This document shows positions 1 through 64,000 of a stretch of DNA of 64,000 bases, in pieces. The DNA is taken from positions 143,914-207,913 of the forward strand of contig JBAZTV010000003.1 in the NCBI GenBank assembly GCA_041661765.1, given 5' to 3'. Within the stretch, counting starts at the first letter, position 1, and every line of letters begins with the position of its first letter. The notes beneath the pieces were generated by a model. It was given only the letters and a program-made list of their open reading frames with translations, searched no databases and was not told the DNA's origin. This stretch comes from Candidatus Shapirobacteria bacterium (GTDB lineage Bacteria > Patescibacteriota > Microgenomatia > UBA12405). The translations under genes were made by a program, and so were the position numbers.

Positions 1-640
1 CCAAAGAAATATTGAAATTAGTCAGACTCCATTCATCTAATTTCACCACTGCAAACCTCAATACATCAGGATGATCAATCGACAACATTCCCATATTCGC
101 TCCACGTCGCACTCCGCCTTGTTTAATCTGAGCCGTCACATCATTGTATGCCTGCATAAAACTAACCGGACCAACTGTTGTGCCACCACTTGATTTAATA
201 TAATCACCACTTGGCCTAAGTCTTGAAAAAGAAAAACCAGTTCCACCACCGCTCTTATGAATCAACGCCATATTTGACATGGTTTCTAAAATTGATTCCA
301 TTGAATCATCAATCGGCAACACAAAACAAGCCGATAATTGAGGGTGCAGTTTGCCTGCATTTATCAAACAAGGAGTATTTGGCAAAAATTTTTGCTCTGC
401 AAATAATTGATAAAAAATTCTAGCTTGGTTTTCTATTCCTTCATCATTAACTCCAAAAAATTTATCTCCCTTAGCCACATTAGTCGCCACTCTCCAAAAA
501 ATATCTTTAACCGTCTCAAGCGACTTGCCATCCTCGTCTTTTCTTGAGTACCTAGTTTCAGCAATATATGTCGCATTAGCTGAAAGCTTTGGTTCAATTA
601 ATTCACCACCATTAATATTTTGTCTTAATATATCTGTCAT
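1..640 (-). CDS. nrdJ: Ribonucleotide reductase, N-terminal part, truncated by the window edge. Likely class II B12-dependent, NrdJ-like. Start codon at 638-640, continues past position 1.
   Basis: Reverse-strand translation begins MTDILRQNINGGELIEPKLSANATYIAETRY and contains GGGTG.SFSRLRP and ...GGVRRGANMGML..DHPD, which are typical RNR catalytic-core motifs. It lies immediately downstream of nrdR with a 4-nt spacer. Confidence 0.6.
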   Translation of the reverse strand, partial: MTDILRQNINGGELIEPKLSANATYIAETRYSRKDEDGKSLETVKDIFWRVATNVAKGDKFFGVNDEGIENQARIFYQLFAEQKFLPNTPCLINAGKLHPQLSACFVLPIDDSMESILETMSNMALIHKSGGGTGFSFSRLRPSGDYIKSSGGTTVGPVSFMQAYNDVTAQIKQGGVRRGANMGMLSIDHPDVLRFAVVKLDEWSLTNFNISL

Positions 641-644
641 TTTT

Positions 645-1088
645 TTATTTTTTAAAATTACTAATTAAATTTTTAAAGTCATTTATATCGTTTATATCTA
701 AATAAACTGTAGCAAATCGAATATACGCCATCGGATCTACATTTTTCAATTTTTCCAAAATTAAAACTCCAATTTCTTTTGAAGGAATTTCCACACTTGG
801 CCAATTTAATAATTTCATTTCAATTTCATCAATTAATTTATTTTTCTCTTCCTCACTCATCTTCCAACAAGCTTTATCTATACATTTTTCCAATTTTTCT
901 CTCGAATAATCTTCTCTTTTTCCTGATTTTTTAATTACTTTAAGATCAATACTTCCAACTCTTTCATAAGTAGTGAATCTTTTTTTACACTTCAAACACT
1001 CCCTTCTTCTTCTTGTCACTTTTCCTTCTCCTGCCTCTCTACTTTCCAATACATTGGATTCATCAAAACCACAATATGGACACAACAT
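645..1088 (-). CDS. nrdR: Transcriptional repressor NrdR (zinc ribbon plus ATP-cone)
   Basis: MLCPYCG...RRRECLKCKKRFTTYERV is the N-terminal Zn-ribbon. The ATP-cone-like remainder fits the 147-aa size and the gene is adjacent to an RNR gene. Confidence 0.9.
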   Translation of the reverse strand: MLCPYCGFDESNVLESREAGEGKVTRRRRECLKCKKRFTTYERVGSIDLKVIKKSGKREDYSREKLEKCIDKACWKMSEEEKNKLIDEIEMKLLNWPSVEIPSKEIGVLILEKLKNVDPMAYIRFATVYLDINDINDFKNLISNFKK

Positions 1089-1336
1089 TTTTGTTATTTT
1101 TATTATAATTGATAAAACACTATTTCTAGTGGCTGTTCACCATCATATCCACTACCACTGGTATCAGTCAATATATTAAAATATATCAAAAATGTAAATT
1201 GCAATTATTCCGCGGAAAACTATTCGTTTTAAACATGAGTTGTTTTTTTTAAAACCATTTAAAAAAAAACATATTTTTAGGTTAAAAGTGATGTAACTAA
1301 CTGTCTCGTTGATTTGAAAGAAAGGAAAGATGCACA

Positions 1337-1702
1337 TTGAAAATGTTATTTAAAGTTATTATCGTATCTATAGTATTAATTTCTGTTACAAGTACCCTTA
1401 CACCACCAGCCTATGCCCTCAATAATCAATGCAATACCAGATATTGTGTCAACACTCCATCTCCTTGCGATTTAGGCGGAGGAAAATGGGATGATCAAAA
1501 TTATGTACTTCTAGCATCTGATTATCTCAACCTCAAAGATCCTAGTCCTTATGTAACGAAAATTTATTACAAAGGGGAAAGATTGTATCTCAATTTTCAT
1601 GCCAAAAAAGATGGTAATTACATTTGGGGTATTTCAACAAAATGGGCATATATACATCCAGGGTGGAAAAACAACGATAATTGGGAAATCCGCTTCAAAT
1701 AA
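1337..1702 (+). CDS. Hypothetical secreted protein with an N-terminal signal peptide and Cys-containing mature part
   Basis: Hydrophobic N-terminus VIIVSIVLISVTSTLTPPAYA, then a polar Cys-containing domain. No recognisable family. Confidence 0.45.
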   Translation: MKMLFKVIIVSIVLISVTSTLTPPAYALNNQCNTRYCVNTPSPCDLGGGKWDDQNYVLLASDYLNLKDPSPYVTKIYYKGERLYLNFHAKKDGNYIWGISTKWAYIHPGWKNNDNWEIRFK

Positions 1703-1785
1703 CACACTAAATCAAATCAACGACCAAAACCGAGAGGGATATTATATATAATTATAATACTAATATCCCTCTCAACATTTATAAA

Positions 1786-2175
1786 ATGAAAAAAATAATA
1801 ATAAAAGTTAGCATTATTGCTATATTATTTATAGTCTTATTAAGACTTAGTTTTTTTATTAAAGATAAGCCTGAACAATTTTTTGATTTATCAGATTCTT
1901 CTGCAACTTACATAATTACTGCTGATGAAAATTATTATCAGTTACAACCCACAGATAAAAACAATAAATCAATGGTTATAATTGCTTCGTCACCAAAAAA
2001 CTTAAATGATTTTTTAAATAAAGAAGTTCATATTACTGGAAAATTTATTTTTGCCGATCCAAAAGATGTTTTATGTCCTCAAATTAATTGTCAAAGATTG
2101 AAAAGAATAGATTTTAATTTAAAAAAGATGTCTGCAATAAAAATGGAGGCTATTGAAATAACTGACATAAACTAA
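1786..2175 (+). CDS. Hypothetical membrane-anchored or secreted protein
   Basis: N-terminal hydrophobic segment IIAILFIVLLRLSFF. ORF with AT-rich codon usage matching neighbouring genes. Confidence 0.4.
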   Translation: MKKIIIKVSIIAILFIVLLRLSFFIKDKPEQFFDLSDSSATYIITADENYYQLQPTDKNNKSMVIIASSPKNLNDFLNKEVHITGKFIFADPKDVLCPQINCQRLKRIDFNLKKMSAIKMEAIEITDIN

Positions 2176-2200
2176 AACCCAGCTTTGATATAATACACAC

Positions 2201-2473
2201 ATGCAAAAAATCATTAATTTTTTAAAAGAAGTGATGGTGATTTTTAAAACTATCACTTGGCCCAAAAAAGAGGCTTTAATTCAGATGACAATTGTGGTAA
2301 TATCAATCTCAATTGTAATCTCCCTAATTTTGGGAGGTTTTGATTATTTGTTTACTAAATCGATTGGTCTTTTAGGTAATTCAAAAACTACCACAAAAAC
2401 AACCGAACAATCGATTACACCAACAATGAATCCGCTTCCGACAGTCGCTTCTACTTCGGAAACATTCAAATAA
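2201..2473 (+). CDS. secE: Preprotein translocase subunit SecE
   Basis: KEVMVIFKTITWPKKEALIQMTIVVISISIVISLILGGFDYLF matches the SecE signature (K-V-TWP...single TM). It occupies the conserved secE-nusG-rplK-rplA position. Confidence 0.7.
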   Translation: MQKIINFLKEVMVIFKTITWPKKEALIQMTIVVISISIVISLILGGFDYLFTKSIGLLGNSKTTTKTTEQSITPTMNPLPTVASTSETFK

Positions 2474-2477
2474 AAAT

Positions 2478-3074
2478 ATGCCAAAAACTTCTGCAAAAAC
2501 TAACAAAAAAGAGTTTCTTTTCAAACTCTCTTCTCTCGAACCAAGCTTCGATGCCGCTTGGTATGTTGTCAATACCTATTCTGGTCATGAATACAAAGCC
2601 ATTGAGGCTCTAAAAATTAGAATTAAAACTATGGGATTGGAAGACCAAATTTTCCAAGCCATCGTCCCAATTCAAAGTAAAATGGTTATTCGTCGTGGTC
2701 AAAAAGTTAAAACTCAAGAAAAAACCTTTCCTGGTTATGTTTTAATTCAAATGGTTTTAAATGACGATTCTTGGATCACTGTCCGCACTACCCAAGGTGT
2801 TACTGGATTTATCGGCATTGAAAACACTCCATCTCCAATTTCTCAAAAAGAGGTAGACCAAATTCTTCAAACTACCGAAGAAGACAAACCAAAATATCAA
2901 GCTCCATTCGCTATTGGTGATGTTGTAAAAATTACTAATGGTCCATTCACTGACTTTATTGGTACCATTGAATCAATTGATCAAGAAAAAGGTAAAATTA
3001 GAGTTTTAATCTCTATTTTTGAGCGCGAAACACCAGTCGAACTCGACTTTTTACAAGTTAGTAAAGAATTATAA
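2478..3074 (+). CDS. nusG: Transcription termination/antitermination factor NusG
   Basis: WYVVNTYSGHEYKA... is the NGN domain. The C-terminal KOW motif is FAIGDVVKITNGPFTDFIGTIESID. Conserved operon context. Confidence 0.9.
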   Translation: MPKTSAKTNKKEFLFKLSSLEPSFDAAWYVVNTYSGHEYKAIEALKIRIKTMGLEDQIFQAIVPIQSKMVIRRGQKVKTQEKTFPGYVLIQMVLNDDSWITVRTTQGVTGFIGIENTPSPISQKEVDQILQTTEEDKPKYQAPFAIGDVVKITNGPFTDFIGTIESIDQEKGKIRVLISIFERETPVELDFLQVSKEL

Positions 3075-3078
3075 AATT

Positions 3079-3504
3079 ATGGCTAAAAAAATAAAAACAA
3101 TTGTTAAACTTACTCTTCCTGCCGGCGGTGCTAATCCAGCCCCTCCAGTCGGTACCGCTCTTGGTCCTCACGGTATCAAGATTATGGATTTCTGTAACGA
3201 ATTTAATGAAAAAACCAAAGAAATGCGTGGCAGTGTCATCCCTTCAGTTATCACCATTTTTGAAGATCGTTCTTTCGAATTTATCATCAAAAAACCACCT
3301 GTTTCTGATATGATCAAAAAAATGACCGGTGTCGCTAAAGGTGCCGTCACTCCTGGTCGCGAAAAAGTCGCTAAATTAACCATGGCCCAAGTCGAAGAAA
3401 TCGCTAAAAATAAAATTGAAGATTTAAATACCAAAGATTTAGAAGCCGCCAAAAGATCAGTTATGGGCACCGCTAAATCCATGGGTGTCGAAATCATTCA
3501 ATAA
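3079..3504 (+). CDS. rplK: 50S ribosomal protein L11. The internal ATG at 3079 was chosen over the longer ORF start at 3019.
   Basis: MAKKIKTIVKLTLPAGGANPAPPVGTALGPHGIKIMDFCNEFNEKT is a canonical L11 N-terminus. Confidence 0.95.
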   Translation: MAKKIKTIVKLTLPAGGANPAPPVGTALGPHGIKIMDFCNEFNEKTKEMRGSVIPSVITIFEDRSFEFIIKKPPVSDMIKKMTGVAKGAVTPGREKVAKLTMAQVEEIAKNKIEDLNTKDLEAAKRSVMGTAKSMGVEIIQ

Positions 3505-3512
3505 AATAAATT

Positions 3513-3560
3513 GCCCTGTCAAGGGAAATGTCACGAAGTGACAAAGGGTTTATTCCTTAA
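3513..3560 (+). repeat. Twin-hairpin element (CCCTGTCAAGGG ... GTCACGAAGTGAC ... AAAGGGTTT) between rplK and rplA. Member of a 3-copy family; the other copies are at 44150-44195 and 61958-62005.
   Basis: Direct reading: gccctgtcaagggaaatgtcacgaagtgacaaagggttta. The other copies read gtgccctgtcaagggaaaggtggtacgaagtaccaaagggttta and cccctgtcaaggggaaggtggtacgaagtaccaaggggtttt. Confidence 0.6.
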
Positions 3561-3584
3561 AAATTAATAATTAAATCAAACAAT

Positions 3585-4328
3585 ATGAGCAAAACCACTC
3601 AAGAAAACAAGGCTAAAAAAGCCAAAGAACAAATCAAAGTGGAAGAGATTGTCAAAACTGACGATACTCAAAACGCCGCTGAAGAAGTTGAAACTTCAGA
3701 AACTCCACAAGAAGTCGCCGCAACCGTTAAAGTTGCTAAAAAGCGATCTAAAAAATATTTAACCGCCAAGGCTAAAGTTGATATTAATAAATATTATGCT
3801 CTTGCCGAAGCTATCAAATTAGTCAAAGCCACTTCTCTTTCCAAATTTGAAGGTAAAATTGAAGCCCATGTCACTATTTTTGACATTGGTAATATTGGTG
3901 AAATTAATTTTCCCCATCTCGAAACCGCCAGTAAAAAAGTGGTTATTTTAAATGACACTATTTTAGCTGAAATTAAAGATGGCAAAATTAATTTTGACAT
4001 TTTAATCGCCACTCCAGCCACCATGCCAAAATTATTACCTTTAGCGAGGACTCTTGGTCCAAAAGGTTTAATGCCTAATCCCAAAAATGGCACTTTAACC
4101 GACAAACCAGAAGAATCTCTTAAAAAACTTTCCGTTGCTAAAACAACTTTAAAAACTGAAAAGAAAGCTCCTGTTCTTCACACCATTGTCGGTAAAATTT
4201 CTCAAAAAGATGAAGAAATTATTGCCAATGTTCAAGAACTCATTAAAGTTCTTAAGATCAATAAAATCAAAAAGTTTTCACTTTGTGCCACCATGGGCCC
4301 ATCGGTCAAAATCCTCATTGAAAAATAA
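3585..4328 (+). CDS. rplA: 50S ribosomal protein L1 with a Lys/Glu-rich N-terminal extension
   Basis: ...LGPKGLMPNPKNGT... and FEGKIEAHV are L1 signatures. Follows rplK. Confidence 0.9.
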   Translation: MSKTTQENKAKKAKEQIKVEEIVKTDDTQNAAEEVETSETPQEVAATVKVAKKRSKKYLTAKAKVDINKYYALAEAIKLVKATSLSKFEGKIEAHVTIFDIGNIGEINFPHLETASKKVVILNDTILAEIKDGKINFDILIATPATMPKLLPLARTLGPKGLMPNPKNGTLTDKPEESLKKLSVAKTTLKTEKKAPVLHTIVGKISQKDEEIIANVQELIKVLKINKIKKFSLCATMGPSVKILIEK

Positions 4329-4330
4329 GC

Positions 4331-4375
4331 TGTATTTTTTGTAAGGGCAGACCGCGTGTCTGCCCTTCTTTTTTT
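4331..4375 (+). terminator. Rho-independent terminator after rplA
   Basis: aagggcagaccgcgtgtctgcccttctttttttg: GC stem followed by a T-run. Confidence 0.7.
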
Positions 4376-4390
4376 GATAGAATCATATAA

Positions 4391-5074
4391 ATGACATTTC
4401 TAAATATTTTTTATTTTTTTGTTCTCTACTCTTTTTTAGGTTGGATAGCTGAAACTACATTTGTTTCTATCAATCGTAAACAATTTGTTAATATGGGCTT
4501 TTTAGATGGACCTTTCAGTCCTATCTATGGAAGCGGAGCATTAGCCGTTATTTTATTCATCTTTCCTTTCCATCATAATTTTTTTATTTTTTTTATTATG
4601 TCCACAGTCATCGCTTCGATTATAGAATATATCACCAGTCTTTTTTTTGAAAAAGGTTTTAATATCGTTTGGTGGGATTATTCAGACAAACCATTTAATC
4701 TCAATGGTCGAATCTGTCTCCAATATTCTTTTTACTGGGGAATTTTATCAGCTCTAGTTTTAACCTTCGTCCACCCCCACATAGTCCCTTTCGTTAATCT
4801 TCTTTCCAACCATATTGGTTTAACTGGTGTTATTGTTTTTATGATTTATTTCATTATCGATGCCACCGACACTTTTAATGATCTTGTTCAATTTAAACAA
4901 ATTATTTCTCAAAAAATCAGCCAAAGTATCAAATTAAATAAAAAAATCACTCGTCTCATTAATTCTTTTCCTGACTTTAAATCCAAAATTAATAATGATT
5001 TTATTGTTCAACTAAAATTAAAAATAAAATCAAATTACCATCGACCTGATAAAATTCAACCCAAAGCCGACTGA
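4391..5074 (+). CDS. Polytopic membrane protein of unknown function. Possibly a putative ABC-transporter type IV / CmpB-like family member (low confidence).
   Basis: Multiple hydrophobic helices. The N-terminal motif YSFLGWIAETTFVSI...GFLDGPFSPIYGSGAL is reminiscent of that family. Confidence 0.4.
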   Translation: MTFLNIFYFFVLYSFLGWIAETTFVSINRKQFVNMGFLDGPFSPIYGSGALAVILFIFPFHHNFFIFFIMSTVIASIIEYITSLFFEKGFNIVWWDYSDKPFNLNGRICLQYSFYWGILSALVLTFVHPHIVPFVNLLSNHIGLTGVIVFMIYFIIDATDTFNDLVQFKQIISQKISQSIKLNKKITRLINSFPDFKSKINNDFIVQLKLKIKSNYHRPDKIQPKAD

Positions 5075-5985
5075 ATTATTTTATCTAAAAGTTCAGAATA
5101 ATTTATTCCTGCTACTTTAGCCGCTTTTGGTAACAATGACTGTGCTGTCATTCCCGGAATAATATTAATTTCCAAAACATAAGCTTCGTCATTTTTAATA
5201 ATAAAATCTAACCTAGCCATTCCCTTACATTTTAATAATTTAAAAACCTTTTTTGATATTTCAAAAATTTTCTGGCTCAATTCGTCTGACACTCTTGCTG
5301 GCACAATTTCTTGACACAATTTCTCATTATATTTCGATTTATAATCAAAAAATTCATTTTTTGGACAAATCTCCACCAAAGGCAACGCTAATAATTCTCC
5401 ATTATCCTCAATTAAACTACAAGATACTTCTATTCCTTTTATGTATTCTTCAATTAAAATCTCTTGATCATACTTAAAGGCTAAATTTATGGCCTTCGTC
5501 AAATTTTCTTTCGATCTAACTATTGAAATTCCGATACTTGATCCTCCTAAAACCGGTTTAATCACCACTGGCCACCCTAATTTTTCCAAATCTTTTCCCC
5601 TCCTTTCGTCAAAGGAGGGGTTAGGGGTAGATTTCAAAAAAATTGCTTTAGGATTTTTTATCTCTTCTTTATTTACTAAAAATTTAAAAAACATTTTATT
5701 CATTCCTAAAATTGATGCCGCCGCTCCCGAACAAGTATATTTCTGCCCCATTGATTCCAATAAACTCTGAATCGTTCCATCTTCACCATATTTACCATGC
5801 AAAGCAATAAAAATTAAATCCGGTTTTATTTCATCTACCCAAGTGCAATCCCCATTAAAATCAACTGGAATTATTTCATATTTTTTCTTATCCAAATTCT
5901 TAACCACTTCATTTCCCGATATTAAAGACACTTCCCTCTCACTACTAATTCCACCCATTAACACCACCACTTTTAATTTTTTCAT
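5056..5985 (-). CDS. ddl: D-alanine--D-alanine ligase
   Basis: KVVVLMGGISSEREVSLISG...HGKYGEDGTIQSLLE...ARLDF...EINIIPGMT is the ATP-grasp Ddl pattern. Its 3' end overlaps the upstream ORF by a few codons. Confidence 0.9.
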   Translation of the reverse strand: MKKLKVVVLMGGISSEREVSLISGNEVVKNLDKKKYEIIPVDFNGDCTWVDEIKPDLIFIALHGKYGEDGTIQSLLESMGQKYTCSGAAASILGMNKMFFKFLVNKEEIKNPKAIFLKSTPNPSFDERRGKDLEKLGWPVVIKPVLGGSSIGISIVRSKENLTKAINLAFKYDQEILIEEYIKGIEVSCSLIEDNGELLALPLVEICPKNEFFDYKSKYNEKLCQEIVPARVSDELSQKIFEISKKVFKLLKCKGMARLDFIIKNDEAYVLEINIIPGMTAQSLLPKAAKVAGINYSELLDKIIQSALG

Positions 5986-6040
5986 ACCAAATTATATCAA
6001 ATACTAATTAAGTTGTAAACTCAAATATTATATCTAAATA

Positions 6041-7204
6041 TTGACTTGTAAACTAAACATGCTAAAATTAATCATGTCTGACTATCAAACCCTAAACGAA
6101 ATCGATATCGATTCATCTTATCTAATTAATAATTATAATTATTTCCAAAAAATTAATCCCAATTGTCACATTTGTCCTGTTTTAAAATCCAATGCTTATG
6201 GCCATGGACTACTTCAAGTCGCTCAAATTATTGATAAGCAATTAAAAAACACTCCATACATTATGGTCGACTCACTTTACGAAGCTTACGAACTCCACAA
6301 ACAAAATATAAAAACGCCAATTATGATAATGGGCTACACCGATCCTCAAAACTATCAAATTTGGAAAAAACTTCCTTTTACTTTTACTGTTTATGATATT
6401 GCCTCTCTCCAAGCCTTAGATAAATATCAAACTAACGCCAAAATTCATATTAAATTAGACACTGGTATGTGTCGCCTCGGTATTCAAAAAAAAGATGTTG
6501 CTGAATTTATTACTACTCTTAAAAAATATCCTCACCTTAAAATTGAAGGCATTTATTCTCATCTCTCTCAAGCCAATGATCCTAAAAAAATAACTTTCAC
6601 CAATCATCAAATAAAACTTTTTAAGGAAATGGTTTCTCTTTTTGAAAAAGCCGGTTTCCATTTTAAATACAAACACATTTCTGCCACTGCCGGCGCTTCT
6701 ATCATCCAAGATCCTTATTTTAATCTAATTCGTTTAGGATTAGGGTTTTATGGGTATTCCCCTTTTGGCACTCACACAAAAGAAGCCAGAACTCAAAAAT
6801 TATTTTTAAAACCGGCTCTAAATTTTACTTCCCGTTTAGCCCTTATCAAACAAATTGGAAGCGGCTCTCAAGTTAGTTACGGAGACAATTACACCGCCAA
6901 ACAAGACGAACTCATTGGTATTATCACTGCTGGCTATTACGAAGGTATCCCTTATGGTCTAAGCAATCGCGCCTCTTTTCTACTTCAAAACACCAAATGC
7001 TCTATTATTGGCAATATCAACATGAATATGACCATTATTAAAATTCCGAGAACTATAAATGCTAAAATTGGTGACAAAATTACTATTATTTCATCAAATA
7101 TTGAAGATTCCTGCTCTGCTTACAAATTATGCTCTACACTAAATATCCCCATTTATGTTCTTATTTGTTCACTACATTCATCAATTAGACGAAAAATTAT
7201 ATGA
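6041..7204 (+). CDS. alr: Alanine racemase
   Basis: CPVLKSNAYGHG contains the PLP-lysine motif (K in V.K.NAYGHG). Size is ~387 aa. Adjacent to murF and ddl. Confidence 0.85.
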   Translation: MTCKLNMLKLIMSDYQTLNEIDIDSSYLINNYNYFQKINPNCHICPVLKSNAYGHGLLQVAQIIDKQLKNTPYIMVDSLYEAYELHKQNIKTPIMIMGYTDPQNYQIWKKLPFTFTVYDIASLQALDKYQTNAKIHIKLDTGMCRLGIQKKDVAEFITTLKKYPHLKIEGIYSHLSQANDPKKITFTNHQIKLFKEMVSLFEKAGFHFKYKHISATAGASIIQDPYFNLIRLGLGFYGYSPFGTHTKEARTQKLFLKPALNFTSRLALIKQIGSGSQVSYGDNYTAKQDELIGIITAGYYEGIPYGLSNRASFLLQNTKCSIIGNINMNMTIIKIPRTINAKIGDKITIISSNIEDSCSAYKLCSTLNIPIYVLICSLHSSIRRKII

Positions 7205-8415
7205 AAAAAAATATTTCCAATCTCGTTTTAAATTATCTTAAATTTTTTGCCCGACTTCAACTTTCCAAAGTTAGATTTATCCAAAAATTAAAAAGAAAAC
7301 AGTTGGATATTGTCGGCATCACTGGCTCTGCTGGTAAAAGTTCTACTCTTTTTGCCTGTCAAACTATTCTTTCTTCTCACTTCAAAGTGAAAACAAACGA
7401 TGGCTATAATTCTGAATCTGGATTACCTTTAAGTATTATTGGTCTTAAAATCACTGATTATAATCTTCTTTCCTGGTTAAAAATAATTATTCTTTGCCCA
7501 ATTAAATTATTAATTAATTGGCAATCTTACGATATCTTAATTCTGGAAATGGGTGTTGACTCCCCCACTTGGCCCAAAAACATGGATTATCTTTTATCTA
7601 TAGTTCAACCCAACATCGCAATTTTTCTTAATGTCAGTTCTGTCCATATGATGAATTTCAAAAATCTTGATCAAATTGCCCAAGAAAAAGCAAAATTGGT
7701 CAATTCCGCCAAAACAGCCATCATTAATAACCAAGACAAATTAGTCAAAAAATACACTCAAAATAAAAATATTATTAATCTTGTTCCCACTAAAATTAAA
7801 TTTGACCAATTTTATCTTCCCGATATTTATCAAATCAGTTTTGGTGCCGCCCTCAGCCTAACCAGAATTTTTAACATCAACTACAACCAAGCTGTCAAAA
7901 ATCTTCAAACAAATTTTGTTCTGCCCCCATCCCGTTCTTCAATTTTAGACGGCATTAAAAATACAACTATTATCGACAGTTCTTACAATTCCTCCCCTAT
8001 TGCTTGTATTGAACTTTTAAAATTTTTAACCACTTTCAAAACCAAAAAAATTGCTGTTCTTGGCGATATGAGAGAACTCGGTAATTCTAGTAAGGAAGAA
8101 CATCAAAAAATTTACGATTTAGCCACTAAATCGGCTGATTTAATTATCAGTGTCGGACCAGAAACAAAAAAATATTTTATTAGTAGAGACGTTGCGCGCA
8201 ACGTCTCTACATTTAATTTTGATAATTGGTGGACAGCTGCCGAATTTTTAAAAGAACAAATTAAAGGTGATGAAACCATTTTAGTCAAAGGCTCTCAAAA
8301 CACCATTTTTCTTGAAGAATTAGTCAAATCAATTTTAAAAAATCCATCCGATTCTAAAAAACTCTGCCGCCAATCTCCCTATTGGCTAAAAGTCAAAGCC
8401 AAATTTAAGCTCTAA
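7201..8415 (+). CDS. murF: UDP-N-acetylmuramoyl-tripeptide--D-alanyl-D-alanine ligase (Mur ligase family, MurF-like)
   Basis: DIVGITGSAGKSST is the Mur ligase P-loop. DSSYNSSP and LGDMRELG are C-terminal-domain motifs. The start overlaps the alr stop. Confidence 0.8.
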   Translation: MKKNISNLVLNYLKFFARLQLSKVRFIQKLKRKQLDIVGITGSAGKSSTLFACQTILSSHFKVKTNDGYNSESGLPLSIIGLKITDYNLLSWLKIIILCPIKLLINWQSYDILILEMGVDSPTWPKNMDYLLSIVQPNIAIFLNVSSVHMMNFKNLDQIAQEKAKLVNSAKTAIINNQDKLVKKYTQNKNIINLVPTKIKFDQFYLPDIYQISFGAALSLTRIFNINYNQAVKNLQTNFVLPPSRSSILDGIKNTTIIDSSYNSSPIACIELLKFLTTFKTKKIAVLGDMRELGNSSKEEHQKIYDLATKSADLIISVGPETKKYFISRDVARNVSTFNFDNWWTAAEFLKEQIKGDETILVKGSQNTIFLEELVKSILKNPSDSKKLCRQSPYWLKVKAKFKL

Positions 8416-9001
8416 ATTCCTTATCCTTTTTCATCTCATGCTCAATCAAGTTTCTCAAAAACACCGACCTTGGTTGCATTCTTTTTTGAGCCACCCAATC
8501 TAAATAATTCAATATTTTTGGATTAACAAAAAAATTAAATCTCACATCAATCAAACTATCTGCCTTTTTTAAAGCTCCTTCTATTATTTGTTCTACATTT
8601 TCACCATCATATTCCGACATTATCAATTTTGGATCATCAATACCCTTAATAAATACCGGCATATGCTCCTTTTTATACAATGCAATTACTGGTTTATTCA
8701 TTTCCAAAGCTTTACTTATTAGATATCCCATCGACATACTATGTCCCGAAACTTCCATTATCACAATATCTGCCTTTTTAACTGAATCAAGCGATTGAAT
8801 ATAATTTTCCCTTTTTATTTTTTGCGGTACTCCGCGCATATCCTTCACCCCTGTTTTTATCCACTTCATCACCTTGTCACTAAGCATCTTTCCTTCAGCC
8901 GACAAACAAGCATACATTTTTGAATACAATTTTGGATCAATATCCACCAATCTAGCAGATGCTACAAAATATAATTTCATAAATTTATCCAAGTATATCA
9001 A
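8405..9001 (-). CDS. Hypothetical protein. Possibly nucleoside 2-deoxyribosyltransferase-like fold with a C-terminal extension.
   Basis: KLYFVASAR...ADIVIMEVSG...GYLISKALEMNKPVIAL weakly resembles NDT-like Rossmann proteins. Not diagnostic. Confidence 0.35.
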   Translation of the reverse strand: MIYLDKFMKLYFVASARLVDIDPKLYSKMYACLSAEGKMLSDKVMKWIKTGVKDMRGVPQKIKRENYIQSLDSVKKADIVIMEVSGHSMSMGYLISKALEMNKPVIALYKKEHMPVFIKGIDDPKLIMSEYDGENVEQIIEGALKKADSLIDVRFNFFVNPKILNYLDWVAQKRMQPRSVFLRNLIEHEMKKDKEFRA

Positions 9002-10097
9002 ATTTTTCTTTAAAAAATCTTACATCTTGTTCCATTGTTTTATCCCAATCTTGTTTAAAATTATGATCATTTTTCTCTTTAATATCCAAAATCACATTCT
9101 TTCCTAATTCTTTTAATTTAATTTGCAGTTCCTGTTGCCATTCAACTTTACACCACACATCCGCTGTTCCCTGATGAATCAAAATCGGCGCTCCAACCCA
9201 ATTATAAAAATTATCAATTGAATAAAGTTTACTGTCATATTCTTTTTCAAATTCATCAATCCTATTTTTTACAATTTTCCCCGATTCACTATTTTCATCC
9301 ATTGTATCCAAAACACTGTTCGGAAATGGATTGGTCATCGGCGCCCACAACACCGTCGGATAATTTTGTCCAGTAATTTCCAAAATTGAAATTGCAATCT
9401 GCCCACCATTACTATGTGCCCAAATTCCAATTTTAGTCGGATCCACAAAATCTAATTTTTTAACTGACTCAATTAAATCCAAAACACTCACCGGTTTTTC
9501 AAATCTTGCTTCTAAAATATCCTTCGACTCTCCATCAGATAAACCAAATCCCAAAAAATCCAAACTGACTGTTACAAAACCATTTCTGGCCAATTCATCC
9601 GCCGCCCGCCAACTTCCCGAACCAATATAATATCCATCACTATCAGCAAAACCTCTAATCATAATAATCACTGACGGTTTTTTACACGGTTTGTCCAACT
9701 GGCAGACCTGCCTGCCGGCAGGCAGGTTCATCATTCCACTTATTTTTTTTCCATTACTTTCAAAACTAATTGCCCTGCTTTCAAAATCAAAAATTTTTCC
9801 TTTCAAGTCACCTCTCTTTACTAATTCTTTTCTTGCTTCAACTACTGTCAAAACCTGACCTATTGTTTTAATCTCTGATGCTTTATTTATCCTTGTTTTT
9901 AAATTTTCAAAATTATATTGTGCCAAATAACCAGTGTTTTTTGGTTTTTCTTCTTGTAGAGACGCCCCACGGGGCGTCTCTACAGCTTCCGTTTTTAATT
10001 TCTGTTTTGTAAAATCTACCAAAAACCATCCATCCGCCCAACCCCAAAAAACTAAAACTATTACCACCCAAAAAATAATAATTAAACTTTTTTTCAT
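8985..10097 (-). CDS. Membrane-anchored alpha/beta-hydrolase-fold serine hydrolase
   Basis: N-terminal TM IIIFWVVIVLVFWGW. Nucleophile elbow GIWAHSNGGQIA (G-x-S-x-G). Contains two in-frame palindromic elements (9705-9729 and 9956-9983). Confidence 0.6.
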   Translation of the reverse strand: MKKSLIIIFWVVIVLVFWGWADGWFLVDFTKQKLKTEAVETPRGASLQEEKPKNTGYLAQYNFENLKTRINKASEIKTIGQVLTVVEARKELVKRGDLKGKIFDFESRAISFESNGKKISGMMNLPAGRQVCQLDKPCKKPSVIIMIRGFADSDGYYIGSGSWRAADELARNGFVTVSLDFLGFGLSDGESKDILEARFEKPVSVLDLIESVKKLDFVDPTKIGIWAHSNGGQIAISILEITGQNYPTVLWAPMTNPFPNSVLDTMDENSESGKIVKNRIDEFEKEYDSKLYSIDNFYNWVGAPILIHQGTADVWCKVEWQQELQIKLKELGKNVILDIKEKNDHNFKQDWDKTMEQDVRFFKEKFDILG

Positions 10098-10309
10098 CTT
10101 ATTATTCTTATATTATAACCAACCAATATTTAAAATTGACAAACTCAAAAATCTGACTAAAATACCTCTTATCTAAATGTAACGAAACATTCGCGTTCCG
10201 TTTATGTACTTTTAAAACCAAAATCAGTAGAGCAAATGCTCAGCTTGGACATAAAAATTGTGTCTAAACCGAGCATTTGCTCAAATAAATATAAGAGGGG
10301 TTTTGACAA

Positions 10310-10645
10310 ATGACAAAAAAAACACTTTCTTTTTCAGAAAAAGTAGTAAAAGGATGGAGTCTGATTACCATCGCCACCAAACTCAATAGTAGTTGTCCCA
10401 ACCAATCAGAAGAAAGACGTAATCTCCTAAATGAAATCAAAAGGAGACCTGTGTCCGACATCATGGAGTGGACAAAAGCTTTTATCATAGGCCTCAAAGA
10501 AGGAAAAAATCCAGAGCTCAAAGATCATCAAGCCATCATTCTGCAGCGTTTAGCTGAAACAAAATTAAACGAAAATGATCTTCGCCACATCAATCACCGA
10601 CTCGGCCATATAACCTACTTCCACCCCTTAATATTTACTGACTGA
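10310..10645 (+). CDS. Hypothetical protein in a higher-GC islet
   Basis: 111-aa ORF. Local GC is visibly higher than the flanks. The overlapping opposite-strand ORF 10264-10521 is judged less likely. Confidence 0.35.
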   Translation: MTKKTLSFSEKVVKGWSLITIATKLNSSCPNQSEERRNLLNEIKRRPVSDIMEWTKAFIIGLKEGKNPELKDHQAIILQRLAETKLNENDLRHINHRLGHITYFHPLIFTD

Positions 10646-10808
10646 TTTTGATTCCCCACGCCCGAAACGTTTTTGAATTTTTATATTCAACAACACTTCG
10701 GGCTTTAATTTGCCCAAAAACTATCCTATAACTTGTTATTAGGCCTATAATTTGTTACAATTCCTCGTTCTTTAAAAAACCAAAAATTAATGAAAGAAAG
10801 AAGGTCTT

Positions 10809-11780
10809 TTGGTAATGAAAAAGTATTTATTTGTTTCCGACATTCACGGCAGAAACACCAAATTGGAAGCTGAATTGTCTCAAATTGCCAAAGAAAATCC
10901 ACCAGAAATTGTCTTTTTCCTCGGTGACACTGTTGGTACAGAATTATTAGATCAATTGCAAAAATTGTTTTACAACAGTATTTACAACCATATCAAAAAA
11001 CTTATGACCACAAACAATCGCCCTACAAAAAAAGAGGTTCTCTCTTTTCCAACAGAAAATGGAAAAACTTTGGCCGACGGCATCACTGAACTGCAAGTCT
11101 TTCTAAAAAATATTTGCCCTTCAATAACTACCCCTACTAATACAGTCAATTACATCTTTGAAATAAGTCGGTATCTTCATTTTGGACACTTTGTTTCCAA
11201 CCTTCCTAAAAAAATCCGCAATATACTAAGACAGGATCTCGAAAAAAATGCCGAAATTTGGGCTGATATTATGACTCAATTCACAAATCAAGGTAGTCTG
11301 GTTGTTATTGTGGAAGGGAATTGGGACGCTCGGACTCCACTGGATTTTTGTCGAAGCAAAAACCGTTGTGCTCCAATACCTGTCGAAAAAAGAATTTTTT
11401 ATTTTAAAGATTTTTTAAAATCTTTAAATGACAAAATCCTCTATTTTGACGAACCAAGCACAATTGAAACTCAGAATGAGATGTTCGTTATTTTACCTTT
11501 TGATAGTTGTATTAATCTTAACCTTCCTGAAAAAATCGAAACCAATAAAAAAATAATTCTAGTTTCCCATGCTCAAATTGATTGGCACGCCATTAAAGGT
11601 GACACACCGATGACCAGCGAGGGACAAAAAATTCAGAAAAATATGAAAAAAATTATTGAAGATTTACACCCAAATTATGCCATTCACGGCCACCTTCACG
11701 ACCAAGGTCTAGATTACTTTTTCAACAACACCGATGTTAAATATCTCCCCATTGGCTCCTGTCGTTTCATTGATTTTTGA
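10809..11780 (+). CDS. Calcineurin-like metallophosphoesterase
   Basis: LFVSDIHGR, FFLGDTVG and a C-terminal HGHLH are the canonical MPP metal-binding motifs (D-x-H, GD, GNH.., GH.H). Confidence 0.7.
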   Translation: MVMKKYLFVSDIHGRNTKLEAELSQIAKENPPEIVFFLGDTVGTELLDQLQKLFYNSIYNHIKKLMTTNNRPTKKEVLSFPTENGKTLADGITELQVFLKNICPSITTPTNTVNYIFEISRYLHFGHFVSNLPKKIRNILRQDLEKNAEIWADIMTQFTNQGSLVVIVEGNWDARTPLDFCRSKNRCAPIPVEKRIFYFKDFLKSLNDKILYFDEPSTIETQNEMFVILPFDSCINLNLPEKIETNKKIILVSHAQIDWHAIKGDTPMTSEGQKIQKNMKKIIEDLHPNYAIHGHLHDQGLDYFFNNTDVKYLPIGSCRFIDF

Positions 11781-11794
11781 TCAAATGGCTCCGG

Positions 11795-11850
11795 GTTGCA
11801 TTTATGCAACAAATTCTTAAATGAATAACCGGGGTCTTTTTTTTTGTGAT
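11795..11850 (+). terminator. Rho-independent terminator
   Basis: ccgggttgcatttatgcaac...accggggtcttttttttt. Confidence 0.55.
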
Positions 11851-11900
11851 AAAATCCTTTGTTCTTTAAAAAAAATAAATTTAGAAAGGATTGAAAAAAA

Positions 11901-12470
11901 ATGAGTATCAATGAATCTAGTCTAATTTTCAATAATTTAATTATCACATGTGAATATTCTCCCGAAGTAATCAATGAATTATTGAAAAAAGAAATCAGTA
12001 TTGCTGAATTAATAATCATTTTTGTATATGGAAATTCAGAACAAAAAGAAATTGCAGATACTAAACTAAAGCAGGAAAAAGGGACATTAAAAGAATGGGC
12101 TGATGCATACAAAATTTATAAACAGACCAAGATCACAAAGTTGATTACCCAAAAAATTATTGAACTTATTTCAGACAAAAATGAACTTCATCAATTAATA
12201 ACAATACATCTAGAGTTTAATAGCACAAAGATTATTAAAGAAATAGTTTTACCCAAAATCAAAAAAGGACCTTTTCCATTAACAGATTTATTAGATGTTT
12301 ATTTTCATGACACCAAATCAGTATCAACGATTAAAAAACATCTAAAAAAACAAATTACCGAACAAATCAATGCCATCAATGACATAGTAGTTCTAAGAAA
12401 TCTACAAAATACAAATGATATTTCTTTTGTTAAAATATTGATTTCCAATAGATTAGAAAAACTATCCTAA
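11901..12470 (+). CDS. Hypothetical protein
   Basis: 189-aa ORF, Lys/Glu/Ile-rich. No recognisable motifs. Confidence 0.4.
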   Translation: MSINESSLIFNNLIITCEYSPEVINELLKKEISIAELIIIFVYGNSEQKEIADTKLKQEKGTLKEWADAYKIYKQTKITKLITQKIIELISDKNELHQLITIHLEFNSTKIIKEIVLPKIKKGPFPLTDLLDVYFHDTKSVSTIKKHLKKQITEQINAINDIVVLRNLQNTNDISFVKILISNRLEKLS

Positions 12471-12489
12471 ATTTATTTACCCAAGGCTT

Positions 12490-12655
12490 CGAAAGTTTTT
12501 GATAATTATTATCAATTATATTCGGAGCCATTTTTTATGATATAATACCCCATTAACCGAAGACAGTAGGCACACAAATAAGTCCCACCGAGGCAAAACA
12601 ATTTATTTGTTTTAATTGCGCCTCGATCTTCGAGGCTTTTTTTATTAAAAAATAC
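12490..12655 (+). promoter_or_regulatory. Probable L10 (rplJ) leader / autoregulatory 5'-UTR with a terminator-like hairpin
   Basis: Long untranslated region immediately upstream of rplJ. It has paired segments ggcttcgaaag ... gcctcgatcttcgaggcttttttt. rplJ-rplL operons are classically regulated by an L10(L12)4-binding leader. Confidence 0.4.
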
Positions 12656-12662
12656 AAAACAC

Positions 12663-13175
12663 ATGCCAACTACACAAAAAATCAACCAAGTTGAAGAAGT
12701 CGCTAAAAAAATTAGCGAATCTAAATCTACTGCTTTAATTCAGTACCAAGGATTAAACGCCGCTGATACTACTGATCTCAGAGCTAATATTAAAAATGTT
12801 GGCGGTTCAATTGAAGTCGTAAAAAACTCTCTTATTGTTAGAGCTCTTGAAAAATTAGGCATCAAATTACCAGAGGAATTAACTGGTCCAACCGCAATAG
12901 CCTACTGCAACGAAGATGAAATTGCTCCTCTAAAAGAAATTGACAAAGTCAACAGTGCAAAAGACAAAACTAGTTTCAAGTATGGCATCTACAATAAAAA
13001 ACTTTTATCTCTCGATGAATTAAAAACTTTTTTAAGTTTACCTTCAAAAAGCACTCTTATTTCTCAGTTCGTTGGTGGCCTTGCTAATCCCCTTCAAAGA
13101 TTGGCCTATGCTCTTCGTTTCAACCAAACTCAATTGGTTTTAACCCTTAAAGCCCTATCCGAAAAGCAAAAATAA
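12663..13175 (+). CDS. rplJ: 50S ribosomal protein L10
   Basis: KINQVEEVAKKISESKSTALIQYQGLNAADTTDLRANIKNVGGSIEVVKNSL is the L10 pattern. Followed by rplL. Confidence 0.9.
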   Translation: MPTTQKINQVEEVAKKISESKSTALIQYQGLNAADTTDLRANIKNVGGSIEVVKNSLIVRALEKLGIKLPEELTGPTAIAYCNEDEIAPLKEIDKVNSAKDKTSFKYGIYNKKLLSLDELKTFLSLPSKSTLISQFVGGLANPLQRLAYALRFNQTQLVLTLKALSEKQK

Positions 13176-13216
13176 ATTAACAAATTATTAATTATTAATT
13201 ATTAATTAAAAAAATT

Positions 13217-13612
13217 ATGTCAGAAGAAAAAAAAGTAAGCGCAAAAATTGAAAAAATAATCGATTCTGTTGCTGAATTAACCGTTCTTGAGCTTTCAGAA
13301 TTAGTTAAAGCTCTTGAAGAAAAATTTGATGTCAAAGCTGTTGCTGCTGCTCCTGCCGCTGCTGCTGGCGCTCCTGCCGCTGCTGCTGTAGTTGAAGAAA
13401 AAACTGAATTTGATGTCATTATCACTTCTGCTGGCGCAAATAAAATTGCCGTCATCAAAGCTGTTAGAGAATTCAAACCAGAACTCGGTCTTAAAGAAGC
13501 TAAGGATATGGTCGATGCTTGTCCTGCTGATCTTGGTACCATGAAAAAAGATGCTGCCAATGAAGCTAAAACTAAACTTGAAGCCGCTGGTGCACAAGTC
13601 GAATTAAAATAA
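13217..13612 (+). CDS. rplL: 50S ribosomal protein L7/L12
   Basis: Ala/Pro-rich hinge [15 protein letters not shown], then [36 protein letters not shown]...[11 protein letters not shown]. Confidence 0.95.
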
Positions 13613-13624
13613 TTTTTTTATTTT

Positions 13625-13662
13625 AAACATTAAAATCCCTCTATTTTAGGGGGATTTTTTTT
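13625..13662 (+). terminator. Terminator-like hairpin after rplL
   Basis: aaatccctctattttagggggattttttttacc. Confidence 0.5.
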
Positions 13663-14127
13663 ACCATAATTCACCGGATTATCCTTAATATATTTTTTAT
13701 AAATCAAATATTCTTTTTCGTTTCGAATCCCTCTATCAAAAAATGATTTTTGCCATTCAAAACAAAATATTTTATTAATATTTTTTGAAATTGCTGATTT
13801 AAATGATCCAACAATAATTGGAATTATTTGATTTTGCCTTCTGTTTACTTGGGGACAGGCATGCCTGTCCCCTACAATAAATACAATTGCATGAATATGA
13901 TCTGGCATTATTACATAATCATCTAAAATAACATTTGGATAATGTTTTGGTATTTCATTCCATAATTCATTTGCCAAAATTCCAAAATCAGTCAAATAAA
14001 TTTGACCATTCTCAATGGTTCCAAAAAAATTTCTTCTATTTTTCATACAAATCGTTAAAAAATAAAAACCACCACTATCGTAATTAAAATTTAAACATCT
14101 ATTATTTTTTCTTTGACACGATCGCAT
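13630..14127 (-). mobile_element. IS200/IS605-family Y1 (HUH) tyrosine transposase, REP-associated type (RAYT-like), 165 aa. A palindromic repeat (13851-13872) is embedded in-frame.
   Basis: YFLTICMKNRRNFFG is the N-terminal beta-strand region. MPDHIHAIV is the HUH motif. The C-terminal catalytic-Tyr region is EKEYLIYKKYIKDNPV (YI..NP). Flanked upstream by two further copies of the same palindrome. Confidence 0.8.
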
Positions 14128-14150
14128 ATTTTAATATTTGTATTTTTTTG

Positions 14151-14316
14151 TTGTAGGGTACAGGCATGCCTGTACCCTGTTATTCACAATTATTATTAAT
14201 ATAATATGTAATATTAAATACATGATAATTAAATTGCAATAAAACATATAAAAAATCCCTCAATATTTTATACAAATGTGTGTAAAACAAAGTACAGGCA
14301 TGCCTGTCCCCTACAA
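14151..14316. repeat. Two inverted or nested copies of the 32-nt perfect palindrome TTGTAGGGGACAGGCATGCCTGTCCCCTACAA (family 2), separated by an AT-rich spacer, upstream of the RAYT gene
   Basis: ttgtagggtacaggcatgcctgtaccctgtt at 14151-14181. agtacaggcatgcctgtcccctacaac at 14290-14316. Further copies lie inside the RAYT ORF (13846-13877) and at 23721-23750. Confidence 0.8.
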
Positions 14317-14333
14317 CAAAAACAAAATTTTTT

Positions 14334-14813
14334 TTATTTTTTCTCCAAAAAATCACCCCAACCAATCTTTGTATAAGTTTCCTTACATTTCTCTTCCAAA
14401 ACTCCACAAACCACTTCTGGTTCATCACTAAAAAATGGCTTAATTTGAGAAAGACCTTTGTCTTGCAAAATATTCCACATGGTGTAACCACCCATATTAG
14501 GTGATCTAACCCCAAAAACAACTTTCTTGAAATGCAACTCTCTCATCATAAAAGAACACATTGGACAAGGCTCACAGTTTGAATAGATTTCACAATCACT
14601 CAAGTCTTTACTCTTAAGTTTTTTTTGGGCTTTTCTCATTGCCACTATTTCAGCATGGCAAGTTATATCTTTATTTTTTTCATTAGCATTAGTCGCTTTA
14701 ACAATTATCTTTCCGTTTTTAACAATCAAACTTCCAAAGGGAGATTCACCTTTTTTAATAGACAATTCAGCTAAAGATATACATTTTTTAATATAAAAAT
14801 CGTTATTTTTCAT
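14334..14813 (-). CDS. CMP/dCMP-type zinc-dependent nucleoside/nucleotide deaminase family protein
   Basis: CHAEIVAMRKA (H-A-E zinc ligand and catalytic Glu) and CEPCPMC (PC..C) are diagnostic of the cytidine/deoxycytidylate deaminase fold. Confidence 0.75.
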   Translation of the reverse strand: MKNNDFYIKKCISLAELSIKKGESPFGSLIVKNGKIIVKATNANEKNKDITCHAEIVAMRKAQKKLKSKDLSDCEIYSNCEPCPMCSFMMRELHFKKVVFGVRSPNMGGYTMWNILQDKGLSQIKPFFSDEPEVVCGVLEEKCKETYTKIGWGDFLEKK

Positions 14814-14881
14814 TTACTATATTTTACTCCCAATACCATTAAAAAACCCTCCGAAAGGAGGGCTTTTTCGTCCTTAACTTT

Positions 14882-14956
14882 TTACTTGCAACCGCATCCA
14901 CAACTACTTTTCTTAACAACTTTTTTAACTGGTTTTTTTACAACTTTCTTTGGCAT
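14882..14956 (-). CDS. Possible small ORF encoding a 24-aa Lys-rich peptide MPKKVVKKPVKKVVKKSSCGCGCK, followed by a strong terminator
   Basis: ATG at 14954-14956 on the minus strand, stop at 14882-14884. The hairpin gccctcctttcggagggc plus T-run lies just downstream (14846-14870). No RBS assessment is possible, so this is speculative. Confidence 0.2.
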   Translation of the reverse strand: MPKKVVKKPVKKVVKKSSCGCGCK

Positions 14957-15035
14957 AGTTTTTTTGAATTATTAATCTAATTTAATCAAACCACCAAAAC
15001 TACTTTTAGTCAATAGTGTTATTTTTAACAATTAA

Positions 15036-16019
15036 TTATTGTTTAACCACCTGTTCAATATAATTTCTCAAAGCTGGAACCAAATTATCTTTTTTTAAAC
15101 TTACCAAATCTTTTTCAGATATCAAAACAGTATCTCTTAAAAACACTTCACCATCCATAACCTTAGATAAAATACTATCCATTGGCAATTTAATATTTAC
15201 TACTTCTCGAACTTCAAGTGTATTATTTTTTTCATCCATATAGGCAATTCCTTTAACCTTATCTATTTCCACACCATCAATTGTCATTGTAATTTCATCT
15301 AATTGTTGTTCGTTATCTTCAAATTCACCCATTTTTAAAAGTTCAATATCATTTTCACCCCTAACATTATTTACTAAATAATCCGCATCTTCTTTAGATT
15401 TTTCATCACCATTCTTTTCATGTTTATCCATCAAAGCTTTATAGACTTCTCCCACTTGTCTTAATTTTTGTTGAACTACCTCTTCTTGATCATCATCATT
15501 TCTATAAAAAGCTAATAACTTGGTCTGTTCTCCATTGTTTTGTTGTATAAAAATAAATTCTTGATTAGTTTCATCAATCGAAGTTTTAGATAATTTTTCA
15601 CCACACCTTCCAGCTGGACCAGTCAAACAACCAGCATCCACTGGAGCTCCCCCATCTCTTCTCATCAAAGCCAAACTTCTATTACCACTCCCATTTTCTA
15701 TCCAAACCCAAGTACCACCAGAAACTAATTTTTTTTCACTATTAATATTTCGAAGATCAGCCACAATTACTGAATTTTCTAATCTCAAATTTTGTCTCCA
15801 CTTGTCATCCAAAATTACAGTTGAATCTTTTGAATTTATATTAATTTGCCATTTATTTCCATTCTTTTCTATTCCATCAGCTTGAATAAATACTTTATCT
15901 GCTCCAATTTCACCATCCCTAATGGGATTTTTAAGTAAAGCCGCCGAATTTTCCATTCGGCTTTTTTGTTCAACACTTTTTAAAATTTCTGGATTAAAAT
16001 TTGATTCTGTTTCTGACAT
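15036..16019 (-). CDS. Hypothetical protein (327 aa), acidic C-terminal half
   Basis: Long ORF. No motif recognised with confidence. Confidence 0.45.
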   Translation of the reverse strand: MSETESNFNPEILKSVEQKSRMENSAALLKNPIRDGEIGADKVFIQADGIEKNGNKWQININSKDSTVILDDKWRQNLRLENSVIVADLRNINSEKKLVSGGTWVWIENGSGNRSLALMRRDGGAPVDAGCLTGPAGRCGEKLSKTSIDETNQEFIFIQQNNGEQTKLLAFYRNDDDQEEVVQQKLRQVGEVYKALMDKHEKNGDEKSKEDADYLVNNVRGENDIELLKMGEFEDNEQQLDEITMTIDGVEIDKVKGIAYMDEKNNTLEVREVVNIKLPMDSILSKVMDGEVFLRDTVLISEKDLVSLKKDNLVPALRNYIEQVVKQ

Positions 16020-16038
16020 TTTTTATTTAAATTTATAA

Positions 16039-16461
16039 TTAAATATGCCAACCTCGGCCTCTCTTTCTTCTTAGTGTTGGAGTTTCATCCAACCTATTGT
16101 AATCATCCTGATATCTAACTGTAGTTCCAATCTCAGCAGTCGATCCTTCAATAATAATTGCATCATTTTCACCAGCTGTAATCCGATGAATAGTTTTAAT
16201 AGTAATTGTATAACCCCGAAAAGTTTCCATTTTAATAGTTCTCAAACTTTTTAACGACCTTCCAGTAGTCAAAAAAGCATCCCCCGAAACTAAAACGAAT
16301 GTTTCTCTTTTTTTATCATGGGATTGCAATGATATTCGACAACCTTTTTTAATCGTCAACATTTTAAATGTATATTTTAAATTTCTTGGAATAAAAATAG
16401 TTTCCTGTCCCCAAGGTTTTAAAACAACTTTGTCCTTACTAGTATCACTTACTCCTTTCAT
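16039..16461 (-). CDS. Cupin-domain protein (mannose-6-phosphate isomerase type II C-terminal-like)
   Basis: KPWGQE...SLQSHDKKRETFVLVSG is the cupin motif 1 pattern (G(X)5HXH..E..G). Lies next to an NDP-mannose pyrophosphorylase gene. Confidence 0.55.
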   Translation of the reverse strand: MKGVSDTSKDKVVLKPWGQETIFIPRNLKYTFKMLTIKKGCRISLQSHDKKRETFVLVSGDAFLTTGRSLKSLRTIKMETFRGYTITIKTIHRITAGENDAIIIEGSTAEIGTTVRYQDDYNRLDETPTLRRKRGRGWHI

Positions 16462-16495
16462 ATTAGATTATTTTATCATGTTAAAATTACCTAAT

Positions 16496-17566
16496 ATGAA
16501 CTACGCTGTAATTATGGCCGGTGGATCCGGCACTCGTCTTTGGCCGTTAAGTCGTAAAAACAAACCAAAGCAGTTTCAACCATTAATCTCAGAAAAAACT
16601 TTACTCCAGGAAACTTATGATCGTGTCAAAAAATTCCTTCCTGATAAACAAATTTTCATTTCCGCTACTCCTGAATATGAAGAAGAAATTTTAAAACAAT
16701 TACCAAATCTTCCCAAAGAGAATTGTATTCTCGAACCAAGTGCTAGAAATACTACCGCTGCTCATGGTTTTATCGCTTTTAACCTCCTTAATCGCGATCC
16801 AGATGCAATCTTTACTACCCTTCCATCAGATCATGCTATTCAAAATCTTGACGCTTTTATCAGTGCTAACCTAGCCGCTTTTGATGCCGTCAAAAAATAT
16901 CCAGAAAAATTAATTACTCTCGGTATAACCCCAACCGCCCCTGAAACTGGTCTTGGTTATATCAAAATGGGTGAAGATTTTGACACTATCAATGACGAAA
17001 AAATTTATAAAATAGATGCTTTTATTGAAAAACCAGATTTAGAAACCGCTAAAAAATATATCTCTGAATGGGGTTACTTATGGAATAGTGCTAATTATTT
17101 TTTTCGAGCTGATACTCTCATAAATTGGATTAAAAAATATCGACCCGCTAGTTTCAAAATTCTTAATGACATTAACGAATTAATCAAAAAAAATCCCAAC
17201 GATCCAAAAGTTACTAAACTTTACAACACTATCGACAAAGAACAATTAGCCGATGCTATTTGTGAACAAAAAGATTTAGAACCGTTAGTTATTCCTACTA
17301 ACCTTGGTTGGAGTGATATTGGAAACTGGGGTGCTCTTTATGAATTAATCTCCAAGTCGAACAACATTAATTTTATTTCAAAAGGTAATCATGTCGACCA
17401 TCATAGCCAAGACTGTTTAGTCTATGCAAATAAAAAATTAATTGCCACTATGGGACTAAAAAACATTATTATCATTGATTCCCCCGACGCCATTCTTATT
17501 ACCACTCGTCAAGAAGCCCAACACATCAAAGATCTTATTTCCAAAATCGACGAAAAGTATCTATAA
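16496..17566 (+). CDS. manC: Mannose-1-phosphate guanylyltransferase / NDP-sugar pyrophosphorylase. Start taken at the internal ATG 16496.
   Basis: MNYAVIMAGGSGTRLWPLSRKNKPKQF is the nucleotidyltransferase G-rich loop typical of ManC/GMP. ~357 aa. Confidence 0.75.
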   Translation: MNYAVIMAGGSGTRLWPLSRKNKPKQFQPLISEKTLLQETYDRVKKFLPDKQIFISATPEYEEEILKQLPNLPKENCILEPSARNTTAAHGFIAFNLLNRDPDAIFTTLPSDHAIQNLDAFISANLAAFDAVKKYPEKLITLGITPTAPETGLGYIKMGEDFDTINDEKIYKIDAFIEKPDLETAKKYISEWGYLWNSANYFFRADTLINWIKKYRPASFKILNDINELIKKNPNDPKVTKLYNTIDKEQLADAICEQKDLEPLVIPTNLGWSDIGNWGALYELISKSNNINFISKGNHVDHHSQDCLVYANKKLIATMGLKNIIIIDSPDAILITTRQEAQHIKDLISKIDEKYL

Positions 17567-17574
17567 AAAATAAA

Positions 17575-17612
17575 ACCACAAAAAAACCCGCCAACCGGCG
17601 GGTTTTTAAATA
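17575..17612. terminator. Bidirectional rho-independent terminator between convergent genes
   Basis: aaaaaaacccgccaaccggcgggtttttaaa. Confidence 0.7.
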
Positions 17613-17620
17613 TCAACAAA

Positions 17621-18571
17621 TTAATCTTGCATCAAAGGAATTCTGGCTGGATCTAAATTATCCACGATTTCTTTAATTCCCTCTTCTAGAGTAACTGATG
17701 GAACATATCCTAATTCAGTTGAAATCTTTTCAATTCCAGCTAATTGAGTTTTAATATATCCCGATTTTACTGGATTATCAATAAACTGTGGAGCAATATT
17801 TTTACCCATCACTTTATTAATTACTGCAACTAAATCAATCAAATTGATTGCCATTGCTGTCCCAATATTAAAAATATTAAAACCATATCTTTTTTCACTA
17901 TTCATTGCCAATTCAATTCCCTGACAAATATCTTTTACATTTGTAAAATCTCTTTCTTGTTTACCATCACCATACAAAACAGCAGATTTACCTTTGGTCA
18001 TTCCCCAAATAAATTGAGATAAAACATTAGCAAAGACCTTTTTATGACCTTCGTTTAAACCATAAACACTCATAAACCTGAAGGCAATAATTTCTAAATC
18101 ATAAACTTTTGAATATACTCTTGAAATACTTTCTCGAGTATGTTTACTAACTGAATAAAAATTTGGTGGTAAAACAAATTGATCCTCTGTTAAAGGAGTA
18201 GGATTATTTCCATAAATTGAACTAGTTGATGCAAATAAAACTTTTTTAACTTTAATGTCTTTAGCAAAAGTCAACACATCTAAATAACCCATTATATTAT
18301 TATCCATAGCATCCCTTAGATTATCGATAAACATCGGAGCTGAAGATGTAGCCGCTAAGTGAACAATATAATCAAAATCCATTCCAGTACTTTCCAAATC
18401 AGACCTGTTTCTAACATCACCCTTCACAAATTTAACTTCTGGAACTAAATTTTCTTGAACACCTAATGATAAATTATCAAAAGCCGTAACATCATGACCT
18501 TTTTTAGCCATCAAGTTACAAAAATTACTACCAATAAAACCACAACCTCCAGTAACTAAAATTTTTGACAT
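17621..18571 (-). CDS. NAD-dependent sugar epimerase/dehydratase (SDR extended family)
   Basis: MSKILVTGGCGFIGSNF is the Rossmann GxxGxxG. A YxxxK region is present. 316 aa. Confidence 0.8.
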   Translation of the reverse strand: MSKILVTGGCGFIGSNFCNLMAKKGHDVTAFDNLSLGVQENLVPEVKFVKGDVRNRSDLESTGMDFDYIVHLAATSSAPMFIDNLRDAMDNNIMGYLDVLTFAKDIKVKKVLFASTSSIYGNNPTPLTEDQFVLPPNFYSVSKHTRESISRVYSKVYDLEIIAFRFMSVYGLNEGHKKVFANVLSQFIWGMTKGKSAVLYGDGKQERDFTNVKDICQGIELAMNSEKRYGFNIFNIGTAMAINLIDLVAVINKVMGKNIAPQFIDNPVKSGYIKTQLAGIEKISTELGYVPSVTLEEGIKEIVDNLDPARIPLMQD

Positions 18572-18649
18572 AATTTTCCCTTTATTAAACTTTTAAAAAT
18601 AACTATTAACCATTTTAACGCGTATAATATTTATTTCAACCACTCCATT

Positions 18650-19576
18650 TCAATAAAAAATTCTTTGTTGTTTTAAATAAGAATTTAAAAAATCTTGAGC
18701 ATATAATTGAGTATCGTTTGATTTTGACCCAAAAAAATCATGTTTAGCTAAATAAATTACTCCCTGAAAAATTCCACCTTCTGGACCTGGCAATGTAGTT
18801 ACATAACCTTTATATCCTCCTTTACTAATAACTGCCGACTTCACATTCGGATCTCCATTTTGAAATGTTACAGCAAAAACATCTGACGCCAACATTGCTG
18901 GGATATCATTTTCACCATCACCAAAGAATGAAAGATTTAATTTCCCTTCAAATATCTGTTGACACAATAAAGCAAAATTACTTTTATCAATTGGTTTACC
19001 GTACTTGTCTAATCTTATAATATCCACTGCACCATCACCATGAGGTTTCATAACCATTAATTTCAAATTATTTTCTTTTATAATTTCTCTTATATTATCA
19101 GCAATTTGAAACCTGGTAAATTTCTCATTAAAATTTACTTTGTGTGCTATTGGACCAACTTCAGGAAAAATAGTTAAAACACCCAGTTTTGATTCTTCAA
19201 TAAAAACCTCTCCAATTTCTTTACCTAAATGAATTTTACTAATACCTTCTTGTTTTTTCGTAAGTCCAAGTTGTTGACGCAACTCTACTACTGATTGTAA
19301 ATTTTCACCGATTATAACAGGAGCTTTACCATTTTGTTGTAGAACTCCATTATTTTCTGCAAACCAATACTCAATATCACAAGGTTTTGCTTGCTTAGCT
19401 AAGTATGAAGCACTTTTTCCAGAGCTAAAAATACCACAAAAACCAAACTCTTTCATTCCCTTTAAAAAATCTTGATTAAAAGGTGGTATCTCTCGATTTG
19501 GAGGAGCTAAAGTTCCATCCACATCTAAACCCACAACTGCTTTAATTTCATCTGTTAAACCTGATCTTTTCTCCAT
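18650..19576 (-). CDS. HAD-superfamily hydrolase (Cof / HAD-IIB-like)
   Basis: LDVDGTL is HAD motif I. GDGENDIPM is motif III. Within a sugar-nucleotide cluster. Confidence 0.6.
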   Translation of the reverse strand: MEKRSGLTDEIKAVVGLDVDGTLAPPNREIPPFNQDFLKGMKEFGFCGIFSSGKSASYLAKQAKPCDIEYWFAENNGVLQQNGKAPVIIGENLQSVVELRQQLGLTKKQEGISKIHLGKEIGEVFIEESKLGVLTIFPEVGPIAHKVNFNEKFTRFQIADNIREIIKENNLKLMVMKPHGDGAVDIIRLDKYGKPIDKSNFALLCQQIFEGKLNLSFFGDGENDIPAMLASDVFAVTFQNGDPNVKSAVISKGGYKGYVTTLPGPEGGIFQGVIYLAKHDFFGSKSNDTQLYAQDFLNSYLKQQRIFY

Positions 19577-19580
19577 TTAT

Positions 19581-20588
19581 TTATTTATTTTCAACAAATA
19601 ACCTTATATTCTCCACCGTTGTCCCCACAATTCTCCCGATTGCCTCTTTTGTATTAAAGGCATTATGTGGTGTAAAAATCACATCGTCACGATCACGAAG
19701 CAAATGAAAGCTCAAAATATCCTGTAACTCATCTTTGGTAATTTTTTTACTCATCACTACACTCATACTTTCCAGCATACTTTCATCCTCTGTCACATCC
19801 AATGCTGCCCCAACCAAAGTTTTATTATTCAACGCCCACACAATCGCTTCCGTTTCCACAACCGGCCCCCGCGAAGTATTTACTAAATAACTCCCCTTCT
19901 TTATCAACTTTATATTTTTTTTATTAATCAAATGGAAAGTTTCTGGAATCGATGGCACATGTAAAGTCAATATATCCGCTTCTTTCAAACAAGTTTCTAA
20001 ATCTACTATTTTACAACCGATTTTTTTGGCCACTTCGAGTGGTAATTTACCATCCACTCCCAAAACTTTCATTCCAAAGGCTCTGGCGATTCGCACCACA
20101 TTTTGCCCTATGTTTCCAACTCCAATCACTCCTAATGTTTTTCCGTCCAAATCTACTCCTGTCAAACCCTCTGGGTTAAACTCACCATTTTCCACTGATT
20201 GATGAGCTTCAACTATTTTTCGCGTAATTGCCAACATTAAAGCAAATGTATATTCGGCTACTGTTTTTGACCCATAAGTAGGAACATTTACCACCTCTAT
20301 TTTTCTTTTATTACATTCACCCACATCCACATTATCAATTCCAGTTGATCTGACCGCAATCATTTTTAAATTCGGCAGTTTATCTAAAACTCCTTTATTC
20401 ATTGTTGAATAAATAAAAGGTGAAATAATATCATATTTTACCGCCAATTCTAAATTATCCTGAACCTCCCCCTCAAAAATTCCAATTCCAAAACTATCCA
20501 ATTTACCAATTTCTTTTTCAATAATTTCCCTCTCCCAACTTTTAACTCCAAAAAATGCAATTTTATAATCCATAGATAATTTTATCAA
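19581..20588 (-). CDS. D-isomer-specific 2-hydroxyacid dehydrogenase family protein
   Basis: LGVIGVGNIGQNVVRIARAFGMKVLGVD is the NAD-binding GxGxxG plus downstream D. 335 aa. Confidence 0.8.
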   Translation of the reverse strand: MIKLSMDYKIAFFGVKSWEREIIEKEIGKLDSFGIGIFEGEVQDNLELAVKYDIISPFIYSTMNKGVLDKLPNLKMIAVRSTGIDNVDVGECNKRKIEVVNVPTYGSKTVAEYTFALMLAITRKIVEAHQSVENGEFNPEGLTGVDLDGKTLGVIGVGNIGQNVVRIARAFGMKVLGVDGKLPLEVAKKIGCKIVDLETCLKEADILTLHVPSIPETFHLINKKNIKLIKKGSYLVNTSRGPVVETEAIVWALNNKTLVGAALDVTEDESMLESMSVVMSKKITKDELQDILSFHLLRDRDDVIFTPHNAFNTKEAIGRIVGTTVENIRLFVENK

Positions 20589-20773
20589 ATTTTTTTTATT
20601 AAAAATTTCGGAGTCGTGTATTTTTACGTGCTTTGAACACGCAAGTATTCACGCAAAGAAAAAATATATGACGAGAAATTTAATAAAAAAAATTTTGATT
20701 ATTGACACACTAATATCCAATATGTTTTACTGATATTAATTAATCATTATTTCGATACAAAAGGACACACCTA

Positions 20774-21034
20774 ATGGACTATCAAACAGAATCACAAGAC
20801 CAACTTGTGAAACAATCATCCGCCGCCCCAAAAAAAATAAATGGGGTTTCCATCGATAACCTTCCCGATCTTCTAACCGTCGCTGAAGTCGCTGATTTAC
20901 TCCGCGTTAGTAAATTAACCATCAAAAGATGGGGTAAACGAGGTAAGTTACCAGCCATCCGCATCAACGCCCGTGGTGATCGACGCTATCGAAAAGAAGC
21001 TGTTCTTTGGTTGCTTGGAATCCAAGCCGAATAA
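20774..21034 (+). CDS. Excisionase / AlpA-family helix-turn-helix DNA-binding protein, in a local GC-rich islet
   Basis: LLTVAEVADLLRVSKLTIKRWGKRGKLPAIRI..GDRRYRKEAV is the excisionase-family HTH (PF12728-like) pattern. GC is visibly higher than the flanks. Confidence 0.6.
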   Translation: MDYQTESQDQLVKQSSAAPKKINGVSIDNLPDLLTVAEVADLLRVSKLTIKRWGKRGKLPAIRINARGDRRYRKEAVLWLLGIQAE

Positions 21035-21081
21035 AAGTATTCCGTAGCTTTAGCAAAAGATACCCTGCCCACAAATAAACT

Positions 21082-21498
21082 ATGAACCACGAAATACCAA
21101 AAGATTATTGTATAGATGGCATGCTTATTGCCCATGATTATTTAAAAAATAGATTTCAAAAAACAGATAATCTTCAAACATTAGGACGAGAAGACGGCAG
21201 TACTATTGATATTAAATTAGTTGCCGACAATATTTATTACCATGGAAGAGATTTTGTTGTTGTAACTCCTCCTTTAGAAAAAAGTGGCGTTTTTGGTGCT
21301 CCTACTTATATTGTGCTTCAGGTCGACAAAAAAGATAAAAATATTTCATATCTTCCAGTAGAAAACGACAAAACTGTTATTGCTGTTAGCAAATTACTAT
21401 TCAAAAAATTAGATCAACAAGCAGAAGAAAAATTATCAAAAGTTTTTGAAAGATTAAAAAAAACTGATTTTGAATTTAATCCTCGTAATTTACCTTAG
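21082..21498 (+). CDS. Hypothetical protein
   Basis: 138-aa ORF after the HTH gene. No motifs. Confidence 0.4.
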   Translation: MNHEIPKDYCIDGMLIAHDYLKNRFQKTDNLQTLGREDGSTIDIKLVADNIYYHGRDFVVVTPPLEKSGVFGAPTYIVLQVDKKDKNISYLPVENDKTVIAVSKLLFKKLDQQAEEKLSKVFERLKKTDFEFNPRNLP

Positions 21499-22453
21499 TC
21501 AACACCCTGCCCTTTGGTGTCCGTTTAATCAATCCTTTTTTCATCAAAAACGGTTCATAAACTTCTGTAATTGTTCCCACATCTTCTGTCAAAGCCGCTG
21601 CAATATTTTCTACCCCCACCGGCCCACCACCATATTGTTTTCTAACTACCTCCAAATATTTTCGATCTGCATCTGACAAACCATCCTCATCCACCCCCAG
21701 CATTTTCAAAGCCTCCTCAACTTCATTTAAAGTAATTAAGCCATCATTTTTTACTTGGGCATAGTCTCGCACTCGTCGCAACAATCGATTGGCAATTCTT
21801 GGTGTCCCTCGTGATCTTTTAGCAATCGACTTGGCCGCCTCCGTTTCAATTTTACATTTTAAAACTTCTCCCGTTCTTTCAATAATTTCCCTCAAATCAG
21901 TATCTTCATAAAAATCCAACTGTTGCACATAACCAAACCTGTCTCTCATTGGCCCTGAAATTAATCCAATTCTCGTTGTTGCCCCAACTAAGGTAAATTT
22001 TTGCAAATTAAGCCTGACAGTTTTTGCTGATGGCCCCTTACCCAACACAATATCCAACGCAAAATCTTCCATAGCCGAATAAAGCATTTCTTCCACCAAT
22101 TTATTCAACCGATGAATTTCGTCAATAAATAAAAAATCTCCTTTTTTTAATCCTGTCAAAATCGAGGCCAAATCTCCCGCCCGAGTCAATGCCGGACCAG
22201 AAGTCATCTTAATATTACTCCCCATTTCTCTGGCCATTAAACAAGCCAAAGTCGTTTTCCCTAATCCCGGCGGACCATAAAATAAAATATGGTCTAATGC
22301 TTCATCTCGATTTTTAGCTGCCTCCAAAAAAATTTGCAACTGCTGTTTTAATTTTTCCTGACCAATAAACTCCACTAGCCTTTGTGGCCTTAAACTTTTC
22401 TCCACCACCTTTTCATTCGTCTCTGCTTTAGGATTTAAATTTTTATCCGTCAT
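21476..22453 (-). CDS. ruvB: Holliday junction branch migration helicase RuvB
   Basis: LRPQRLVEFIGQEKLKQQLQIFLEAAKNRDEALDHILFYGPPGLGKTTLA is the RuvB N-terminus with Walker A. Confidence 0.95.
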   Translation of the reverse strand: MTDKNLNPKAETNEKVVEKSLRPQRLVEFIGQEKLKQQLQIFLEAAKNRDEALDHILFYGPPGLGKTTLACLMAREMGSNIKMTSGPALTRAGDLASILTGLKKGDFLFIDEIHRLNKLVEEMLYSAMEDFALDIVLGKGPSAKTVRLNLQKFTLVGATTRIGLISGPMRDRFGYVQQLDFYEDTDLREIIERTGEVLKCKIETEAAKSIAKRSRGTPRIANRLLRRVRDYAQVKNDGLITLNEVEEALKMLGVDEDGLSDADRKYLEVVRKQYGGGPVGVENIAAALTEDVGTITEVYEPFLMKKGLIKRTPKGRVLTKVNYED

Positions 22454-23049
22454 ATTTTATTCAAACACCATTCTAATTTTTCTTCAATTGTCTCTAATTC
22501 ATCCGGCAATTTTGCCACTACTTTTTCAATCTCTTTCCTGTCAAATCCCAATTGTTTTAAACTCAAACTCAAATCATCATCCTCGGCCGCCATAGCTTTA
22601 GCGTCGGCGGCTAAGTCCAATTCCCCTAACCCACCCACTTTTGATTTTAAATCAACAATTATTCTTTGTGCTCCTTTTTTTCCAATTCCTTTAACTTTTT
22701 CAAAAAATTTAACATCAGCTTCCCCAATCGCTTTAATAATACTTTCTGACCCTCGTCCTTCCGAAGCTTCAGCGGCGGAGGACATTATTTGGGCCGCTGT
22801 TTTTGGACCAATTCCCGAAACTGAAATTAACATTTTAAATAAATTAACATCATCGATAGTTTCAAATCCAAACAAACTAATATCTGTTTCTGAAACTGAC
22901 TGATAAGTATAAATTTTTAATTCTTCATCCACATTTCGACGCTTCAAAAAATTTTGACCACACCACACTAAATAACCAACATCATGAACCTCAATCTCCA
23001 CAAAATTATTACCAATTCTGGAAATTTTTCCTTTTAAACTCGAAATCAT
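22450..23049 (-). CDS. ruvA: Holliday junction DNA helicase RuvA
   Basis: MISSLKGKISRIGNNFVEIEVHDVGYLV is the OB domain. The HhH region is LISVSGIGPKTAAQI. Confidence 0.9.
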   Translation of the reverse strand: MISSLKGKISRIGNNFVEIEVHDVGYLVWCGQNFLKRRNVDEELKIYTYQSVSETDISLFGFETIDDVNLFKMLISVSGIGPKTAAQIMSSAAEASEGRGSESIIKAIGEADVKFFEKVKGIGKKGAQRIIVDLKSKVGGLGELDLAADAKAMAAEDDDLSLSLKQLGFDRKEIEKVVAKLPDELETIEEKLEWCLNKI

Positions 23050-23105
23050 AAACTCATTTTACACTAAACCAAACAAAACCCAAAGACTATCTAACACCCC
23101 TCAAA

Positions 23106-23597
23106 CTACATCAAACCAATTAAATCTTTATTAGTAAACAGATAAGTCAACGCTACCGCTACTGCATCAGAAGCATGAGAAGGATTAATATTTTTTTCCA
23201 AACCCAAAAAATTCCTGACCATAATTTCCACCTGCTCTTTTTCTGCTCGACCATAACCCACCAATGTCATTTTTACCTGAAGAGGCGTAAATCCTGTCAC
23301 TTCGATTCCATTTCTCTGTCCACAAACTTTAATCACTCCAATTGCCTCGGCCACTTTTATCGCCGACTTAGCATTTTTTGCAAAAAATAAAGTTTCAATC
23401 GCCATCGCTTCCACTTTATATTTTTTAATTAATATTTCTAACTCACAATAAATTTGATCTAATCGCAATGCCGAACTGTCGCTAATTTTAGTTTTAAGGC
23501 ATCCACACTCCACCAATGTCTTTTCATCACTTAACACCGCCCATCCTGTGTTAGCCAAACCTGGATCAATTCCTAAAATCATAATTAATAATAACAA
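23106..23597 (-). CDS. ruvC: Crossover junction endodeoxyribonuclease RuvC. True start probably at the internal Met, MILGIDPG, near 23582.
   Basis: ILGIDPGLANTGWAV is the RuvC catalytic N-terminus. ruvC-ruvA-ruvB order. Confidence 0.9.
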   Translation of the reverse strand: MLLLIMILGIDPGLANTGWAVLSDEKTLVECGCLKTKISDSSALRLDQIYCELEILIKKYKVEAMAIETLFFAKNAKSAIKVAEAIGVIKVCGQRNGIEVTGFTPLQVKMTLVGYGRAEKEQVEIMVRNFLGLEKNINPSHASDAVAVALTYLFTNKDLIGLM

Positions 23598-23714
23598 ATC
23601 AAAGCTGAAATAACCCTGTTTAATTTATAGGACATCTTCCAATTTACCCACTTATCCACATCAACAACCCATATTTTTTTATTATTCCAAATTATTTATT
23701 TTATAAGATAAAAA

Positions 23715-23885
23715 TCGTGCCTGTAGGGGACAGGCATGCCTGTCCCCTCCCTTAATACAAAACCTCTCTGTCTCCCCGCGACCGCGGGGAGACATCTCCC
23801 CTTAACAAGGGGAGAAGTCAAATTAAAATTAAAGATTTCCGCCCTCTTTGAGGGAGGATGTCCGCAGGACAGGAGGGATTTGAGT
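23715..23885. repeat. Cluster of at least four different hairpin elements (family 2 palindrome, gggga-gacatctccccttaacaaggggag, and others) between ruvC and murB
   Basis: ctgtaggggacaggcatgcctgtcccctcc. ctccccgcgaccgcggggagacatctccccttaacaaggggagaagtc. gccctctttgagggaggatgtccgcaggacaggaggg. Confidence 0.75.
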
Positions 23886-23897
23886 TATAATTAGGCT

Positions 23898-24773
23898 ATG
23901 GATATAGAAAAAGTCTATTCAGATCTTAAAACCAAATTCCCCAATCTGGAGATTTATAAAAATCATCCCCTTGCTCCCTACACCACCGTAAAAATCGGCG
24001 GCCCCGCCGATATCTTTATTCAAACCCAATCTTCCGAAGAATTTCTAAAATTATTAAAATATTTAAATAATTCTCCCCTGTTAAGGGGAGATATGGCAAA
24101 GCCGAGAGAGGTTTTGACTCCCATTACCATTCTCGGTAACGGCTCCAACATTTTAATTTCCGACTCCGGCCTTCGCGGCATCATTATTAAAAACGATTCT
24201 GAAGAAATCGAAATTTTACCTGACAATAAAATCAAAGTTTCCTCTGGTACCCAACTTTCTTCTTTAATCACTTACAGCCTTGATCATAACCTTTTAGGCT
24301 TAGAAGAATTTGCTTACATTCCTTCAACTGTTGGTGGTGCCATCGCCGGCAACATCCATGGAAATAAAAAAAATAATTTTTCTAAATTTGTTTTTTCTGT
24401 CGAAAAATACGAGGATTTTATAATTTCTGCTTTTATAAAACTAACTCCCGGCGATTCCACTCAAGCTAAAATTGAAGTTCAAGAAATTATCCAAAAAAAA
24501 TCTCAAATTCAATCCATGCTTTCTCTCGGTTCAGTTTTTAAGAATTCACCAGGCAAAGATCCAGCTGGAATGATTATTGATCAACAGTTAAATCTTAAAG
24601 GTTATTCCATTGGTGGTGCTCAAATTAGCCCAACCCATGGCAATTTTATTATAAACACTGGTTCCGCCACCGCCAAAGATTATTTGGCCCTCATCAATCT
24701 AATTCAATCTCAAATGCAAACTAAATTTGGTTTTCAGTTTGAGCTTGAGATTAAACTCCTTGGAGAATTTTAA
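23898..24773 (+). CDS. murB: UDP-N-acetylenolpyruvoylglucosamine reductase
   Basis: APYTTVKIGGPADIFI is the FAD-binding N-terminus. ILGNGSNIL is present. C-terminal ...KNSPG...GGAQIS. An in-frame hairpin element sits at 24073-24092. Confidence 0.85.
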   Translation: MDIEKVYSDLKTKFPNLEIYKNHPLAPYTTVKIGGPADIFIQTQSSEEFLKLLKYLNNSPLLRGDMAKPREVLTPITILGNGSNILISDSGLRGIIIKNDSEEIEILPDNKIKVSSGTQLSSLITYSLDHNLLGLEEFAYIPSTVGGAIAGNIHGNKKNNFSKFVFSVEKYEDFIISAFIKLTPGDSTQAKIEVQEIIQKKSQIQSMLSLGSVFKNSPGKDPAGMIIDQQLNLKGYSIGGAQISPTHGNFIINTGSATAKDYLALINLIQSQMQTKFGFQFELEIKLLGEF

Positions 24774-24842
24774 TCAAAAAAAAGACGGCCAATTATTGTT
24801 GTATTTCTACAAACAGATAATGGTCGCCCGTTTTAAAAGTGT

Positions 24843-25586
24843 TCAGATAATATTCAATATAGATGCGAGAGTTGGGTGTAATTTCATGCTTACGTTAGCT
24901 GCCGGAATTTTGATCAAACCCTGACGGCCTGAATAGATTCCAACAATCCTGCCGAGATAATCCACCATCATTGGTGTAATTCCCGACATGCCGCCCTTAA
25001 ACCAGTCCTCATTATGAAAAATTTTTAATTCTCCTTCGACCGTCCATTGGACAACAATTTCAAGAGCCCGATTGGCGTCATTGAAAAAATGATTCACAAT
25101 TTCAATTTCACCGATTTCTTGAAGCTGTTCTGCCGAAAAACCCCAGCCTGTGATGTTCAAAGAAACTCCATCGATTCCTTTCGGAACAAACCTTGTTTTT
25201 TCATCTTTCGACAGGACTGCTAGTTCTTCAACCACCGCTTCACGAATAGCCGTCTTAGTTAAATCATCACCCTCATCAAAACGAGCAATACCTCCAATCA
25301 AGCGCAACCAACCAAAGCGTTCATCAGGAATAACAACTTGACCATAATCTGTCATCAAGGAAAGCAATGCTCCACCCCGATACAAACCAGCCGGTGCTGT
25401 CTTTTCGAATGTTTTATTATCATGTAGAATATAATCCTCAATAAAATAAACATTCTCTCCGTCACGATAATAAACAGGGATCATTGTTTTAATTGATTGA
25501 TCAACCGTTGTTGCTTTGTAAAGATCCGTTAAATATTGTTGCAATTCTTCCGGTAGTTCACCTAGTGTTACTTTTCCAATTTCCAT
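24843..25586 (-). CDS. Hypothetical protein (247 aa) in a GC-rich islet
   Basis: ORF on the minus strand. The region 24.8-25.6 kb is visibly GC-richer than the surrounding DNA. No motif identified. Confidence 0.45.
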   Translation of the reverse strand: MEIGKVTLGELPEELQQYLTDLYKATTVDQSIKTMIPVYYRDGENVYFIEDYILHDNKTFEKTAPAGLYRGGALLSLMTDYGQVVIPDERFGWLRLIGGIARFDEGDDLTKTAIREAVVEELAVLSKDEKTRFVPKGIDGVSLNITGWGFSAEQLQEIGEIEIVNHFFNDANRALEIVVQWTVEGELKIFHNEDWFKGGMSGITPMMVDYLGRIVGIYSGRQGLIKIPAANVSMKLHPTLASILNII

Positions 25587-25909
25587 TTTATTTACCTCTT
25601 TCCATTTTTAGTACTCATTATTGAGCCTAAACTAATAATTAAAAATAATTACCAATTTGGGCTCAATAATTCTGAACAATTTTTTAAAGTTCTGTTTATT
25701 TTCAATTTTCACCGTTTTTGGCAAAATTATTTGTAAACATAGGCATTATATTCCAAAAACCATCAAAAGTCAACATTATAGGTTATTAAAAAGAAAAAAG
25801 GCGGCTATTAAATGATTTGTACAAAGTACAAATTCAGATAACAGTCGCCCATTAAATTAAGGATGAAATGTCCTTCGAAAAATCGAAAAAATCCATCCCT
25901 AGAGAGGAG

Positions 25910-26542
25910 CTAAATTAAAGATGTCGATGTTGGTGTCAATGAAAAAATAAAATTTGTTAAACTATCTATTTTAATATTTTGCATATTAGAAACTTTGCGA
26001 TAGAGCTTCGAGTTAAACAAATACGCTGGCGATTCTTTATTTATCTTCACTATGTAAACCGGAAAACCATCTCTACAAGTCAAACCAATTGATTCATAAA
26101 AATCACTTTCGGCCCCAAGCGATACAAAAAGAACATCTTCTATCCAAACCGTTTTTTTCTCTTCATCAAGATATAGGTTTTTTTGTTTAATTAAACTACC
26201 TGTTATTTTGGTTAAAATCTGTTCATAATTTTCGTCTATTGGAAAACCATACACACCCTGTCCTGGCATCAAAATTGTGTGTCCATCGATTCCCTCAACT
26301 CTTAAAAAATGTTTTTCAACAAAAAAACCTTTTGGCATATTTTTTTCAGGTCTATAATTTGAAGCGTGAAACCCATTAATACAACTAACACCGTCACCAT
26401 TCTTCATCCAAATTCTATTATCTCCAAAAGGTAAAGTTTGAACAAAACCATAACTTTCTCGAGAATTAAAATTAACCATACCAAAATCTCTAACTTGCAC
26501 GATTAAGGTTTCCGCTGGATTAACTTCTTTTGTCAACATCAT
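25910..26542 (-). CDS. Hypothetical protein (210 aa)
   Basis: ORF with typical local codon usage. No motif identified. Confidence 0.4.
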   Translation of the reverse strand: MMLTKEVNPAETLIVQVRDFGMVNFNSRESYGFVQTLPFGDNRIWMKNGDGVSCINGFHASNYRPEKNMPKGFFVEKHFLRVEGIDGHTILMPGQGVYGFPIDENYEQILTKITGSLIKQKNLYLDEEKKTVWIEDVLFVSLGAESDFYESIGLTCRDGFPVYIVKINKESPAYLFNSKLYRKVSNMQNIKIDSLTNFIFSLTPTSTSLI

Positions 26543-26622
26543 TCAAAAAACCCCTTGTTTTCAAAGTACTTATCACCGCCTTTGGCAATAGCACCAGTAT
26601 TATATTCAAATTAAACTAAAAG

Positions 26623-27453
26623 TCAATTTTGAGTCAACACTTTCCACACAAACTTCGGCAATTCCAATTGTCTTTTAAATCTTTTTGGTTCTTTAATTAA
26701 AGAATATAACCACTCCATTCCCATTTTTCTCCAAACACTTGATGCTCTCTTTAAATCTCCACTATAATAATCAAAACTTCTCCCCACTCCAATTGCCACC
26801 CCAATATCGAGCTTGTCGAGATATTTATCAATCCATTCTTCCTGTTTTTTCATTCCATAAGCCACAAATAAAATATCTGGTTTAAATTCATTAATCTTTT
26901 CCAAAACCTTTTCATTGTTAAACCTCGGTTCTCCACTACAATAATCCATTTCTATTTTATATTTTTCAAAATATTTCATTGTTCTTTTAGCCCTATCACC
27001 AAACCCACCCAAGAAAAAAACTTTATATTTTTTCTTTGCCGCCAATAAACATAGCTCCGACATCAAATCAACTCCAGTAATCAACTCTTCTTTGTGCCCA
27101 CCTTTCAAAATTTCTCCTCCAATTTTTATTCCACTTAACATTCTCCCCATAAAACTTTTACCACTCAATCTTTTAGCCCAAATTAAACCTATTCCATCAA
27201 CCACATTCAAATCCGTTTTTTCTAATAAACTTTTAAAGTTATCATCCTTTGTGCTTTTCATTACAAACTCTGGATTAACCGTAGCAATCCATTTTCTTTT
27301 AGCTTTAAAAACAATCCAACTATCAATTATTTTTAGCACTTGATTCATATCACTGCCAAACAGACGAATATTAAATATTTCCCAATCACTTAGGCCAAAA
27401 ACACTATCGATTTTTTTATTTTTTTGATCTCTAAAACCTTTTTTTAATTCCAT
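26623..27453 (-). CDS. WecB/TagA/CpsF-family (GT26) glycosyltransferase
   Basis: ATVNPEFVMKS...DGIGLIWA...FFLGG...EPRFNN...PDILFVAYGMKKQE follows the TagA/WecG N-acetylmannosaminyltransferase family layout. Confidence 0.7.
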   Translation of the reverse strand: MELKKGFRDQKNKKIDSVFGLSDWEIFNIRLFGSDMNQVLKIIDSWIVFKAKRKWIATVNPEFVMKSTKDDNFKSLLEKTDLNVVDGIGLIWAKRLSGKSFMGRMLSGIKIGGEILKGGHKEELITGVDLMSELCLLAAKKKYKVFFLGGFGDRAKRTMKYFEKYKIEMDYCSGEPRFNNEKVLEKINEFKPDILFVAYGMKKQEEWIDKYLDKLDIGVAIGVGRSFDYYSGDLKRASSVWRKMGMEWLYSLIKEPKRFKRQLELPKFVWKVLTQN

Positions 27454-27843
27454 TTTCTATTTTATAAGCCTTAATTTTTATTTAAAAACCTTATTGTCTA
27501 ATTTTACCATCAAAAAAAATTAAAAAGTCCTAAAAATTGTTTAAAAATGATTTAAAAAATATCCTATAGTTATTTTTTAAACGATAACTAACATAACTAT
27601 ATCACCTTCTTATCGTTTTTATATTACAAGATTAAATTATTAAAAATTATCTTTCCGCCAATATTCATTATTTAGAATAAATAATTTACTCATAGATTGT
27701 CAAATAAAACAGGCAAAATATCTAAAAACGACAATTCATAGACTAAAAAACAAAACTATCACTTATATTGATTGATTTTAAAACACATATTTACAATTTC
27801 CAATTATAAATATATATATTACAAGATTAAAAATTCAACTGCA

Positions 27844-28845
27844 TCATCTAATCGCCCTCTCATATACATCCAAGTTCTCCACTGCAATTCCAGTTCCTTT
27901 TATTACACAAAACTGTGGTTCTAGTGCCACATGAGCTGACACTCCAATTTCTCTTGTTACCAATGTACTCAAATTTCTTAACTGCGCCGACCCACCACTT
28001 AAAACTATTCCTCTATCAATAATATCTGCCACCAATTCTGGTGGAGTAATTTCCAAAGTATTTTTAATCGCTGTCAATATTAAATCTAACACTGGTCTTA
28101 TTGCTTCGTAAACATCATCTGTATTAATTACAACATTTTTAGGTAAACCATAAACTGAGTCTCTCCCGTTTATTTCCATTGTCTCCAATTTCTTTGGTTT
28201 AATTGCACTCCCCAATTGAATTTTAATTATCTCTGCAGTTTGATCACCTATAACCAAGCTATATTTTTTCTTTAAAAATTCCATTATCACTTTATCTAAT
28301 TTATTTCCACCTACTCTCACACTTTTATGAGTTACCACTCCACCTAAAGCAATCACCGCCGCTTCCGCCGCACCACCTCCAATATCTACAATCATATTTC
28401 CAAAAGCTTCCGCTACCGGAATCTTAGATCCAATCGCCGCCGCCAATGGTTCATCAATTAAATGAGCCTTTCTCGCTCCAGCTGATAACATCGCATCTAT
28501 CACCGCTCTTTGCTCAACTTGTGTCACTCCAGCCGGAACACATATCATAACCTCTGGACCAATAAACCAATTATTACCCATTACCTGCTTCATAAAATAT
28601 CGAAGCATTGCCTCTGTTACCTCATAATCAGCAATTACTCCGTCTTCTAATGGTTGAATTACTTCAATATACTCTGGTGTCTTACCCAACATCTTTTTTG
28701 CCTCGTTTCCAACAGCTAAAACTTTTCTATCTTCAATTCCCACTGCCACAATTGTTGGTTCATTTAATACAATTCCTTTTCCCGCTTCCCACACCACTGA
28801 ATTAGCTGTTCCCAAATCTATTGCCAATTTTTTAAACAAACTCAT
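27844..28845 (-). CDS. mreB: Rod-shape-determining actin homolog MreB
   Basis: LAIDLGTANSVVW..GIVLNEPT..AVG..AKKMLGKTP...DGVIADYEVTEAMLRYFMKQV...CVPAGVTQVEQRAV...DIGGG..E.AVI.LGGVV...VRVGGNKLD is near-collinear with canonical MreB. Confidence 0.95.
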   Translation of the reverse strand: MSLFKKLAIDLGTANSVVWEAGKGIVLNEPTIVAVGIEDRKVLAVGNEAKKMLGKTPEYIEVIQPLEDGVIADYEVTEAMLRYFMKQVMGNNWFIGPEVMICVPAGVTQVEQRAVIDAMLSAGARKAHLIDEPLAAAIGSKIPVAEAFGNMIVDIGGGAAEAAVIALGGVVTHKSVRVGGNKLDKVIMEFLKKKYSLVIGDQTAEIIKIQLGSAIKPKKLETMEINGRDSVYGLPKNVVINTDDVYEAIRPVLDLILTAIKNTLEITPPELVADIIDRGIVLSGGSAQLRNLSTLVTREIGVSAHVALEPQFCVIKGTGIAVENLDVYERAIR

Positions 28846-28881
28846 ACATTAATTTTATCCTAATTACGCTATAATATAACC

Positions 28882-30081
28882 ATGTCAAAACCAAACAAAA
28901 AAAGTCTTTTGATTATGTTTTTTGTTTTTACTTTTATCGTTATAACCACCGTTGGTATTACTTTATTTGCTAAAGGTTATCAAATTTCCACTAAGGGCAG
29001 AATTAGCTTTCTTGCTACCGGTATCATTTCTGCCACCTCTAAACCAAAAGGTGCTTCGGTTTATATTGATGACCGTTTAATCACTGCTACTGATGACACC
29101 ATTAATCTTCCACCCAACAACTATACTATTAAGATAGTGAAAGATGGATATCTTCCTTGGCAAAAAAATATTCAAGTTAAAAAAGAAATTGTTTATCAAA
29201 CCACTACCCAACTTTTTCGTTCTTCCCCTGATCTTAGACCAATTACTGTAGCTGGAGCCATTAATCCAACAATCAGCCCAAATAATAGTCTTGTCGTTTT
29301 CTCTGTCGCCTCTGCTTCTGCCACCAAAGATAAAGGTCTCTATCTTCTCGAACTTAGCGATACTGCTTCATTTTTATCTAAAAATTCAGCCAAGCAATTA
29401 AGCTCGAATCTTCAAAATCTAGATTGGTCAAAATTTACTTTCATTTTTTCTCCCAACTCAAAACAAATTTTAGCTTCCAACCCAACTAAAAGCGTTAATT
29501 TTTTAATTGATCTCTCCACCACTACTGATTATAAAAACCTGTACGACGTTACCGCTAAATTATCTTTAATAAAAGAAGATTGGGATCTTCAAGAGCAAGA
29601 AATTATTAAAACCAAGACTGCCATTCTCCCAGTTGAGCTTCAACCATTTATATCAACCACTTCCGCTAAAACCATTGTTTTTAATGAAGATGAAACTAAA
29701 GTCTTGTATTTAGCTCAAACCGATGGTGATCTTAAGAAAAATATTATTACTCCTCCTCCAGCTCAAAGTACTCAAACTCAAACTCGAGATATTAAAAAAG
29801 ATAATTACTACGTTTACGATTTTAAAGATGACACCAATTTTTGGATTGGATCAAAAGATCTTTACAACCCAAACTGGATCGCTAATTCCAATAATCTTAT
29901 CTACATAGAAGATCAAAAAATCCAAACTATTGAATATGATAATACTAATAAACAAACTCTCTTTGCCGGTAACTTCAACAAAGACGCTGTTTATCCCTGG
30001 TTAGACGGTAGTAAAATCATTACCCTAATAGCACCATACAACAACGCTCAAGAAAACTTATACTCCATCACCATTAAATAA
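28882..30081 (+). CDS. Membrane-anchored PEGA-domain protein with a C-terminal beta-rich domain
   Basis: N-terminal TM. PKGASVYIDDRLITATDDTINLPPNNYTIKIVKDGYLPWQKNIQV matches the PEGA domain pattern. Confidence 0.55.
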   Translation: MSKPNKKSLLIMFFVFTFIVITTVGITLFAKGYQISTKGRISFLATGIISATSKPKGASVYIDDRLITATDDTINLPPNNYTIKIVKDGYLPWQKNIQVKKEIVYQTTTQLFRSSPDLRPITVAGAINPTISPNNSLVVFSVASASATKDKGLYLLELSDTASFLSKNSAKQLSSNLQNLDWSKFTFIFSPNSKQILASNPTKSVNFLIDLSTTTDYKNLYDVTAKLSLIKEDWDLQEQEIIKTKTAILPVELQPFISTTSAKTIVFNEDETKVLYLAQTDGDLKKNIITPPPAQSTQTQTRDIKKDNYYVYDFKDDTNFWIGSKDLYNPNWIANSNNLIYIEDQKIQTIEYDNTNKQTLFAGNFNKDAVYPWLDGSKIITLIAPYNNAQENLYSITIK

Positions 30082-30101
30082 AGAGGGGTAAAAAAACAAG
30101 A

Positions 30102-30317
30102 TTAACGACCAATATAGTTAGCTCTCAACACTTCCTGTTCTACATTCGCATTTGGCAAAACTACTTTCTCTTTCTGTATCGTTTCACCTAAAACCTGACT
30201 TCTAGAAGCAACTGTTACACTCTGTCCTATCTCCACAAATCTTAAAATTGTCAAAGACAACACTGCTAAAACAAAACAAGTAATCAAAGTTCTTGCATTT
30301 CTATTATTATCAGTCAT
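30102..30317 (-). CDS. Small hypothetical membrane protein (71 aa)
   Basis: Single TM helix LITCFVLAVLSLTIL. Weak support. Confidence 0.3.
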   Translation of the reverse strand: MTDNNRNARTLITCFVLAVLSLTILRFVEIGQSVTVASRSQVLGETIQKEKVVLPNANVEQEVLRANYIGR

Positions 30318-30670
30318 ACCAAACAGTTTAAATACTTTTTATATCAGTGTCAAGATACAATAATAATTGTATCTGTTTGACCATTTATTCTATCTATTTT
30401 TTAAATTAATTTACCAATTTAAAATTTAATAAATTTTTAATCTTTCAAAAAATTGTTTATAACCATAAACTTCGCCAAACCAAAATATTTTAACCTTTAG
30501 CAAACACCACTTAGACTGCTAAATATTAAAATTATATTAAAAATGATTAAAACCACTAAAACATCATTCTAAATAAAAAGTAATCCTTATATATCATTTT
30601 TGATTTAAAAATTTTATTTGAGATATAATATAGTTTACTAAGCAGAGATATCTACCATAACTCTTTATGG

Positions 30671-30743
30671 CAGGGATTAGCGCAATTGGTAGCGTGCAGC
30701 GTTCGGGACGCTGAGGTTGCAGGTTCGACTCCTGTATCCCTGA
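30671..30743 (+). tRNA. tRNA-Pro (anticodon CGG), no encoded CCA
   Basis: Manual fold: acceptor CAGGGAT/ATCCCTG. D-arm GCGC-AATTGGTA-GCGT. Anticodon arm CAGCG-TTCGGGA-CGCTG (anticodon CGG). T-arm GCAGG-TTCGACT-CCTGT. Discriminator A. The C1-G72 start is typical of bacterial tRNA-Pro. Confidence 0.8.
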
Positions 30744-30817
30744 CTAAAATTTCAATATCCTTCTTTTTTTTAAAAATGGATTTTAGATATTAGAAATTTT
30801 AAAAAATTTTAAAACCA

Positions 30818-30889
30818 GTCCTCATAGTTCAATGGATAGAACGACCACCTCCTAAGTGGTAAATCCAAGTTCGATTCTTGGTGGGGATA
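30818..30889 (+). tRNA. tRNA-Arg (anticodon CCT), no encoded CCA
   Basis: Manual fold: acceptor GTCCTCA/TGGGGAT with two G-U pairs. D-arm GTTC-AATGGATA-GAAC. Anticodon arm ACCAC-CTCCTAA-GTGGT (anticodon CCT). T-arm CCAAG-TTCGATT-CTTGG. Discriminator A. Confidence 0.7.
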
Positions 30890-31346
30890 CAAATTTAAAA
30901 AATACCCTCTTTTTCTCCCCTTTCACAGCGATTTACCGCATATTTCAAATATAAAAACTATATTTCTCCGCATTATTTTTTTTGATTACCGCACTTTCTT
31001 TTGATATTTTTCATTATTTTTTTCTCCGCAAAATAATTTAGAAAAACACCTACTTAAATATAACATTCTCTACTTATACTAATCATATTCTCCGAATTTA
31101 AGTATATTACAAGACTTAAATTGTTTCTTTTATTACAAATAATAATTCCTATCAAAAAACACCCTCAAAAATCAAAAAATAATATATCAATTAAAATCAA
31201 TCTTAATTTTCCAAAAATATTACAATTTTTCCACTTAATCCCTTTTTAAAAAAAATAAAAAACATCACTTATTCCCAAAAATCCAGTAAATATATTAAGA
31301 AAAAACCATTAGCAGACAAAAAATCAAATGCTAAATGTCATAACAA

Positions 31347-32576
31347 TCACCTGTTATGACACACCAAAGTCCTAATTTCTTCGCTTTTAAAGATATCTTT
31401 TGCTAAATCTTTCACCTCTTTAAAAGTAATCTTTTTATACTTCTTCAATTCCTCTTCTATTGTCTCTTCACTATTTTCCAATAAAATCTTTTGCCCCACA
31501 AAACTAGCAATAAAACTCGTTCTATCCATTGCTAGTTTTGTCTTACCTAAAAAATAATCTTTAGCTCTTATTAATTCCTCTTCTTTAATGGATTCCGCAA
31601 TTTTATTAATTTCTTCTCTCACTATTCCAATTGCCTCAGTCATTTTATCTAAATTAACCCCAGACTGAATCGCCCAATAACCACCTTCTTTAAACAATTC
31701 ACCAATAGATGACACATAGTAAGCCAAAGCTCTCTCCTCTCTTATCCTACTGTAGAGCCTAGAAGAGCTATTTCCACCCATTATTATATCTAACAACCTC
31801 AGGGCGTATTTTCGATCATCAGACCACCCTAAAGCTGGTAAACCCATACAAAAATGACCTTGTTCAAGTTCTTTTTTAATTGTCTTATTTTTTTCTTTAT
31901 TTAAAATCAATTCAACCTCTGGTAACGTAAATTCGTTTTTAAAAACATCACTAAAACTATCTTTTATGGTTATTTCCAATTCTTCACTAACATCTCCACA
32001 GACCACCACTACTATTTCATTAGGGTTAAAAAATTTATTTTTATAATCAACAATTGTCTTTCTATTAACATTTTTTATATCATCAACTTCACCTGCTATA
32101 TTCCAGCAACCAATTTTTGAATTTCCATATAAAAATTTAGTAAACTCACCCCCCAATCCCATCATTGGGTTGTCTTGATACATTTTGATCTCTTCAATTA
32201 TTACTCCTCTCTCTTTTTTTGTTTCCTTTTCATCATAAATTGAATTTAAAAGTATATCTGAAAGTAGTTCAACTGCCCATTTCGCATTTTCTTTTACTGT
32301 TGTCACATAATACGAAGTCATCTCGTGTCCTGTCCCCGCATTATAACCAGCACCTTTTGCATCAATTTCCATATTAATTTGCTTTGCTGATGGTCGTTTA
32401 ATTGTTCCCTTAAAAGCCATATGCTCCAAAAAATGACTCAGTCCAAATTCATGTTTATTTTCATACTTCGAACCTATTTTCAAAAAAACCTCGACTGTTA
32501 CCGATTTTAAACCAGGCAAAGGTACAATTATCCCTCTAATTCCATTATTTAATTTAAAGCTTTTTGTTTTATTCAT
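31347..32576 (-). CDS. M16-family zinc metallopeptidase (insulinase-like)
   Basis: GLSHFLEHMAFKGT is the inverted zinc-binding motif HxxEH of M16 peptidases. 409 aa. Confidence 0.85.
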   Translation of the reverse strand: MNKTKSFKLNNGIRGIIVPLPGLKSVTVEVFLKIGSKYENKHEFGLSHFLEHMAFKGTIKRPSAKQINMEIDAKGAGYNAGTGHEMTSYYVTTVKENAKWAVELLSDILLNSIYDEKETKKERGVIIEEIKMYQDNPMMGLGGEFTKFLYGNSKIGCWNIAGEVDDIKNVNRKTIVDYKNKFFNPNEIVVVVCGDVSEELEITIKDSFSDVFKNEFTLPEVELILNKEKNKTIKKELEQGHFCMGLPALGWSDDRKYALRLLDIIMGGNSSSRLYSRIREERALAYYVSSIGELFKEGGYWAIQSGVNLDKMTEAIGIVREEINKIAESIKEEELIRAKDYFLGKTKLAMDRTSFIASFVGQKILLENSEETIEEELKKYKKITFKEVKDLAKDIFKSEEIRTLVCHNR

Positions 32577-32662
32577 AACTTTCCACTGCTAATCATTTTA
32601 GTCTTGTTTAGCAATCTAAACTAATTATTGCTTGATATATTTAAGCAAAAATTAATAATTTT

Positions 32663-35131
32663 TTAATCTTTTATAACAAAATTAATCATTTTACCCTCAA
32701 TATATATCTCTTTAACTATCACTTTACCATTAATCCATTTTTTAATCTTCTCCTGTCCTTTTGCTCTTTCAACAATTTCGTCTTTATCATTCTGCTTTGC
32801 AAAATTAATTTCTAGCTGATCTCTAACTTTACCATTAATAGCTATCGCCACTATTATTTTATCTTCAATTAAATATTGAGAGTCAGCCTTGGGCCACTCA
32901 GCAATATGAACTGATGCGTATTCGTGTAGATACGCACGATCGTGCGTCTCTACCATAAAATATAATTCTTCGGCCGTATACGGCGCAAATGGCGCCAATA
33001 ACTTAATTAAAGTTTTTATATCTTCATCTACCATCGACAATCTAAGATCTGTCAATTTATTTAGCGCTTCCATCATCTGAGCAATAGCAGTATTGTACTT
33101 GAATTGCTCATTCATATCGGTAATGTTTTTAATTGTTTTATTTAATATCACTTTAACTTCTCTATTTTTAGCAGTCTCACTACCAACTTGATTAATTTGT
33201 AGTTTGATAAACTGCTCAAATCTATCCAAAAATCTTTTTACCCCCATTAAAGTGTTTTCATTCCAAGCCATAGTCGAATCAAATGGACCCATAAACATCA
33301 TATACATTCTCACCACATCAACCCCGTATTTATCAGCTACTACTTCCGGCACAATTACATTACCTTTAGATTTACTCATTCTTTGATTATCTGGACCCAA
33401 AATAACTCCATGTGACAATCTTTTATAATAAGGCTCTGGCTGTTCTTTTGGTACTACTCCCAAATCCCATAAAAATTTATAAATAAACCGTGAATACAAT
33501 AAGTGTAGAACGTTATGTTCATCTCCTCCAACATAAACATCAACCGGACACCAATACTTCATCAATTCTTGACTAGCTAGAACTGTATCATTATCTGGAT
33601 CAATATATCTCAAAAAGTACCAATCACTACCTGCCCAATTCGGCATGGTGTCTGTTTCCCTTTCTGCCTTTCCACCACACTTTGGACATTTAGTTTTTAC
33701 AAAACTTTCAATTTTTGACAACGGACTTTTACCATCATCGGTCGGCTCATATACTTCCACTTCTGGCAGCACAATTGGCAGATCACTTTCAGCAACCGGC
33801 ACCCAACCGCATTTTGGACAATTGATCATTGGAATTGGTTCGCCCCAATAATGCTGTCTTGAAAATATCCAATCTCTTAAATGATACGACGCCGTCCTTT
33901 CCCCAATGCCTTTTTCTGATAACCACTTAATCACTTTTTTAATTGCCTCTTCTTTGTTTAAACCATTTAAAAAATCTGAATTTATTACTTTATTACTTTT
34001 TTCGTCATAGACTTTAATCATTTCTAAACCAAATTTCTTAGCAAATTCTTCATCTCTTTCATCGTGGGCTGGCACTGACATAATTGCTCCAGTTCCATAA
34101 CTAGCCAAAACAAAATCCGAAATCCAAATTGGGATTTCTTTATTATTAACCGGATTAATCGCATATAATCCTGAGAACACTCCCGTTTTATCTTTGGAAA
34201 GTTCCGTTCTTTCTAGGTCAGATTTTTTCTTCGATTGTTTAATATATGTCTCGATATTTTTTTGTAGAGACGCATCATGATGCGTCTCTAACAATTGCGA
34301 AACAAGTTGATGTTCTGGTGCTATCACCATAAATGTGGCTCCAAAAAGTGTATCTGGTCTGGTTGTAAACACCTCAAGATAATCTGTAGAGACGTAGCGC
34401 GCTACGTCTCTACTACTTGACGAACTTTTAACTTTAAACTTTATTTTTGCCCCTTCTGATTTTCCAATCCAATTAATCTGCGCCTGTTTTACTTTTTCAA
34501 TAAAATTAGTTTCTTCTAATCCTTCAATTAATTTATCAGCATACTCTGTTATTTTCACCACCCATTGAGAAATATTCCTTCGACTCACCTCTGATCCACA
34601 TCTCTCACATTTCCCATCCACCACTTCCTCATTTGCCAAACCAATTTTGCAAGATGGACACCAATTAATCGGCATCTCTTTCTTATATGCCAACCCCTTA
34701 TTAAATAGTTGAATAAAAATCCACTGAGTCCATTTATAATAGTGTGGATCAGTAGTGTTGACTTCCCGACTCCAATCAAATGAAAAAGCTAAATCCTTCA
34801 TTTGTTTTCTGAACATATCAGTATTTTCTTTAGTTACATCCTGCGGTTTTCTTTTCATCTTAATTGCATAATTTTCTGTTGGTAATCCAAACGCATCCCA
34901 ACCCATCGGAAATAAAACATTCTCTCCCTGCATTCTTTTAAACCGAGCATAAACATCACCTCCAGTAAAGCTAAAAGCATGTCCCACATGAAGCCCACTA
35001 CCACTTGGATATGGAAATTCAACAAGAATATATTTTTTATTTTTTTTTGAATTATTATCTGCTTGATAAAGTCCAGGATGTTCTTCCCAAAATTTCCTCC
35101 ATTTATTTTCTATTTCCTTGAAATTTTCCAT
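32663..35131 (-). CDS. leuS: Leucyl-tRNA synthetase
   Basis: PYPSGSGLHVGHAFSFTGGDVYARFKRMQGENVLFPMGWDAFGLP contains the HIGH region. KMSKSKGN is present. 822 aa. Carries three in-frame family-1 palindromes (32926-32953, 34264-34291, 34386-34413). Confidence 0.95.
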   Translation of the reverse strand: MENFKEIENKWRKFWEEHPGLYQADNNSKKNKKYILVEFPYPSGSGLHVGHAFSFTGGDVYARFKRMQGENVLFPMGWDAFGLPTENYAIKMKRKPQDVTKENTDMFRKQMKDLAFSFDWSREVNTTDPHYYKWTQWIFIQLFNKGLAYKKEMPINWCPSCKIGLANEEVVDGKCERCGSEVSRRNISQWVVKITEYADKLIEGLEETNFIEKVKQAQINWIGKSEGAKIKFKVKSSSSSRDVARYVSTDYLEVFTTRPDTLFGATFMVIAPEHQLVSQLLETHHDASLQKNIETYIKQSKKKSDLERTELSKDKTGVFSGLYAINPVNNKEIPIWISDFVLASYGTGAIMSVPAHDERDEEFAKKFGLEMIKVYDEKSNKVINSDFLNGLNKEEAIKKVIKWLSEKGIGERTASYHLRDWIFSRQHYWGEPIPMINCPKCGWVPVAESDLPIVLPEVEVYEPTDDGKSPLSKIESFVKTKCPKCGGKAERETDTMPNWAGSDWYFLRYIDPDNDTVLASQELMKYWCPVDVYVGGDEHNVLHLLYSRFIYKFLWDLGVVPKEQPEPYYKRLSHGVILGPDNQRMSKSKGNVIVPEVVADKYGVDVVRMYMMFMGPFDSTMAWNENTLMGVKRFLDRFEQFIKLQINQVGSETAKNREVKVILNKTIKNITDMNEQFKYNTAIAQMMEALNKLTDLRLSMVDEDIKTLIKLLAPFAPYTAEELYFMVETHDRAYLHEYASVHIAEWPKADSQYLIEDKIIVAIAINGKVRDQLEINFAKQNDKDEIVERAKGQEKIKKWINGKVIVKEIYIEGKMINFVIKD

Positions 35132-35183
35132 AGGTTATTTTACTACAAAAAAAAATTTTTAATGCTATTATTACACTAATACA

Positions 35184-36182
35184 ATGTCTCTACCAACTAA
35201 AAAAATAATTATCACTTCTTCTGTCATTTTGGCCAGTTTTATTACAGGCATTATTATTTCACCTTATATTCTTACTTCAACTCCATCACTAAACAAAGAA
35301 ATTCGTAAAAATTTCAACTATCAATTTATAAACCCCCTATTAGAATGCGAAAATTCCATCATTAGTCAAGATTCAAACTTAACCTCATTAAAAAATTCTA
35401 TTCAATTTATTATTAACCAAGAAACTGATAATAATAAAATAACATTTGCCTCAATTTATTATCGTGATTTAAACAATGGTCCTTGGTTTAGCATCAACGC
35501 TGGCGAATATTTTTCCCCCGCCAGTCTTATTAAAGTTCCTGTTATGATTGCCTATTTTAAAGCTGCCGAAGATGACCCTTCAATTCTAGCCAAAAAAATT
35601 ACCAATAGTAAAACTTTTGATTATAGCCAGCAAAATATTACCCCAACTCAAGTATTAGAAATAGATAAAGAATATACCATTGAAGATTTAATTAACCGTA
35701 TGATTATTTATTCCGACAATGCTGCCTATGAACTACTTTTAAGTAATATTGATAATATAAAAATTTATAATGTATACCAAGATCTCGATGTTGATATTTC
35801 CAAGGCTCAAAATGATCCTAATGGTAATATTATTACTGTTAAGGACTATGCTTCTTTCTTTCGTATTTTATTCAATGCTTCTTATTTAAATCAAGATATG
35901 TCTGAAAAAGCTTTAGGTCTCTTAAGTAAAAGCCAATATTATAAAGGATTAGTCGCTGGTGTTCCTGAAAATATTACTATTGCTCATAAATTTGGTGAAC
36001 GTCAATTTTTGCCCAGTCGCGAAAAACAACTTCATGATTGTGGTATTATTTATCTTCCAGGAAAACCATATCTTCTTTGTGTTATGAGTCGCGCTAACGA
36101 TTTTAACCAAGCCGCTGGTTTTATTAAGCAAGTTTCAAAAGTTGTCTACGATGAAGTTTCTAAAAATGCAAATCCGCAGTAG
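35184..36182 (+). CDS. Membrane-anchored serine hydrolase, class A beta-lactamase / PBP-like fold
   Basis: N-terminal TM. S-x-x-K motif in PASLIKV. SDN motif YSDNAAYELL. K(T/S)G-like motif HKFGE. Confidence 0.55.
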   Translation: MSLPTKKIIITSSVILASFITGIIISPYILTSTPSLNKEIRKNFNYQFINPLLECENSIISQDSNLTSLKNSIQFIINQETDNNKITFASIYYRDLNNGPWFSINAGEYFSPASLIKVPVMIAYFKAAEDDPSILAKKITNSKTFDYSQQNITPTQVLEIDKEYTIEDLINRMIIYSDNAAYELLLSNIDNIKIYNVYQDLDVDISKAQNDPNGNIITVKDYASFFRILFNASYLNQDMSEKALGLLSKSQYYKGLVAGVPENITIAHKFGERQFLPSREKQLHDCGIIYLPGKPYLLCVMSRANDFNQAAGFIKQVSKVVYDEVSKNANPQ

Positions 36183-36939
36183 AAATTTCTCCACTCAAAT
36201 CAGTTCTACAAATTTCAATTCCTTTTTCCTTTAATCTGGTCAACACTTCTTTTGTTGGATGACCAAATTTATTTTTTACCCCCACACTAATCACTGCCAT
36301 ATTCGGTTTCAATATTTTTAATAATTCCTCACTTGTCCCATTTTTCGATCCATGGTGACTCACCCTTAAGACATCCACTTTCTCTTTTAATATTTGTTGC
36401 CAAACCAATCTATGTTCTGTTTCCAAATCAATATCCGCCGCCATAAAAATTTTAATTTCCCGCCCTTCCGGAGCCTCCGGCGAAGGAGGGCTCCAAAATC
36501 TTAAAATTCCCGCAATTGAATTTTGATTATTATCTTCATCACTTTTAGTCTTTTTTTTAGGATTGACCACCTCAAACTCCATCCAATTAGTTTTAACTAA
36601 ATCAAATTGACTCACTTTTTTTGAATCAATTATTTGTTCAATTTGATAAAATTTAGACACATCTATTAATCCTCCACTATGATCGTTGTCTCCGTGAGTT
36701 ATTATTACTACCTCAATTTTTTTATCCCAAAATGGTATATTTTTTTCCAAACAAGTTAACACTTTTTTATTATTTGGACCTGTATCAATCAACATTTGCC
36801 AATTTTTATAAGTCATTAAAGTCGCATCCCCTTGCCCCACATCACAAAATATTACATTCACTTTTTGCGACGGCAAAGTCAGCCAAAATAAAATTACTAA
36901 AACCATTAATGATAAAAATAAAATAATTCTAGTTTTCAT
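36160..36939 (-). CDS. MBL-fold metallo-hydrolase, ComEC C-terminal-domain-like (separate ORF)
   Basis: VVIITHGDNDHSGG is the HxHxDH-type metal motif. An in-frame hairpin element lies at 36455-36500 (ILRFWSPPSPEAPEGREIKIF). Adjacent to the ComEC membrane-domain ORF. Confidence 0.7.
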   Translation of the reverse strand: MKTRIILFLSLMVLVILFWLTLPSQKVNVIFCDVGQGDATLMTYKNWQMLIDTGPNNKKVLTCLEKNIPFWDKKIEVVIITHGDNDHSGGLIDVSKFYQIEQIIDSKKVSQFDLVKTNWMEFEVVNPKKKTKSDEDNNQNSIAGILRFWSPPSPEAPEGREIKIFMAADIDLETEHRLVWQQILKEKVDVLRVSHHGSKNGTSEELLKILKPNMAVISVGVKNKFGHPTKEVLTRLKEKGIEICRTDLSGEISTADLHF

Positions 36940-36949
36940 TTAAAACCCG

Positions 36950-37010
36950 CCCGCCCTCCTGCCTGCCGGCAGGCAAGGTCGGACATCTCCCCTTAACAAA
37001 GGGAGAAATC
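36950..37010. repeat. Composite hairpin element (GCCGGC-centred family 3 palindrome plus ctccccttaacaaagggag hairpin). An inverted copy lies at 45175-45230.
   Basis: cgccctcctgcctgccggcaggcaaggtcggacatctccccttaacaaagggag is nearly identical to the reverse complement of 45175-45227. Confidence 0.75.
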
Positions 37011-37038
37011 TTTTAATTAAATCCGAAGTCGCAATTTT

Positions 37039-38037
37039 TTATGGCCTTGAACGTGGGCGACCACATTCACCAGACATAAAAAATTCGTGACGAGAATTTT
37101 TAAATAAAAAATAAATTAATAACAAATACCAACCAATCAACCAGATCCAGTTAAATTTTATTTCCACACTCGCCCAAGACAAACTCCCCAATCCCTCTAC
37201 TATTAATAGTATGTACTTCAACAAAGGAAAACTCAGCCACAAAATTATCTTTCCCAAAACCGGCACTATCAATCCCAACACACCTCCCAATATCCCCAAT
37301 ATTGTGATTATCTCTATCAAAAATAAAATGAAAAAATTAGTTATTGGCGCCACTAAACTCATTTTTCCAAATAGCATTACTAAAATTGGCAACAGCCATA
37401 AGCTCACCCAAAATGAATTCCATAAATCACTCCACCACTTTCTTTCTTTTTGAAAATTTAAAACCACCGCTCCAAACGCCACAAAACTCAAATAAAAACT
37501 GGCACTAAACAACACCCGATAATCAGCCAAAACCATAATTAAAATTATTAAAATTATGGCCCGCCCTAAATCAAATTTTCTTCCCAATAGTTGAGCCCAA
37601 TAAAATAAACTCATTAATAAAAAAGCTCTTACCGCTGGTATTTCAAATCCCACCCAATTCATATAAATCAAAATCATTCCAAACCCAAAAATAATCGCTT
37701 TCTTTCTACCCACCCAACTCGCCAATCTCTCCACTAGTCCTCGAAAAACTAAAATAATATTAGTTCCACTCACCACCATAATATGAATCACACCACTATC
37801 CCTAAAACTTGAAATCATATTTTTATCAAAATTATTCTGATCACCAAACACCATCCCCGCCATTAACGCCGCCTCTCTCGGCGGCAAATTTTTAAAAATC
37901 ACCCCAATCAAACTATCCTTATCTATAAACTTATAAATCAAAAAACATATCAAAAATATTAAAATCCAGATGACAAACCCACCCGGTCTTCGACCACCCT
38001 CCCTTGACAGGGAGGGCTTTTCACAACTGAATGTCAT
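37039..38037 (-). CDS. comEC: ComEC/Rec2 DNA-uptake channel, membrane (Competence) domain. The first ~25 codons read through a repeat, so the true start is probably internal.
   Basis: Polytopic membrane protein. ISSFRDSGVIHIMVVSGTNIILV matches the ComEC Competence-domain core. Lies downstream of comEA. Confidence 0.7.
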   Translation of the reverse strand: MTFSCEKPSLSREGGRRPGGFVIWILIFLICFLIYKFIDKDSLIGVIFKNLPPREAALMAGMVFGDQNNFDKNMISSFRDSGVIHIMVVSGTNIILVFRGLVERLASWVGRKKAIIFGFGMILIYMNWVGFEIPAVRAFLLMSLFYWAQLLGRKFDLGRAIILIILIMVLADYRVLFSASFYLSFVAFGAVVLNFQKERKWWSDLWNSFWVSLWLLPILVMLFGKMSLVAPITNFFILFLIEIITILGILGGVLGLIVPVLGKIILWLSFPLLKYILLIVEGLGSLSWASVEIKFNWIWLIGWYLLLIYFLFKNSRHEFFMSGECGRPRSRP

Positions 38038-38629
38038 TCTTTATTTTTTCAAACATCTTGTCCCCAATTCCCGGCACCAATTTAATTTCTTCAATACTTT
38101 TAAATCCGCCCACTTCAGTCCGATAATCAATAATTCTTTGAGCAATCGATGGACCCACTCCGTTCAATAAATCTAAATCTTCCAAACTTGCCGTGTTAAT
38201 TCTAATTATGTTTTTTGTCGTACTCACCCCCAAAACTACCGTTCCATCCTCCACCACATTTGGAATATAAATTTTTTGGCCATCATAAAGTTTTTCCGCT
38301 CTATTTAAATTTTTATCTATCCAGCTTAAATTGGCATTATCTCCTAAACCTCCCGCCATCACTATTGCATCATCCAGTATTGCTCCCTTCTCTAACTTAT
38401 AAACCCCCGGTTTTATCACCTCACCCGATATATCAATCATTACCTCATTGTTAACTTGTGTATCATTTTTCTCCGTTGACCCAATATTATTGGACACTAT
38501 TTCAGTTTTCCCCTTCTCCATAAATTGATCCCTAAAATTTATCCCGATTCCTAAAATAACCAACAAAAAACCCAATACCAATAGTCCATCAACTATTTTT
38601 AAACTCTGTATTTTCTTTAACAAATCCAC
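38021..38629 (-). CDS. comEA: Competence protein ComEA (membrane-anchored, SLBB plus helix-hairpin-helix DNA-binding)
   Basis: N-terminal TM. The C-terminal tandem HhH is INTASLEDLDLLNGVGPSIAQRIIDYR...GFKSIEEIKLVPGIGDKMFEKIK. Confidence 0.75.
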   Translation of the reverse strand: MDLLKKIQSLKIVDGLLVLGFLLVILGIGINFRDQFMEKGKTEIVSNNIGSTEKNDTQVNNEVMIDISGEVIKPGVYKLEKGAILDDAIVMAGGLGDNANLSWIDKNLNRAEKLYDGQKIYIPNVVEDGTVVLGVSTTKNIIRINTASLEDLDLLNGVGPSIAQRIIDYRTEVGGFKSIEEIKLVPGIGDKMFEKIKNDIQL

Positions 38630-38705
38630 TAACCAACAATAAAACTTCTTTATTAAAAATTATTAAAACTTGATACTCGTCTTCAAATGATTAATACTAT
38701 TAATA

Positions 38706-39347
38706 ATGCCTCAAATAATTAGTATTATTTTATTCTTTTTGGTTTCTGTTCTTTCCTTTCTTTTTTCCATCTCCAATTACCTTTATTTCACCCCTCAATT
38801 AATTGCCATTACTTCTGTCGCCATTTTAATTCTTTACTTTACTAAAAAAACTTTCTCTCTCCATTTAGTTGCTCTTTTAATCAATATCATTATTTTTTCT
38901 ACTAATGGTCTCAACTCTCCTTTTTTCTTTCTTATTTATTTCTTTCTTTTTATTATTGCTTTTCAAAATCCTTCATCTTCAACTTTAACTTATTCCCTTT
39001 TTCTAGTTCTAATCCTATCACAATCACTTAATTCCTTTACTTCTGTTATTACCCTTTCTTCCCTTTTACTCATTACTCCACTGGCCTGGTTCATGGGTAA
39101 ACAATTTTCTGAAAAAACAAAAAATGAAGAAATTATTACCGACGATGAAACTGATGTTTTACTCTGGCATTCCCTTAAATTAAAAACTGGCCTTTATCAA
39201 ATTATAGATTCCAGCTCTGAAATATTATCAACCCCTCTTACTCCCACTCAAAAAGAAAAAATTCATAAAATTAAAGAATCAGCTAAATCACTTTTACATT
39301 CTTCTGAAAAATTAACTGCATCAATTGACAATGAATCAGATAACTAA
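38706..39347 (+). CDS. Hypothetical polytopic membrane protein
   Basis: Five or more hydrophobic helices, acidic C-terminal tail. Confidence 0.4.
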   Translation: MPQIISIILFFLVSVLSFLFSISNYLYFTPQLIAITSVAILILYFTKKTFSLHLVALLINIIIFSTNGLNSPFFFLIYFFLFIIAFQNPSSSTLTYSLFLVLILSQSLNSFTSVITLSSLLLITPLAWFMGKQFSEKTKNEEIITDDETDVLLWHSLKLKTGLYQIIDSSSEILSTPLTPTQKEKIHKIKESAKSLLHSSEKLTASIDNESDN

Positions 39348-40065
39348 AAAACTTTTTATTTTTTTAACCGTCTTATCTATAACCTATATTCTACGACCTA
39401 ACATCTCATTTGCTCAAACTTTTGATTCCAATAGTTACCACATTGATTTTGGTAATTTCAACATGACTTCCGGTAAAAAATCTTCCACCAATTACAGTCT
39501 CACTGACACTGTCGGCCAAAATGCTCCCGGCCGATACGAAACCTCTGGTTATATTCTTAAAGCCGGTTTTCAATACCTTTATGAAAGTGGTATTCCTCTG
39601 TCTTTTGAAATCAGTAATACTAATTTAAATTTTAATTCCCTTACTCCAAATATTGGTTCAACTGTTACCAATACTTTAACCATCAGCACCCCAACCGGAC
39701 ACGGATACGACATTCTTGCTATTGCTAATCATCCCCTAAAATCTCTTGGTAATACCATTCCCGACACTAAATGTGACTCTGGTTCTTGTTCTGAGTCTGT
39801 TTCTGGTGTCTGGACTAGTAATTCCACATACGGTTTTGGTTTTAATGCCAACGGTGATGGCACTTCCAGTTATTTCACCAATTCCACTTACTTCCGTCAA
39901 TTTGCCGACAACTCTTCTGGAGAAACCGCTAAAGTCTTGATGTCCGAACCAACTCGAGTCAAAGATCACTCCGCTCTCATCACTTATAAAATAAATATTT
40001 CTCCTCTCCAAGCCGCCGGCACTTACGAAAACTCTATTAATTTTATTGCCGTCCCTAAATATTAA
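39325..40065 (+). CDS. Hypothetical secreted cell-surface protein (signal peptide, beta-rich)
   Basis: Signal peptide LFIFLTVLSITYILRPNISFA. Shares the C-terminal motif AGTYENSINFIAV with the 41577 protein (PAGEYENSVSYIA). Confidence 0.45.
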   Translation: MTMNQITKKLFIFLTVLSITYILRPNISFAQTFDSNSYHIDFGNFNMTSGKKSSTNYSLTDTVGQNAPGRYETSGYILKAGFQYLYESGIPLSFEISNTNLNFNSLTPNIGSTVTNTLTISTPTGHGYDILAIANHPLKSLGNTIPDTKCDSGSCSESVSGVWTSNSTYGFGFNANGDGTSSYFTNSTYFRQFADNSSGETAKVLMSEPTRVKDHSALITYKINISPLQAAGTYENSINFIAVPKY

Positions 40066-40936
40066 AACCTCTATGCCCAACTTTAACCTCACTCTCTCTC
40101 CAGCTCAAATCGAATTTGTTTTAAAACCAGGAATCACTATTATCCAAGCCTACGATATTACCAATAATTCTGATTCATCGATTATCCTTAACACTGAGGT
40201 ATTGCCTTGGATTCCCAGTGGCACCAACGGCTCTGTTAATTATAATCAAGCCGTCAGCAACCCCAACATTGAATTTTCCCTTAATAATTCCAACCTTCAG
40301 TTAGGTCAACCTTTTACTTTAGCCGCCAATTCTAAACAACAATTAGTTTTAAAAATCAAAACTAATTCAGATATCAACCTCTCCGACAATTATTACACTT
40401 TTTTCGTTCTTCAAGACCAAAACACCACTACTACTTCAAAAGATAATTTTAGCCAAGCCAGCGGCAAAATCGGTTCCCACCTTTTATTAACTATCTCCGA
40501 CACTGAAAATCCAAAAGTAACATCTGAAATTCAGTCTTTTTCCATTTCTCCAAAAATCAAAGATATTTTTTTTCAATCCATCACTTTTGAAGGAAAAATA
40601 AAAAATAATTCCGATTTTTTCTTCAAAACCAACGGTAAAATCACCATCACTAAAAACAACCAAATTATTAAAGAATTAGAACTAAATTCCGACAATGTTT
40701 TAAATCATCACAGTCGAGATATCTTTTGTACTGATCAAACCACTTGTAAAATAAATCCACCTTTTTGGCCCGGCCACTATAAAGTCACTGTTATTCTCGA
40801 TTCCTCTCTCAACGCTAAATCATATGAAACTTCATTTTACGTCTGGCCAATTTCCCCACTACTATTTATAGTGTTAGTTATTGGAATTATTTTCGGAGTC
40901 AGGAAATTTAAATCAAAACCAATTCCTAAAGTTTAA
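40046..40936 (+). CDS. Hypothetical surface protein with a C-terminal TM anchor and basic tail
   Basis: C-terminus WPISPLLFIVLVIGIIFGVRKFKSKPIPKV. Beta-rich Asn/Ser/Thr-rich ectodomain. Confidence 0.45.
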   Translation: MPSLNIKTSMPNFNLTLSPAQIEFVLKPGITIIQAYDITNNSDSSIILNTEVLPWIPSGTNGSVNYNQAVSNPNIEFSLNNSNLQLGQPFTLAANSKQQLVLKIKTNSDINLSDNYYTFFVLQDQNTTTTSKDNFSQASGKIGSHLLLTISDTENPKVTSEIQSFSISPKIKDIFFQSITFEGKIKNNSDFFFKTNGKITITKNNQIIKELELNSDNVLNHHSRDIFCTDQTTCKINPPFWPGHYKVTVILDSSLNAKSYETSFYVWPISPLLFIVLVIGIIFGVRKFKSKPIPKV

Positions 40937-41051
40937 AACCCACCCTGCTAAAAGACTATTCCTTTTTTTTCAAAATCCACCCCTACCCCTCCTTTGACTT
41001 AAAGGAGGGGTTTATTATTTATAATGTAATTTAAATTACTTATAATAAATA

Positions 41052-41462
41052 ATGAGACATATTAGTCCTATTGAGGCAATGACAAAAAGAGGTAATTTTA
41101 AATATCTGAAAGAGTTAAGATTACTTGCTAGACAAAACAGAAAAAACCCAACAAAATCGGAATTGTTAATTTGGAATATTATTTTAAAAAATAAACAAAC
41201 GGGTTATTTATTTTTAAGACAAAAGCCAATTGGAAGATTTATTTTAGATTTTTATTGTTCCAAATTATTATTAGCTATTGAAATAGATGGTGATTCACAT
41301 GATAAAAAACAATTTTTAGATAAAAGCAGAGATTTATATTTAGAGCAAAGAAAAATTAAAACAATCAGATTTAAAAATGAGGAAGCGTTGAATAATATTA
41401 AAGAAGTTAAACAAGATTTATCTGAAATAATTTCCAACAGAAAACAAGAATTAAAGTTTTAA
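41052..41462 (+). CDS. DUF559 (Vsr-like / PD-(D/E)xK-type) endonuclease-domain protein
   Basis: KSELLIWNIILKNKQTGYLFLRQKPIGRFILDFYCSKLLLAIEIDGDSH...DKSRDLYLEQRKIKTIRFKNEEA follows the DUF559 layout (R..P...E..LW...L......F.RQ..IG.YI.DF.C...L.IE.DG..H). Confidence 0.8.
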   Translation: MRHISPIEAMTKRGNFKYLKELRLLARQNRKNPTKSELLIWNIILKNKQTGYLFLRQKPIGRFILDFYCSKLLLAIEIDGDSHDKKQFLDKSRDLYLEQRKIKTIRFKNEEALNNIKEVKQDLSEIISNRKQELKF

Positions 41463-41576
41463 TCCCTCCCTTTTCAATACTTATAGTCAAATTATTAATT
41501 TCTTATTAAAATCAACTTCTTGACAAGAATATACCAAAAAGAATATTCTTAACACATCTAATACCAACTTAAAAAA

Positions 41577-42992
41577 ATGAAAAAATCCGCTTTTAGTGTC
41601 ATAGCCCTAATTATTCTAGTTTTACCAATCTATTTAACTTTCTTTGCCAACAAAAATAAAATTATTGCCGTTTCTTCCCTAAAAGATCAGGTCAGTAATG
41701 CTCAATTATCTTTTTTTGCTCGTTTATCTAGCTACTCTGGGTCTACATTAAAAGTTCTCAACTCCCCCGCTGGTGTTGCCCCAAATCTTTTTACCACCAA
41801 TCTTGGTATCGGTGATACTGTTGCTATTGCAGCCGGTGTCGGTTCTTCCATTTTTACCGTCAAAGATATTGGCGACACTAACAGTATTAGTTTAAGCGCC
41901 GCGATTGGTATCACTGTTCCCAATGGTTATATTATCGCTACTCGTTCTGGAACCCACACTGTATCTTTCACCCCAGTATCTTTTGGTGGCACAACTGAAA
42001 AATGGCAATTTTTAATTAGAGCCAGTGTCGGTAGTTCTACCCCATTTAAAGATGGCATGCCTGATCAAGATGGTTTTGATATAGGTGGAAGCAATTGTGC
42101 TACTGCTGGCTGTTTACTCAAAAGTACTGATGTCACTTGTCCTTATTCCACCGGCACCGCCAGTATTGGTAATACTATCGCTTTCACAGTAGCAGATATC
42201 GGTGATTCTGCTTTTGTCGGAACTTACAATGTAATTGAATGTGCTTATACTGGTGCCACCTCTAAAATCGGGGTTGGAGGCAGTATGATTGTTGGCACTG
42301 CTAATGGCACTAAATTAATTAATCCCGCTTCATCAGCTAGTCGCGCTTTTGGTGTTTCTGATGTCTATTTTTACGGTTTTAGACAATTAGATGTCAATGG
42401 GAATGTTGTTGATTTAAGTTTTGGAAAAATAGCCGTTAACGACAGTGTTCGAGTTACCGCTATTGTCGACCCTATTTTAAGTTTCACTATTGCCGGTAAT
42501 AGTAACATCAAATGTGGCGCCCCCGTTGCTGTTGCCCCTGCTTTTAGCACCCCCACCTCACTTAGTTTCAGTTCATTAGTTTTAGAATCAACCGTCAACA
42601 ATCTTTCACAACTTATAACCGCCACTACTAATTCTTCTAGTGGTTATGTTGTTCAAGTCTTTGAAAATAACCCCCTCACTATTATTGGTACCACTACCAC
42701 TCTTCCTAATACCACCGCCAATGATACAGCTTGGCCATCAGTAACCGCTGCTTCAGGATTTGGTTATTCCATGGAAGTTGGTGTCACTAGAGCTGGTGCT
42801 GTTTTAGGAATTGGTAACACCGCTAATTATAAAGCTTTCGGAGTCGGCTATGGCGCCGCCGCTACAGTATTAAGCCACGCCGCGCCCAGTATCGACAGTG
42901 CATACATGTGTTACCGAATAAGTGCTACCCTACAGCAACCAGCTGGTGAATATGAAAATTCTGTTAGTTATATTGCCACTGCAACCTTCTAA
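41577..42992 (+). CDS. Hypothetical secreted cell-surface protein (471 aa), Gly/Thr/Ser-rich beta-rich
   Basis: Signal/anchor VIALIILVLPIYLTFFA. C-terminal motif related to the 39325 protein. Confidence 0.5.
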   Translation: MKKSAFSVIALIILVLPIYLTFFANKNKIIAVSSLKDQVSNAQLSFFARLSSYSGSTLKVLNSPAGVAPNLFTTNLGIGDTVAIAAGVGSSIFTVKDIGDTNSISLSAAIGITVPNGYIIATRSGTHTVSFTPVSFGGTTEKWQFLIRASVGSSTPFKDGMPDQDGFDIGGSNCATAGCLLKSTDVTCPYSTGTASIGNTIAFTVADIGDSAFVGTYNVIECAYTGATSKIGVGGSMIVGTANGTKLINPASSASRAFGVSDVYFYGFRQLDVNGNVVDLSFGKIAVNDSVRVTAIVDPILSFTIAGNSNIKCGAPVAVAPAFSTPTSLSFSSLVLESTVNNLSQLITATTNSSSGYVVQVFENNPLTIIGTTTTLPNTTANDTAWPSVTAASGFGYSMEVGVTRAGAVLGIGNTANYKAFGVGYGAAATVLSHAAPSIDSAYMCYRISATLQQPAGEYENSVSYIATATF

Positions 42993-43007
42993 AAATTAAA
43001 AAATAAA

Positions 43008-44006
43008 ATGAAACCTGCCACCCAAACAACCTTCAAAATCAGCGCCTTTCTTTTATTATTAGCCACCAATTATTCTCTCTTTACTCCTTCAGTTAAAGCT
43101 CAAAGTATTGAAGGATTATCAGCAATTCCTCCTCGATTAGAAATTACTGTTAATCCTGATGGAGCCATCACTAAAACCATCAAAGTTAGAAATGAATCTG
43201 ATAGTGATAAAACCGTTACTATTTCAATTGAAGATTTTGTTGTAAATGACAACAACGGCACCCCTACTATCGTTACTGCTTCTAAAGAAGATAATCGTTG
43301 GGCTGCCAGTTCTTGGATCCAAGTTTCCCCTTCTTCCGTCAAATTAAAAGCTGGCGAAACCAAATCATTAAATCTTACCGTTTTACCTCCCAAAAATGCC
43401 CTTCCTGGAGGTCATTACGCCATGGTTATTCAAAGCCCAGACAATAACGTCACTCTTAATACTACTGGTTCATCTATTCAACCCAGAGTCGGTACTTTAG
43501 TCTATATCACCATTCCTGGTGATATCAATCAAAATGCTGTTATTAAAAATTTCAGTGCTGGTAAATTCTTTGAATTTGGCCCAATCGATTTTGCCACCAC
43601 CATCCAAAATCTTTCCGATATTCATATCAAACCAGCCGGTAATATCACTATTACTAACATGATTGGCATGAAATCTTTCGTTCAATTCAATAAAGACGGT
43701 AATAATATCTTCCCTGGAAAAACCAGAGATTTTGAAAATCAACTCAATAAAAAATGGCTCTTTGGTCGCTATAAGGCTGAATTAAATGCTGCCTATGGCA
43801 GTGCTGGTGGTGTTGCCACTGCTGTTGTTTTTTTCTGGGTCATTCCTTGGAGATTCATGATCCTCGTCGCCGCTGCCATCGCTGTTCTCATTGCCGTTAT
43901 TATAATCATCAGAAATAAAAGTGGTGGCGACAAAGAAACTGAAGAAAAAGTCGACGAACTCGAAAAAGAATTAGAGGCTTTAAAGAAAAAATACAAAGAT
44001 AGATAA
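43008..44006 (+). CDS. Hypothetical surface protein with an N-terminal signal peptide, a C-terminal TM anchor and a charged coiled tail. Architecture resembles DUF916/DUF3324-type cell-surface proteins.
   Basis: Signal ISAFLLLLATNYSLFTPSVKAQS. C-terminus VVFFWVIPWRFMILVAAAIAVLIAVIIIIRNKSGGDKETEEKVDELEKELEALKKKYKDR. Confidence 0.45.
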   Translation: MKPATQTTFKISAFLLLLATNYSLFTPSVKAQSIEGLSAIPPRLEITVNPDGAITKTIKVRNESDSDKTVTISIEDFVVNDNNGTPTIVTASKEDNRWAASSWIQVSPSSVKLKAGETKSLNLTVLPPKNALPGGHYAMVIQSPDNNVTLNTTGSSIQPRVGTLVYITIPGDINQNAVIKNFSAGKFFEFGPIDFATTIQNLSDIHIKPAGNITITNMIGMKSFVQFNKDGNNIFPGKTRDFENQLNKKWLFGRYKAELNAAYGSAGGVATAVVFFWVIPWRFMILVAAAIAVLIAVIIIIRNKSGGDKETEEKVDELEKELEALKKKYKDR

Positions 44007-44138
44007 AACTTAAAATTAAAACCCACCCGCCCTGCGGGCACCCTCCCTTAAAAAAGGAGGGTTTTTGTTTATCCGTAGAGACGTTCTGCAGAACGTCTCT
44101 ACATAAAAAACATTATCCTGGGCACCCCGCATTGCGGG

Positions 44139-45116
44139 GTGCCCATATTAAAACAAAGTGCCCTGTCAAGGGAAAGGTGGTACGAAGTACCAAAGGGTTT
44201 AAAACAATTTGTGTATAATAATTTAATGCCACTTTTTTTATTATTATTTTTATCCCTGCTTTCCCCTTTTCAAGTCCAAGCTCAAACTTTTACTGATTCT
44301 CCATCCGTTTCTGTTTCCGCCGCCATCGGCGAAAACGAAGTCACTATCTTTGGTTACACCTCTCCCAATTCAAAAGTTGAATTAACTGGTATTAATATTT
44401 ATTCCCTCGATTACAGTGATGACACTGGTTATTTTAGATTTAATAGTTTAGTTTTACCTAGAAATTCTTCCGAGCTTTGTCTTCAGTCTAAAGATGATTC
44501 CAATCGTTCTTCATCTCTAATTTGCACTCCTCCACCACCCTCCACCAATTACCACACCGACATCGGTCCAATTATTCTCCCTCCTACCGTCTCCTTAGAA
44601 CAAGACAATATTAATCCCAATTCTACTGTTATCTCATCTGGCCAAAGTATTCCCAAATCAACTGTCACTGTTTATTTTTACAAAGTCGACGATTCCGCTC
44701 AATCTTTTCCTCGCTCCGTCGAAGCTTATTCACTACCAAAAATTGAAACCACCACCGATGAAAAAGGCAATTATAATATCAATCTTCCCACTGCCTATTC
44801 CAGTAATTACCGTCTCTACACATCAGTTACATACGATAATAATTTTTCCCCAAAATCTAATACCCTCTTATATACCATGCCTTCTCTTTTCTGGCTCTTC
44901 CTTCAACAACACGCTTATCTTACAGTTCTTCTACCCATCTTTATTTTTTCTCTTATCTTATTTTTTATTCTTATATTCATACAGACAGGGCATCGCCCCA
45001 TCTCTATCGTTCATTTTTTCCCAGCTCTCCGCACCTCATATCCCGCCATCAAAACCCAACATTTCCCCATTCTTTATCCCGATCATTTGCCTCGCAATTT
45101 TAAAATAGCAAAATAA
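44139..45116 (+). CDS. Hypothetical surface protein with a C-terminal hydrophobic anchor. The 5' end reads through a repeat, so the real start is probably near 44229.
   Basis: Internal signal-like MPLFLLLFLSLLSPFQVQAQT. C-terminal LPIFIFSLILFFILIFIQTG. Confidence 0.4.
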   Translation: MPILKQSALSRERWYEVPKGLKQFVYNNLMPLFLLLFLSLLSPFQVQAQTFTDSPSVSVSAAIGENEVTIFGYTSPNSKVELTGINIYSLDYSDDTGYFRFNSLVLPRNSSELCLQSKDDSNRSSSLICTPPPPSTNYHTDIGPIILPPTVSLEQDNINPNSTVISSGQSIPKSTVTVYFYKVDDSAQSFPRSVEAYSLPKIETTTDEKGNYNINLPTAYSSNYRLYTSVTYDNNFSPKSNTLLYTMPSLFWLFLQQHAYLTVLLPIFIFSLILFFILIFIQTGHRPISIVHFFPALRTSYPAIKTQHFPILYPDHLPRNFKIAK

Positions 45117-45335
45117 AATTAATTAAACCCTAACCCTACCCTTTCCCTTGACAGGGCAAGGGTTAAAAAAAATGCTCCCTTGTCAAGGGGAGATGTCCGA
45201 CCTTGCCTGCCGGCAGGCAGGAGGGCTGAGGGGTTTTAAATAAAGAGAGAAGGTGGGTTTTAATTTCTTTTTATAATAAATATTACAATTACTTGATATA
45301 TTTTATTAATATTATTCTCATTTATACTTTAAATT

Positions 45336-45725
45336 ATGCTTAGTCAAAATGATTTAATTCAAATTAAAACAGTTGTTGAAAATGTTTTTGATGACAAATT
45401 TAAAAAAGAACTTCAACCTATTAATAATAGATTAGACAAAATGGATGAAAGGTTCGATAAAATCGATAATAAATTAATTGAACATGATACTAAGTTCGAT
45501 AAAATGGATGCCAGATTTGACCAAGTCGACGAAAGGTTTAAACAAATTGATATTAAATTTGACAAGATTAATTCTAAGTTTAAAAAAGTAGACAAACAAC
45601 TCAAAAAAATTCAAAAAGATCTCACCACCACTATAAAATACTTCGACAATAATTGTCTTGCACACAAAAAACATCTCGACAGAATAGAACAGCATCTCGG
45701 TTTACCTCAATTTCCAATTGTTTAA
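45336..45725 (+). CDS. Small heptad-repeat coiled-coil protein (129 aa). Paralog of 62074-62343.
   Basis: Tandem 7-aa repeats of the form (I/M/V)D.(R/K)FDK (RLDKMDERFDKIDNKL...FDKMDARFDQVDERFKQIDIKFDKINSKFKKVDKQLKK). Conserved C-terminus TTIKYFDNNCLAHKKHLDRIEQHLGLPQFPI. Confidence 0.5.
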   Translation: MLSQNDLIQIKTVVENVFDDKFKKELQPINNRLDKMDERFDKIDNKLIEHDTKFDKMDARFDQVDERFKQIDIKFDKINSKFKKVDKQLKKIQKDLTTTIKYFDNNCLAHKKHLDRIEQHLGLPQFPIV

Positions 45726-45939
45726 ATCCCTTTTTATTTTAAAACCCTCCGTGACCAAAACCCCTCTGTTCCCCGCGTCAGCGGGGAACAACAATTCTTT
45801 TTTATTCAAAACCTCTCAGTCTCGCTTCGCTCGCCAGCTCCCCTTAACAAAGGGAGCAGCCTAAAAAATAAAGACTTTCTCCCTTGATAAGGGAGAATCC
45901 CGGTTTATCCGGAAGAGGGATTTGTTGTATACTTAATTA

Positions 45940-46353
45940 GTGAAAAACAAATATCTATTTATCATCGCCTTTTTATCCCTCGCCTTAATTGCTTCTTTAT
46001 ATTTAGTTCTTCGAACCACTATTTTTGTTAAAAAAGCCGCTACCGACAATCAATCCACTGTTGCTCTAGAAAATTCATATCTTTTTGTTTCCCCTCTCCA
46101 AGCCAAAGCCGACGGCAAAGAAAAAATGCGTCTCACCATTTTTATTCTCGATGGCCGAGGCATGGGAATCGCCAATCAAGTTGTCAGCCTCTCAACTTCT
46201 TCCAAAATTAATATCACCAGTATTCAAAATCAAACCGACGAATCAGGCAAAGCCGTTTTCGATTTAACATCCAGTTCTGCCGGTAAATTCAATGTCTCTG
46301 CCCAAACTGGCGACGCCACCATTCCCCAACAAGTTAAGGTGGTGTTTTATTAA
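45940..46353 (+). CDS. Small membrane-anchored protein with a bacterial Ig-like (Big-like) domain. Paralog of 63034-63486.
   Basis: N-terminal TM. AKADGKEKMRLTIFILDGRGMGIANQVVSLS...DESGKAVFDLTSSSAGKFNVSAQTGDA matches the Big_1 / invasin-type Ig-like domain pattern. Confidence 0.45.
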   Translation: MKNKYLFIIAFLSLALIASLYLVLRTTIFVKKAATDNQSTVALENSYLFVSPLQAKADGKEKMRLTIFILDGRGMGIANQVVSLSTSSKINITSIQNQTDESGKAVFDLTSSSAGKFNVSAQTGDATIPQQVKVVFY

Positions 46354-46654
46354 ACAAAACCCCCTCCAGCTACTGCGGGAAGGGATTTTTTAGTCTCACC
46401 AAATCGTTTTTTACACGAATCGAATTTGCCAAACAACTAAACATAACAATTAACAACACCATTGTCAATTAGATATTGTTATTTAATTCACAAAAACCAT
46501 CGTGGATCTAGGGAGAATTGAACCCCCGAGACCAAATTTGGCAAATTCGATTCCCAACCTGGTAGGCCCACGACAACTTATATTAACACAATATTGTAAT
46601 TATTATTACAGAATATATTTAATTAAATAAAAATTATTTTGTTTTGGGCGATTC

Positions 46655-46814
46655 ATGAATCGCCCCTACATGTTATCCTTTTTATATATAATGCCTCGTA
46701 AAAAACCCTTTCAAAATCCCTCTAAATCTCCCTTTGACTTAAAGGGAGACTTTAAAAACAAAATTTTATTATCCCCTCCTTTAAGTCAAAGGAGGGGTAG
46801 GGGTGGATTTTGAC
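46655..46814 (+). promoter_or_regulatory. Conserved ~155-bp upstream cassette of the giant-protein genes. Contains a putative -10 (tatatataat) and two hairpins. Copies at 56474-56632 (near-identical) and 51820-51925 (partial).
   Basis: ...catgttatcctttttatatataatgcctcgtaaaaaaccctttcaaaatccctctaaatctccctttgacttaaagggagactttaaaaacaaaattttattatcccctcctttaagtcaaaggaggggtaggggtggattttgacATG. Confidence 0.6.
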
Positions 46815-49800
46815 ATGAAATCAAAAAAATTAGATATTAATAATTGGTCATATAAATCCTTATTAATAATTTTATTTTTTCTATTAATTGGTGTTGTTGT
46901 TTTATGGAAATTTGTTTTACCAAATCATAAAGTAGAGGCTAGTTGGTGGAATGATGGTTGGAATTATAGAAAAGCGGTTAGTATTAGTAATACATCAGGA
47001 TCTGATTTAACTGATTTTCAAGTTTCTTTATCTATAGGTACCAGTGCTTTAATTGCTTCCGGTAAAATGCAAAGTGATTGTGATGATATTAGAGTTACAG
47101 ATATTAATGGTAATTTGTTGCCGTATTGGATAGAAGAAAACAATCCTGGTTGTAATCAATTAACCGATACCAAAATTTGGATAAAGGCTAATTCCCTCCC
47201 CGTTTCCGATGCTACTATCTATATTTATTATGGCAACACTTCCGCTCCCTCATCTCAAAGTGGTACTAATACTTTTGAGTTTTTTGATGATTTTAATGAC
47301 GCCAGTAAAACAAACACCAACTGGACCGCAACCGGAACCGGATATACCATTACTGGCGGCAATCTTTACCATTCTACTACATTAGAACCAACCAATAATT
47401 TTACCTCTTATACTATTAATAATAGTTCTGGATTTACTAACGGAATAATTGAATCAAGAATGAAACCAGCTAGTTGTGGAAATTCTTACGGTAAAAGTAT
47501 TATCGCCAGATATACTGATGACAATAATCAATACATAGCTGGATTAGAAGCTTGGACTGGTGGTTACACTCACATCGGTAGAAGAGTAAGCAGTACCTGG
47601 ACAAACATCGATCAAGATATATTAGCCTGCAGTACCAGTACTTGGTATCAATTAAAATGGACTCTCAACGGATCTAATCAGTACTTAACAATTAATGGAG
47701 TTGCTTCCAGTGGTGTTGACACTAATCTTTCTTCTGGAAAAGTTGGCGTTTCTGTTGATAACCGAGAAACAGCAACAGGTGCTTATTGGGATTATATTTT
47801 TACTCATAAATACTCATCAGTTGAACCCACCGCCTCTCTCCAATCAGAAGAAGCCGGCGGCGGACCAATTGCTTATTGGAAATTTGACGAAGGCACCGGA
47901 AACAATGCTTACGATTCATCTAGTCAAAATAATACAGGATCAATGTTAAGTGCCCCTATTTGGAAAAATGAAAGTGAATGTGTTTCTGGAAAATGCTTAG
48001 CTTTTGATAATGTTGATGACGGCGTCAGTATTAATAAAAATTTTGTTGGTTTAACCGACTACACTATGTCAGCTTGGGTTAATATCAAAGGCACACACCA
48101 ACACTACACTGGCGCTATTATGTCTTCTGGTGATTGGAATACCCAATATTGGGTATTCGGTATTAGTCAAGCCAATGATGCCATAAACATGTGTGCCGGC
48201 AGTTGTTCTATAAATTATGCCTTTCAGTTAAATAAATGGACCCATGTAACTGTCACTAGAAGTGGTAGTCAATATACACTTTATATTAATGGAAAAAATA
48301 GTGGTACTTATTCTGGCAGTTCATCTGCTTTGGTCAGTAGTGCCACCAACACCACTATTGGTCGGGAAACTTATGGCGGTGGTTATTTTGCCTTTAATGG
48401 CTGGATCGACGAACCAAAAATTTATCCTTACGCCCGCACCGCCGACCAAATCAAACTCGATTATAATTCTCGCGGATCTTCCAAAGGCACTTCCGCTAAT
48501 TTAGGTGGCGCCGGAACTGATAACAATTTATCTAACGGTTTGGTTGGTTATTGGAAAATGGACGAAGGCACTATGGGAAGCGGAACCACTTTTACAGACT
48601 CATCAGGAAATGGAAATACCGGCACTGGCGTTAGTAGCGTTGCCGTATCAACAGGAGAATTTGGTAATGGTGTTGATATTCCAGGTCCTGGAGGCAGTGG
48701 TTTAGGATCAGTAATTAATGTTAATGATTCTGATTCTTTAGATATTGGTTATACCACACCAATGACAATTTCATTTTGGCTAAATGCCGATTCAACTGCC
48801 TGTGGTGCCATTATAAAAAAATCCGGTCTTTGGGAAATATATCGTTGTTCAGCTAATTTAACTATCCGTTTTGATGGTTATGATCAAGGTAGTTCATTTA
48901 ATTTAAATAACGGTCAATGGTATTTAGTTACAATGACACGTGATCCTTCTACTAACACCACAAAAGTCTATATAAACGGACAACAAACAGATAGTTGGAC
49001 ATATACTATTGGTACCCCAAATTATTCCGGAGGCATGGGAATAGGTGCTTACAATGGCGGATCTTATGCCATCGATGGCAAACTTGACGAAGTCCGCGTC
49101 TACAACCGCGCCCTTTCCCCTTCCGAAGTTTCTCAACTTTATGAATTCGCCCCCGGGCCAATCGGTTATTGGGATTTTAATGAAGCTTCTGGCACCGTCG
49201 CCAATGATAAAAGTGGAAATGGAAAAAATTTAACCACATACAATTCTCCAATTTGGAATCAAGGAAAAATTGGGTCTGCTTTAGATTTTAATGGTTCGAC
49301 TCAATATGCCAGAAGAACTAGTGAAACTAGTTTTCAAAGAGTAAATGGACAAGAAATATCCGTTTCTGTTTGGATATACCCCAAACGCTTAGGCGGACAA
49401 TATCAAGATATTGTCGCCAACAGATCTAGTTCTGGACTTAATTGGCTAATTTATCAACACACTACTGATGGATCAATACAATTCCATGGTTCTGCTCAAA
49501 ATAAATCTACCTATATTCCACCACTTAATCAATGGACTCATATCGAAACAACAATAGATGCAGTAGGAAATTATAAACTTTATGCTAATGGACAGATAGT
49601 TCAAAGTCTAACAGGATACACCTTTGGTACTAGCGGTATCACTGAATTAACTGTCGGCAATTTTAGTGCAAACGAATATTATTTAGGCAAAATAGACGAA
49701 GTCAAAATCTACAACTACGCCCGCACCCAAAAACAAATTATTGAAGATATGAACGCCAACCACCCCGCCGTCTCAGCCAATTCTGCCATCGCTTATTACA

Positions 49801-51809
49801 AATTCGACGAAGGCTACGGCACCACCACCTCAAATTGGGGCAACGGTGGTTCTGCTTTAAATGGAACATTAACTAATATGGCTTCACCTGCTATTACAAC
49901 TTCCGGATGGAATAATTCTGGAAAATTTGGAAAAGCACTTTCATTTGATGCGTCGGATGATTATGTAGATGCAGGTAATGCAGCGAGTTTGACTTTTGGT
50001 TCAGGTCAAAGTTTTACTTATGGAGCTTGGATATATAGTAAAAACCCTCTTGGACGTTGGCAAGGAGTTGTTTATCATGGAGATGTTGGTCAATCTCAAG
50101 GACATTTAGGACTTAATCCCTCAGGCCAACTCTCAGGTGGGACAGGAGATGGCAGCAGTTGGCAAACTCATGAAACAAGCTATTTAATTCCACAAAATAG
50201 GTGGACATATGTTGCTATTGTTTTAAATAGAAACTCAAACATATTAAAATTTTATGCAAATGGTGTTGAGGTAGGAAGCTATTCACATAGTTATGTTCCT
50301 TCGGCGCCAACCATTGGTTTAAGAATAGGAGATGGTAATACGGGTGGTTCAGAACATTTTGATGGTCTCGTTGACGAAGTCAAAATCTACAATTATGCTC
50401 TCACCGCCGATGAAATCAAACAAGATTATAACCAAAGTTCTGCCCTACAAATGGGACAAACTTCTCAAACCATCAGCGGCACCACCACCTCTCTCGATTA
50501 TTGCATCCCCGGCGATACTTCAGCCTGCGCCTCCCCCGTCGCCGAATATAAAATGGATGAAGGCATCGGCACCACCGCTTACGACACCAGTGGTAATAAT
50601 ATAAACGCTGGATTTAATAGTACTCCAACATGGACCCAAGGAAAAATCGGAAAATCATTAAATTTCAATGGCACAACAAATTATTTAACCAACACCAGAA
50701 AAGTTATCACTGGAGGTTTAACCTTTGGGGTTTGGATTAAAACCACCAGCACCGATTCTACTACTACTTATGATGGAAACGCAGCCCAAAATATAATTGG
50801 TGATTCTACTGGCGGTGTCGCTCTTGGTTTTGGAGTTCATGGAGGAAAAGTACGATATCAACACTATACCAGTGCTTGGTATAGTGTTTTAGGTTCAACC
50901 TCAGTCAATGATGGTCTATGGCACTACATCAGCGTCACTCACAATTCATCAACTGGAGCTATTGTTATTTATGTTGATGGCAAACAAGATGGCAGCGGAA
51001 CTCTTGCATATAACGGATCAAGTGCTTATGATATCATCGCTCGTGGTTATGGCGGAGATTATTTTACTGGACAATTAGACCAAATTCGCATCTACAACTA
51101 CGTTCGCACCCCCGCCCAAATCGCCTACGATTACAATAAAGGCGGACCAGTTGGTTGGTGGAAATTTGACGAATGCCAAGGCAATGTTGCCTACGATTGG
51201 AGCGGAGTCGGCAACACCGGCACCATTATTATTGGCGCCTCGGGCACCCAAAATTCCCTTGGTACTTGTGCTGTCGGCACTTCCGCCGCCTGGACCAACG
51301 GCACCAGTGGAAAAATTAATTCTAGTTTAAATTTTGATGGAGTGGATGATGTCGTAGATATTGCAGACAATGCGACCTTAAATGGAACCTCTTTTACTTT
51401 TTCGGCTTGGATATACAGTAATAATTTTAATCAAGAACAAGTATTATTCTCTAATACAAACGCTAGTATTGGATGGCACATTGAAGTTTATCAAGGTAAA
51501 ACAGTAATGCAAGTTTGGCCCGGAGGTGGTTACACAACCTCAATAAAAACCATGTCAAATAATACTTGGTACCACATCGTAATAACTTACAATAATGGTT
51601 CAATTATTTACTATCTCAATGGAGCTCCAAATGGTACTGCTACTCAAACATTTTCTGTCCCTACTGGTCTTACTAAAAGAATAGGACTTTTCTACAATGG
51701 TACTTATCCTTTTGTTGGCAAAATTGATGATGTTCGCATCTACAATTACACTCTAACCTCAGAACAAATAAAAACTCTTTATAACGGCGGAGCGGTTTCG
51801 TTTAACTAA
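46815..51809 (+). CDS. Giant membrane-anchored surface protein 1 (about 1664 aa from ATG 46815; the ORF opens at GTG 46803). N-terminal TM, DUF2341-like domain, then about 6 LamG/Concanavalin-A-like modules.
   Basis: TM LLIILFFLLIGVVVLWKFVL. WWNDGWNYRKAVSI...DFQV...DCDDIRVTDINGNLLPYWIE...IWIKANSLP...IYIYYGN matches the DUF2341 pattern. Repeated modules GPI(A/G)YWKFDEG.G..A.D.S...N.G..... W..GK.G.AL.FDG.DD... with conserved linkers (K/R)IYNYARTPAQIAYDYNKG and KIYPYARTADQIKLDYNSRGSS. Confidence 0.85.
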   Translation: MKSKKLDINNWSYKSLLIILFFLLIGVVVLWKFVLPNHKVEASWWNDGWNYRKAVSISNTSGSDLTDFQVSLSIGTSALIASGKMQSDCDDIRVTDINGNLLPYWIEENNPGCNQLTDTKIWIKANSLPVSDATIYIYYGNTSAPSSQSGTNTFEFFDDFNDASKTNTNWTATGTGYTITGGNLYHSTTLEPTNNFTSYTINNSSGFTNGIIESRMKPASCGNSYGKSIIARYTDDNNQYIAGLEAWTGGYTHIGRRVSSTWTNIDQDILACSTSTWYQLKWTLNGSNQYLTINGVASSGVDTNLSSGKVGVSVDNRETATGAYWDYIFTHKYSSVEPTASLQSEEAGGGPIAYWKFDEGTGNNAYDSSSQNNTGSMLSAPIWKNESECVSGKCLAFDNVDDGVSINKNFVGLTDYTMSAWVNIKGTHQHYTGAIMSSGDWNTQYWVFGISQANDAINMCAGSCSINYAFQLNKWTHVTVTRSGSQYTLYINGKNSGTYSGSSSALVSSATNTTIGRETYGGGYFAFNGWIDEPKIYPYARTADQIKLDYNSRGSSKGTSANLGGAGTDNNLSNGLVGYWKMDEGTMGSGTTFTDSSGNGNTGTGVSSVAVSTGEFGNGVDIPGPGGSGLGSVINVNDSDSLDIGYTTPMTISFWLNADSTACGAIIKKSGLWEIYRCSANLTIRFDGYDQGSSFNLNNGQWYLVTMTRDPSTNTTKVYINGQQTDSWTYTIGTPNYSGGMGIGAYNGGSYAIDGKLDEVRVYNRALSPSEVSQLYEFAPGPIGYWDFNEASGTVANDKSGNGKNLTTYNSPIWNQGKIGSALDFNGSTQYARRTSETSFQRVNGQEISVSVWIYPKRLGGQYQDIVANRSSSGLNWLIYQHTTDGSIQFHGSAQNKSTYIPPLNQWTHIETTIDAVGNYKLYANGQIVQSLTGYTFGTSGITELTVGNFSANEYYLGKIDEVKIYNYARTQKQIIEDMNANHPAVSANSAIAYYKFDEGYGTTTSNWGNGGSALNGTLTNMASPAITTSGWNNSGKFGKALSFDASDDYVDAGNAASLTFGSGQSFTYGAWIYSKNPLGRWQGVVYHGDVGQSQGHLGLNPSGQLSGGTGDGSSWQTHETSYLIPQNRWTYVAIVLNRNSNILKFYANGVEVGSYSHSYVPSAPTIGLRIGDGNTGGSEHFDGLVDEVKIYNYALTADEIKQDYNQSSALQMGQTSQTISGTTTSLDYCIPGDTSACASPVAEYKMDEGIGTTAYDTSGNNINAGFNSTPTWTQGKIGKSLNFNGTTNYLTNTRKVITGGLTFGVWIKTTSTDSTTTYDGNAAQNIIGDSTGGVALGFGVHGGKVRYQHYTSAWYSVLGSTSVNDGLWHYISVTHNSSTGAIVIYVDGKQDGSGTLAYNGSSAYDIIARGYGGDYFTGQLDQIRIYNYVRTPAQIAYDYNKGGPVGWWKFDECQGNVAYDWSGVGNTGTIIIGASGTQNSLGTCAVGTSAAWTNGTSGKINSSLNFDGVDDVVDIADNATLNGTSFTFSAWIYSNNFNQEQVLFSNTNASIGWHIEVYQGKTVMQVWPGGGYTTSIKTMSNNTWYHIVITYNNGSIIYYLNGAPNGTATQTFSVPTGLTKRIGLFYNGTYPFVGKIDDVRIYNYTLTSEQIKTLYNGGAVSFN

Positions 51810-51978
51810 TTTTCCCCTCCTTGTCAAAATCCCTCTAAATCTCCCTTTGACTTAAAGGGAGACTTTAAAAAAAATTATTATCCCCTCCTTTAAGTCAAAG
51901 GAGGGGTAGGGGTGGATTTTGAAGAAAGGGAGGATACCGGTTTATCCGGAGGAAGGATTCAAATGTTAAACTAAATTA

Positions 51979-54900
51979 GTGTCCAAACTTTCTTACAAAA
52001 CCCTTTTAATAATTCTCTTTTTTCTATTAATTGGTGTTATTGTTTTATGGAAATTTGTATTACCCAATCATAAAGTAGAAGCTAGTTGGTGGAATGATGG
52101 TTGGAATTATCGAGTCGCTGTTAATATCGGTAACACTGGCAGTTCACTCACTAATTTTCAAATCCCCATCAGCGTTGGAACATCTGCTCTAATTAATTCC
52201 AGTAAAATGCAATCCGATTGCGATGATATTCGTGTCGTTGATCAAAATGGTAATTTATTAACTTACTGGGTATCTGGCTGTGGTACCACTTCCACTCAAA
52301 TATGGCCTAAAATACCATCAATTCCCAATGGCGGCGCCACCGTTTATGTTTATTATGGCAATCCTTCAGCCACCTCAGTCAAATCCACCGTTGGCACCAG
52401 TGATTATCCTGGATTAAGTTGTAAATCAATTTTAGATGCCGGCAATTCCACTGGTAATAATACTTATTGGATTGATCCAACCAACGGTAACATTTCCGAT
52501 AAATTTCAAGCCTATTGCGATATGACCAATGATTCTGGCGGTTGGATGTTAGTCACCCAAAGTATGATTAGTAGTGAAGTTGGAACTTCCGTCACCACTA
52601 CAAAAACAACTAATATAAATGGCGGAGTCGATATTTCTAATTCAATCACTCATTCAGGATGTGGAGCCAGTATTTATCATCGAGTTTTATTTACAGATAT
52701 TATTCCCTGGACTAAAATTAAAGCCGACTATGAATTTTTGGGTGGTAATTCTTGTTGGAGTATCTTTGGAAATACTAGCTATACAGGTGGTAGCACTAAT
52801 TTAATTGCTTTTAGTTCAGGCACTGATACCATCCATAATCAAGTAAAAATGGGTGGATCAAATGGTGATAATTATGATGGTATTAACTCTCGTTGCGATA
52901 ACGAAACTTTTAATTTTTGGCATTCCAATCAAGGTGTTGGCACCACCAGAAGTGCTCAAGTTATCTTAAGAAGAAACAGTATGTCTTCTCTGGCTGGTCT
53001 TGGAACCGGAGCTGCTTGTAGTACTGCTGGTTATCCTTGGAAATATAAAAATATTTATGTTCGTGAAGATGTCATGACTTTTGCCGCCACTGCCGGAACC
53101 CCAGCCACTGAAGAAGTCGGCGGTGGCCCAATTGCTTATTGGAAATTCGACGAAGGCACCGGCACCACCGCTTACGATTCAACCACTAATCAAAATAACG
53201 GCATATTCAGCACCGGATCCTCTGCCCCCACTTGGCAAATCGAAGATCAATGTATTTCTGGAAAATGCCTATCCTTTAATAATGTAATGGGTAATAAAAT
53301 AAGCAGTAATTTTCGATATGACAATAATCAATATTTCACCATATCAGCCTTTATTAAACCAACCAGCACCAGTTCTTTCAAAATTATTGCTGGTACTGCC
53401 ATTGGAAATAATATTAACAGTGGATTAACCTTAAACGTTAACAATCTCTGTTTTCATGATTATTCTACTTTCAGCGGCGACAGAGAAATTTGTTCGTCCA
53501 ATAATCCTATTCAACTTAACACATGGCAACACATCGCCCTCATTTACAGTAATGGATCACTCGAATTATTTGTTAATGGAAAAAGTGTTAAAACCGGTTC
53601 ATTTACCATTACCAGTTCTGGCAACACTACTTTAATAGGAGGTTCATCAGCTTTCGATTATAGTGGTGGTCGATTTTTTAGTGGTTTCATTGATGATATT
53701 AAAATCTATCCCTACGCCCGCACTGCAGATCAAATCAAATTAGACTACAACTCTCGCGGATCTTCTAATGGTTCCTCCGTTAATCTCGGAGTCCAATCTT
53801 CCACCGCTCCTGATCTAAATTCTAAACTAATCGGTTATTATAAATTCGACGAAGGCAACGGAAACAATATTAATAACACTAAGTCAACATCTTATGATGG
53901 AACCAAATACAACACCACCAATTGGGATAATAATGGTAAATATAATAAAGCTTTATGGTTTGATGGCACTACCGCTCAATTAATTATTAATAATACTAGT
54001 GGATGGAGAAACAATGGTAACGACATGTCTTTATCAATTTGGATAAAACCCGATTCTTCTGATGATGGTGGTTATATTTTTTCAAAACCCTGGAATGGTA
54101 GTGGCGGTTACAATTATGGATTAACATCAAGTGGTGGAGCTAATCCATCATTTTCTTTTACTCTTACCGGCGCTTCTAGTTTTAGCTTAGGATCAAATAA
54201 AACTGTATCCAGTAATCAATGGCATCAAATAATTATAACTGTCAACAATACCACCAAATTAGTCAAATTTTACATCGATGGAAAAATTACAAATAGTAAT
54301 ACTCACACCATCACCGATTGGACACCTAGTGGTGGAGATGTTAGTGTTAATTTCGTTTTAGGTTGTATCTATCCATATGCAAGCAATTCTTGTGCCGGAG
54401 CTACCACCTATGACTTTAAAGGTTATATGGATGAATTTAAATATTACAATACAGTTTTAACCGACGAAGAAGTTAAACAAGATTATAACCAAGGATCGGC
54501 AATTTCTTTTGGTTCTACCAATCAAACCATCGGCGGCACCACCACTTCACTAGAATATTGCATTCCCGGCGATACGTCAACATGTTTAGCACCAGTCGCC
54601 GAATGGAAAATGGACGAAAAAACTGGCATCACCGTCAAAGACACCAGCGGCAATAATAATAACGGAACTATTACTGGCGCCACTTGGACCACTGGCCAAA
54701 TTGGCGCTGGTTTAAAATTTTCCGGCTCAGGCCAAGCTGTATCTGTTGTAGACAATTCCACGTTAAAACCAACCGCCGCCATCACCACTGAGGCTTGGTT
54801 TAATACTATCGATAAAACTGTTACCAGCCAAAGAATATTATCCAAAACCGAAGGTAGCGGCTATCAACTTAGTATTAATGAAAACAGTGCTTGTCCATCC

Positions 54901-55908
54901 AGTACTTTATGTTTTTTAATCAATATTAATGGTACCTATTATTCCGCTACTTACGCCAGTAGTAATTTATCTAATAACACTTGGTATCATATTGCCGGAT
55001 CTTATGATGGTACAACAGTTAAATTATTTCTAAATGGTTCCAATATTGGCACCACTGCCACAATTAGTAATACTATTACTCAAGCCGCTTACAATTTATG
55101 CATTGGTAGTGAAACCGATGCTGGATCTTGCACTTCTGGATTTTTTAATGGCAAAATTGATCATGTCAAAATCTACGACTATGCCCGCACCCCCGCCCAA
55201 ATCGCCTACGACTACAATAAAGGTGCCCCAGTTGGATGGTGGAAACTCGACGATTGCCAGGGTTTGACCGCGTTTGACTCATCTGGATTAGGAAATAATG
55301 GTGCCATTTCCATCGGCCCCAGTGGAACTCAAAACTCTGCCGGCACTTGTCAAATCGGCACTTCCGCCGCCTGGACCAATGGCGCCACTGGAAAAATTAA
55401 TTCTAGTTTAAATTTTGATGGCAATGATGATTATATTTCAACTTCATATATATCAGGTATTCAATCATTTATTACCATTAGTGCATGGATCAAACCAAAC
55501 GCATTAACCAGTACATACGAAATTTCAAATCAAGGCCAATGGGACGGAGGACCTTGGACAGGTTGGCGATTCAGACAAATAAATAATTATATTAACTTTA
55601 AACTTGGCGATAACACTTCTAATGCATATGAAGCATCAGGTGGAACACTTATACAAAATAGTTGGCAACATGTAGTTGGAATTTGGGATGGCAGCTATAT
55701 TCGTTTATATATAAATGGTAAAGAAGTAGTTAAAACTGCTAAATCATTCACTTATGTTGGAAATACTGGTTCTCATTCAATAGGTAAATATGGCGGATCT
55801 GCATATTTTTTTAAAGGCCAAATTGACGATCTTCGCATCTACAACTACGCTCTCACTCCAGAACAAGTCAAAACTGTTTTTAATAATGGAGCGGTGAATT
55901 TTCAATAA
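51979..55908 (+). CDS. Giant surface protein 2 (1309 aa). Same architecture, with a unique ~230-aa insert carrying a fibrinogen-related-like motif. The N-terminus is degenerate: no ATG, first possible start GTG.
   Basis: Shares TM plus DUF2341-like N-terminus and the C-terminal ...IDDLRIYNYALTPEQVKTVFNNGAVNF. Insert: GLSCKSILDAGNSTGNNTYWIDPTNGNISDKFQAYCDMTNDSGGWMLVTQ. Upstream ATG 51963 is out of frame and followed by a stop. Confidence 0.8.
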   Translation: MSKLSYKTLLIILFFLLIGVIVLWKFVLPNHKVEASWWNDGWNYRVAVNIGNTGSSLTNFQIPISVGTSALINSSKMQSDCDDIRVVDQNGNLLTYWVSGCGTTSTQIWPKIPSIPNGGATVYVYYGNPSATSVKSTVGTSDYPGLSCKSILDAGNSTGNNTYWIDPTNGNISDKFQAYCDMTNDSGGWMLVTQSMISSEVGTSVTTTKTTNINGGVDISNSITHSGCGASIYHRVLFTDIIPWTKIKADYEFLGGNSCWSIFGNTSYTGGSTNLIAFSSGTDTIHNQVKMGGSNGDNYDGINSRCDNETFNFWHSNQGVGTTRSAQVILRRNSMSSLAGLGTGAACSTAGYPWKYKNIYVREDVMTFAATAGTPATEEVGGGPIAYWKFDEGTGTTAYDSTTNQNNGIFSTGSSAPTWQIEDQCISGKCLSFNNVMGNKISSNFRYDNNQYFTISAFIKPTSTSSFKIIAGTAIGNNINSGLTLNVNNLCFHDYSTFSGDREICSSNNPIQLNTWQHIALIYSNGSLELFVNGKSVKTGSFTITSSGNTTLIGGSSAFDYSGGRFFSGFIDDIKIYPYARTADQIKLDYNSRGSSNGSSVNLGVQSSTAPDLNSKLIGYYKFDEGNGNNINNTKSTSYDGTKYNTTNWDNNGKYNKALWFDGTTAQLIINNTSGWRNNGNDMSLSIWIKPDSSDDGGYIFSKPWNGSGGYNYGLTSSGGANPSFSFTLTGASSFSLGSNKTVSSNQWHQIIITVNNTTKLVKFYIDGKITNSNTHTITDWTPSGGDVSVNFVLGCIYPYASNSCAGATTYDFKGYMDEFKYYNTVLTDEEVKQDYNQGSAISFGSTNQTIGGTTTSLEYCIPGDTSTCLAPVAEWKMDEKTGITVKDTSGNNNNGTITGATWTTGQIGAGLKFSGSGQAVSVVDNSTLKPTAAITTEAWFNTIDKTVTSQRILSKTEGSGYQLSINENSACPSSTLCFLININGTYYSATYASSNLSNNTWYHIAGSYDGTTVKLFLNGSNIGTTATISNTITQAAYNLCIGSETDAGSCTSGFFNGKIDHVKIYDYARTPAQIAYDYNKGAPVGWWKLDDCQGLTAFDSSGLGNNGAISIGPSGTQNSAGTCQIGTSAAWTNGATGKINSSLNFDGNDDYISTSYISGIQSFITISAWIKPNALTSTYEISNQGQWDGGPWTGWRFRQINNYINFKLGDNTSNAYEASGGTLIQNSWQHVVGIWDGSYIRLYINGKEVVKTAKSFTYVGNTGSHSIGKYGGSAYFFKGQIDDLRIYNYALTPEQVKTVFNNGAVNFQ

Positions 55909-55948
55909 TTTATAAACTCACCCTACCCTCCTTTAAAATAGGGAACAA

Positions 55949-56395
55949 TTATTTATTGTTTAAAACCCTCCGCCCTTTGGGCACCTCCCTTGACAGGGAG
56001 GCTTTTCTTTCTTGAATATTTTTTATTATTTCATTTTTAACTTTTTCCAATTCATTTAATATTTCTTTGTTTTTAAATCTTATGGTTTTAATATTTAAAC
56101 AATTTAAAAATTTATCTCTCTTTGAGTCTTGTTCTTGTTTTTTAAGATGATATCCACCATCAATTTCGATCACTAATAATAATTCAGAACAATAAAAATC
56201 TAAAATAAATCTGTCTAATGGTTTTTGTCTGGTAAATTTATAATTCATTGGTCTATTTTTCAAGAATTCATACCAAATTTTTGATTCAGCTTTAGTCATT
56301 TTATGTCTATTTATTTTGGCTGCCCATCTTAATTGTTCCAAATATTTTAAATTTCCCTTTTGAGTCATTATTTCAACACATGTAATATCTCTCAC
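55949..56395 (-). CDS. DUF559 endonuclease-domain protein. Paralog of 41052-41462. The 3' end reads into a flanking hairpin repeat.
   Basis: KAESKIWYEFLKNRPMNYKFTRQKPLDRFILDFYCSELLLVIEIDGGYH...DSKRDKFLNCLNIKTIRFKN. Flanked by inverted copies of aaaaccctccg..cacctcccttgacagggaggctt at 55961-56005 and 56408-56462. Confidence 0.8.
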   Translation of the reverse strand: MRDITCVEIMTQKGNLKYLEQLRWAAKINRHKMTKAESKIWYEFLKNRPMNYKFTRQKPLDRFILDFYCSELLLVIEIDGGYHLKKQEQDSKRDKFLNCLNIKTIRFKNKEILNELEKVKNEIIKNIQERKASLSREVPKGRRVLNNK

Positions 56396-56632
56396 AAATA
56401 ATTATTAGGATTTAAAGCCTCCCTGTCAAGGGAGGTGGCGAGTGAAACGAGACGGAGGGTTTTGAATTAAAAATGAATCCCCTCCCCATGTTATCCTTTT
56501 TATATATAATGCCTCGTAAAAAACCCTTTCAAAATCCCTCTAAGTCTCCCTTTGACTTAAAGGGAGACTTTAAAAACAAAATTTTATTATCCCCTCCTTT
56601 AAGTCAAAGGAGGGGTAGGGGTGGATTTTGAC

Positions 56633-59600
56633 ATGAAATCAAAAAAATTAGATATTAATAATTGGTCAGTAAAGAGTTTATTAATTATTTTATTTTTCTT
56701 ATTAATTAGTATTGTTATTCTTTGGAAATTTGTCTTACCAAATCATAAAGTAGAGGCTAGTTGGTGGAATGATGGTTGGAATTATAGGAAAGCGGTTAGT
56801 ATTAGTAATACTGGTGCTGCTCAAACCAACACCCAAATTAAAATCCTTAATAATTATGATCTAAGTGCTCTAGTTACTGCTGGAAAAATTCAAGCCGATT
56901 TAGACGATTTAAGATTTACTGACATCAATGGAAATTTACTAAATTATTGGATTGAAGATTCCACTAATAATAGTGTTGATATTTGGGGTGTTGTTTCTTC
57001 ACTTCCAACATCAGGTACTACTATTTATATGTATTATGGAAATCCTTCAGCAACCAGTGTCAGTAGCACTTCAAATATAACCATCGGTGGCACAATGACA
57101 TCTATCGGTGGCTATCGTATTCACACATTTACTAGTAATGGAACCTTAACAAACGCCAATAATACCAATGCCGAAGTTTTAGTTGTCGCCGGTGGCGGCG
57201 GCGGCGGATCTTCATCTGGTGTTGGTGATGGTGGTAGTGGCGGCGGAGGCGCTGGAGGTCTAACCTATAATTCATCTTATGCCCTAACTCAAGGACAAAT
57301 TATTAATATCACTGTTGGTGTCGGTGGAACCAATGGTGCCACTTCTTCACATCAATCAGGGACAGATGGTGGCAATTCTATTTTTGGAGCTATTACTACA
57401 AACGGTGGTGGAGGCGGTGGAACCACTGGTGTAAATGGTCGACCTGGGGGTTCCGGTGGTGGCGGTGGTTACAATGGTTATACTACCATTCGCTATGGTG
57501 GAAGTGGTGTTGTTGGAATTGGAAATTCAGGTGGAGCTACTACTGATTTAGCTTCAGCATCAGGAGCTGGTGGAGGTGGAGCCGGAGGAGTTGGTGGAAA
57601 TAATATAACAGGTCATGTTGGAGGAAATGGTGGTTTAGGAATTAATTATTCTATAACTGGAATCGGGGTAACCTATGCCAGTGGTGGTCGTGGCGGCGGC
57701 GGCGCCGCCCCTGTTAACAAAACAGCCAATACTGGTAATGGCGGTGATGGAGCTTATTCTACCAGTATACCCACCAGTGGTGCTTCCGGCATTGTTGTCG
57801 TCAGATTTTTATCTGGAACCGCCAGCACCCCTTCCACCGAAGAAGCCGGCGGTGGCCCAATTGCTTATTGGAAATTCGACGAAGGCACCGGCACTTCTGC
57901 TTATAATTCAACTACAAGCAACCATAATGGTGCTCTTCAAAACGGAACTTCTTGGGCCTCTGAAGATCAATGTGTTTCAGGAAAATGTTTAAAATTTGAT
58001 GGAGTAAATGATTATGTTAGTGCTGGGGTTGGAACCGATTATCTCCCCATGAATACTTTTTCTATATGTGCTTGGGCAAAATCTCCAGGCCTTGCCTCTG
58101 GTATGAGTTTAAATGGAATAATAAGTTACACCTATGGTTTAACAATGTCCATTGACGGATCTGGACATTTTCTTAGTAGAGTAGATGATGGATCAAATAT
58201 AGTTGGTGTAACTGAATCATCTCAAAATCTTTATGATAATAAATTTCATCATCTATGTTTTACATTTGATGGTACTAATCGTTATATGTATATTGACGGT
58301 AAATTAAAAGTAACAACCGCAACTACATGGAACAATAGATATTCAAGTAATTCAGTAAATATCGGACACGAAAACAATAATTCACCTATTTATAAATTTA
58401 ATGGTTTCATTGATGAACCAAAAATTTATCCCTACGCCCGCACCGCCGCTCAAATCAAACTCGACTACAATTCCCGCGGTTCTTCCAAAGGCACTTCCGC
58501 CAATCTCGGATCCGCCGCTAGTGATAATAATTTATCTGATGGATTAGTCGGTTATTGGAAAATGGACGAAAATACAGGCATAAGTATTACTGATAGTTCA
58601 GGATTAGGTTACACCGGAATTTTTGGAACTGGAGATTCTGCTCCTTCTTGGTCAAGTGGAAAATTCGGGGTTGGCACCAGTTTTGACGGTAGTAATGATT
58701 ATATTGACGCCGGAAATGTTTTAAATATGGGCACTAATGATATGACCATATCAACGTGGATAAAAACCACCAATTCTAGTTCCACTGCTCAATATATAGT
58801 AAGTAAATCTTTAGCCGCTGCTCAAAATTATCGCTATGGTATTTTTACTAGAAATGGTACTGCTGGAATTTTTATGCAAGGTGACGGTGGAGCTGATGTT
58901 GTGGTTTATGGTACTAAAAATATAGCCGATGGAAATTGGCATAATATTACATATATTTTTAACAGAGATGATAAAGCCGATATTTATGTTGATGGAATTT
59001 ACGATGTGGGGCAAACAATATCTCAATGGAACGGAAAAAATATGGTTTCTATTAATCCTTTTAGGATCGGTGCCTACACTGCAGCTGACAACACAGGTAT
59101 TACTTCCTCATTTAGTGGTTTTATAGATGAAACTCGAGTTTACAACCGCGCCCTTTCCCCCACTGAAGTTTCTCAACTTTACGAATTCGCCCCCGGACCA
59201 ATTTTTTATTGGGATTTTAACGAAGGAATCGGTACCACTGCTTTTGACAAACAAAACCACACAAATTTACCTATTTCAAATGCCACCTATACATCGGGTA
59301 AATATGGCGGTGGATTAAATTTCAATGGAAATGCTTGGTTAGAAAAATCAATTTCTCCATCAATTGCCGCCGCTCAAGATTATACCCAATGTCTTTGGTT
59401 TAACACTTCAACCAATGCCACTAGACAAATATTAATTGATGATTCTAATCAATGGGAACATTGGATCGCTATTAACACCAATAAAACAATTTCTGGTTGT
59501 TATTATAATGCTTCTCAAATGTGTGCCACTTCTACTAACATCATTAATTTAAACACCTGGAATTATGTTTGTTTAGCCGTTCAATCTGGACAAAAAATGA

Positions 59601-61783
59601 GCTTATTTTTAAATGGATCACTTTGGGCTGAAAACACTAATATTGGCAGCACTTTACCTAAAATTTATGATGATGTTTGTATTGGTAAAGCTGGAGGAGG
59701 TTCCAATGAAAAATTTACTGGAAAAATTGACGATGTCAAAATCTACAATTACGCCCGCACCCAAAAACAAATCACTGAAGATATGAATGCTAACCACCCT
59801 GCCGTTTCTTCTAATTCTATGATTGGTTATTGGAAATTTGACGAAGGCAGTGGCACCACCGCCAACAATTCCGGCAACGGCGGTTCTGCTTTAAACGGAA
59901 CATTAACTGGTACAACCATCCCAACCTGGACCAACGACAGTAAATCTGGTAAAGCCATCAATTTAAATGGCATCAATAGTTTTGCTCGAACTGGCATTAT
60001 CCCTGCCTCCGATGCTTTTTCTCTTTCTGTTTGGTTCAAAGCCAATCAAGTTAGAGATCAAAATCGAATTTATTGGGGCACTGGTACAGACAAAGCAATA
60101 CTAGCTTTTTCCGGTACATCAGGATATTTAACTTGGTATATGTCTGCCTCTGGTGGTAATACAGGTTATAAAACTACATCAAAAAAAATTAATATTAATG
60201 ACTGGAATCACGTTGTTTTAGTTTACAACGGCAGTATTGTTAAATGTTTTATTAATGGAGTCGAAGATAATATCATAGGTACTTTAACTGGTACTAGTGT
60301 TGCTTCTGCTATTAATTTAGGTACTAATTATAATAATACTGGAAATTGGTTTGACGGAAAAATAGATGAGGTTAAAGCTTATAACTACGCTCTCACCTCC
60401 GACGAAATCAAACTCGACTACAATCAAGGTTCTGCCCTACAAATGGGACAAACTTCTCAAACCATCAGTGGCACCACCACTTCTCTAGAATATTGCATTC
60501 CTGGCGATACTTCGGCCTGCGCCTCCCCTGTTGCCGAATGGAACTTCGAAGAAAACACCGGCACCACCACCAAAGATTCTAGTGGCAATAATAACACCGG
60601 CACTTTTGGCACCGGATCTTCCGCCCCCACCTGGACAATTGGCAAAAAAAATACCGGCGCCGGATTAAGATTTGATGGAGTTAATGATTATTTAACATTC
60701 CCTAATTATTTTAATTTAAGTCCCGCCACCCTAGAATTTTGGTTTAAAGCCAATAGTTGGTCCAACTCCCCATTAATTATCGGTAAAGATAGTGCTGGCG
60801 CCACTAACGGATATGTTCAATATGTTAGTAGTCAATTAAGATTTTATGCACCTGGAAACACAGTAACTGTTAATTGGGGTAATCCATCATTAAACACCTG
60901 GCACCATGCCACTTTAGTTATCACCGGAACTCAACATTTAGCTTATTTAGATGGTGCATTAGTTGGCTCTCCAGTTTCTTCCGCACTGGCTTTATTCACT
61001 GGCAACTATAATTTTAAAGTTGGCTGTTACGATAATGGCGCTTTAGCATTCAATGGTTCCATTGATCAAATGAAGATTTACAATTACGCCCGCACCCCCG
61101 CCCAAGTCGCCTACGACTATAACAAAGGGGGTCCAATTGGTTGGTGGAAGCTTGACGAATGCCAAGGTTCCGTGGCTAACGACTCATCCGGAATAGGTAA
61201 TACTGGATCAATTAATATCAGTGCTAGCGGCACCCAAACCTCTGTCGGTACTTGCACCACTTCTGGCACTGCCTGGGGCAACGGTGCTAGCGGTAAAATC
61301 AACTCTTCGCTAAACTTCGATGGAACAGATGATGAAATTAGTATAGGATCATTTGGTATTCTAAATAATTACACTATATCATTTTGGGCAAAACATAATG
61401 TTTCAAGTAAGATGCCTATTGGTTCTAGGTCTGGCACTACTTATTATTGGTATGGAGACAGTAGTTGGAAATATACTCATGGAGGAACTTCCGGTGAATT
61501 TTATTATCCAAAGTCAGTAAATATTCCCAATGGGACCTGGGGACATTTCACTGTTACTTATGATGGAATTAATGTCCGCATTTACAGAAACGGAAAGTTT
61601 GAAGGTTCTCAAGGTTCTACTGGTACAGCAGATTTTTCTAATGGATTTTATTTAGGATGGGGATATCCAGATAGTAGTTATCATTTTAATGGTCAAATAG
61701 ATGACGTTCGCATCTACAACTACGCCTTAACTCCGGAACAAGTCAAGACACTTTACAATGGTGGAGCGGTCAGCTTTAATTAA
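56633..61783 (+). CDS. Giant surface protein 3 (about 1716 aa from ATG 56633; the ORF opens at GTG 56621). TM, DUF2341-like domain, a ~250-aa glycine-rich segment, then about 7 LamG/ConA-like modules.
   Basis: N-terminal 45 aa nearly identical to protein 1. Gly-rich region ...YRIHTFTSNGTLTNANNTNAEVLVVAGGGGGGSSSGVGDGGSGGGGAGGL...GGGGGGTTGVNGRPGGSGGGGGYNG...ASGIVVVRF. C-terminal IDDVRIYNYALTPEQVKTLYNGGAVSFN is identical in style to proteins 1 and 2. Confidence 0.85.
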   Translation: MKSKKLDINNWSVKSLLIILFFLLISIVILWKFVLPNHKVEASWWNDGWNYRKAVSISNTGAAQTNTQIKILNNYDLSALVTAGKIQADLDDLRFTDINGNLLNYWIEDSTNNSVDIWGVVSSLPTSGTTIYMYYGNPSATSVSSTSNITIGGTMTSIGGYRIHTFTSNGTLTNANNTNAEVLVVAGGGGGGSSSGVGDGGSGGGGAGGLTYNSSYALTQGQIINITVGVGGTNGATSSHQSGTDGGNSIFGAITTNGGGGGGTTGVNGRPGGSGGGGGYNGYTTIRYGGSGVVGIGNSGGATTDLASASGAGGGGAGGVGGNNITGHVGGNGGLGINYSITGIGVTYASGGRGGGGAAPVNKTANTGNGGDGAYSTSIPTSGASGIVVVRFLSGTASTPSTEEAGGGPIAYWKFDEGTGTSAYNSTTSNHNGALQNGTSWASEDQCVSGKCLKFDGVNDYVSAGVGTDYLPMNTFSICAWAKSPGLASGMSLNGIISYTYGLTMSIDGSGHFLSRVDDGSNIVGVTESSQNLYDNKFHHLCFTFDGTNRYMYIDGKLKVTTATTWNNRYSSNSVNIGHENNNSPIYKFNGFIDEPKIYPYARTAAQIKLDYNSRGSSKGTSANLGSAASDNNLSDGLVGYWKMDENTGISITDSSGLGYTGIFGTGDSAPSWSSGKFGVGTSFDGSNDYIDAGNVLNMGTNDMTISTWIKTTNSSSTAQYIVSKSLAAAQNYRYGIFTRNGTAGIFMQGDGGADVVVYGTKNIADGNWHNITYIFNRDDKADIYVDGIYDVGQTISQWNGKNMVSINPFRIGAYTAADNTGITSSFSGFIDETRVYNRALSPTEVSQLYEFAPGPIFYWDFNEGIGTTAFDKQNHTNLPISNATYTSGKYGGGLNFNGNAWLEKSISPSIAAAQDYTQCLWFNTSTNATRQILIDDSNQWEHWIAINTNKTISGCYYNASQMCATSTNIINLNTWNYVCLAVQSGQKMSLFLNGSLWAENTNIGSTLPKIYDDVCIGKAGGGSNEKFTGKIDDVKIYNYARTQKQITEDMNANHPAVSSNSMIGYWKFDEGSGTTANNSGNGGSALNGTLTGTTIPTWTNDSKSGKAINLNGINSFARTGIIPASDAFSLSVWFKANQVRDQNRIYWGTGTDKAILAFSGTSGYLTWYMSASGGNTGYKTTSKKININDWNHVVLVYNGSIVKCFINGVEDNIIGTLTGTSVASAINLGTNYNNTGNWFDGKIDEVKAYNYALTSDEIKLDYNQGSALQMGQTSQTISGTTTSLEYCIPGDTSACASPVAEWNFEENTGTTTKDSSGNNNTGTFGTGSSAPTWTIGKKNTGAGLRFDGVNDYLTFPNYFNLSPATLEFWFKANSWSNSPLIIGKDSAGATNGYVQYVSSQLRFYAPGNTVTVNWGNPSLNTWHHATLVITGTQHLAYLDGALVGSPVSSALALFTGNYNFKVGCYDNGALAFNGSIDQMKIYNYARTPAQVAYDYNKGGPIGWWKLDECQGSVANDSSGIGNTGSINISASGTQTSVGTCTTSGTAWGNGASGKINSSLNFDGTDDEISIGSFGILNNYTISFWAKHNVSSKMPIGSRSGTTYYWYGDSSWKYTHGGTSGEFYYPKSVNIPNGTWGHFTVTYDGINVRIYRNGKFEGSQGSTGTADFSNGFYLGWGYPDSSYHFNGQIDDVRIYNYALTPEQVKTLYNGGAVSFN

Positions 61784-61795
61784 AATTTCTAGTCT

Positions 61796-61869
61796 GTAGA
61801 GACGTAGCGCGCTACGTCTCTACAAAAATAATATTCTCCCAGTAGAGACGCCACGCATGGCGTCTCTAC
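61796..61869. repeat. Two tandem family-1 REP-like palindromes (GTAGAGACG-N8-CGTCTCTAC) immediately after giant gene 3
   Basis: gtagagacgtagcgcgctacgtctctac at 61796-61823 and gtagagacgccacgcatggcgtctctac at 61842-61869. Identical or near-identical copies at 8184-8210, 9956-9983, 32926-32953, 34264-34291, 34386-34413, 44075-44102, 62594-62621 and 63520-63547. Confidence 0.9.
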
Positions 61870-62073
61870 CAAAAACCACTTTCTTTATTATTTAAAACCC
61901 TCCGTCTCTTCGAGCCACCTCCCTTGACAGGGAGGCTTCAGCTCACCAAATAAAGGTCCCCTGTCAAGGGGAAGGTGGTACGAAGTACCAAGGGGTTTTG
62001 TATTCTTTTTATGATAAATATTACAATTATTTGATGTATTTTATTAATATTATTCTCATTTATACTTTAAATT

Positions 62074-62343
62074 ATGCTTACCCAACAAGATTTATCTCAA
62101 TTTAAAAAAATACTCCAACCCATCAACGACAGATTAGATAAAATTAACGATAAGTTAATTGAACATGATAAAAAGTTTGACAAAATCGATGCTAAGTTTA
62201 AAAAAATAGACAAACAACTCAAAAAAATTCAAAAAGATCTCACCACCACTATAAAATATTTCGATAATAATTGTCTTACACACAAAAAACATCTCGACAG
62301 AATAGAACAGCATCTCGGTTTATCACAATTTCCAATCATCTAA
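62074..62343 (+). CDS. Small coiled-coil protein, short paralog (89 aa) of 45336-45725 with fewer heptad repeats
   Basis: MLTQQDLSQFKKILQPINDRLDKINDKLIEHDKKFDKIDAKFKKIDKQLKKIQKDLTTTIKYFDNNCLTHKKHLDRIEQHLGLSQFPII. The 5' flank (~90 bp) is ~95% identical to the 45245-45335 flank. Confidence 0.5.
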   Translation: MLTQQDLSQFKKILQPINDRLDKINDKLIEHDKKFDKIDAKFKKIDKQLKKIQKDLTTTIKYFDNNCLTHKKHLDRIEQHLGLSQFPII

Positions 62344-63033
62344 ATTTAAAACGCCCCCCCCATAATATTCATTTGTTCCATCCCTCACAAAATTTTCTCT
62401 ACGATATATCCCCTACGACCTAAATCCTAATTTTAACCATTCCTTAAACACCAAACCATTCTTTTATACCGATTAGCAAACAGACCAAAATTCTGCCACC
62501 AAAAATCCCTCTAGTACATCAAAAATAAACAAAACTAAAACTAACCCATCAAAAATTTAATTTTAAAAAGTATCTTATAAAAAGAAATAATCTGTAGAGA
62601 CGCCATGCATGGCGTCTCTACAATATTTAAATATGTCTCTACTAATTTAAATATGTCTCAGCAAAAATTATTTTCACACTTTACAAACACATCCTATAAT
62701 TATTTTTAGTTATATACATCACATCTCTTTATCTACAATCTATCACCTACGACCTAAGATTCATTTATACCCTTCTCTTAAACACAAAAACGCCCTCCAC
62801 TCCCCTTTAGCACCACCGTGTCCAATCTGCCAACAAAAATAAAATAAATACATCATAAACAAACATTTAAAAACATTGTGACTCAAAAATTAAATTGAAA
62901 AAAATAGCTTATATTTTAAAATCCCTCTCTAGTTTCAATCTTCCCCCTGACCCCCTTCTTTGACAAGACGGGGGAAATAATTGTCTTTTTTAAAGTCCCT
63001 CTTGTCAAAGAGGGATTTAGGGAGATTGAATCC

Positions 63034-63486
63034 CTATCTAAAAGTTACCGTCACCGTTCCATTCAACGAAACCCCACCCACACTAGCAGTTAATTCATAC
63101 TGTTGAGCTGTTGTCGATGTTAACTCAAAAGTTGCCTTACCCAAGCTATCCGTTGCCGCATCTAATTCTAAACCATTCTGCTTTGCAGAACCTAGCCCGC
63201 TCAATTGAACTGATTTACCAGCAATACCCTTTCCATCACTATCTAAAACAAAAACATTCACCACACACTTCTCCTGACCATCTGCCTTAGCCACCATTTT
63301 TTGACCAATTAACAAAGAGTTTTTAATCGAAACTTTTTGAACCGTACTCGCTTTAGTCAAAGTCACCAACGCCTTAGGAATCACAGACGTCCCCAAATAA
63401 ATCACTGCCGCTATAGCCACTAAAAAACCGATACCACTGTATAATATGTTCTTTTTATCAGCAATCATCTTAGTAAATAATAGCAC
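63034..63486 (-). CDS. Small membrane-anchored Big-like Ig-domain protein. Paralog of 45940-46353, in inverted orientation.
   Basis: N-terminal TM. AKADGQEKCVVNVFVLDSDGKGIAGKSVQLS...DSLGKATFELTSTTAQQYELTASVGG parallels the 45940 protein. Confidence 0.45.
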   Translation of the reverse strand: MLLFTKMIADKKNILYSGIGFLVAIAAVIYLGTSVIPKALVTLTKASTVQKVSIKNSLLIGQKMVAKADGQEKCVVNVFVLDSDGKGIAGKSVQLSGLGSAKQNGLELDAATDSLGKATFELTSTTAQQYELTASVGGVSLNGTVTVTFR

Positions 63487-64000
63487 AAAAAAATAATTGT
63501 TTAAAACCCACTTGACTCTGTAGAGACGTAGCGCGCTACGTCTCTACTTAATAAACCCGATGTCTCTATTAATCAAACCTGATTCCCTTCCTTTTAGCAC
63601 CAACTACCAACCACTGCTAATCTCTAATAAATTTAAAAACACACCTAAAAACAGGCATATTTAACCTAATTTTTAAACTTAAAAATCAAAAAATAATCCC
63701 AAAACTAATTTTTTCTCCCAAAAAGGATACAAATTATCACCCTCTAGCTACTTATATATCAATATAATTCATTATATCTTAAACAAAATTTATTAAAAAT
63801 TAACATTAATTTAATTTTTAATTTAAAAAAAATTTATTTTTTTACCAAAAAATTCACTTCCTAATTACCTTTTTTAAATCATCTTTGTACCCCTAAAGTA
63901 TATCATTTAATATCTTTTAGAGTAAACCGCATTTCTCCGCATTAACAAATTTTTACCGGCTCGTATTAGGTTATATTTTGATTTTATTTATACCACATTG

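Follow-up and report, generated by a model that had tools for sequence, protein, structure and literature searches.

Three neighbouring genes for surface proteins, in the 64-kb stretch of Candidatus Shapirobacteria DNA analysed here (the window), carry a hairpin-bearing cassette at their 5' ends, which raises the question of whether the cassette is a regulatory leader belonging to these genes or a sequence of another kind that came to lie there. Gene 1 (46815-51809, plus strand) encodes 1,664 amino acids from its present ATG, with a DUF2341 domain and six Laminin_G_3 domains. Gene 2 (51979-55908, plus strand) encodes 1,309 amino acids from a GTG start, with DUF2341 and Laminin_G_3, and gene 3 (56633-61783, plus strand) encodes 1,716 amino acids, with DUF2341, Gly_rich_2 and Laminin_G_3. 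The reading frames of genes 1 and 3 are intact. A preliminary description of the sequence had called these LamG genes giant; at these lengths they are large.

Alignment within the window of 46655-46954 with 56473-56772 gave 93% identity over 300 nt, which bears out the near-identity upstream of genes 1 and 3 reported in the preliminary description (its second start, 56474, was one base off). Between 46669-46850 and 56487-56668 there was one mismatch in 182 nt (99.5%). Conservation had been thought to be confined to the untranslated part, but the first 36 nt of the two coding sequences were also identical and the following ~150 nt were 83-85% identical, after which identity fell to 25-55%. Because one mismatch in 182 nt stands beside coding sequence that diverges in this way, the junction of genes 1 and 3 must have been homogenised by a recent gene-conversion or duplication tract of ~180 nt, with the copied part extending from a -10-like box through codon 12. 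Recent conversion had been among the earlier suggestions; nothing was found that points to promoter swapping or phase variation among the paralogs, which had been proposed with it. Plain tandem duplication of a gene with its leader, involving neither a mobile element nor conversion, would also yield three tandem paralogues with conserved 5' ends. We consider it extremely improbable, since the bulk of the coding sequence is 25-55% identical against 99.5% in the 182-nt tract, the junctions at gene 2 are different, the element is found elsewhere too, and an empty orthologous site exists (L017, below).

The shared core is a unit of 99-103 bp with inverted ends, TCAAAATCC...GGATTTTGA. It is composed of two ~42-nt arms that are inverted copies of each other, each forming one hairpin with a stem of 9-10 bp and TTGACT in the loop; we refer to the two-arm unit, to which no strand was assigned, as a doublet. 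Copy 1 (46711-46813; arm HMM E-values 3e-12 and 7e-13) comprises a left arm (46711-46753) with hairpin 1 (46727-46749), an A/T spacer (46754-46769) and a right arm (46770-46813) with hairpin 2 (46773-46797). Both hairpins are perfect, as had been described: hairpin 1 reads TCTCCCTTT-GACTT-AAAGGGAGA, and hairpin 2, with a 10-bp stem, reads CCCCTCCTTT-AAGTC-AAAGGAGGGG and recurs at 51882-51906 and 56591-56615. Copy 3 (56529-56631) differs from copy 1 by one A>G change. The shorter copy upstream of gene 2 (51819-51922, element bounds 51824-51922) is present as reported, with a spacer 4 nt shorter than that of copy 1, but it lacks both the TATATAAT box and the ...gacATG junction ascribed to it. 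There the shared sequence runs precisely from one inverted end, TCAAAATCC (51824), to the other, GGATTTTGA (51922).

The whole unit is predicted to fold as a single long hairpin or a three-way junction. If transcribed, it would be very stable (-45 kcal/mol, z = -3.3, predicted), which is the outcome of the folding check that the preliminary description had called for. The long hairpin is flanked on both strands by CAAAA and UUUU, and the U-run after it is 4 nt long (UUUU). None of the cassette hairpins was called in the terminator scan. Rfam gave no family for the cassette at the gathering threshold or at E ≤ 5, where the only matches were sub-threshold and miRNA-precursor-like, as the element is a long hairpin. 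The tRNA search called nothing near the cassette; a tRNA-like piece at 46500-46569 was sub-threshold. A sigma-70 scan found no outward-facing promoter within the element, and the TTGACT in the hairpin-1 loop points inward, with no good -10 in copies 1 and 3. The junctional TTGACA (46810) was rejected as a promoter, having a poor -10 (GATATT) and a start that would fall downstream of the sole usable start codon. The stems stay paired through compensatory changes, so the covariation of the hairpins is real. It mostly reflects the two arm types and would fit a role in either RNA or DNA, so we did not count it for RNA function.

The element was not restricted to the LamG genes. Its core, CCTTTGACTTAAAGG, had seven exact occurrences in the window and 17 matches with up to three mismatches against 3.1 expected, a number reached in none of 100 shuffles. 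A diverged doublet in inverse orientation (62937-63031, no strand assigned), with the architecture of copies 1-3, lies directly against the stop of a minus-strand Big_1 gene (63034-63486), and a single arm (5593-5635, minus strand) lies in frame inside a D-Ala-D-Ala ligase gene, where it encodes ..PNPSFDERRGKDLE... We took a census of 410 kb of Ca. Shapirobacteria and related DNA, consisting of the window and 52 fetched loci (L001-L052), in which the arm HMM found 95 arms. They included ~21 gene-less doublets, nine full-length elements with a DUF559 gene between the arms, and ~15 single arms, putative insertions, in frame inside housekeeping genes. The hosts of the in-frame arms were Ddl, TsaD, Pyr_redox_2 (thioredoxin-reductase-like), GT4 and TraG-like ORFs. 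Scans for the hairpin pattern matched 14 stretches of genomes and 35 of metagenomes, the majority from Ca. Shapirobacteria, and one MAG had copies on four contigs. Doublets of both orientations lay where unrelated genes begin or end, and many adjoined the -10 boxes of downstream genes; no LamG N-terminus was present within the L001-L014 stretches. Across Ca. Shapirobacteria and related genomes, the family occupies sites both between genes and in frame within them.

The arms were 93-100% conserved between genomes, compared with ~80-87% for the flanking genes, a difference that shows constraint or homogenisation, and their conservation was equal in every context without a tie to LamG genes. The 5' ends of LamG genes do hold three of the four doublets of the window, as well as those in L050 and L025. 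We attribute this clustering to shared ancestry and gene conversion; target preference or exaptation may be the alternative.

These results bear directly on the earlier proposal of a cis-regulatory cassette dedicated to the giant genes. An RNA of this kind, whether a thermometer, a riboswitch-like attenuator or a protein-binding leader kept by selection, would fit three near-identical copies ahead of three paralogues, the stable fold (z = -3.3) and the compensatory changes that preserve stem pairing. We regard it as very unlikely. Dozens of unrelated contexts contain the element, in either orientation, neither L017, the orthologue of gene 1, nor the LamG genes of L015 have it, the gene 2 copy lies upstream of a -10 box and probably outside the mRNA, and there is no Rfam match; the compensatory changes are mostly those between the two arm types, which a DNA palindrome gives equally. 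Compared with known cis-regulatory leader RNAs, the element matches no RNA family in Rfam and its position is not tied to LamG 5' leaders. The preliminary description had itself held that hairpins scattered without regard to giant-gene 5' ends would be just another dispersed palindrome family, and the dispersal found here largely has that form. The cassette is likely one member of a dispersed family of non-autonomous palindromic doublets, which represent a ~520-bp DUF559 element without its gene, and the doublet would be a small selfish repeat scattered over this genome and those of related ultra-small (CPR) bacteria. A selfish repeat together with local gene conversion is a simpler account than the regulatory one that it replaces.

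We compared genes 1 and 3 with LamG relatives without the element. L015 and L016 have LamG genes without elements; among L015, L016 and L017, only L017 is syntenic with the window, its neighbours being 84-87% identical and the first 300 nt of the gene 91% identical. Gene 1, gene 3 (56487-56520) and L017, the orthologue without the element, have in common a block at 46669-46702 (plus strand). This block contains a candidate extended -10, TGTTATCCT (46671-46679), with a putative promoter role, and the ancestral start codon ATG (46691-46693) with codons 2-4 (MPRK). L017 reads ...CCATGTTATCCTTTTTATATATA ATG CCT CGT AAA TCT..., the start of P0002 (MPRKSLHSSINNLSYKSLL), and its ATG sits at the position of the "TATATAAT box", which is TATATA followed by the ancestral start codon. 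Relative to L017, the alignment placed a 118-nt insertion at 46700-46817 (plus strand), between CCTCGT and AAATC, made up of AAAAAACCCTT, the 103-nt element and CATG, with flanks that are 95-98% identical upstream and 91% downstream. At the gene 1 junction, AAA is a possible target-site duplication, and AAAAAACCCTT and CATG are filler nucleotides beside the element. L017, which lacks the element, starts at the ancestral ATG; in genes 1 and 3, a 118-nt insertion with the doublet follows codon 4 of the ancestral DUF2341-LamG reading frame, having entered gene 1 in the lineage of the window. The ancestral start of both genes lies 124 nt upstream of the present start, which corrects their gene models.

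A putative upstream ORF of 40 codons that the insertion created, MPRKKPFQNPSKSPFDLKGDFKNKILLSPPLSQRRGRGGF* (46691-46813, plus strand), read from the sequence, runs from the ancestral ATG to a TGA (46811-46813) that is the last three nucleotides of the element and ends 1 nt before the new ATG at 46815. In gene 3 the corresponding features are the ancestral ATG at 56509-56511, the uORF at 56509-56631 and the new ATG at 56633. Promoters of the source genome typically have the -10 box 5-11 nt ahead of the start codon, and of 48 long ORFs, 13 have a -10 box ending 5-7 nt short of the ATG; ATG 46815 has none. We infer that transcription of genes 1 and 3 would start a few nucleotides before the ancestral ATG. 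Ribosomes would translate the 40-codon uORF across the hairpins, stop at the element's TGA and re-initiate at the new ATG 1 nt downstream. Alternatively, initiation at the new ATG may be direct, with the element's GGGGTGG serving as a weak Shine-Dalgarno sequence. The doublet would therefore be a tolerated insertion, not a purpose-built regulator.

The site at gene 2 is of a different type. Copy 2 begins 15 nt past the gene 1 stop and ends 56 nt before the gene 2 GTG, and the start region (51964-51981, plus strand) consists of an extended -10-like sequence, TGTTAAACT (51964-51972), as a candidate promoter element, 6 nt, and the GTG (51979). The gene opens GTG-TCC-AAA-CTT (MSKLSYK...), and a GTG TCy AAA CTT start with TAAAAT or TAAACT 6 nt upstream recurs in L025 and in both L050 genes (A and B). 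At this same site, window gene 2 and L050 gene B have a doublet, L025 has the DUF559 form with the right junction unchanged, and L050 gene A has no element. With its copy upstream of the -10-like box, gene 2 probably does not include the element in its mRNA. The preliminary description had allowed for GTG initiation beside silencing; the start has not been lost, being conserved in L050 and L025 with the -10-like box 6 nt upstream, and gene 2 is a normal GTG-initiated gene, and its gene model was amended to this effect.

A selfish element could since have been exapted as a cis-acting control of the LamG genes. For genes 1 and 3 it could form a leader of the translational-coupling or attenuator-like kind, with uORF translation opening a -45 kcal/mol structure that would otherwise block the ATG or terminate transcription, and ahead of gene 2 it could separate the tandem genes as an insulator or a bidirectional terminator. 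The predicted structure ends 2 nt before ATG 46815 and buries the SD-like GGGGTGG, and the uORF stop is 1 nt from that ATG. The CAAAA and UUUU beside the long hairpin on both strands, the many doublets placed against downstream -10 boxes, the persistence of the element at the gene 2 site in three genomes (window, L050 and L025) and the intact ORFs of genes 1 and 3 are also in line with exaptation. Yet the element is found in many contexts without such a role, including inside ORFs, the U-run is only 4 nt, the L017 orthologue works without the element, and arm conservation is uniform across contexts and not LamG-linked. We judge exaptation to be conceivable but doubtful, and a tolerated insertion remains the preferred reading of the doublets at these genes.

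We examined the longer form of the element. Full-length elements of ~520 bp have the same two arms around a DUF559 gene, which encodes a predicted nuclease of the Vsr-like PD-(D/E)XK type, and the DUF559 frame usually continues through the 3' arm to a terminal TGA. The DUF559 proteins of full elements were 73-88% identical to that of the window, where a full-length element remnant that has lost its 3' arm lies at 40971-41462 (plus strand; DUF559 gene 41052-41462). Its remaining arm (40971-41013), distant from all three LamG genes, is of the hairpin-2 type and repeats the cassette's right arm without change but inverted, hairpin 2 and TAGGGGTGGATTTTGA both being copied exactly. TATAAT boxes and the palindrome GTAATTTAAATTAC lie in an AT-rich region of the remnant. 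A second DUF559 gene (55949-56395), within 55949-56463 on the minus strand, has its own arm family, AAAACCCTCCG...CCACCTCCCTTGACAGGGAGG (arms 55962-56005 and 56414-56463), and is 55% identical to a relative of the first; here the hairpin-loop TTGACA, 17 nt and AATAAT form a promoter-like site facing the gene. This second arm family likewise has a gene-less doublet (61884-61999, no strand assigned).

A protein-seeded search in which the arms were not used gave the same picture, with other DUF559 subfamilies lying between their own inverted arms: the L057 gene has 39-nt arms that are 97% complementary, and that of L054 also has arms. There were 1,531 DUF559 homologues at E ≤ 1e-15. Arm-like C-terminal tails were seen in many DUF559 homologues. 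In Pfam and NCBIfam the longer form encodes only DUF559 (PF04480), with no transposase domain in the protein, and the nearest solved structure is 3HRL, which is endonuclease-like. Among PD-(D/E)XK nucleases, DUF559 shares a clade with Vsr and with 3r3p, a group I intron homing endonuclease (PMC3424549). These results suggest that family-specific hairpin doublets have their partner in the large DUF559 family, and DUF559 may either mobilise the arms or home into them.

In a homing model, the doublet is the target, a free-standing DUF559 homing endonuclease gene enters the A/T spacer of existing doublets, and the doublets themselves spread by some other means. An orthologous site that is occupied in L025 and empty in L050 gene B and window gene 2, together with the clade shared with Vsr and 3r3p (PMC3424549), agrees with this model. 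It is, in our estimation, an unlikely one: the DUF559 ORF crosses the 3' arm to the terminal TGA and a promoter-like TTGACA lies in the 5' arm loop, so that gene and arms look co-adapted as one unit, each DUF559 subfamily has its own arm sequence, and the dispersal of the doublets is left unexplained. Free-standing Vsr-like homing endonuclease genes (I-Bth0305I, PDB 3r3p; PMC3424549) do resemble DUF559 in being small nuclease genes of the same structural clade that are present or absent at an orthologous site, but DUF559 here is outside any intron or intein and lies between structured inverted arms that also exist gene-less in many copies.

The closest analogues of the doublet are REPIN/RAYT, MITEs and the Rickettsia palindromic elements. 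With REPIN/RAYT (PMC3116915, PMC3337134) it shares a unit able to fold as a long hairpin, a short gene (~400-450 bp) between the same palindromes, the occurrence of single arms, and a palindrome type for each gene subfamily, the window having two DUF559 genes and two arm families. It differs in that the flanked gene is a predicted PD-(D/E)XK nuclease and not an HUH/Y1 IS200-like transposase, that the host is a CPR bacterium, and that the arms are not strictly extragenic, ~15 being in frame within ORFs and the doublet of genes 1 and 3 lying within ancestral coding sequence.

The doublet has the size (~100 bp), the terminal inverted repeats, the dispersal and the insertion polymorphism of a MITE such as the Neisseria Correia element (PMC10969869). 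Like these it encodes no transposase, is present in many copies, often directly upstream of genes and co-transcribed, differs in presence between relatives (L017; L050 gene A versus gene B) and includes a -35-like hexamer. It lacks a transposase-bearing IS-type parent, the longer form encoding DUF559 instead, and has no clear target-site duplication (at most AAA at the gene 1 site); its TTGACT boxes face inward rather than outward. The likeness to the Rickettsia palindromic elements (RPEs; PMC10969869), which occur in frame in unrelated housekeeping genes and add a short peptide, is limited to the single arms in Ddl, TsaD, the thioredoxin-reductase-like gene, GT4 and TraG-like ORFs. These in-frame units are ~40 nt, compared with 100-150 bp for RPEs, and the complete doublet cannot be translated through, having stops in every frame at its right end; host and size also set RPEs apart from the doublet.

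We tentatively propose, as a possibility that the present comparisons make worth considering, that a system resembling REPIN/RAYT, but relying on another enzyme, exists in CPR bacteria (Shapirobacteria, Woesebacteria and relatives). Its small DUF559 PD-(D/E)XK nucleases, each between its own pair of arms, would maintain or spread gene-less doublets and single arms. Some of these would come to rest next to -10 boxes of leaderless genes, others in frame in housekeeping proteins or within the first codons of surface-protein genes, where a uORF closed by the element's TGA would rescue translation through re-initiation. Literature searches on DUF559 with inverted repeats, mobile elements or homing endonucleases, and on palindromic elements in Patescibacteria, did not find the system described in the library searched. 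If confirmed, it would give DUF559 a biological context, provide a non-HUH analogue of REPIN/RAYT and account for the short peptide insertions and the contig breaks that recur in CPR genomes. The uORF-stop-ATG junction offers a natural test case for re-initiation on leaderless-type mRNAs.

Close relatives of gene 1 itself were few. A protein search for orthologues gave none above ~50% identity over a 362-aa query, and an exact look-up of the gene 1 protein from ATG 46815 gave no match. The version starting at GTG 46803 matched one ENA contig from an independent assembly; this contig, which carries no upstream sequence for presence or absence of the element, ends inside the element at hairpin 1, as expected of an assembly break at a repeat.

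Sequence upstream of the tandem LamG surface-protein genes 1 and 3 was highly conserved, with 46655-46954 matching 56473-56772 at 93% identity over 300 nt, and the three-way alignment revealed a single base difference between 46669-46850 and 56487-56668. These repeats, together with a shorter copy at 51819-51922 ahead of gene 2, agree with the preliminary description, as do its two perfect hairpins: the 10-bp stem of hairpin 2 is perfect in each of the three copies, and the stem of hairpin 1 (TCTCCCTTT/AAAGGGAGA) is also perfect. The succession of box, hairpins and junction ascribed to each copy was found at genes 1 and 3, but the gene 2 copy lacks the TATATAAT box and the ...gacATG junction. 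The three products (1664, 1309 and 1716 aa) all contain DUF2341 and Laminin_G_3 domains. The proposed contrast between a conserved leader and diverged coding regions applied to the bulk of the gene 1 and gene 3 CDS (25-55% identity, with islands at repeated LamG motifs) but not to their 5' ends, where the first 36 nt were identical and the following ~150 nt were 83-85% identical. A 15-nt core occurred exactly seven times in the window, and allowing up to three mismatches yielded 17 matches versus 3.1 expected.

In the gene 2 copy, the sequence shared with genes 1 and 3 opens at TCAAAATCC (51824) and closes at GGATTTTGA (51922). The left half of this discrete inverted-repeat unit is TCAAAATCC-CTCTAAATCTCCCTTTGACTTAAAGGGAGA and the right half, in reverse complement, is CAAAATCCACCCCTACCCCTCCTTTGACTTAAAGGAGGGGA; the two halves are versions of one ~42-nt arm. 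As RNA or single-stranded DNA, the unit is predicted to fold either into two local hairpins closed by terminal repeats or into one long hairpin (-45 kcal/mol, z = -3.3). An Rfam search of the cassette found no family, and the sub-threshold matches, all to plant miRNA precursors, signify a long hairpin and nothing further. All three frames of the right arm contain a stop, so translation can never pass through a complete doublet.

Further copies were found in the window: an inverted exact copy of the right arm (40971-41013), a diverged doublet (62937-63031) adjoining the stop of a Big_1 gene (63034-63486, minus strand), and a single arm (5593-5635) in frame inside ddl. Scanning for either hairpin recovered 35 metagenome stretches and 14 stretches of species-representative genomes, mostly from Ca. 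Shapirobacteria MAGs, with several contigs per MAG, and in part from low-GC MAGs labelled Gammaproteobacteria. An arm HMM detected 95 arms across 410 kb. About 21 pairs formed doublets (arms ≤100 nt apart), which were intergenic and lay beside gene starts or stops in both orientations. About 15 single arms lay in frame within long ORFs, including those for Ddl, TsaD, a Pyr_redox_2 protein, a GT4 glycosyltransferase (twice) and a TraG-like ATPase (twice), and contributed peptides such as QNPSKSPFDLKGDLK. Examples in the fetched loci, whose hosts also include a PrgI-like protein, are L001:4570-4609, L006:2695-2736 and 5710-5752, L014:2140-2305, L039:6752-6945 and L002:7504-7697. No LamG N-terminus was found near the element in any of the 14 genome stretches (L001-L014). 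The element is thus dispersed in unrelated contexts without a link to the big genes, and the idea of a dedicated promoter/leader cassette was not borne out. In an independently assembled version of genes 1 and 2, the contig breaks within hairpin 1, the usual behaviour of assemblers at repeats. Three "uncultured Gammaproteobacteria" contigs (L001, L009 and L010; MAGs SRP192927_co5_99 and co6_55), with 32-35% G+C, also contain this element, along with a DUF559 fragment that shares 76% identity with that of the window; these bins are probably mislabelled CPR or contaminated.

At nine loci the arms were 470-600 nt apart and enclosed a DUF559 gene whose product was 73-88% identical to that of window ORF 41052-41462. 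When read so that DUF559 is on the plus strand, these elements had a constant layout: TCAAAATCCACCCCTACCCCTCCTTTGACTTAAAGGAGGGG, an A/T-rich segment of ~45 nt containing TATAAT boxes and the palindrome GTAATTTAAATTAC, the DUF559 CDS from its ATG, and AAGTCTCCCTTTAAGTCAAAGGGAGATTTAGAGGGATTTTGA. The DUF559 frame usually passes through the 3' arm (...KSPFKSKGDLEGF) and ends at the terminal TGA. The cassette ahead of the LamG genes is the reverse complement of this full element minus its gene. The arm family of the window's second DUF559 gene (55949-56395, minus strand) is a separate one (AAAACCCTCCG...CCACCTCCCTTGACAGGGAGG). Its TTGACA, in the hairpin loop, makes an 11/12 promoter-like match together with AATAAT across a 17-nt gap, oriented towards the gene; a gene-less doublet of this family lies at 61884-61999. 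A cross-check that started from the DUF559 protein instead of the arms agreed with this picture. It yielded 1531 homologues at E ≤ 1e-15, mainly from CPR, many with C-terminal tails resembling translated arms. Two distant subfamilies (loci L057 and L054) are inserted between housekeeping genes and have their own inverted arms, those of L057 being 39 nt long and 97% complementary, again with a TTGACA loop. The protein matches PF04480 and PDB 3HRL, and a published classification groups DUF559 with both Vsr and the homing endonuclease of a group I intron (PMC3424549). It is conceivable that DUF559 inserts, as a homing endonuclease, into the spacer of the doublet.

We compared gene 1 with its relative in the Ca. 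Shapirobacteria contig L017, which is syntenic with the window (84-87% identity for three genes upstream) and in which an arm search found none. Over its first 300 nt, the DUF2341-LamG gene of L017 was 91% identical to gene 1 and only 77% to gene 3. This gene starts ...CCATGTTATCCTTTTTATATATA ATG CCT CGT AAA TCT... (MPRKSLHSSINNLSYKSLL), and no second in-frame canonical start precedes the membrane anchor. The window has the identical CATGTTATCCTTTTTATATATAATGCCTCGTAAA, then 118 additional nt (46700-46817), then AAATCA..., indicating that the element was placed after codon 4 and that TATATAAT, previously taken for a cassette box, consists of TATATA and, directly after it, the ancestral start codon. 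Translation from the ancestral ATG would give MPRKKPFQNPSKSPFDLKGDFKNKILLSPPLSQRRGRGGF and stop at the element's final TGA (46811-46813), which is followed by C and then ATG 46815 in the +1 frame. The element is inserted among the opening codons of genes 1 and 3. The near-identical tract of the two genes spans 182 nt with one mismatch, from the left edge of L017 homology to codon 12; beyond it, identity is 83-85% for 150 nt and far lower thereafter. This pattern supports the recent gene conversion offered earlier as an alternative, and genes 1 and 3 share one event. Farther downstream, L017 matches gene 1 in some patches and gene 3 in others, so the 5' ends of the LamG family recombine.

Gene 2, described earlier as having lost its ATG and first codons, has kept its start. 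That start, GTG TCC AAA CTT TCT TAC AAA (MSKLSYK...), is common to the orthologues in L050 (genes A and B) and L025, and homologue P0005 begins with the matching MSRLSYK.... A -10-like TAAACT or TAAAAT lies 6 nt upstream of this type of GTG, and the element lies upstream of that box in gene 2. The corresponding position is occupied by a doublet in L050 gene B and, with an identical right junction, by the DUF559-carrying form in L025; L050 gene A shares the start but lacks the element. Neither L050 nor L025 has the roughly 41-47 nt found between the element and the gene 2 box (51923-51963; AGAAAGGGAGGATACCGGTTTATCCGGAGGAAGGATTCAA). Within this segment lie a small CCGG-TTTAT-CCGG hairpin and a mini-ORF, GGAGGAAGG-N6-ATG-TTA-AAC-TAA.

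The element resembles REPIN/RAYT systems in its inverted palindrome doublet, short flanked gene and family-specific pairing (PMC3337134), but differs in two defining features: the flanked gene does not encode an HUH/Y1 transposase, and the location of the arms is not extragenic. It fits a loose MITE definition, although it has no transposase-encoding parent and no clear target-site duplication, and its 5'-of-gene habit resembles Correia elements (PMC10969869). In their behaviour, the single arms found in frame resemble Rickettsia palindromic elements. A literature search found no account of DUF559 with such flanking arms or of these repeats in CPR genomes, which does not prove novelty. The cassette is best described as a dispersed palindromic doublet linked to DUF559, situated in the initial codons of genes 1 and 3 and, at gene 2, upstream of the putative promoter.

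We then considered how genes 1 and 3 may be expressed. Among 48 long ORFs in the window, 13 had a good, TATAAT-like -10 box ending 5-7 nt ahead of the first ATG (background, 0-2 per offset), examples of starts being 28882, 23898, 44226, 35131, 5985 and 20573, and many element copies elsewhere (L008, L019, L024, L028 and L049) end 0-7 nt from such a box. These observations suggest that leaderless or near-leaderless transcripts are common in the source genome. No -10 box precedes ATG 46815 or ATG 56633, and the element is only 1 nt away from each; hence, mRNA of genes 1 and 3 must originate upstream and include the element. At its start, the block shared with L017 carries the extended -10-like motif TGTTATCCT, placed 11 nt ahead of the ancestral ATG, and L010 has a similar layout (TGTTATCAT, 8 nt, ATG). 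From this arrangement we infer a model in which ribosomes would load at the 5'-proximal ancestral AUG, translation of the uORF would melt the hairpins, and ribosomes would stop at the UGA and re-initiate 1 nt later. By rough estimate, this route is plausible but falls somewhat short of an even chance. Direct initiation via the element's GGGGUGG, 8 nt upstream, is somewhat less likely by the same reckoning; at least one other window gene (start 26542) has GGGG at similar spacing. That translation is crippled, the intact ORFs merely reflecting a young insertion, we roughly judge improbable.

Several other features of the region were observed. A ~310-nt stretch (46353-46662) is missing from L017 and includes a tRNA-like or tmRNA-acceptor/T-arm-like remnant (46500-46569, minus strand), which scored 15.9 bits against Rfam tmRNA (E 0.009, below gathering), received no ARAGORN call, and folds into an acceptor-like stem and a GGGGG-UUCAAUU-CUCCC arm with a z of only -1.8. 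A further palindrome, GGGCGATTCATGAATCGCCC, lies at 46646, directly ahead of the gene 1 block. Also absent from L017 are ~820 nt at 45108-45927 with a 129-aa coiled-coil ORF (45336-45725); an 86-89% copy lies at 61993-62345 on the opposite side of the LamG cluster, so that the three LamG genes are enclosed by direct repeats that have diverged. Big_1 genes likewise occur on both sides (45940-46353, plus; 63034-63486, minus). GC skew was strongly negative (-0.17 to -0.47) over most of 1-46000 and 62000-64000, irrespective of gene strand, and ~0 in the cluster (46000-62000), where G+C was 0.36-0.41 versus 0.29-0.37 elsewhere in the window. A dispersed perfect palindrome, GTAGAGACG-N10-CGTCTCTAC, with 12-13 bp stems, has at least eight copies (8183, 9955, 34386, 44075, 61796, 61842, 62593 and 63520), and the palindrome AGGGGACAGGCATGCCTGTCCCCT has three (13851, 14155 and 23725). 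The ORF at 12663 is preceded by a ribosomal protein L10 leader (12539-12651), which matched Rfam RF00557 above gathering with 49.1 bits. A related LamG cluster without the twin-hairpin element was found in L015 (JGI Ga0645783_00891, 153 kb), comprising a 1720-aa DUF2341/Gly_rich_2/LamG protein, a Gp49/HTH toxin-antitoxin-like pair, a 1582-aa paralogue and, next, a LamG gene broken into at least seven fragments.

What the first reader, a model, noticed from the sequence alone, without database searches (positions are those of the whole stretch)
52380..52700. Fibrinogen-related-domain-like motif inside giant protein 2
The unique insert of protein 2 contains GLSCKSILDAGNSTGNNTYWIDPTNGNISDKFQAYCDMTNDSGGWMLVTQ. 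The spacing of Cys...YWIDP...(F/Y)CDM..DGGGW(T/M)(V/L) matches the N-terminal half of the fibrinogen C-terminal globular domain (FReD) of ficolins, tenascins and angiopoietins. FReD is a mainly eukaryotic carbohydrate- or ligand-binding fold, rare in bacteria, and would be unexpected grafted into a CPR LamG adhesin. It would imply glycan binding or acquisition by horizontal transfer.
Basis: partly seen in the sequence, partly recalled or inferred. Interest (0 to 1): 0.6.

Follow-up and report, generated by a model that had tools for sequence, protein, structure and literature searches.

The report
Fibrinogen/collagen-propeptide-like adhesin head domain
The motif is real, but it is only the first ~46 residues of a 218-residue, disulfide-rich domain that is common in bacteria; its predicted fold is closest to the collagen C-propeptide rather than to fibrinogen, and it most likely serves as a swappable surface binding head in this ultrasmall (CPR) bacterium.

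Summary
The motif is confirmed at aa 145-194 of ORF 51979-55908 (nt 52411-52560). NCBI already curates it as a bacterial module: NF040941, 'fibrinogen-like YCDxxxxGGGW', scores 52.4 bits against a cut-off of 30. Pfam Fibrinogen_C falls below its threshold (18.3 vs 22). Pfam COLFI passes (34.6 vs 26.2), but both cover only ~50 residues.

The module starts a conserved 218-aa domain (aa 145-362) with six invariant Cys. Its last ~170 aa match no Pfam family. Two AlphaFold models (pLDDT 94.9 and 93.2) show a small N-terminal subdomain followed by an all-beta part. By Foldseek the closest solved structures are procollagen C-propeptides (E 6e-5, TM about 0.4). Fibrinogen domains rank far lower.

The domain exactly fills a variable cassette between DUF2341 and the LamG arrays in three paralogous giant proteins. 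It recurs in other CPR giants, at the C-terminus of CPR type IV pilins (including cultured Minisyncoccus), in Myxococcota-type secreted proteins and in corals. The short module is widespread in prokaryotes.

Verdict: this is not a canonical FReD and not a recent graft from a eukaryote. It is an uncharacterised prokaryote-rich relative of the FReD/COLFI/intelectin group, probably an extracellular binding head. Glycan binding is untested.

The parts
51979..55908 (+). Gene for giant protein 2 (1309 aa), identical to NCBI MFA6185458.1 'DUF2341 domain-containing protein' from a Candidatus Shapirobacteria MAG
51979..52083 (+). N-terminal hydrophobic signal or anchor (aa 1-35, ...KVEA|SWW). It lacks the type IV prepilin motif. 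Cleavage is inferred.
   Evidence: Read directly from the sequence. The segment is nearly identical in the three paralogs.
52216..52401 (+). DUF2341 (aa 80-141), truncated at model position 65 of 84, where the cassette begins
   Evidence: 56.8 bits. Paralog 1 has the full model, positions 1-83.
52417..52554 (+). GGGWT_bact / FReD-A / COLFI-base-like module (aa 147-192). It contains Cys148 and Cys180 and the loop D166-P-T-N-G-N-I-S-D174.
52411..53064 (+). Whole conserved domain (aa 145-362, GLSC...KNIYVR), with six invariant Cys (148, 180, 228, 259, 306, 347). This is the variable cassette of the paralogs.
52555..53064 (+). C-terminal all-beta part (aa 193-362, 11 strands in the model). It matches no Pfam family and carries the conserved motif block M291-GGSxGDxxDGxxxRCDNxxxNFWH-315 and R331-R332.
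53065..53130 (+). Linker (aa 363-384) ending in EEVGGGPIAYWKFDEG, which is conserved in all three paralogs
53131..55905 (+). Four Laminin_G_3 (ConA-like) repeats
   Evidence: 317.6 bits, 4 stretches
46803..51809 (+). Paralogous giant 1. It has the same anchor, DUF2341 and LamG arrays, with a different cassette and a full DUF2341 model.
56621..61783 (+). Paralogous giant 3. It has the same frame, with a Gly_rich_2 (PF21722) cassette in the same position.

Best explanation
Residues 145-362 form one compact extracellular domain. It belongs to a prokaryote-rich, uncharacterised family. The first ~46 residues (helix plus three short strands, Cys148 and Cys180, CDMxxxxGGW) are the ancient module shared with the fibrinogen-related domain A-subdomain, with intelectins and with the 'base' of the fibrillar-collagen C-propeptide. 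The other ~170 residues form an all-beta domain whose closest solved relative is the 'petal' of the collagen C-propeptide.

In this Shapirobacteria protein the domain occupies an exchangeable cassette slot between the DUF2341 domain and a chain of four LamG domains. Elsewhere in CPR the same domain sits at the far C-terminal end of type IV pilin-like proteins.

The most likely role is a monomeric, disulfide-stabilised and possibly Ca2+-dependent ligand-binding head. It would help the episymbiotic cell recognise and hold a partner cell surface.

Shown here: the homology of the module, the domain limits, the fold class, the cassette nature, the recurrent architectures and the distribution.

Inferred: secretion or anchoring, three disulfides, Ca2+ at the D166...D174 loop, a binding site in the conserved loop cluster 283-315, and the nature of the ligand (glycan or protein).
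For: Module homology: NF040941 scores 52.4 bits against a cut-off of 30. COLFI scores 34.6 against 26.2. PDB profile hits cover positions 5-58 only. hhalign against the COL1A1 C-propeptide gives probability 93% over 47 columns, which is base region 32-78.

In the 45-row alignment six Cys are invariant, together with D283, N312 and R331. Within CPR giants this domain is the most conserved N-terminal part (about 0.9 against about 0.6 for DUF2341), with variable segments at 201-240.

Fold: pLDDT 94.9 and pTM 0.91. A replicate on a member only 38% identical gave pLDDT 93.2. Foldseek puts COLFI chains in the top 16-17 places with probability 0.99-1.0. Carbohydrate-binding modules and Eph ligand-binding domains follow, and FReDs come far lower.

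Cassette.

Architectures:
- Pilin-fused members P0002, P0007, P0008, P0136 and P0139.
- P0002 lies beside PilB/PilC and other pilin genes, including a LamG-tipped pilin.
- Minisyncoccus archaeiphilus WP_412733107.1 combines a pilin N-terminus, DUF2341 and this domain at the extreme C-terminus.
- Tandem copies occur in a single chain in P0207.

Precedent: lectin-like C-terminal domains on minor pilins mediate host binding in Saccharibacteria (PMC11623550). DUF2341 proteins have been proposed as pilus-tip adhesins (PMC4858521).
Against: No ligand, metal or localisation data exist for any member. TM-scores to COLFI are only 0.37-0.46 with rmsd of 8-10 A, so relatedness beyond the N-terminal module is suggestive and not proven. 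hhalign saw no sequence signal in the petal.

In this protein the domain lies near the N-terminal anchor. If the anchor is retained, the domain would be membrane-proximal rather than at the tip. No type IV pilus genes were found among the window ORFs scanned.

The second Asp of the putative Ca loop is present in only 11 of 45 members.
Confidence: 0.6

Rival explanations
1. It is a COLFI-like oligomerisation (trimerisation) module. Like the collagen C-propeptide base, it would bring three giant chains together with Ca2+ rather than bind a ligand.
For: COLFI is the best structural match and passes the Pfam threshold. The base region that this motif matches is the main trimer interface of CPI and carries the Ca2+ site (PMC5353611). 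D166...D174 has the same spacing as COLFI D59...D67.
Against: The stalk coiled coil is absent. Both inter-chain cysteines (COLFI Cys47 and Cys64) are absent, replaced here by Ala154 and Asn171. The domain occurs at the end of pilin subunits, which are single chains in a filament. It also occurs as two tandem copies in one chain (P0207) and next to extra module copies (P0140). The second Ca-loop Asp is not conserved in the family.
Confidence: 0.15
2. It is a carbohydrate-active enzyme or other catalytic beta-sandwich, not merely a binding module. The invariant Asp/Asn/His/Arg cluster would be an active site acting on the host envelope.
For: There are many invariant polar residues (D283, D307/N308, N312, H315, R324, R331-R332) in a loop-rich region. 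Weak Foldseek hits include GH-associated beta-sandwiches.
Against: No Pfam or NCBIfam enzyme family matches. The structural neighbours after COLFI are non-catalytic CBMs and receptor ligand-binding domains. No invariant Glu pair of the kind typical of jelly-roll glycosidases is present.
Confidence: 0.1
3. It is a canonical fibrinogen-related lectin domain recently acquired from a eukaryote.
For: The CDMxxxxGGW motif and Cys pair match FReDs. Full-length relatives exist in corals.
Against: Fibrinogen_C scores below its gathering threshold and covers only 44 of 221 positions. The FReD fold is not recovered. There is no P-domain Cys pair. Prokaryotic members are numerous, deeply diverged (33-78% identity) and spread over CPR, Myxococcota and others in many architectures. 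The coral members are few and restricted.
Confidence: 0.04
4. The resemblance is a chance motif with no homology.
For: None beyond the short length of the match.
Against: E-values range from 3.9e-14 to 9e-11, and hundreds of homologous modules were found.
Confidence: 0.01

Closest known systems
NCBIfam NF040941 GGGWT_bact ('fibrinogen-like YCDxxxxGGGW domain-containing protein')
   Same: aa 147-192 match the full 46-position model above its cut-off. NCBI uses this name for CPR pilin-fused homologs such as P0007.
   Different: The model covers only the N-terminal module. It says nothing about the conserved 170-aa C-terminal part. NCBI named this particular protein after DUF2341 instead. No paper using the NF040941 name was found.
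Fibrillar procollagen C-propeptide (COLFI, PF01410; PDB 4AE2, 5K31, 6FZV)
   Same: It is the best structural match for two independent models. The Pfam hit is above threshold. The YWIDPxxG loop and the Cys41-Cys73 pair equivalents (Cys148, Cys180) are shared, with the same D...D spacing as the Ca2+ loop.
   Different: TM is only about 0.4. There is no detectable sequence similarity beyond the base region. There is no stalk coiled coil, no inter-chain Cys47/Cys64, no collagen triple helix upstream and a different set of petal cysteines. The context is a prokaryotic adhesin or pilin.
Fibrinogen-related domain (FReD, PF00147: ficolins, tenascins, angiopoietins)
   Same: The A-subdomain is shared: the Cys pair, the (F/Y)CDM motif, the GGGW strand and a final hxhR strand.
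   Different: It scores below the Pfam threshold. The B and P subdomains, the P-domain disulfide and the ligand/Ca site are not recovered by sequence or fold.
Intelectins / X-type lectins (XEEL, hITLN-1)
   Same: These are the best PDB sequence matches for the family profile (9e-11 to 4e-9), and they are likewise limited to the N-terminal module. Here too, only the start of the domain resembles FReD.
   Different: No intelectin appears among the top 50 structural matches. The intelectin Ca/diol-binding region was not detected.
Lectin-like C-terminal domains of CPR minor pilins (Saccharibacteria PilX1/PilX2) and swapped tip domains of Bdellovibrio MAT fibres
   Same: The design logic is the same. 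Modular surface fibres or pilins carry interchangeable, often eukaryote-like, binding heads used for host or prey recognition (PMC11623550; PMC10769870).
   Different: The folds differ (L-type lectin jelly roll, beta-propeller, TNF-like, C-type lectin). No member of the present family has been tested.

Membership tests
NCBIfam NF040941 GGGWT_bact | HMM score at or above the curated cut-off (30 bits) over the 46-position model | tested here: met
   52.4 bits, E 3.9e-14, aa 147-192 aligned to model positions 1-46
FReD (Pfam PF00147 Fibrinogen_C) | HMM score at or above the gathering threshold (22 bits) over most of the 221-position model | tested here: not met
   18.3 bits, one stretch, model positions 5-48 only
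FReD (Pfam PF00147 Fibrinogen_C) | A-subdomain with a Cys pair and the (F/Y)CDM...GGGW motif | tested here: met
   Cys148, Cys180 and YCDMTNDSGGW. Profile hits to fibrinogen beta, tenascin, FIBCD1 and angiopoietin fall at these positions.
FReD (Pfam PF00147 Fibrinogen_C) | B and P subdomain fold | tested here: not met
   The best FReD is at rank 46 (E 0.023, TM 0.28) for model 1 and at rank 20 (E 0.012, TM 0.23) for model 2. The model is all-beta after residue 50.
FReD (Pfam PF00147 Fibrinogen_C) | P-domain disulfide (C-x12-C) and the adjacent Ca2+/ligand site | tested here: not met
   The Cys residues are at 228, 259, 306 and 347, and none has C-x12-C spacing. The HMM does not align this region. 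A loose D-x2-D-x5-C-x7-W resemblance was noted but is not supported.
COLFI (Pfam PF01410) | HMM score at or above the gathering threshold (26.2 bits) | tested here: met
   34.6 bits, but only model positions 18-71 of 233 are aligned
COLFI (Pfam PF01410) | Base region: intrachain Cys41-Cys73 pair and the Ca2+ loop D59...D67 | tested here: inconclusive
   The equivalent residues are present with matching spacing (Cys148/Cys180; D166-x7-D174). Metal binding and pairing could not be checked because no coordinates were available. D174 is conserved in only 11 of 45 members.
COLFI (Pfam PF01410) | Stalk coiled coil and the inter-chain Cys47/Cys64 that make the trimer | tested here: not met
   The domain is preceded directly by DUF2341. 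The positions equivalent to Cys47 and Cys64 are Ala154 and Asn171.
COLFI (Pfam PF01410) | Petal fold | tested here: inconclusive
Intelectin / X-type lectin | Intelectin fold with the Ca2+-dependent exocyclic-diol site | tested here: not met
   The sequence match is limited to positions 5-58. No intelectin appears in the top 50 structural matches.
Type IV pilin | Class III signal peptide with the N-methylation motif (G|FTLIE) | tested here: not met
   The window protein starts MSKLSYKTLLIILFF... and has no N_methyl hit. Homologous domains in other proteins do sit on true pilins.

The most novel reading that the evidence does not exclude
The prokaryotic family is a sister or ancestral lineage of the metazoan extracellular modules FReD, intelectin and, especially, the fibrillar-collagen C-propeptide. 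If so, a domain thought to be an animal invention would derive from, or have been exchanged with, bacterial cell-contact adhesins. Corals still carry the bacterial-type full-length form. In CPR bacteria the domain would be a pilus- or surface-displayed host-recognition head whose specificity is set by the variable 201-240 hairpins.
Probability: 0.25. Interest if true: 0.65.

Novelty: new variant of a known kind. Interest (0 to 1): 0.42.

Why it matters
CPR bacteria live attached to other microbes, and the molecules that recognise the host are largely unknown. This domain is a recurrent, strongly conserved head on their giant surface proteins and on type IV pilins. One carrier is the cultured parasite Minisyncoccus archaeiphilus, so the domain's role in attachment could be tested directly.

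The family also bears on evolution. It links three animal extracellular domains (fibrinogen-related, intelectin and collagen C-propeptide) to a large prokaryotic pool enriched in predatory and episymbiotic lineages. This is relevant to the origin of the collagen C-propeptide. For annotation, a 'fibrinogen-like' label on these proteins should not be read as a ficolin-type lectin.

Tried and rejected

(2) The exhaustive HMMER job used alignment A2, whose P0002 row contributed its pilin half to the profile (419 positions). Many of the hits, and the totals of 5837/2197/789, therefore reflect pilins. They are not used as family size. Only hits covering profile positions ~200-419 were used.

(3) The NCBIfam TafC match (156 bits against a cut-off of 410) comes from the LamG repeats and was dismissed.

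(4) Literature searches for the NF040941 name and for bacterial FReDs returned nothing relevant.

(5) I noticed a spacing resemblance between D297-x2-D300-x5-C306-x7-W314 and the FReD Ca/ligand loop. I did not adopt it because the FReD HMM does not align there.

Its length (246) and all eight Cys positions agree with PMC5353611. It detected only the base region.

(7) Model coordinates are not exposed, so disulfide pairing and pocket geometry could not be measured.

(8) Type IV pilus genes were looked for among the window ORFs of 150 aa or more and none was found.
Full report
**Observation**

The ORF 51979-55908 (+, 1309 aa) contains the quoted peptide at aa 145-194, which is nt 52411-52560. 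The quoted start of 52380 is out of frame, so translating the interval directly gives stops. A regex for the motif hits once in the six-frame translation of the window. The protein is identical to NCBI MFA6185458.1, 'DUF2341 domain-containing protein', from a Candidatus Shapirobacteria MAG on a 210-kb contig. The neighbouring LeuRS carries the same organism label. The CPR origin is therefore confirmed. The rest of the window holds ordinary housekeeping genes: NusG, L1, Ddl, Alr, Mur ligase, RuvB, MurB, MreB, LeuRS and ComEC.

**Is the motif more than chance, and what does it match?**

- Pfam Fibrinogen_C scores 18.3 bits, below its threshold of 22. It aligns only model positions 5-48 of 221.
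- Pfam COLFI (fibrillar collagen C-terminal domain) scores 34.6 bits, above its threshold of 26.2. It aligns only model positions 18-71 of 233.
- NCBIfam NF040941 'GGGWT_bact, fibrinogen-like YCDxxxxGGGW domain' matches end to end, with 52.4 bits against a cut-off of 30 and E 3.9e-14.
- Against PDB sequences, the single domain and a 45-sequence profile hit several protein groups, always over only the first ~55 residues:
  - intelectin/XEEL (9e-11);
  - fibrinogen beta (2e-7);
  - tenascins, FIBCD1, angiopoietins, MFAP4, FGL1 and tachylectin 5A;
  - collagen C-propeptides (2e-4).
- hhalign of the family against the COL1A1 C-propeptide gives probability 93% over 47 columns, the 'base' region 32-78.

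The motif is therefore a real, ancient module shared by FReD, X-type lectins and COLFI. Curators already recognise it in bacteria.

**The motif is only the start of a larger domain**

Homologs define a unit running from GLSC to KNIYVR (aa 145-362). In pilin-fused relatives the protein ends exactly at this last strand. The 45-row alignment has six invariant cysteines (148, 180, 228, 259, 306, 347). It also has a strongly conserved block M291-GGSxGDxxDGxxxRCDNxxxNFWH-315 and R331-R332. The C-terminal ~170 residues of ten diverse members match no Pfam family, even at E<=10. A search with that part alone found only unnamed proteins with no Pfam annotation in that part.

**Fold**

An AlphaFold2 model of aa 141-371 is confident (pLDDT 94.9, pTM 0.91). 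It has a helix and three short strands, followed by eleven strands.

| Foldseek vs PDB | Model 1 (window domain) | Model 2 (P0010, 38% identical, pLDDT 93.2) |
|---|---|---|
| Top hits | 16 procollagen C-propeptide chains (4AE2, 4AEJ, 5K31, 6FZV/W, 4AK3) | 17 procollagen C-propeptide chains |
| E-value of top hits | 6e-5 to 1.4e-3 | 5e-4 to 1.7e-3 |
| Probability | 1.0 | 0.99-1.0 |
| TM-score | 0.38-0.46 | 0.36-0.45 |
| Best FReD | rank 46, E 0.023, TM 0.28 | rank 20 and below, E >= 0.012, TM <= 0.25 |

After the COLFI chains, model 1 hits CBM11/27/16/61, Eph ligand-binding domains and gingipain adhesin domains.

**Comparison with the COLFI base**

According to PMC5353611, the base (residues 30-76) holds the following:
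- one Ca2+ per chain, with Asp67 among the ligands;
- the intrachain Cys41-Cys73 pair;
- the inter-chain Cys47-Cys64 pair.

In this protein Cys148 and Cys180 take the places of Cys41 and Cys73. D166-P-T-N-G-N-I-S-D174 mirrors D59-P-N-Q-G-C-N-L-D67 with identical spacing. The inter-chain cysteines are replaced by Ala154 and Asn171, and there is no stalk coiled coil. The second Asp is kept in only 11 of 45 family members, mainly the CPR group.

**Genomic and architectural context**

Three tandem giant genes (46803, 51979 and 56621) share four features:
- the upstream region;
- the N-terminal hydrophobic anchor;
- DUF2341;
- a conserved linker (EE-GGGPIAYWKFDEGTG) followed by LamG_3 arrays.

They differ in a ~230-aa cassette:

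| Paralog | Cassette |
|---|---|
| 1 (46803) | Full DUF2341 model followed by an unrelated ~180-aa segment |
| 2 (51979) | The present domain |
| 3 (56621) | A Gly_rich_2 domain |

Protein and DNA similarity stop at about aa 100-140 and resume at about aa 370. The same DUF2341 + domain + LamG architecture occurs in at least seven other giant proteins of 1295-1995 aa (P0126-P0130, P0133, P0137). Two of them carry both this domain and the Gly-rich one. Within that group the domain is the best conserved N-terminal part (about 0.9 column identity, against about 0.6 for DUF2341). The variable stretches are at 201-240, 261-280 and 341-350.

Other architectures also occur:
- **Type IV pilin fusions.** The domain sits at the C-terminus of proteins with a type IV pilin N-terminus (P0002, P0007, P0008, P0136, P0139). 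P0002 lies on an 806-kb contig near PilB, PilC, other pilins and a LamG-tipped pilin.
- **A cultured CPR parasite.** Minisyncoccus archaeiphilus encodes WP_412733107.1. It combines a pilin N-terminus, a long repetitive middle region, DUF2341, a further unassigned segment and this domain at the very end.
- **Short secreted or lipoprotein-like proteins.** These include a Polyangiaceae locus (L002). There are also fusions with Cys-rich repeats or LamG.
- **Coral proteins.** Oculina (on a 32-Mb scaffold) and Stylophora carry the domain behind PAN or Sushi domains.

**Distribution of the short module**

The best hits are dominated by Myxococcota, Bdellovibrio/Bacteriovoracaceae, Bradymonadia, CPR, DPANN archaea, Planctomycetota and Auribacterota. 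A word-limited protein search gave 585 hits. Many are named by NCBI with the NF040941 label, and some carry N_methyl, Flp, DUF2341 or LamG domains. Some proteins contain 14-15 copies. The module is therefore not rare in prokaryotes. The apparent enrichment in predatory and episymbiotic lineages is my reading of a top-80 list and is not a statistical test.

**Mechanism**

The best-supported reading is an extracellular, disulfide-stabilised binding head used as an exchangeable cassette on surface giants and on pilins. It is probably monomeric, because it sits on pilin subunits and occurs in tandem within one chain. Ca2+ at the COLFI-like loop is possible. The conserved loop cluster 283-315 is a candidate binding site, and the variable hairpins at 201-240 are candidate specificity determinants.

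There are experimental precedents for this logic. Lectin-like C-terminal domains on Saccharibacteria minor pilins are needed for host binding (PMC11623550). DUF2341 proteins have been proposed as pilus-tip adhesins (PMC4858521). Bdellovibrio fibres have swapped eukaryote-like tips (PMC10769870). No member of this family has been tested, so function is inferred.

The rivals are a COLFI-like trimerisation module (0.15), a catalytic beta-sandwich (0.10), a canonical FReD recently acquired from a eukaryote (0.04) and chance (0.01).

**Novelty and verdict**

The N-terminal module is already curated (NF040941), so the bare observation is not new. Three things appear to be undescribed in Pfam and in the searchable literature:
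- the full 218-aa domain;
- its COLFI-like rather than FReD-like fold;
- its use as a cassette in CPR giants and pilins.

I rate it a new variant of a known kind, of moderate interest (0.42).

Noticed in passing
window 46803-51809, 51979-55908, 56621-61783: Three tandem paralogous giant surface proteins share the anchor, DUF2341, a linker and LamG arrays. Each carries a different ~230-aa cassette in the same slot (an unassigned segment, the GGGW/COLFI-like domain, and Gly_rich_2 PF21722). Other CPR giants (P0133, P0137) carry two of these cassettes in tandem. This looks like a combinatorial adhesin-head system.
   Followed up: partly
window 51819-51922 and 56525-56631: About 105 nt upstream of giant 2 and giant 3 are 93.5% identical. 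About 160 nt upstream of all three genes is alignable. This is probably a shared promoter or 5'UTR.
   Followed up: no
window 55949-56395 (-), with repeats at 55982-56005 and 56414-56437: A DUF559 (Vsr-like endonuclease) ORF sits between giants 2 and 3. It is bracketed by a perfect 24-nt inverted repeat, and each arm is itself a hairpin (CCTCCCT-tgaca-GGGAGG). These may be terminators or a small mobile cassette.
   Followed up: partly
window 38706-45116 (+): Six consecutive ORFs just upstream of the giants. The one read (41577-42992) starts with a hydrophobic, signal-like N-terminus. They have no Pfam match apart from one weak WxL-interacting-protein peptidoglycan-binding hit (43008-44006). 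They may be part of the same surface apparatus.
   Followed up: no
window 63034-63486 (-): An ORF with a bacterial Ig-like Big_1/invasin D3 domain lies at the window edge. It is another surface-protein gene next to the giants.
   Followed up: no
P0207, P0302 (Oculina patagonica) and P0303 (Stylophora pistillata): Stony corals encode full-length homologs of the whole domain (about 38-40% identity to the window domain), placed behind PAN or Sushi domains. In them GGGW is replaced by AIGKW or AIRQW. One lies on a 32-Mb scaffold, so contamination is unlikely. This hints at exchange between bacteria and corals.
   Followed up: partly
P0020 and similar GGGWT proteins; P0138, P0150, P0178: Some bacterial module-bearing proteins match Pfam Fibrinogen_C further in (to model position 94) and end in ...VELYIR, so they look closer to true FReDs. 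Others are proteins of 3100-4500 aa with 14-15 repeats of the module.
   Followed up: no
L001 4214-5464 (contig of P0002): A CPR type IV pilin with a Laminin_G_3 C-terminal head lies about 2.5 kb from the pilin carrying the GGGW/COLFI-like head and near pilB/pilC. The same two head types are combined in one chain in the window protein.
   Followed up: no
window aa 297-314 of ORF 51979 (nt 52867-52920): D-x2-D-x5-C-x7-W has spacing reminiscent of the FReD P-domain Ca/ligand loop (D-x-D-x5-C-x7-WW). No HMM supports it, so it may be coincidental.
   Followed up: partly

Follow-up and report, generated by a model that had tools for sequence, protein, structure and literature searches.

Repeats of the BoxC, PIT and triplex-motif (TM) type have been on record since the 1990s. 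In vitro they form triplexes, and in genomes they are markers of unstable regions. To our knowledge the large DUF559 family of proteins (PF04480), for which structures have been solved, has no assigned function. In Escherichia coli the repeats (TMECO) are composed of a pyrimidine arm, a purine arm and a mirrored second purine block (class II purine motif). They are G/C-rich, occur in dozens of dispersed and mostly intergenic copies on either strand, frequently as closely spaced inverted pairs, and lie in locally variable regions of the genome (Holder et al. 2015, PMC4666352). Triplex formation by the E. coli motifs was demonstrated in vitro, though not in vivo (PMC4666352). In the REPIN-RAYT systems a single-copy nuclease gene stands between inverted copies of a short repeat that is dispersed through the genome and is also found as singlets and gene-less inverted doublets; clades of the gene are paired with different repeat subtypes and the gene is under purifying selection (PMC3116915, PMC3337134, PMC5581495).

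The architecture and distribution of the former and the gene-repeat arrangement of the latter recur, with the nuclease as a prediction, in a 64,000-nucleotide stretch of a Candidatus Shapirobacteria contig (the window). Approximately positions 55960-56474 form a three-part unit: a DUF559 gene, designated D2, with a copy of a dispersed intergenic repeat on either side, both facing inward. Compared with TMECO the repeat has a different sequence, blocks of 6-7 nt instead of 9 nt, TTGACA as its first loop and, in canonical copies, a second loop of 11-23 nt, usually a variable hairpin, instead of 3 nt; its copies occur also in frame inside genes. BoxC/TM repeats have no known protein partner; in the window two copies enclose a DUF559 gene. 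The cassette departs from REPIN-RAYT in that its enzyme is a Vsr-like PD-(D/E)xK protein (DUF559) and not an HUH/Y1 IS200-type transposase, its repeat is a triplex motif in place of a REP hairpin headed by GTAG, and its gene switches site more freely. Like Rickettsia palindromic elements and MITEs, the repeats are short, structured and present both between genes and in frame in open reading frames (the case of a Dus gene, see below), and they stand inverted at the ends of a gene-carrying form; unlike an IS element or MITE, the cassette has neither a transposase nor a target-site duplication. We know of no nuclease linked to the Rickettsia palindromic elements.

The left repeat (55962-56008, plus strand; 68.6 bits with a covariance model, 55965-56001 with an independent triplex finder) consists of AAAACCCTCC (third block), a small hairpin (G CCC TTT GGG C), CA, a second hairpin (CCTCCC TTGACA GGGAGG) and CTTTTCT. 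It lies inside the 3' end of the D2 reading frame, whose last ~18 codons come from the repeat and encode the tail ..KASLSREVPKGRRVL. This is also the copy 3' of giant gene 2. Its G+C-rich hairpin (55984-56001) has a T-run directly after it, CTTTTCTTTC, and the repeat looks like the terminator of that gene. The right repeat (56411-56463, minus strand, inverted with respect to the left; 69.4 bits, triplex finder 56418-56460) has TCTCGTTTCACTCGC as its middle segment and ends no gene in the window; the same copy type is located 5' of D2 orthologues in the related contigs L023, L034 and L032. The best promoter-like site in 55850-56700 (56401-56429, minus strand, 11 of 12 positions) is a predicted sigma-70-like promoter of D2. 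Its -35 box would be TTGACA, the loop of the hairpin in the right repeat, separated from AATAAT by a 17-nt spacer. Both TTGACA and AATAAT are kept in L017, L002 and L032. D2 is the sole open reading frame of the cassette, with no transposase gene beside it, and nucleotide homology to relatives ends at ~55960-56474, only a few bases from the outer limits of the two repeats. A search for target-site duplications found none at the four cassettes whose flanks were compared and none at the cassette of the window; in L082 alone the end of the neighbouring gene was duplicated once, over 30-40 nt. The inverted pair around D2 had been described in an earlier note on this DNA as having an N10 spacer. 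The pair is real, but its spacer measures 9 nt on the left and 15 nt on the right, and across the family the spacer is the variable hairpin.

Each copy of the repeat contains a 6-bp hairpin, a variable second hairpin and an outer block mirroring the hairpin arm. Judged by the order of its elements (pyrimidine arm, TTGACA loop, purine arm, linker expanded to a variable hairpin, second purine block) it is the Shapirobacteria form of the intrastrand triplex motif (BoxC/PIT/TM, class II). The second purine block mirrors the purine arm by the reverse-Hoogsteen code (G.G-C, A.A-T, T.A-T) in antiparallel register, and 546 of the 564 mirrored positions in 94 distinct copies obey this code, compared with 50-57% in shifted register. 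The independent triplex finder reported 29 motifs in the window and 1-3 in Markov controls. The linker between the purine blocks is 2-3 nt in short subtypes; the ITxF definition allows loops of 1-6 nt, which the canonical copies with their 11-23 nt exceed. Compensatory changes were seen in the middle hairpin, where 8 of 9 pairs were changed on both sides. The TMECO consensus itself had no match in the window. Watson-Crick folding leaves the third block unpaired, and the triplex is a prediction from the sequence code. An attenuator-like Watson-Crick pairing of the outer block fits the self-mirroring CCTCC type only and fails in the CCCTCT, CCCTTT and CCCCTT variants; the mirror relation is the conserved feature. 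A G-quadruplex was rejected because the GGGAGA/AGAGGG type no longer has the G-runs.

The repeats flanking D2 are not cassette-specific terminal repeats but belong to a dispersed genome-wide family with ~15 copies in the window and 79 matches over 31 sources from Shapirobacteria (CPR). The 18-mer hairpin CCTCCCTTGACAGGGAGG is found exactly at 37998 (+), 55984 (+), 56418 (-) and 61918 (+) and in none of 100 shuffles, AAAACCCTCCG has 7 matches where 1.3 are expected, and exact 23-mers and 10-mers are common to several loci and species. All three copies listed in the earlier note are genuine, among them the one after giant gene 3 (61894-61942, +), but the list has to be extended by 37974-38023 (+), 61949-61999 (-) and ~10 more diverged copies. 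The solo copy at 37974-38023 (42.6 bits) possesses the exact hairpin with the outer-block variant CCCACCC and, with a minus-strand gene on either side, is located at the 5' end of the comEC reading frame (ComEC Pfam 2e-41). The canonical copy after giant gene 3 and the diverged copy next to it make up a gene-less convergent pair (61894-61999; 61.8 and 27.0 bits), in other words the cassette's repeat arrangement without the gene. The two model matches are 6 nt apart and the conserved cores 13 nt, and the pair folds into one long hairpin (-56.9 kcal/mol, z -7.2). The copies behind giant genes 2 and 3 had both been taken for terminators. This fits the T-run after giant gene 2 but not the copy of giant gene 3, which lies 111 nt beyond the stop codon and has no T-run; many family copies likewise end CTTTAAA without a T-run. 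With respect to gene ends 27 repeats were co-oriented and 15 reversed, many being unassigned, and a strict terminator orientation was rejected since gene ends are followed in both orientations.

Other subtypes accompany D1, the DUF559 paralogue of D2 (41052-41462, plus strand). The repeat 5' of D1 (40968-41020, plus; triplex finder 40974-41010) lacks the middle hairpin and has the layout AAAATCCACCCC-TA-CCCCTCC-TTTGACTTAAA-GGAGGGG. In the window D1 has a repeat at its 5' side only; its orthologue in L036 has the same 5' element. Upstream of giant gene 3 two short subtypes form a convergent pair (56532-56631; triplex finder 56533-56567 and 56590-56626), which is found again before giant genes 1 (46714-46815) and 2 (51827-51927), and these two subtypes are the ones flanking the D1 orthologue in L036. 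The repeats far outnumber the DUF559 gene. The middle-hairpin variants of the D2-flanking copies recur at different sites but are rare among solo copies; these repeats travel with D2. The Dus gene in L015 carries the repeat in frame. An 18-nt match beside the solo copy in that locus was dismissed as a D2 remnant, being AT-rich coding sequence of the Dus gene. A known RNA family was likewise rejected for the repeat: at the gathering threshold Rfam gave tRNAs and the L10 leader and nothing else, and a permissive scan of 55900-56640 gave nothing beyond chance matches of miRNA hairpins to the doublet that precedes giant gene 3.

That D2 (55949-56395, minus strand) and D1 are paralogous DUF559 genes, as had been proposed, was borne out: both match PF04480 (E 6.4e-29, 100.5 bits and E 5.1e-24, 84.7 bits, respectively; curated cut-off 20.6 bits) and they are 53% identical, D1 belonging to another DUF559 clade. 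The predicted nuclease D2 has 148 aa when started at its GTG and 139 aa when started at the ATG (56368), and matches PDB 3HRL with E 1e-18. An exact look-up of the protein in both of these forms matched no record. Foldseek with the AF2 model of D2 (pLDDT 82) ranked 3HRL, an uncharacterised DUF559 structure, first (TM 0.89) above the homing endonuclease I-Bth0305I (3R3P; TM 0.79), which scored E 1.9e-4 compared with 1.2 for Vsr itself. By this model the closest characterised structural relative of D2 is thus the Vsr-like homing endonuclease I-Bth0305I, in line with the literature, where Vsr, DUF559 and 3R3P are grouped together (PMC3424549). D66, E77, D79, H83, D90, R93 and D94 were invariant in 20 homologues; the modelled nuclease fold is intact and the predicted catalytic residues are kept. 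The protein comprises one nuclease domain and two short N-terminal helices, and neither Pfam nor the AF2 model revealed a separate sequence-specific DNA-binding module (NUMOD/HTH). D2 shares its predicted catalytic fold with Vsr-like (EDxHD) homing endonucleases such as I-Bth0305I (PMC3239194, PMC2677866), and, as with homing endonucleases, DUF559 is small, self-contained and present or absent at a conserved junction (DUF6909/FtsH); it differs in lacking the NUMOD/HTH domain of I-Bth0305I and in residing outside an intron or intein. Because the insertion sites of D2 differ, any target must be the repeat and not a host gene sequence. If D2 were actively homing, with dozens of targets available, an increase in copy number might be expected, whereas a single D2 was seen in each contig examined.

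All profile matches of D2 in Pfam, NCBIfam and PADLOC were of the DUF559 type, and none of the three gave an IS200/IS605-type Y1 (HUH) transposase. PADLOC matches to methyl-directed restriction enzymes were weak, and in no locus examined did a methyltransferase gene adjoin DUF559. The gene is under strong purifying selection (dN/dS ~0.08). Its dS was 0.74, compared with 1.0-1.7 for three host genes of the same genome pair; this modest reduction fits mostly vertical descent. D2 was present once in each contig examined. An origin from a plasmid or phage was rejected, since blastn of the cassette gave no match in either collection.

Ten contigs had a D2 orthologue (79-97% amino acid identity), and each of them contained the repeat-gene-repeat unit, always with a plus-oriented repeat ~40 nt upstream of the gene and a minus-oriented one overlapping its 3' end. 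The unit occupies five intergenic sites: between two giant LamG genes (the window and L028-30), between genes X and Y (L017, L002), at glyA (L023, L034), at a 354-aa gene/TPR site (L031) and at the DUF6909/FtsH junction (L032). At the X/Y site the flanking genes of L017 and L002 are 65-72% identical while the cassette is inverted. Comparison of these sequences shows that the cassette has changed place, to five sites and with opposite orientations at one of them. Conserved synteny of DUF559 genes without flanking repeats would have spoken for a housekeeping role; the opposite was found, as sites vary and the repeats are kept in 10 of 10 contigs. Presence and absence in relatives was seen at DUF6909/FtsH, where most gaps in 57 metagenome loci are empty (8-110 nt) and others are filled: by D2 in L042, by D1-clade genes in opposite orientation in L036 and L041, and by other DUF559 genes in L065 and in L082, where an FtsH gene was not detected downstream. 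Thus L032 and L036/L041 carry genes of different DUF559 clades facing opposite ways. The genes in L036 (77% identical) and L041 (65%) are D1 orthologues with repeats on both sides. Unrelated cargo also occurs at this junction. The closest empty junctions (L043-L046) contain unrelated hairpins and not the DUF559-flanking repeats, and for none of the filled sites was an exact empty counterpart bearing a pair of repeats recovered. No site-specific recombinase was detected among the called neighbours of any locus, and no neighbour gene was seen to be common to all loci.

In the window the neighbours of D2 are giant LamG genes. Both DUF559 genes had been placed between surface-protein genes; this setting holds for D2 alone, since the neighbours of D1 have no detectable domains. 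Across all DUF559 clades two of seven insertion sites (window, L039) adjoin giant surface genes, so the suggested link fails and there is no specific tie of DUF559 cassettes to LamG genes. Nor was anything seen that would make the cassette a promoter of LamG recombination. The related idea of a small selfish cassette holds in so far as this is a discrete unit that changed place; the repeats, however, belong to a dispersed family, and purifying selection together with one D2 per contig examined does not support plain selfishness.

The association of gene and repeat goes beyond D2. With the independent triplex finder 10 of 13 DUF559 genes had inward-facing motifs on both sides, compared with 2 of 140 control reading frames in the same loci, and several DUF559 clades share the flanked arrangement with different repeat subtypes. 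In E. coli the DUF559 gene ycjD is located 167 nt from TMECO no. 9 (positions from PMC4666352, Suppl. Table S2). Downstream of one Neisseria DUF559 gene there are 3-4 convergent pairs of triplex motifs; no such motif was seen within 1.5 kb of L101, a DUF559 gene of the Neisseriaceae. In the literature the DUF559 family is 14-fold over-represented among predicted targets of inversion (PMC9881135). About 38% of E. coli genomes diverge directly after fabI in the fabI-ycjD-sapF region. This was rejected as a sign of ycjD mobility: in the single genome inspected there was an efflux island after fabI, which makes the variation uninformative on this point.

The best explanation for these observations, to which we would give about an even chance, is a nuclease cassette that changes place and is linked to the triplex repeats; its relocation is seen in the genomes compared, while the action of the nuclease on the repeats and the route of movement are inferred. 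The D2 nuclease would recognise the repeats, as folded form or duplex, and cut at or near them. The break would be mended by recombination with another copy of the repeat, and because the cassette has a repeat at both ends, repair could take the gene along, copying or moving it to other repeat-bearing sites in a homing-like manner without fixed orientation. The same process of cutting and repair might shuffle and spread the repeats. The 5' repeat would provide the -35 box and the 3' repeat overlaps the end of the reading frame. Over evolutionary time the unit shifts in either orientation, mostly into gaps between convergent genes.

It might be argued instead that the gene is a passive passenger, a nuclease with an unrelated role (Vsr-type repair or defence) which owes its moves and flips solely to the host's homologous recombination at the dispersed repeats. 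Pairs of repeats in the gaps of convergent genes would then be safe landing places that also give a promoter box and terminators. We think this unlikely, though it deserves serious attention: the repeats greatly outnumber the gene and follow many genes in both orientations, the left copy is terminator-like and the right one gives a -35 box, unrelated cargo occupies the DUF6909/FtsH junction, D2 is a single copy under purifying selection, and there are the weak PADLOC matches to methyl-directed restriction enzymes. But a passenger would hardly account for an inward-facing arrangement found on both sides of just 2 of 140 other reading frames of the same loci, nor for its presence in several DUF559 clades with different repeat subtypes, the adjacency seen again in E. 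coli and Neisseria, and the lack of a methyltransferase gene beside DUF559 in any locus. A domesticated caretaker comparable to REPIN-RAYT, i.e. a vertically inherited single-copy host gene that maintains, processes or disseminates the repeats without mobilising itself, site changes being incidental, seems to us a good deal less probable. Five sites and two orientations in a narrow clade (79-97% identity) are more movement than a fixed host gene should show, and one junction is occupied by different DUF559 clades. In its favour are the single D2 per contig examined, strong purifying selection, a dS near that of host genes and the hallmarks of RAYTs, namely inverted copies of a dispersed family flanking the gene and gene-less doublets (PMC3116915, PMC5581495).

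The inversion of the cassette between L017 and L002, the opposite directions of different-clade genes at DUF6909/FtsH (L032 versus L036/L041) and the enrichment of DUF559 among predicted inversion targets, which is 14-fold (PMC9881135), could point to a programmed switch in which the inverted repeats serve as recombination sites for regulated flipping. This is very improbable. The cassette lacks a recombinase and its loci have no neighbour in common; since the -10 box flips with the gene and TTGACA is present in both repeats, inversion would leave expression unchanged, and five different sites would not be explained. The terminator-like left copy could finally be read as meaning that D2 is an ordinary syntenic gene between two ordinary terminators, with the inverted repeat incidental. 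This we find scarcely credible, given the exact 23-mers and 10-mers common across loci and species, the lack of synteny of D2, a right copy that terminates no gene of the window and the association statistics, which argue against chance.

Beyond the relocating cassette itself, it is conceivable, although we put this forward tentatively and with more doubt than belief, that DUF559 nucleases are the missing protein partner of BoxC/PIT/intrastrand-triplex repeats in CPR, Enterobacteria and Neisseria. Two orphans, DUF559 (PF04480) and the BoxC/PIT/triplex-motif repeats, would then be explained jointly. DUF559 would cleave elements consisting of a hairpin plus a third strand, specifically for structure or for sequence, its cutting would lie behind the way the repeats spread as well as the genome instability that has been reported in their vicinity, and the gene would persist by residing inside a repeat pair. 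A nuclease gene systematically nested in repeat pairs is a concrete candidate for such a partner and one that can be addressed with ycjD and TMECO of E. coli. If the proposal is true, a second class of enzyme would join the type of repeat-nuclease partnership represented by REPIN-RAYT, and such partnerships would extend to the reduced genomes of CPR bacteria.

The two DUF559 (PF04480) genes described in the earlier note were recovered: D2 at window 55949-56395(-) (E 6.4e-29) and its paralogue D1 at 41052-41462(+) (E 5.1e-24), 53% identical to each other. LamG/DUF2341 matches defined three giant genes at 46803-51809, 51979-55908 and 56621-61783. The hairpin CCTCCCTTGACAGGGAGG occurred exactly four times in the window and never in 100 shuffles. 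Two of these exact copies bracket D2 in opposite orientation and a third follows giant gene 3, both as previously described; the fourth lies at 37998. The spacer thought to be a constant N10 is not constant, the segment from AAAACCCTCCG to the hairpin measuring 9 nt on the left and 15 nt on the right. As for the suggestion that the hairpin terminates giant genes 2 and 3, a T-run follows the copy behind giant gene 2 and that copy only. The left repeat copy lies within the D2 reading frame and codes for its last ~18 residues, and in the best promoter-like site of the D2 region the -35 box is TTGACA, the loop of the hairpin in the 5' repeat. D1 has retained the repeat on its 5' side only.

Scanning species-representative genomes with a 23-mer yielded 30 exact repeat copies at 26 loci in six MAGs (Candidatus Shapirobacteria or mislabelled relatives). 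Every copy has AAACCCTCCG upstream of the 23-mer at a variable distance, and the intervening segment is usually a hairpin whose sequence changes from copy to copy. In an alignment of 32 copies, eight of the nine pairs of this middle hairpin showed changes on both sides (53 cells against 18.8 in shuffles, with all slid registers far lower). A covariance model built from the aligned copies gave 79 matches in 31 sources (~300 kb); in the window it found 4 canonical copies and ~11 diverged ones. Copies are found 3' of gene ends in both orientations, and an Rfam search returned no family matching the repeat. With 30 exact copies and 79 model matches the repeat is a dispersed family, and the view of the inverted repeats as terminal repeats private to the cassette has to be given up. 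On one Shapirobacteria contig (JAQWFB010000002.1; L020 1046-7760) nine matches with E <= 0.001 occur within 8 kb on one strand, roughly one behind each small gene. Another family of dispersed palindromes, GTAGAGACG-N8-10-CGTCTCTAC, starts with GTAG as in REP sequences and was seen at window 44075-44103, 61796-61824, 61842-61869, 62594-62621 and 63519-63547 as well as in two fetched loci (L011; L039 2738-2766).

Reversing the 5' arm of the conserved hairpin, without complementing it, gives the outer block. This mirror relation is kept in the variants CCCTCC/CCTCCC, CCCTCT/TCTCCC, CCCCTCT/TCTCCCC, CCCTTT/TTTCCC and CCCCTT/TTCCCC, and in CCCACCC/CCCTCCC an A of the outer block faces a T of the arm. 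The purine-rich strand reads pyrimidine arm, loop, purine arm R1, linker and purine block R2, with R2 antiparallel to R1, and the combinations seen (G.G-C, A.A-T and T.A-T) are triples belonging to the purine (reverse-Hoogsteen) motif. This triplex code was obeyed at 546 of 564 positions across 94 distinct copies, compared with 50-57% in shifted registers; nine of 19 distinct types obeyed it fully where 2.4 were expected (p ~2e-4). Under Watson-Crick folding the third block stays unpaired. Judged from its sequence, the architecture is that of the already known BoxC/PIT/'TM' intrastrand triplex motifs. The E. coli TM has the consensus CCCTCNCCC-N3-6-GGGNGAGGG-N3-GGGNGAGGG (Holder et al. 2015, PMC4666352), folds into a triplex in vitro, occurs 23 times in K-12, five times as inverted pairs, and marks variable genome regions; it lacks a known function, and mobility genes were not found with it (PMC4666352). 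The Shapirobacteria elements differ from it in belonging to another sequence family, in their shorter blocks and, in the canonical subtype, in the replacement of the 3-nt second loop by the variable hairpin.

Orthologues of D2 (79-97% amino acid identity) were collected from ten contigs, three from species-representative MAGs and seven from further assemblies. In all ten a repeat(+) lies ~40 nt upstream of the gene and a repeat(-) overlaps its 3' end. Nucleotide homology to the window stops at ~55960-56474, and five different sites are occupied: between two LamG giants (window, L028-30), between genes X and Y (L017, L002), between glyA and a membrane protein gene (L023, L034/35), between a 354-aa gene and a TPR gene (L031) and between DUF6909 and FtsH (L032/33/42). 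L017 and L002 have orthologous neighbours (65-72% identity) at the X/Y site, but the cassette of one is turned round relative to that of the other. Flanking repeats at different sites, and on one or the other side of D2, share middle-hairpin variants that are rare in solo copies; the repeats hence travel with the gene and undergo reshuffling by recombination. No target-site duplication was seen at the cassette flanks. A 0.5-kb unit of repeat, nuclease gene and repeat relocates, inverts and is present or absent at a conserved junction.

That junction was followed in 57 metagenome loci retrieved with the DUF6909 protein. The convergent DUF6909/FtsH arrangement is conserved across 47-100% protein identity and mostly empty (intergenic 8-110 nt). 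D2 occupies it in L042; in L036 and L041 the occupants are D1-clade genes facing the opposite way, and in L065 the gene is of yet another DUF559 clade. L082 carries a D1-like gene after DUF6909, with no FtsH gene detected downstream. Elsewhere the junction holds unrelated small cargo, such as an ORF we take to resemble four-helix-bundle '23S rRNA IVS' proteins (L067 5543-5902(-)) and two small adjacent ORFs, presumably of the BrnT/BrnA toxin-antitoxin type from their appearance (L074 6438-7036(-)); it seems to be a hot spot for insertions in general. More distant DUF559 genes also have inverted triplex-type repeats of other subtypes on their flanks. Those of the L036 D1 orthologue are exactly the two short subtypes, lacking the middle hairpin, of the convergent doublet upstream of each window giant. 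In L082 the 3' end of DUF6909 is duplicated on either side of the DUF559 cassette (1420-1452 and 2033-2070; 30-40 nt, diverged). No other duplication of flanking sequence was seen, and this one could be a trace of the insertion event.

DUF559 genes are strongly and repeatedly linked to triplex-type repeats. A separate triplex finder, built without the covariance model, was run on the same loci. Of 13 DUF559 genes, 10 had inward-facing motifs within 90 nt on each flank; of 140 other ORFs, 2 did. The DUF559 gene of E. coli K-12, ycjD, is 167 nt away from TMECO no. 9 (position from PMC4666352, Suppl. Table S2); with 18 TMECO sites and ~4,300 genes we estimate the chance of a given gene flanking one at <1%. 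The ycjD stop codon lies inside a degenerate hairpin of TMECO type (L099 11397-11419), and a duplicated DUF559 3' fragment (11319-11378) separates this hairpin from the TMECO motif (11200-11243), all three being on the downstream side of ycjD. One Neisseria DUF559 gene has convergent triplex-motif pairs behind it, three or four of them, arrayed with a period of ~280 nt (L109 2037-2730, L113 1196-2133); a second Neisseriaceae DUF559 gene had no triplex motif within 1.5 kb. DUF559 genes are enriched 14-fold among predicted inversion targets (PMC9881135), which fits genes overlapped by inverted repeats.

Repeats are also found within and ahead of other genes. In two species a copy lies in frame in the tRNA-dihydrouridine synthase gene (L015 5858-5904 in ORF 5362-6435; L026 6438-6484 in ORF 5876-7015), adding the peptide SLPVKGGAQRAEGF directly ahead of the conserved SVKTRLG, in which it resembles the Rickettsia palindromic elements. 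Two near-identical CCCTCT/TCTCCC copies 160 nt apart (L017 4362-4411 and 4524-4573) lie in the N-terminal part of a long ORF upstream of the cassette; the copies may be in frame, or else the ORF is over-called. The 5' leaders of the giant LamG genes carry a short triplex-type repeat (window 46768-46815, 51877-51927, 56586-56631). Since its third block (GGGGTGGA) sits 8 nt upstream of the ATG, at the position of a ribosome-binding site, these repeats may affect translation or transcription of the giants. A duplicated segment with a small coiled-coil ORF (45255-45727 and 61993-62345; 86-89% identity) adjoins triplex-type repeats in both copies, one before giant gene 1 and the other after giant gene 3.

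D2 is a nuclease gene under constraint whose catalytic residues are intact and invariant among homologues; dN/dS is ~0.05-0.16 against six orthologues and ~0.08 for the closest. Comparing the window with the CAYSME MAG gives a dS of 0.74 for D2 (only 68 synonymous sites) and of 1.0-1.7 for three host genes, a suggestively lower value for D2. An AF2 model (pLDDT 82) matched the uncharacterised DUF559 structure 3HRL and next the catalytic domain of the homing endonuclease I-Bth0305I, far ahead of Vsr, in agreement with the published grouping (PMC3424549, PMC3239194).

We propose that the DUF559 nuclease would act on the triplex repeats and that the breaks would be repaired from other repeat copies, this repair being what may move the cassette and shuffle the repeats. 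The main rival is that host recombination relocates the cassette passively while the nuclease does something else. A domesticated partnership like that of REPINs and RAYTs is a close variant of the proposed nuclease action, and RAYTs resemble the DUF559 cassette in that a gene inside its own repeats is already known there. Readings of the cassette as a phase switch or, with its five sites, as an ordinary syntenic gene are poorly supported. The competence protein ComEC (PF03772, 2e-41) is encoded at window 37039-38037(-). DNA uptake by the organism is probable, and this matters for the possible spread of the repeat-flanked cassette and also for a reading of the conserved repeat blocks as uptake signals.

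The repeat is of a known kind and the gene of a known family. Full-text searches on DUF559 and on bacterial intrastrand triplex repeats found no paper pairing DUF559 with triplex-motif repeats, nor one describing the CPR form of the repeat with its second-loop hairpin and in-frame gene copies. The interest of the pairing of DUF559 with these repeats is that it makes the BoxC/TM question open to experiment.
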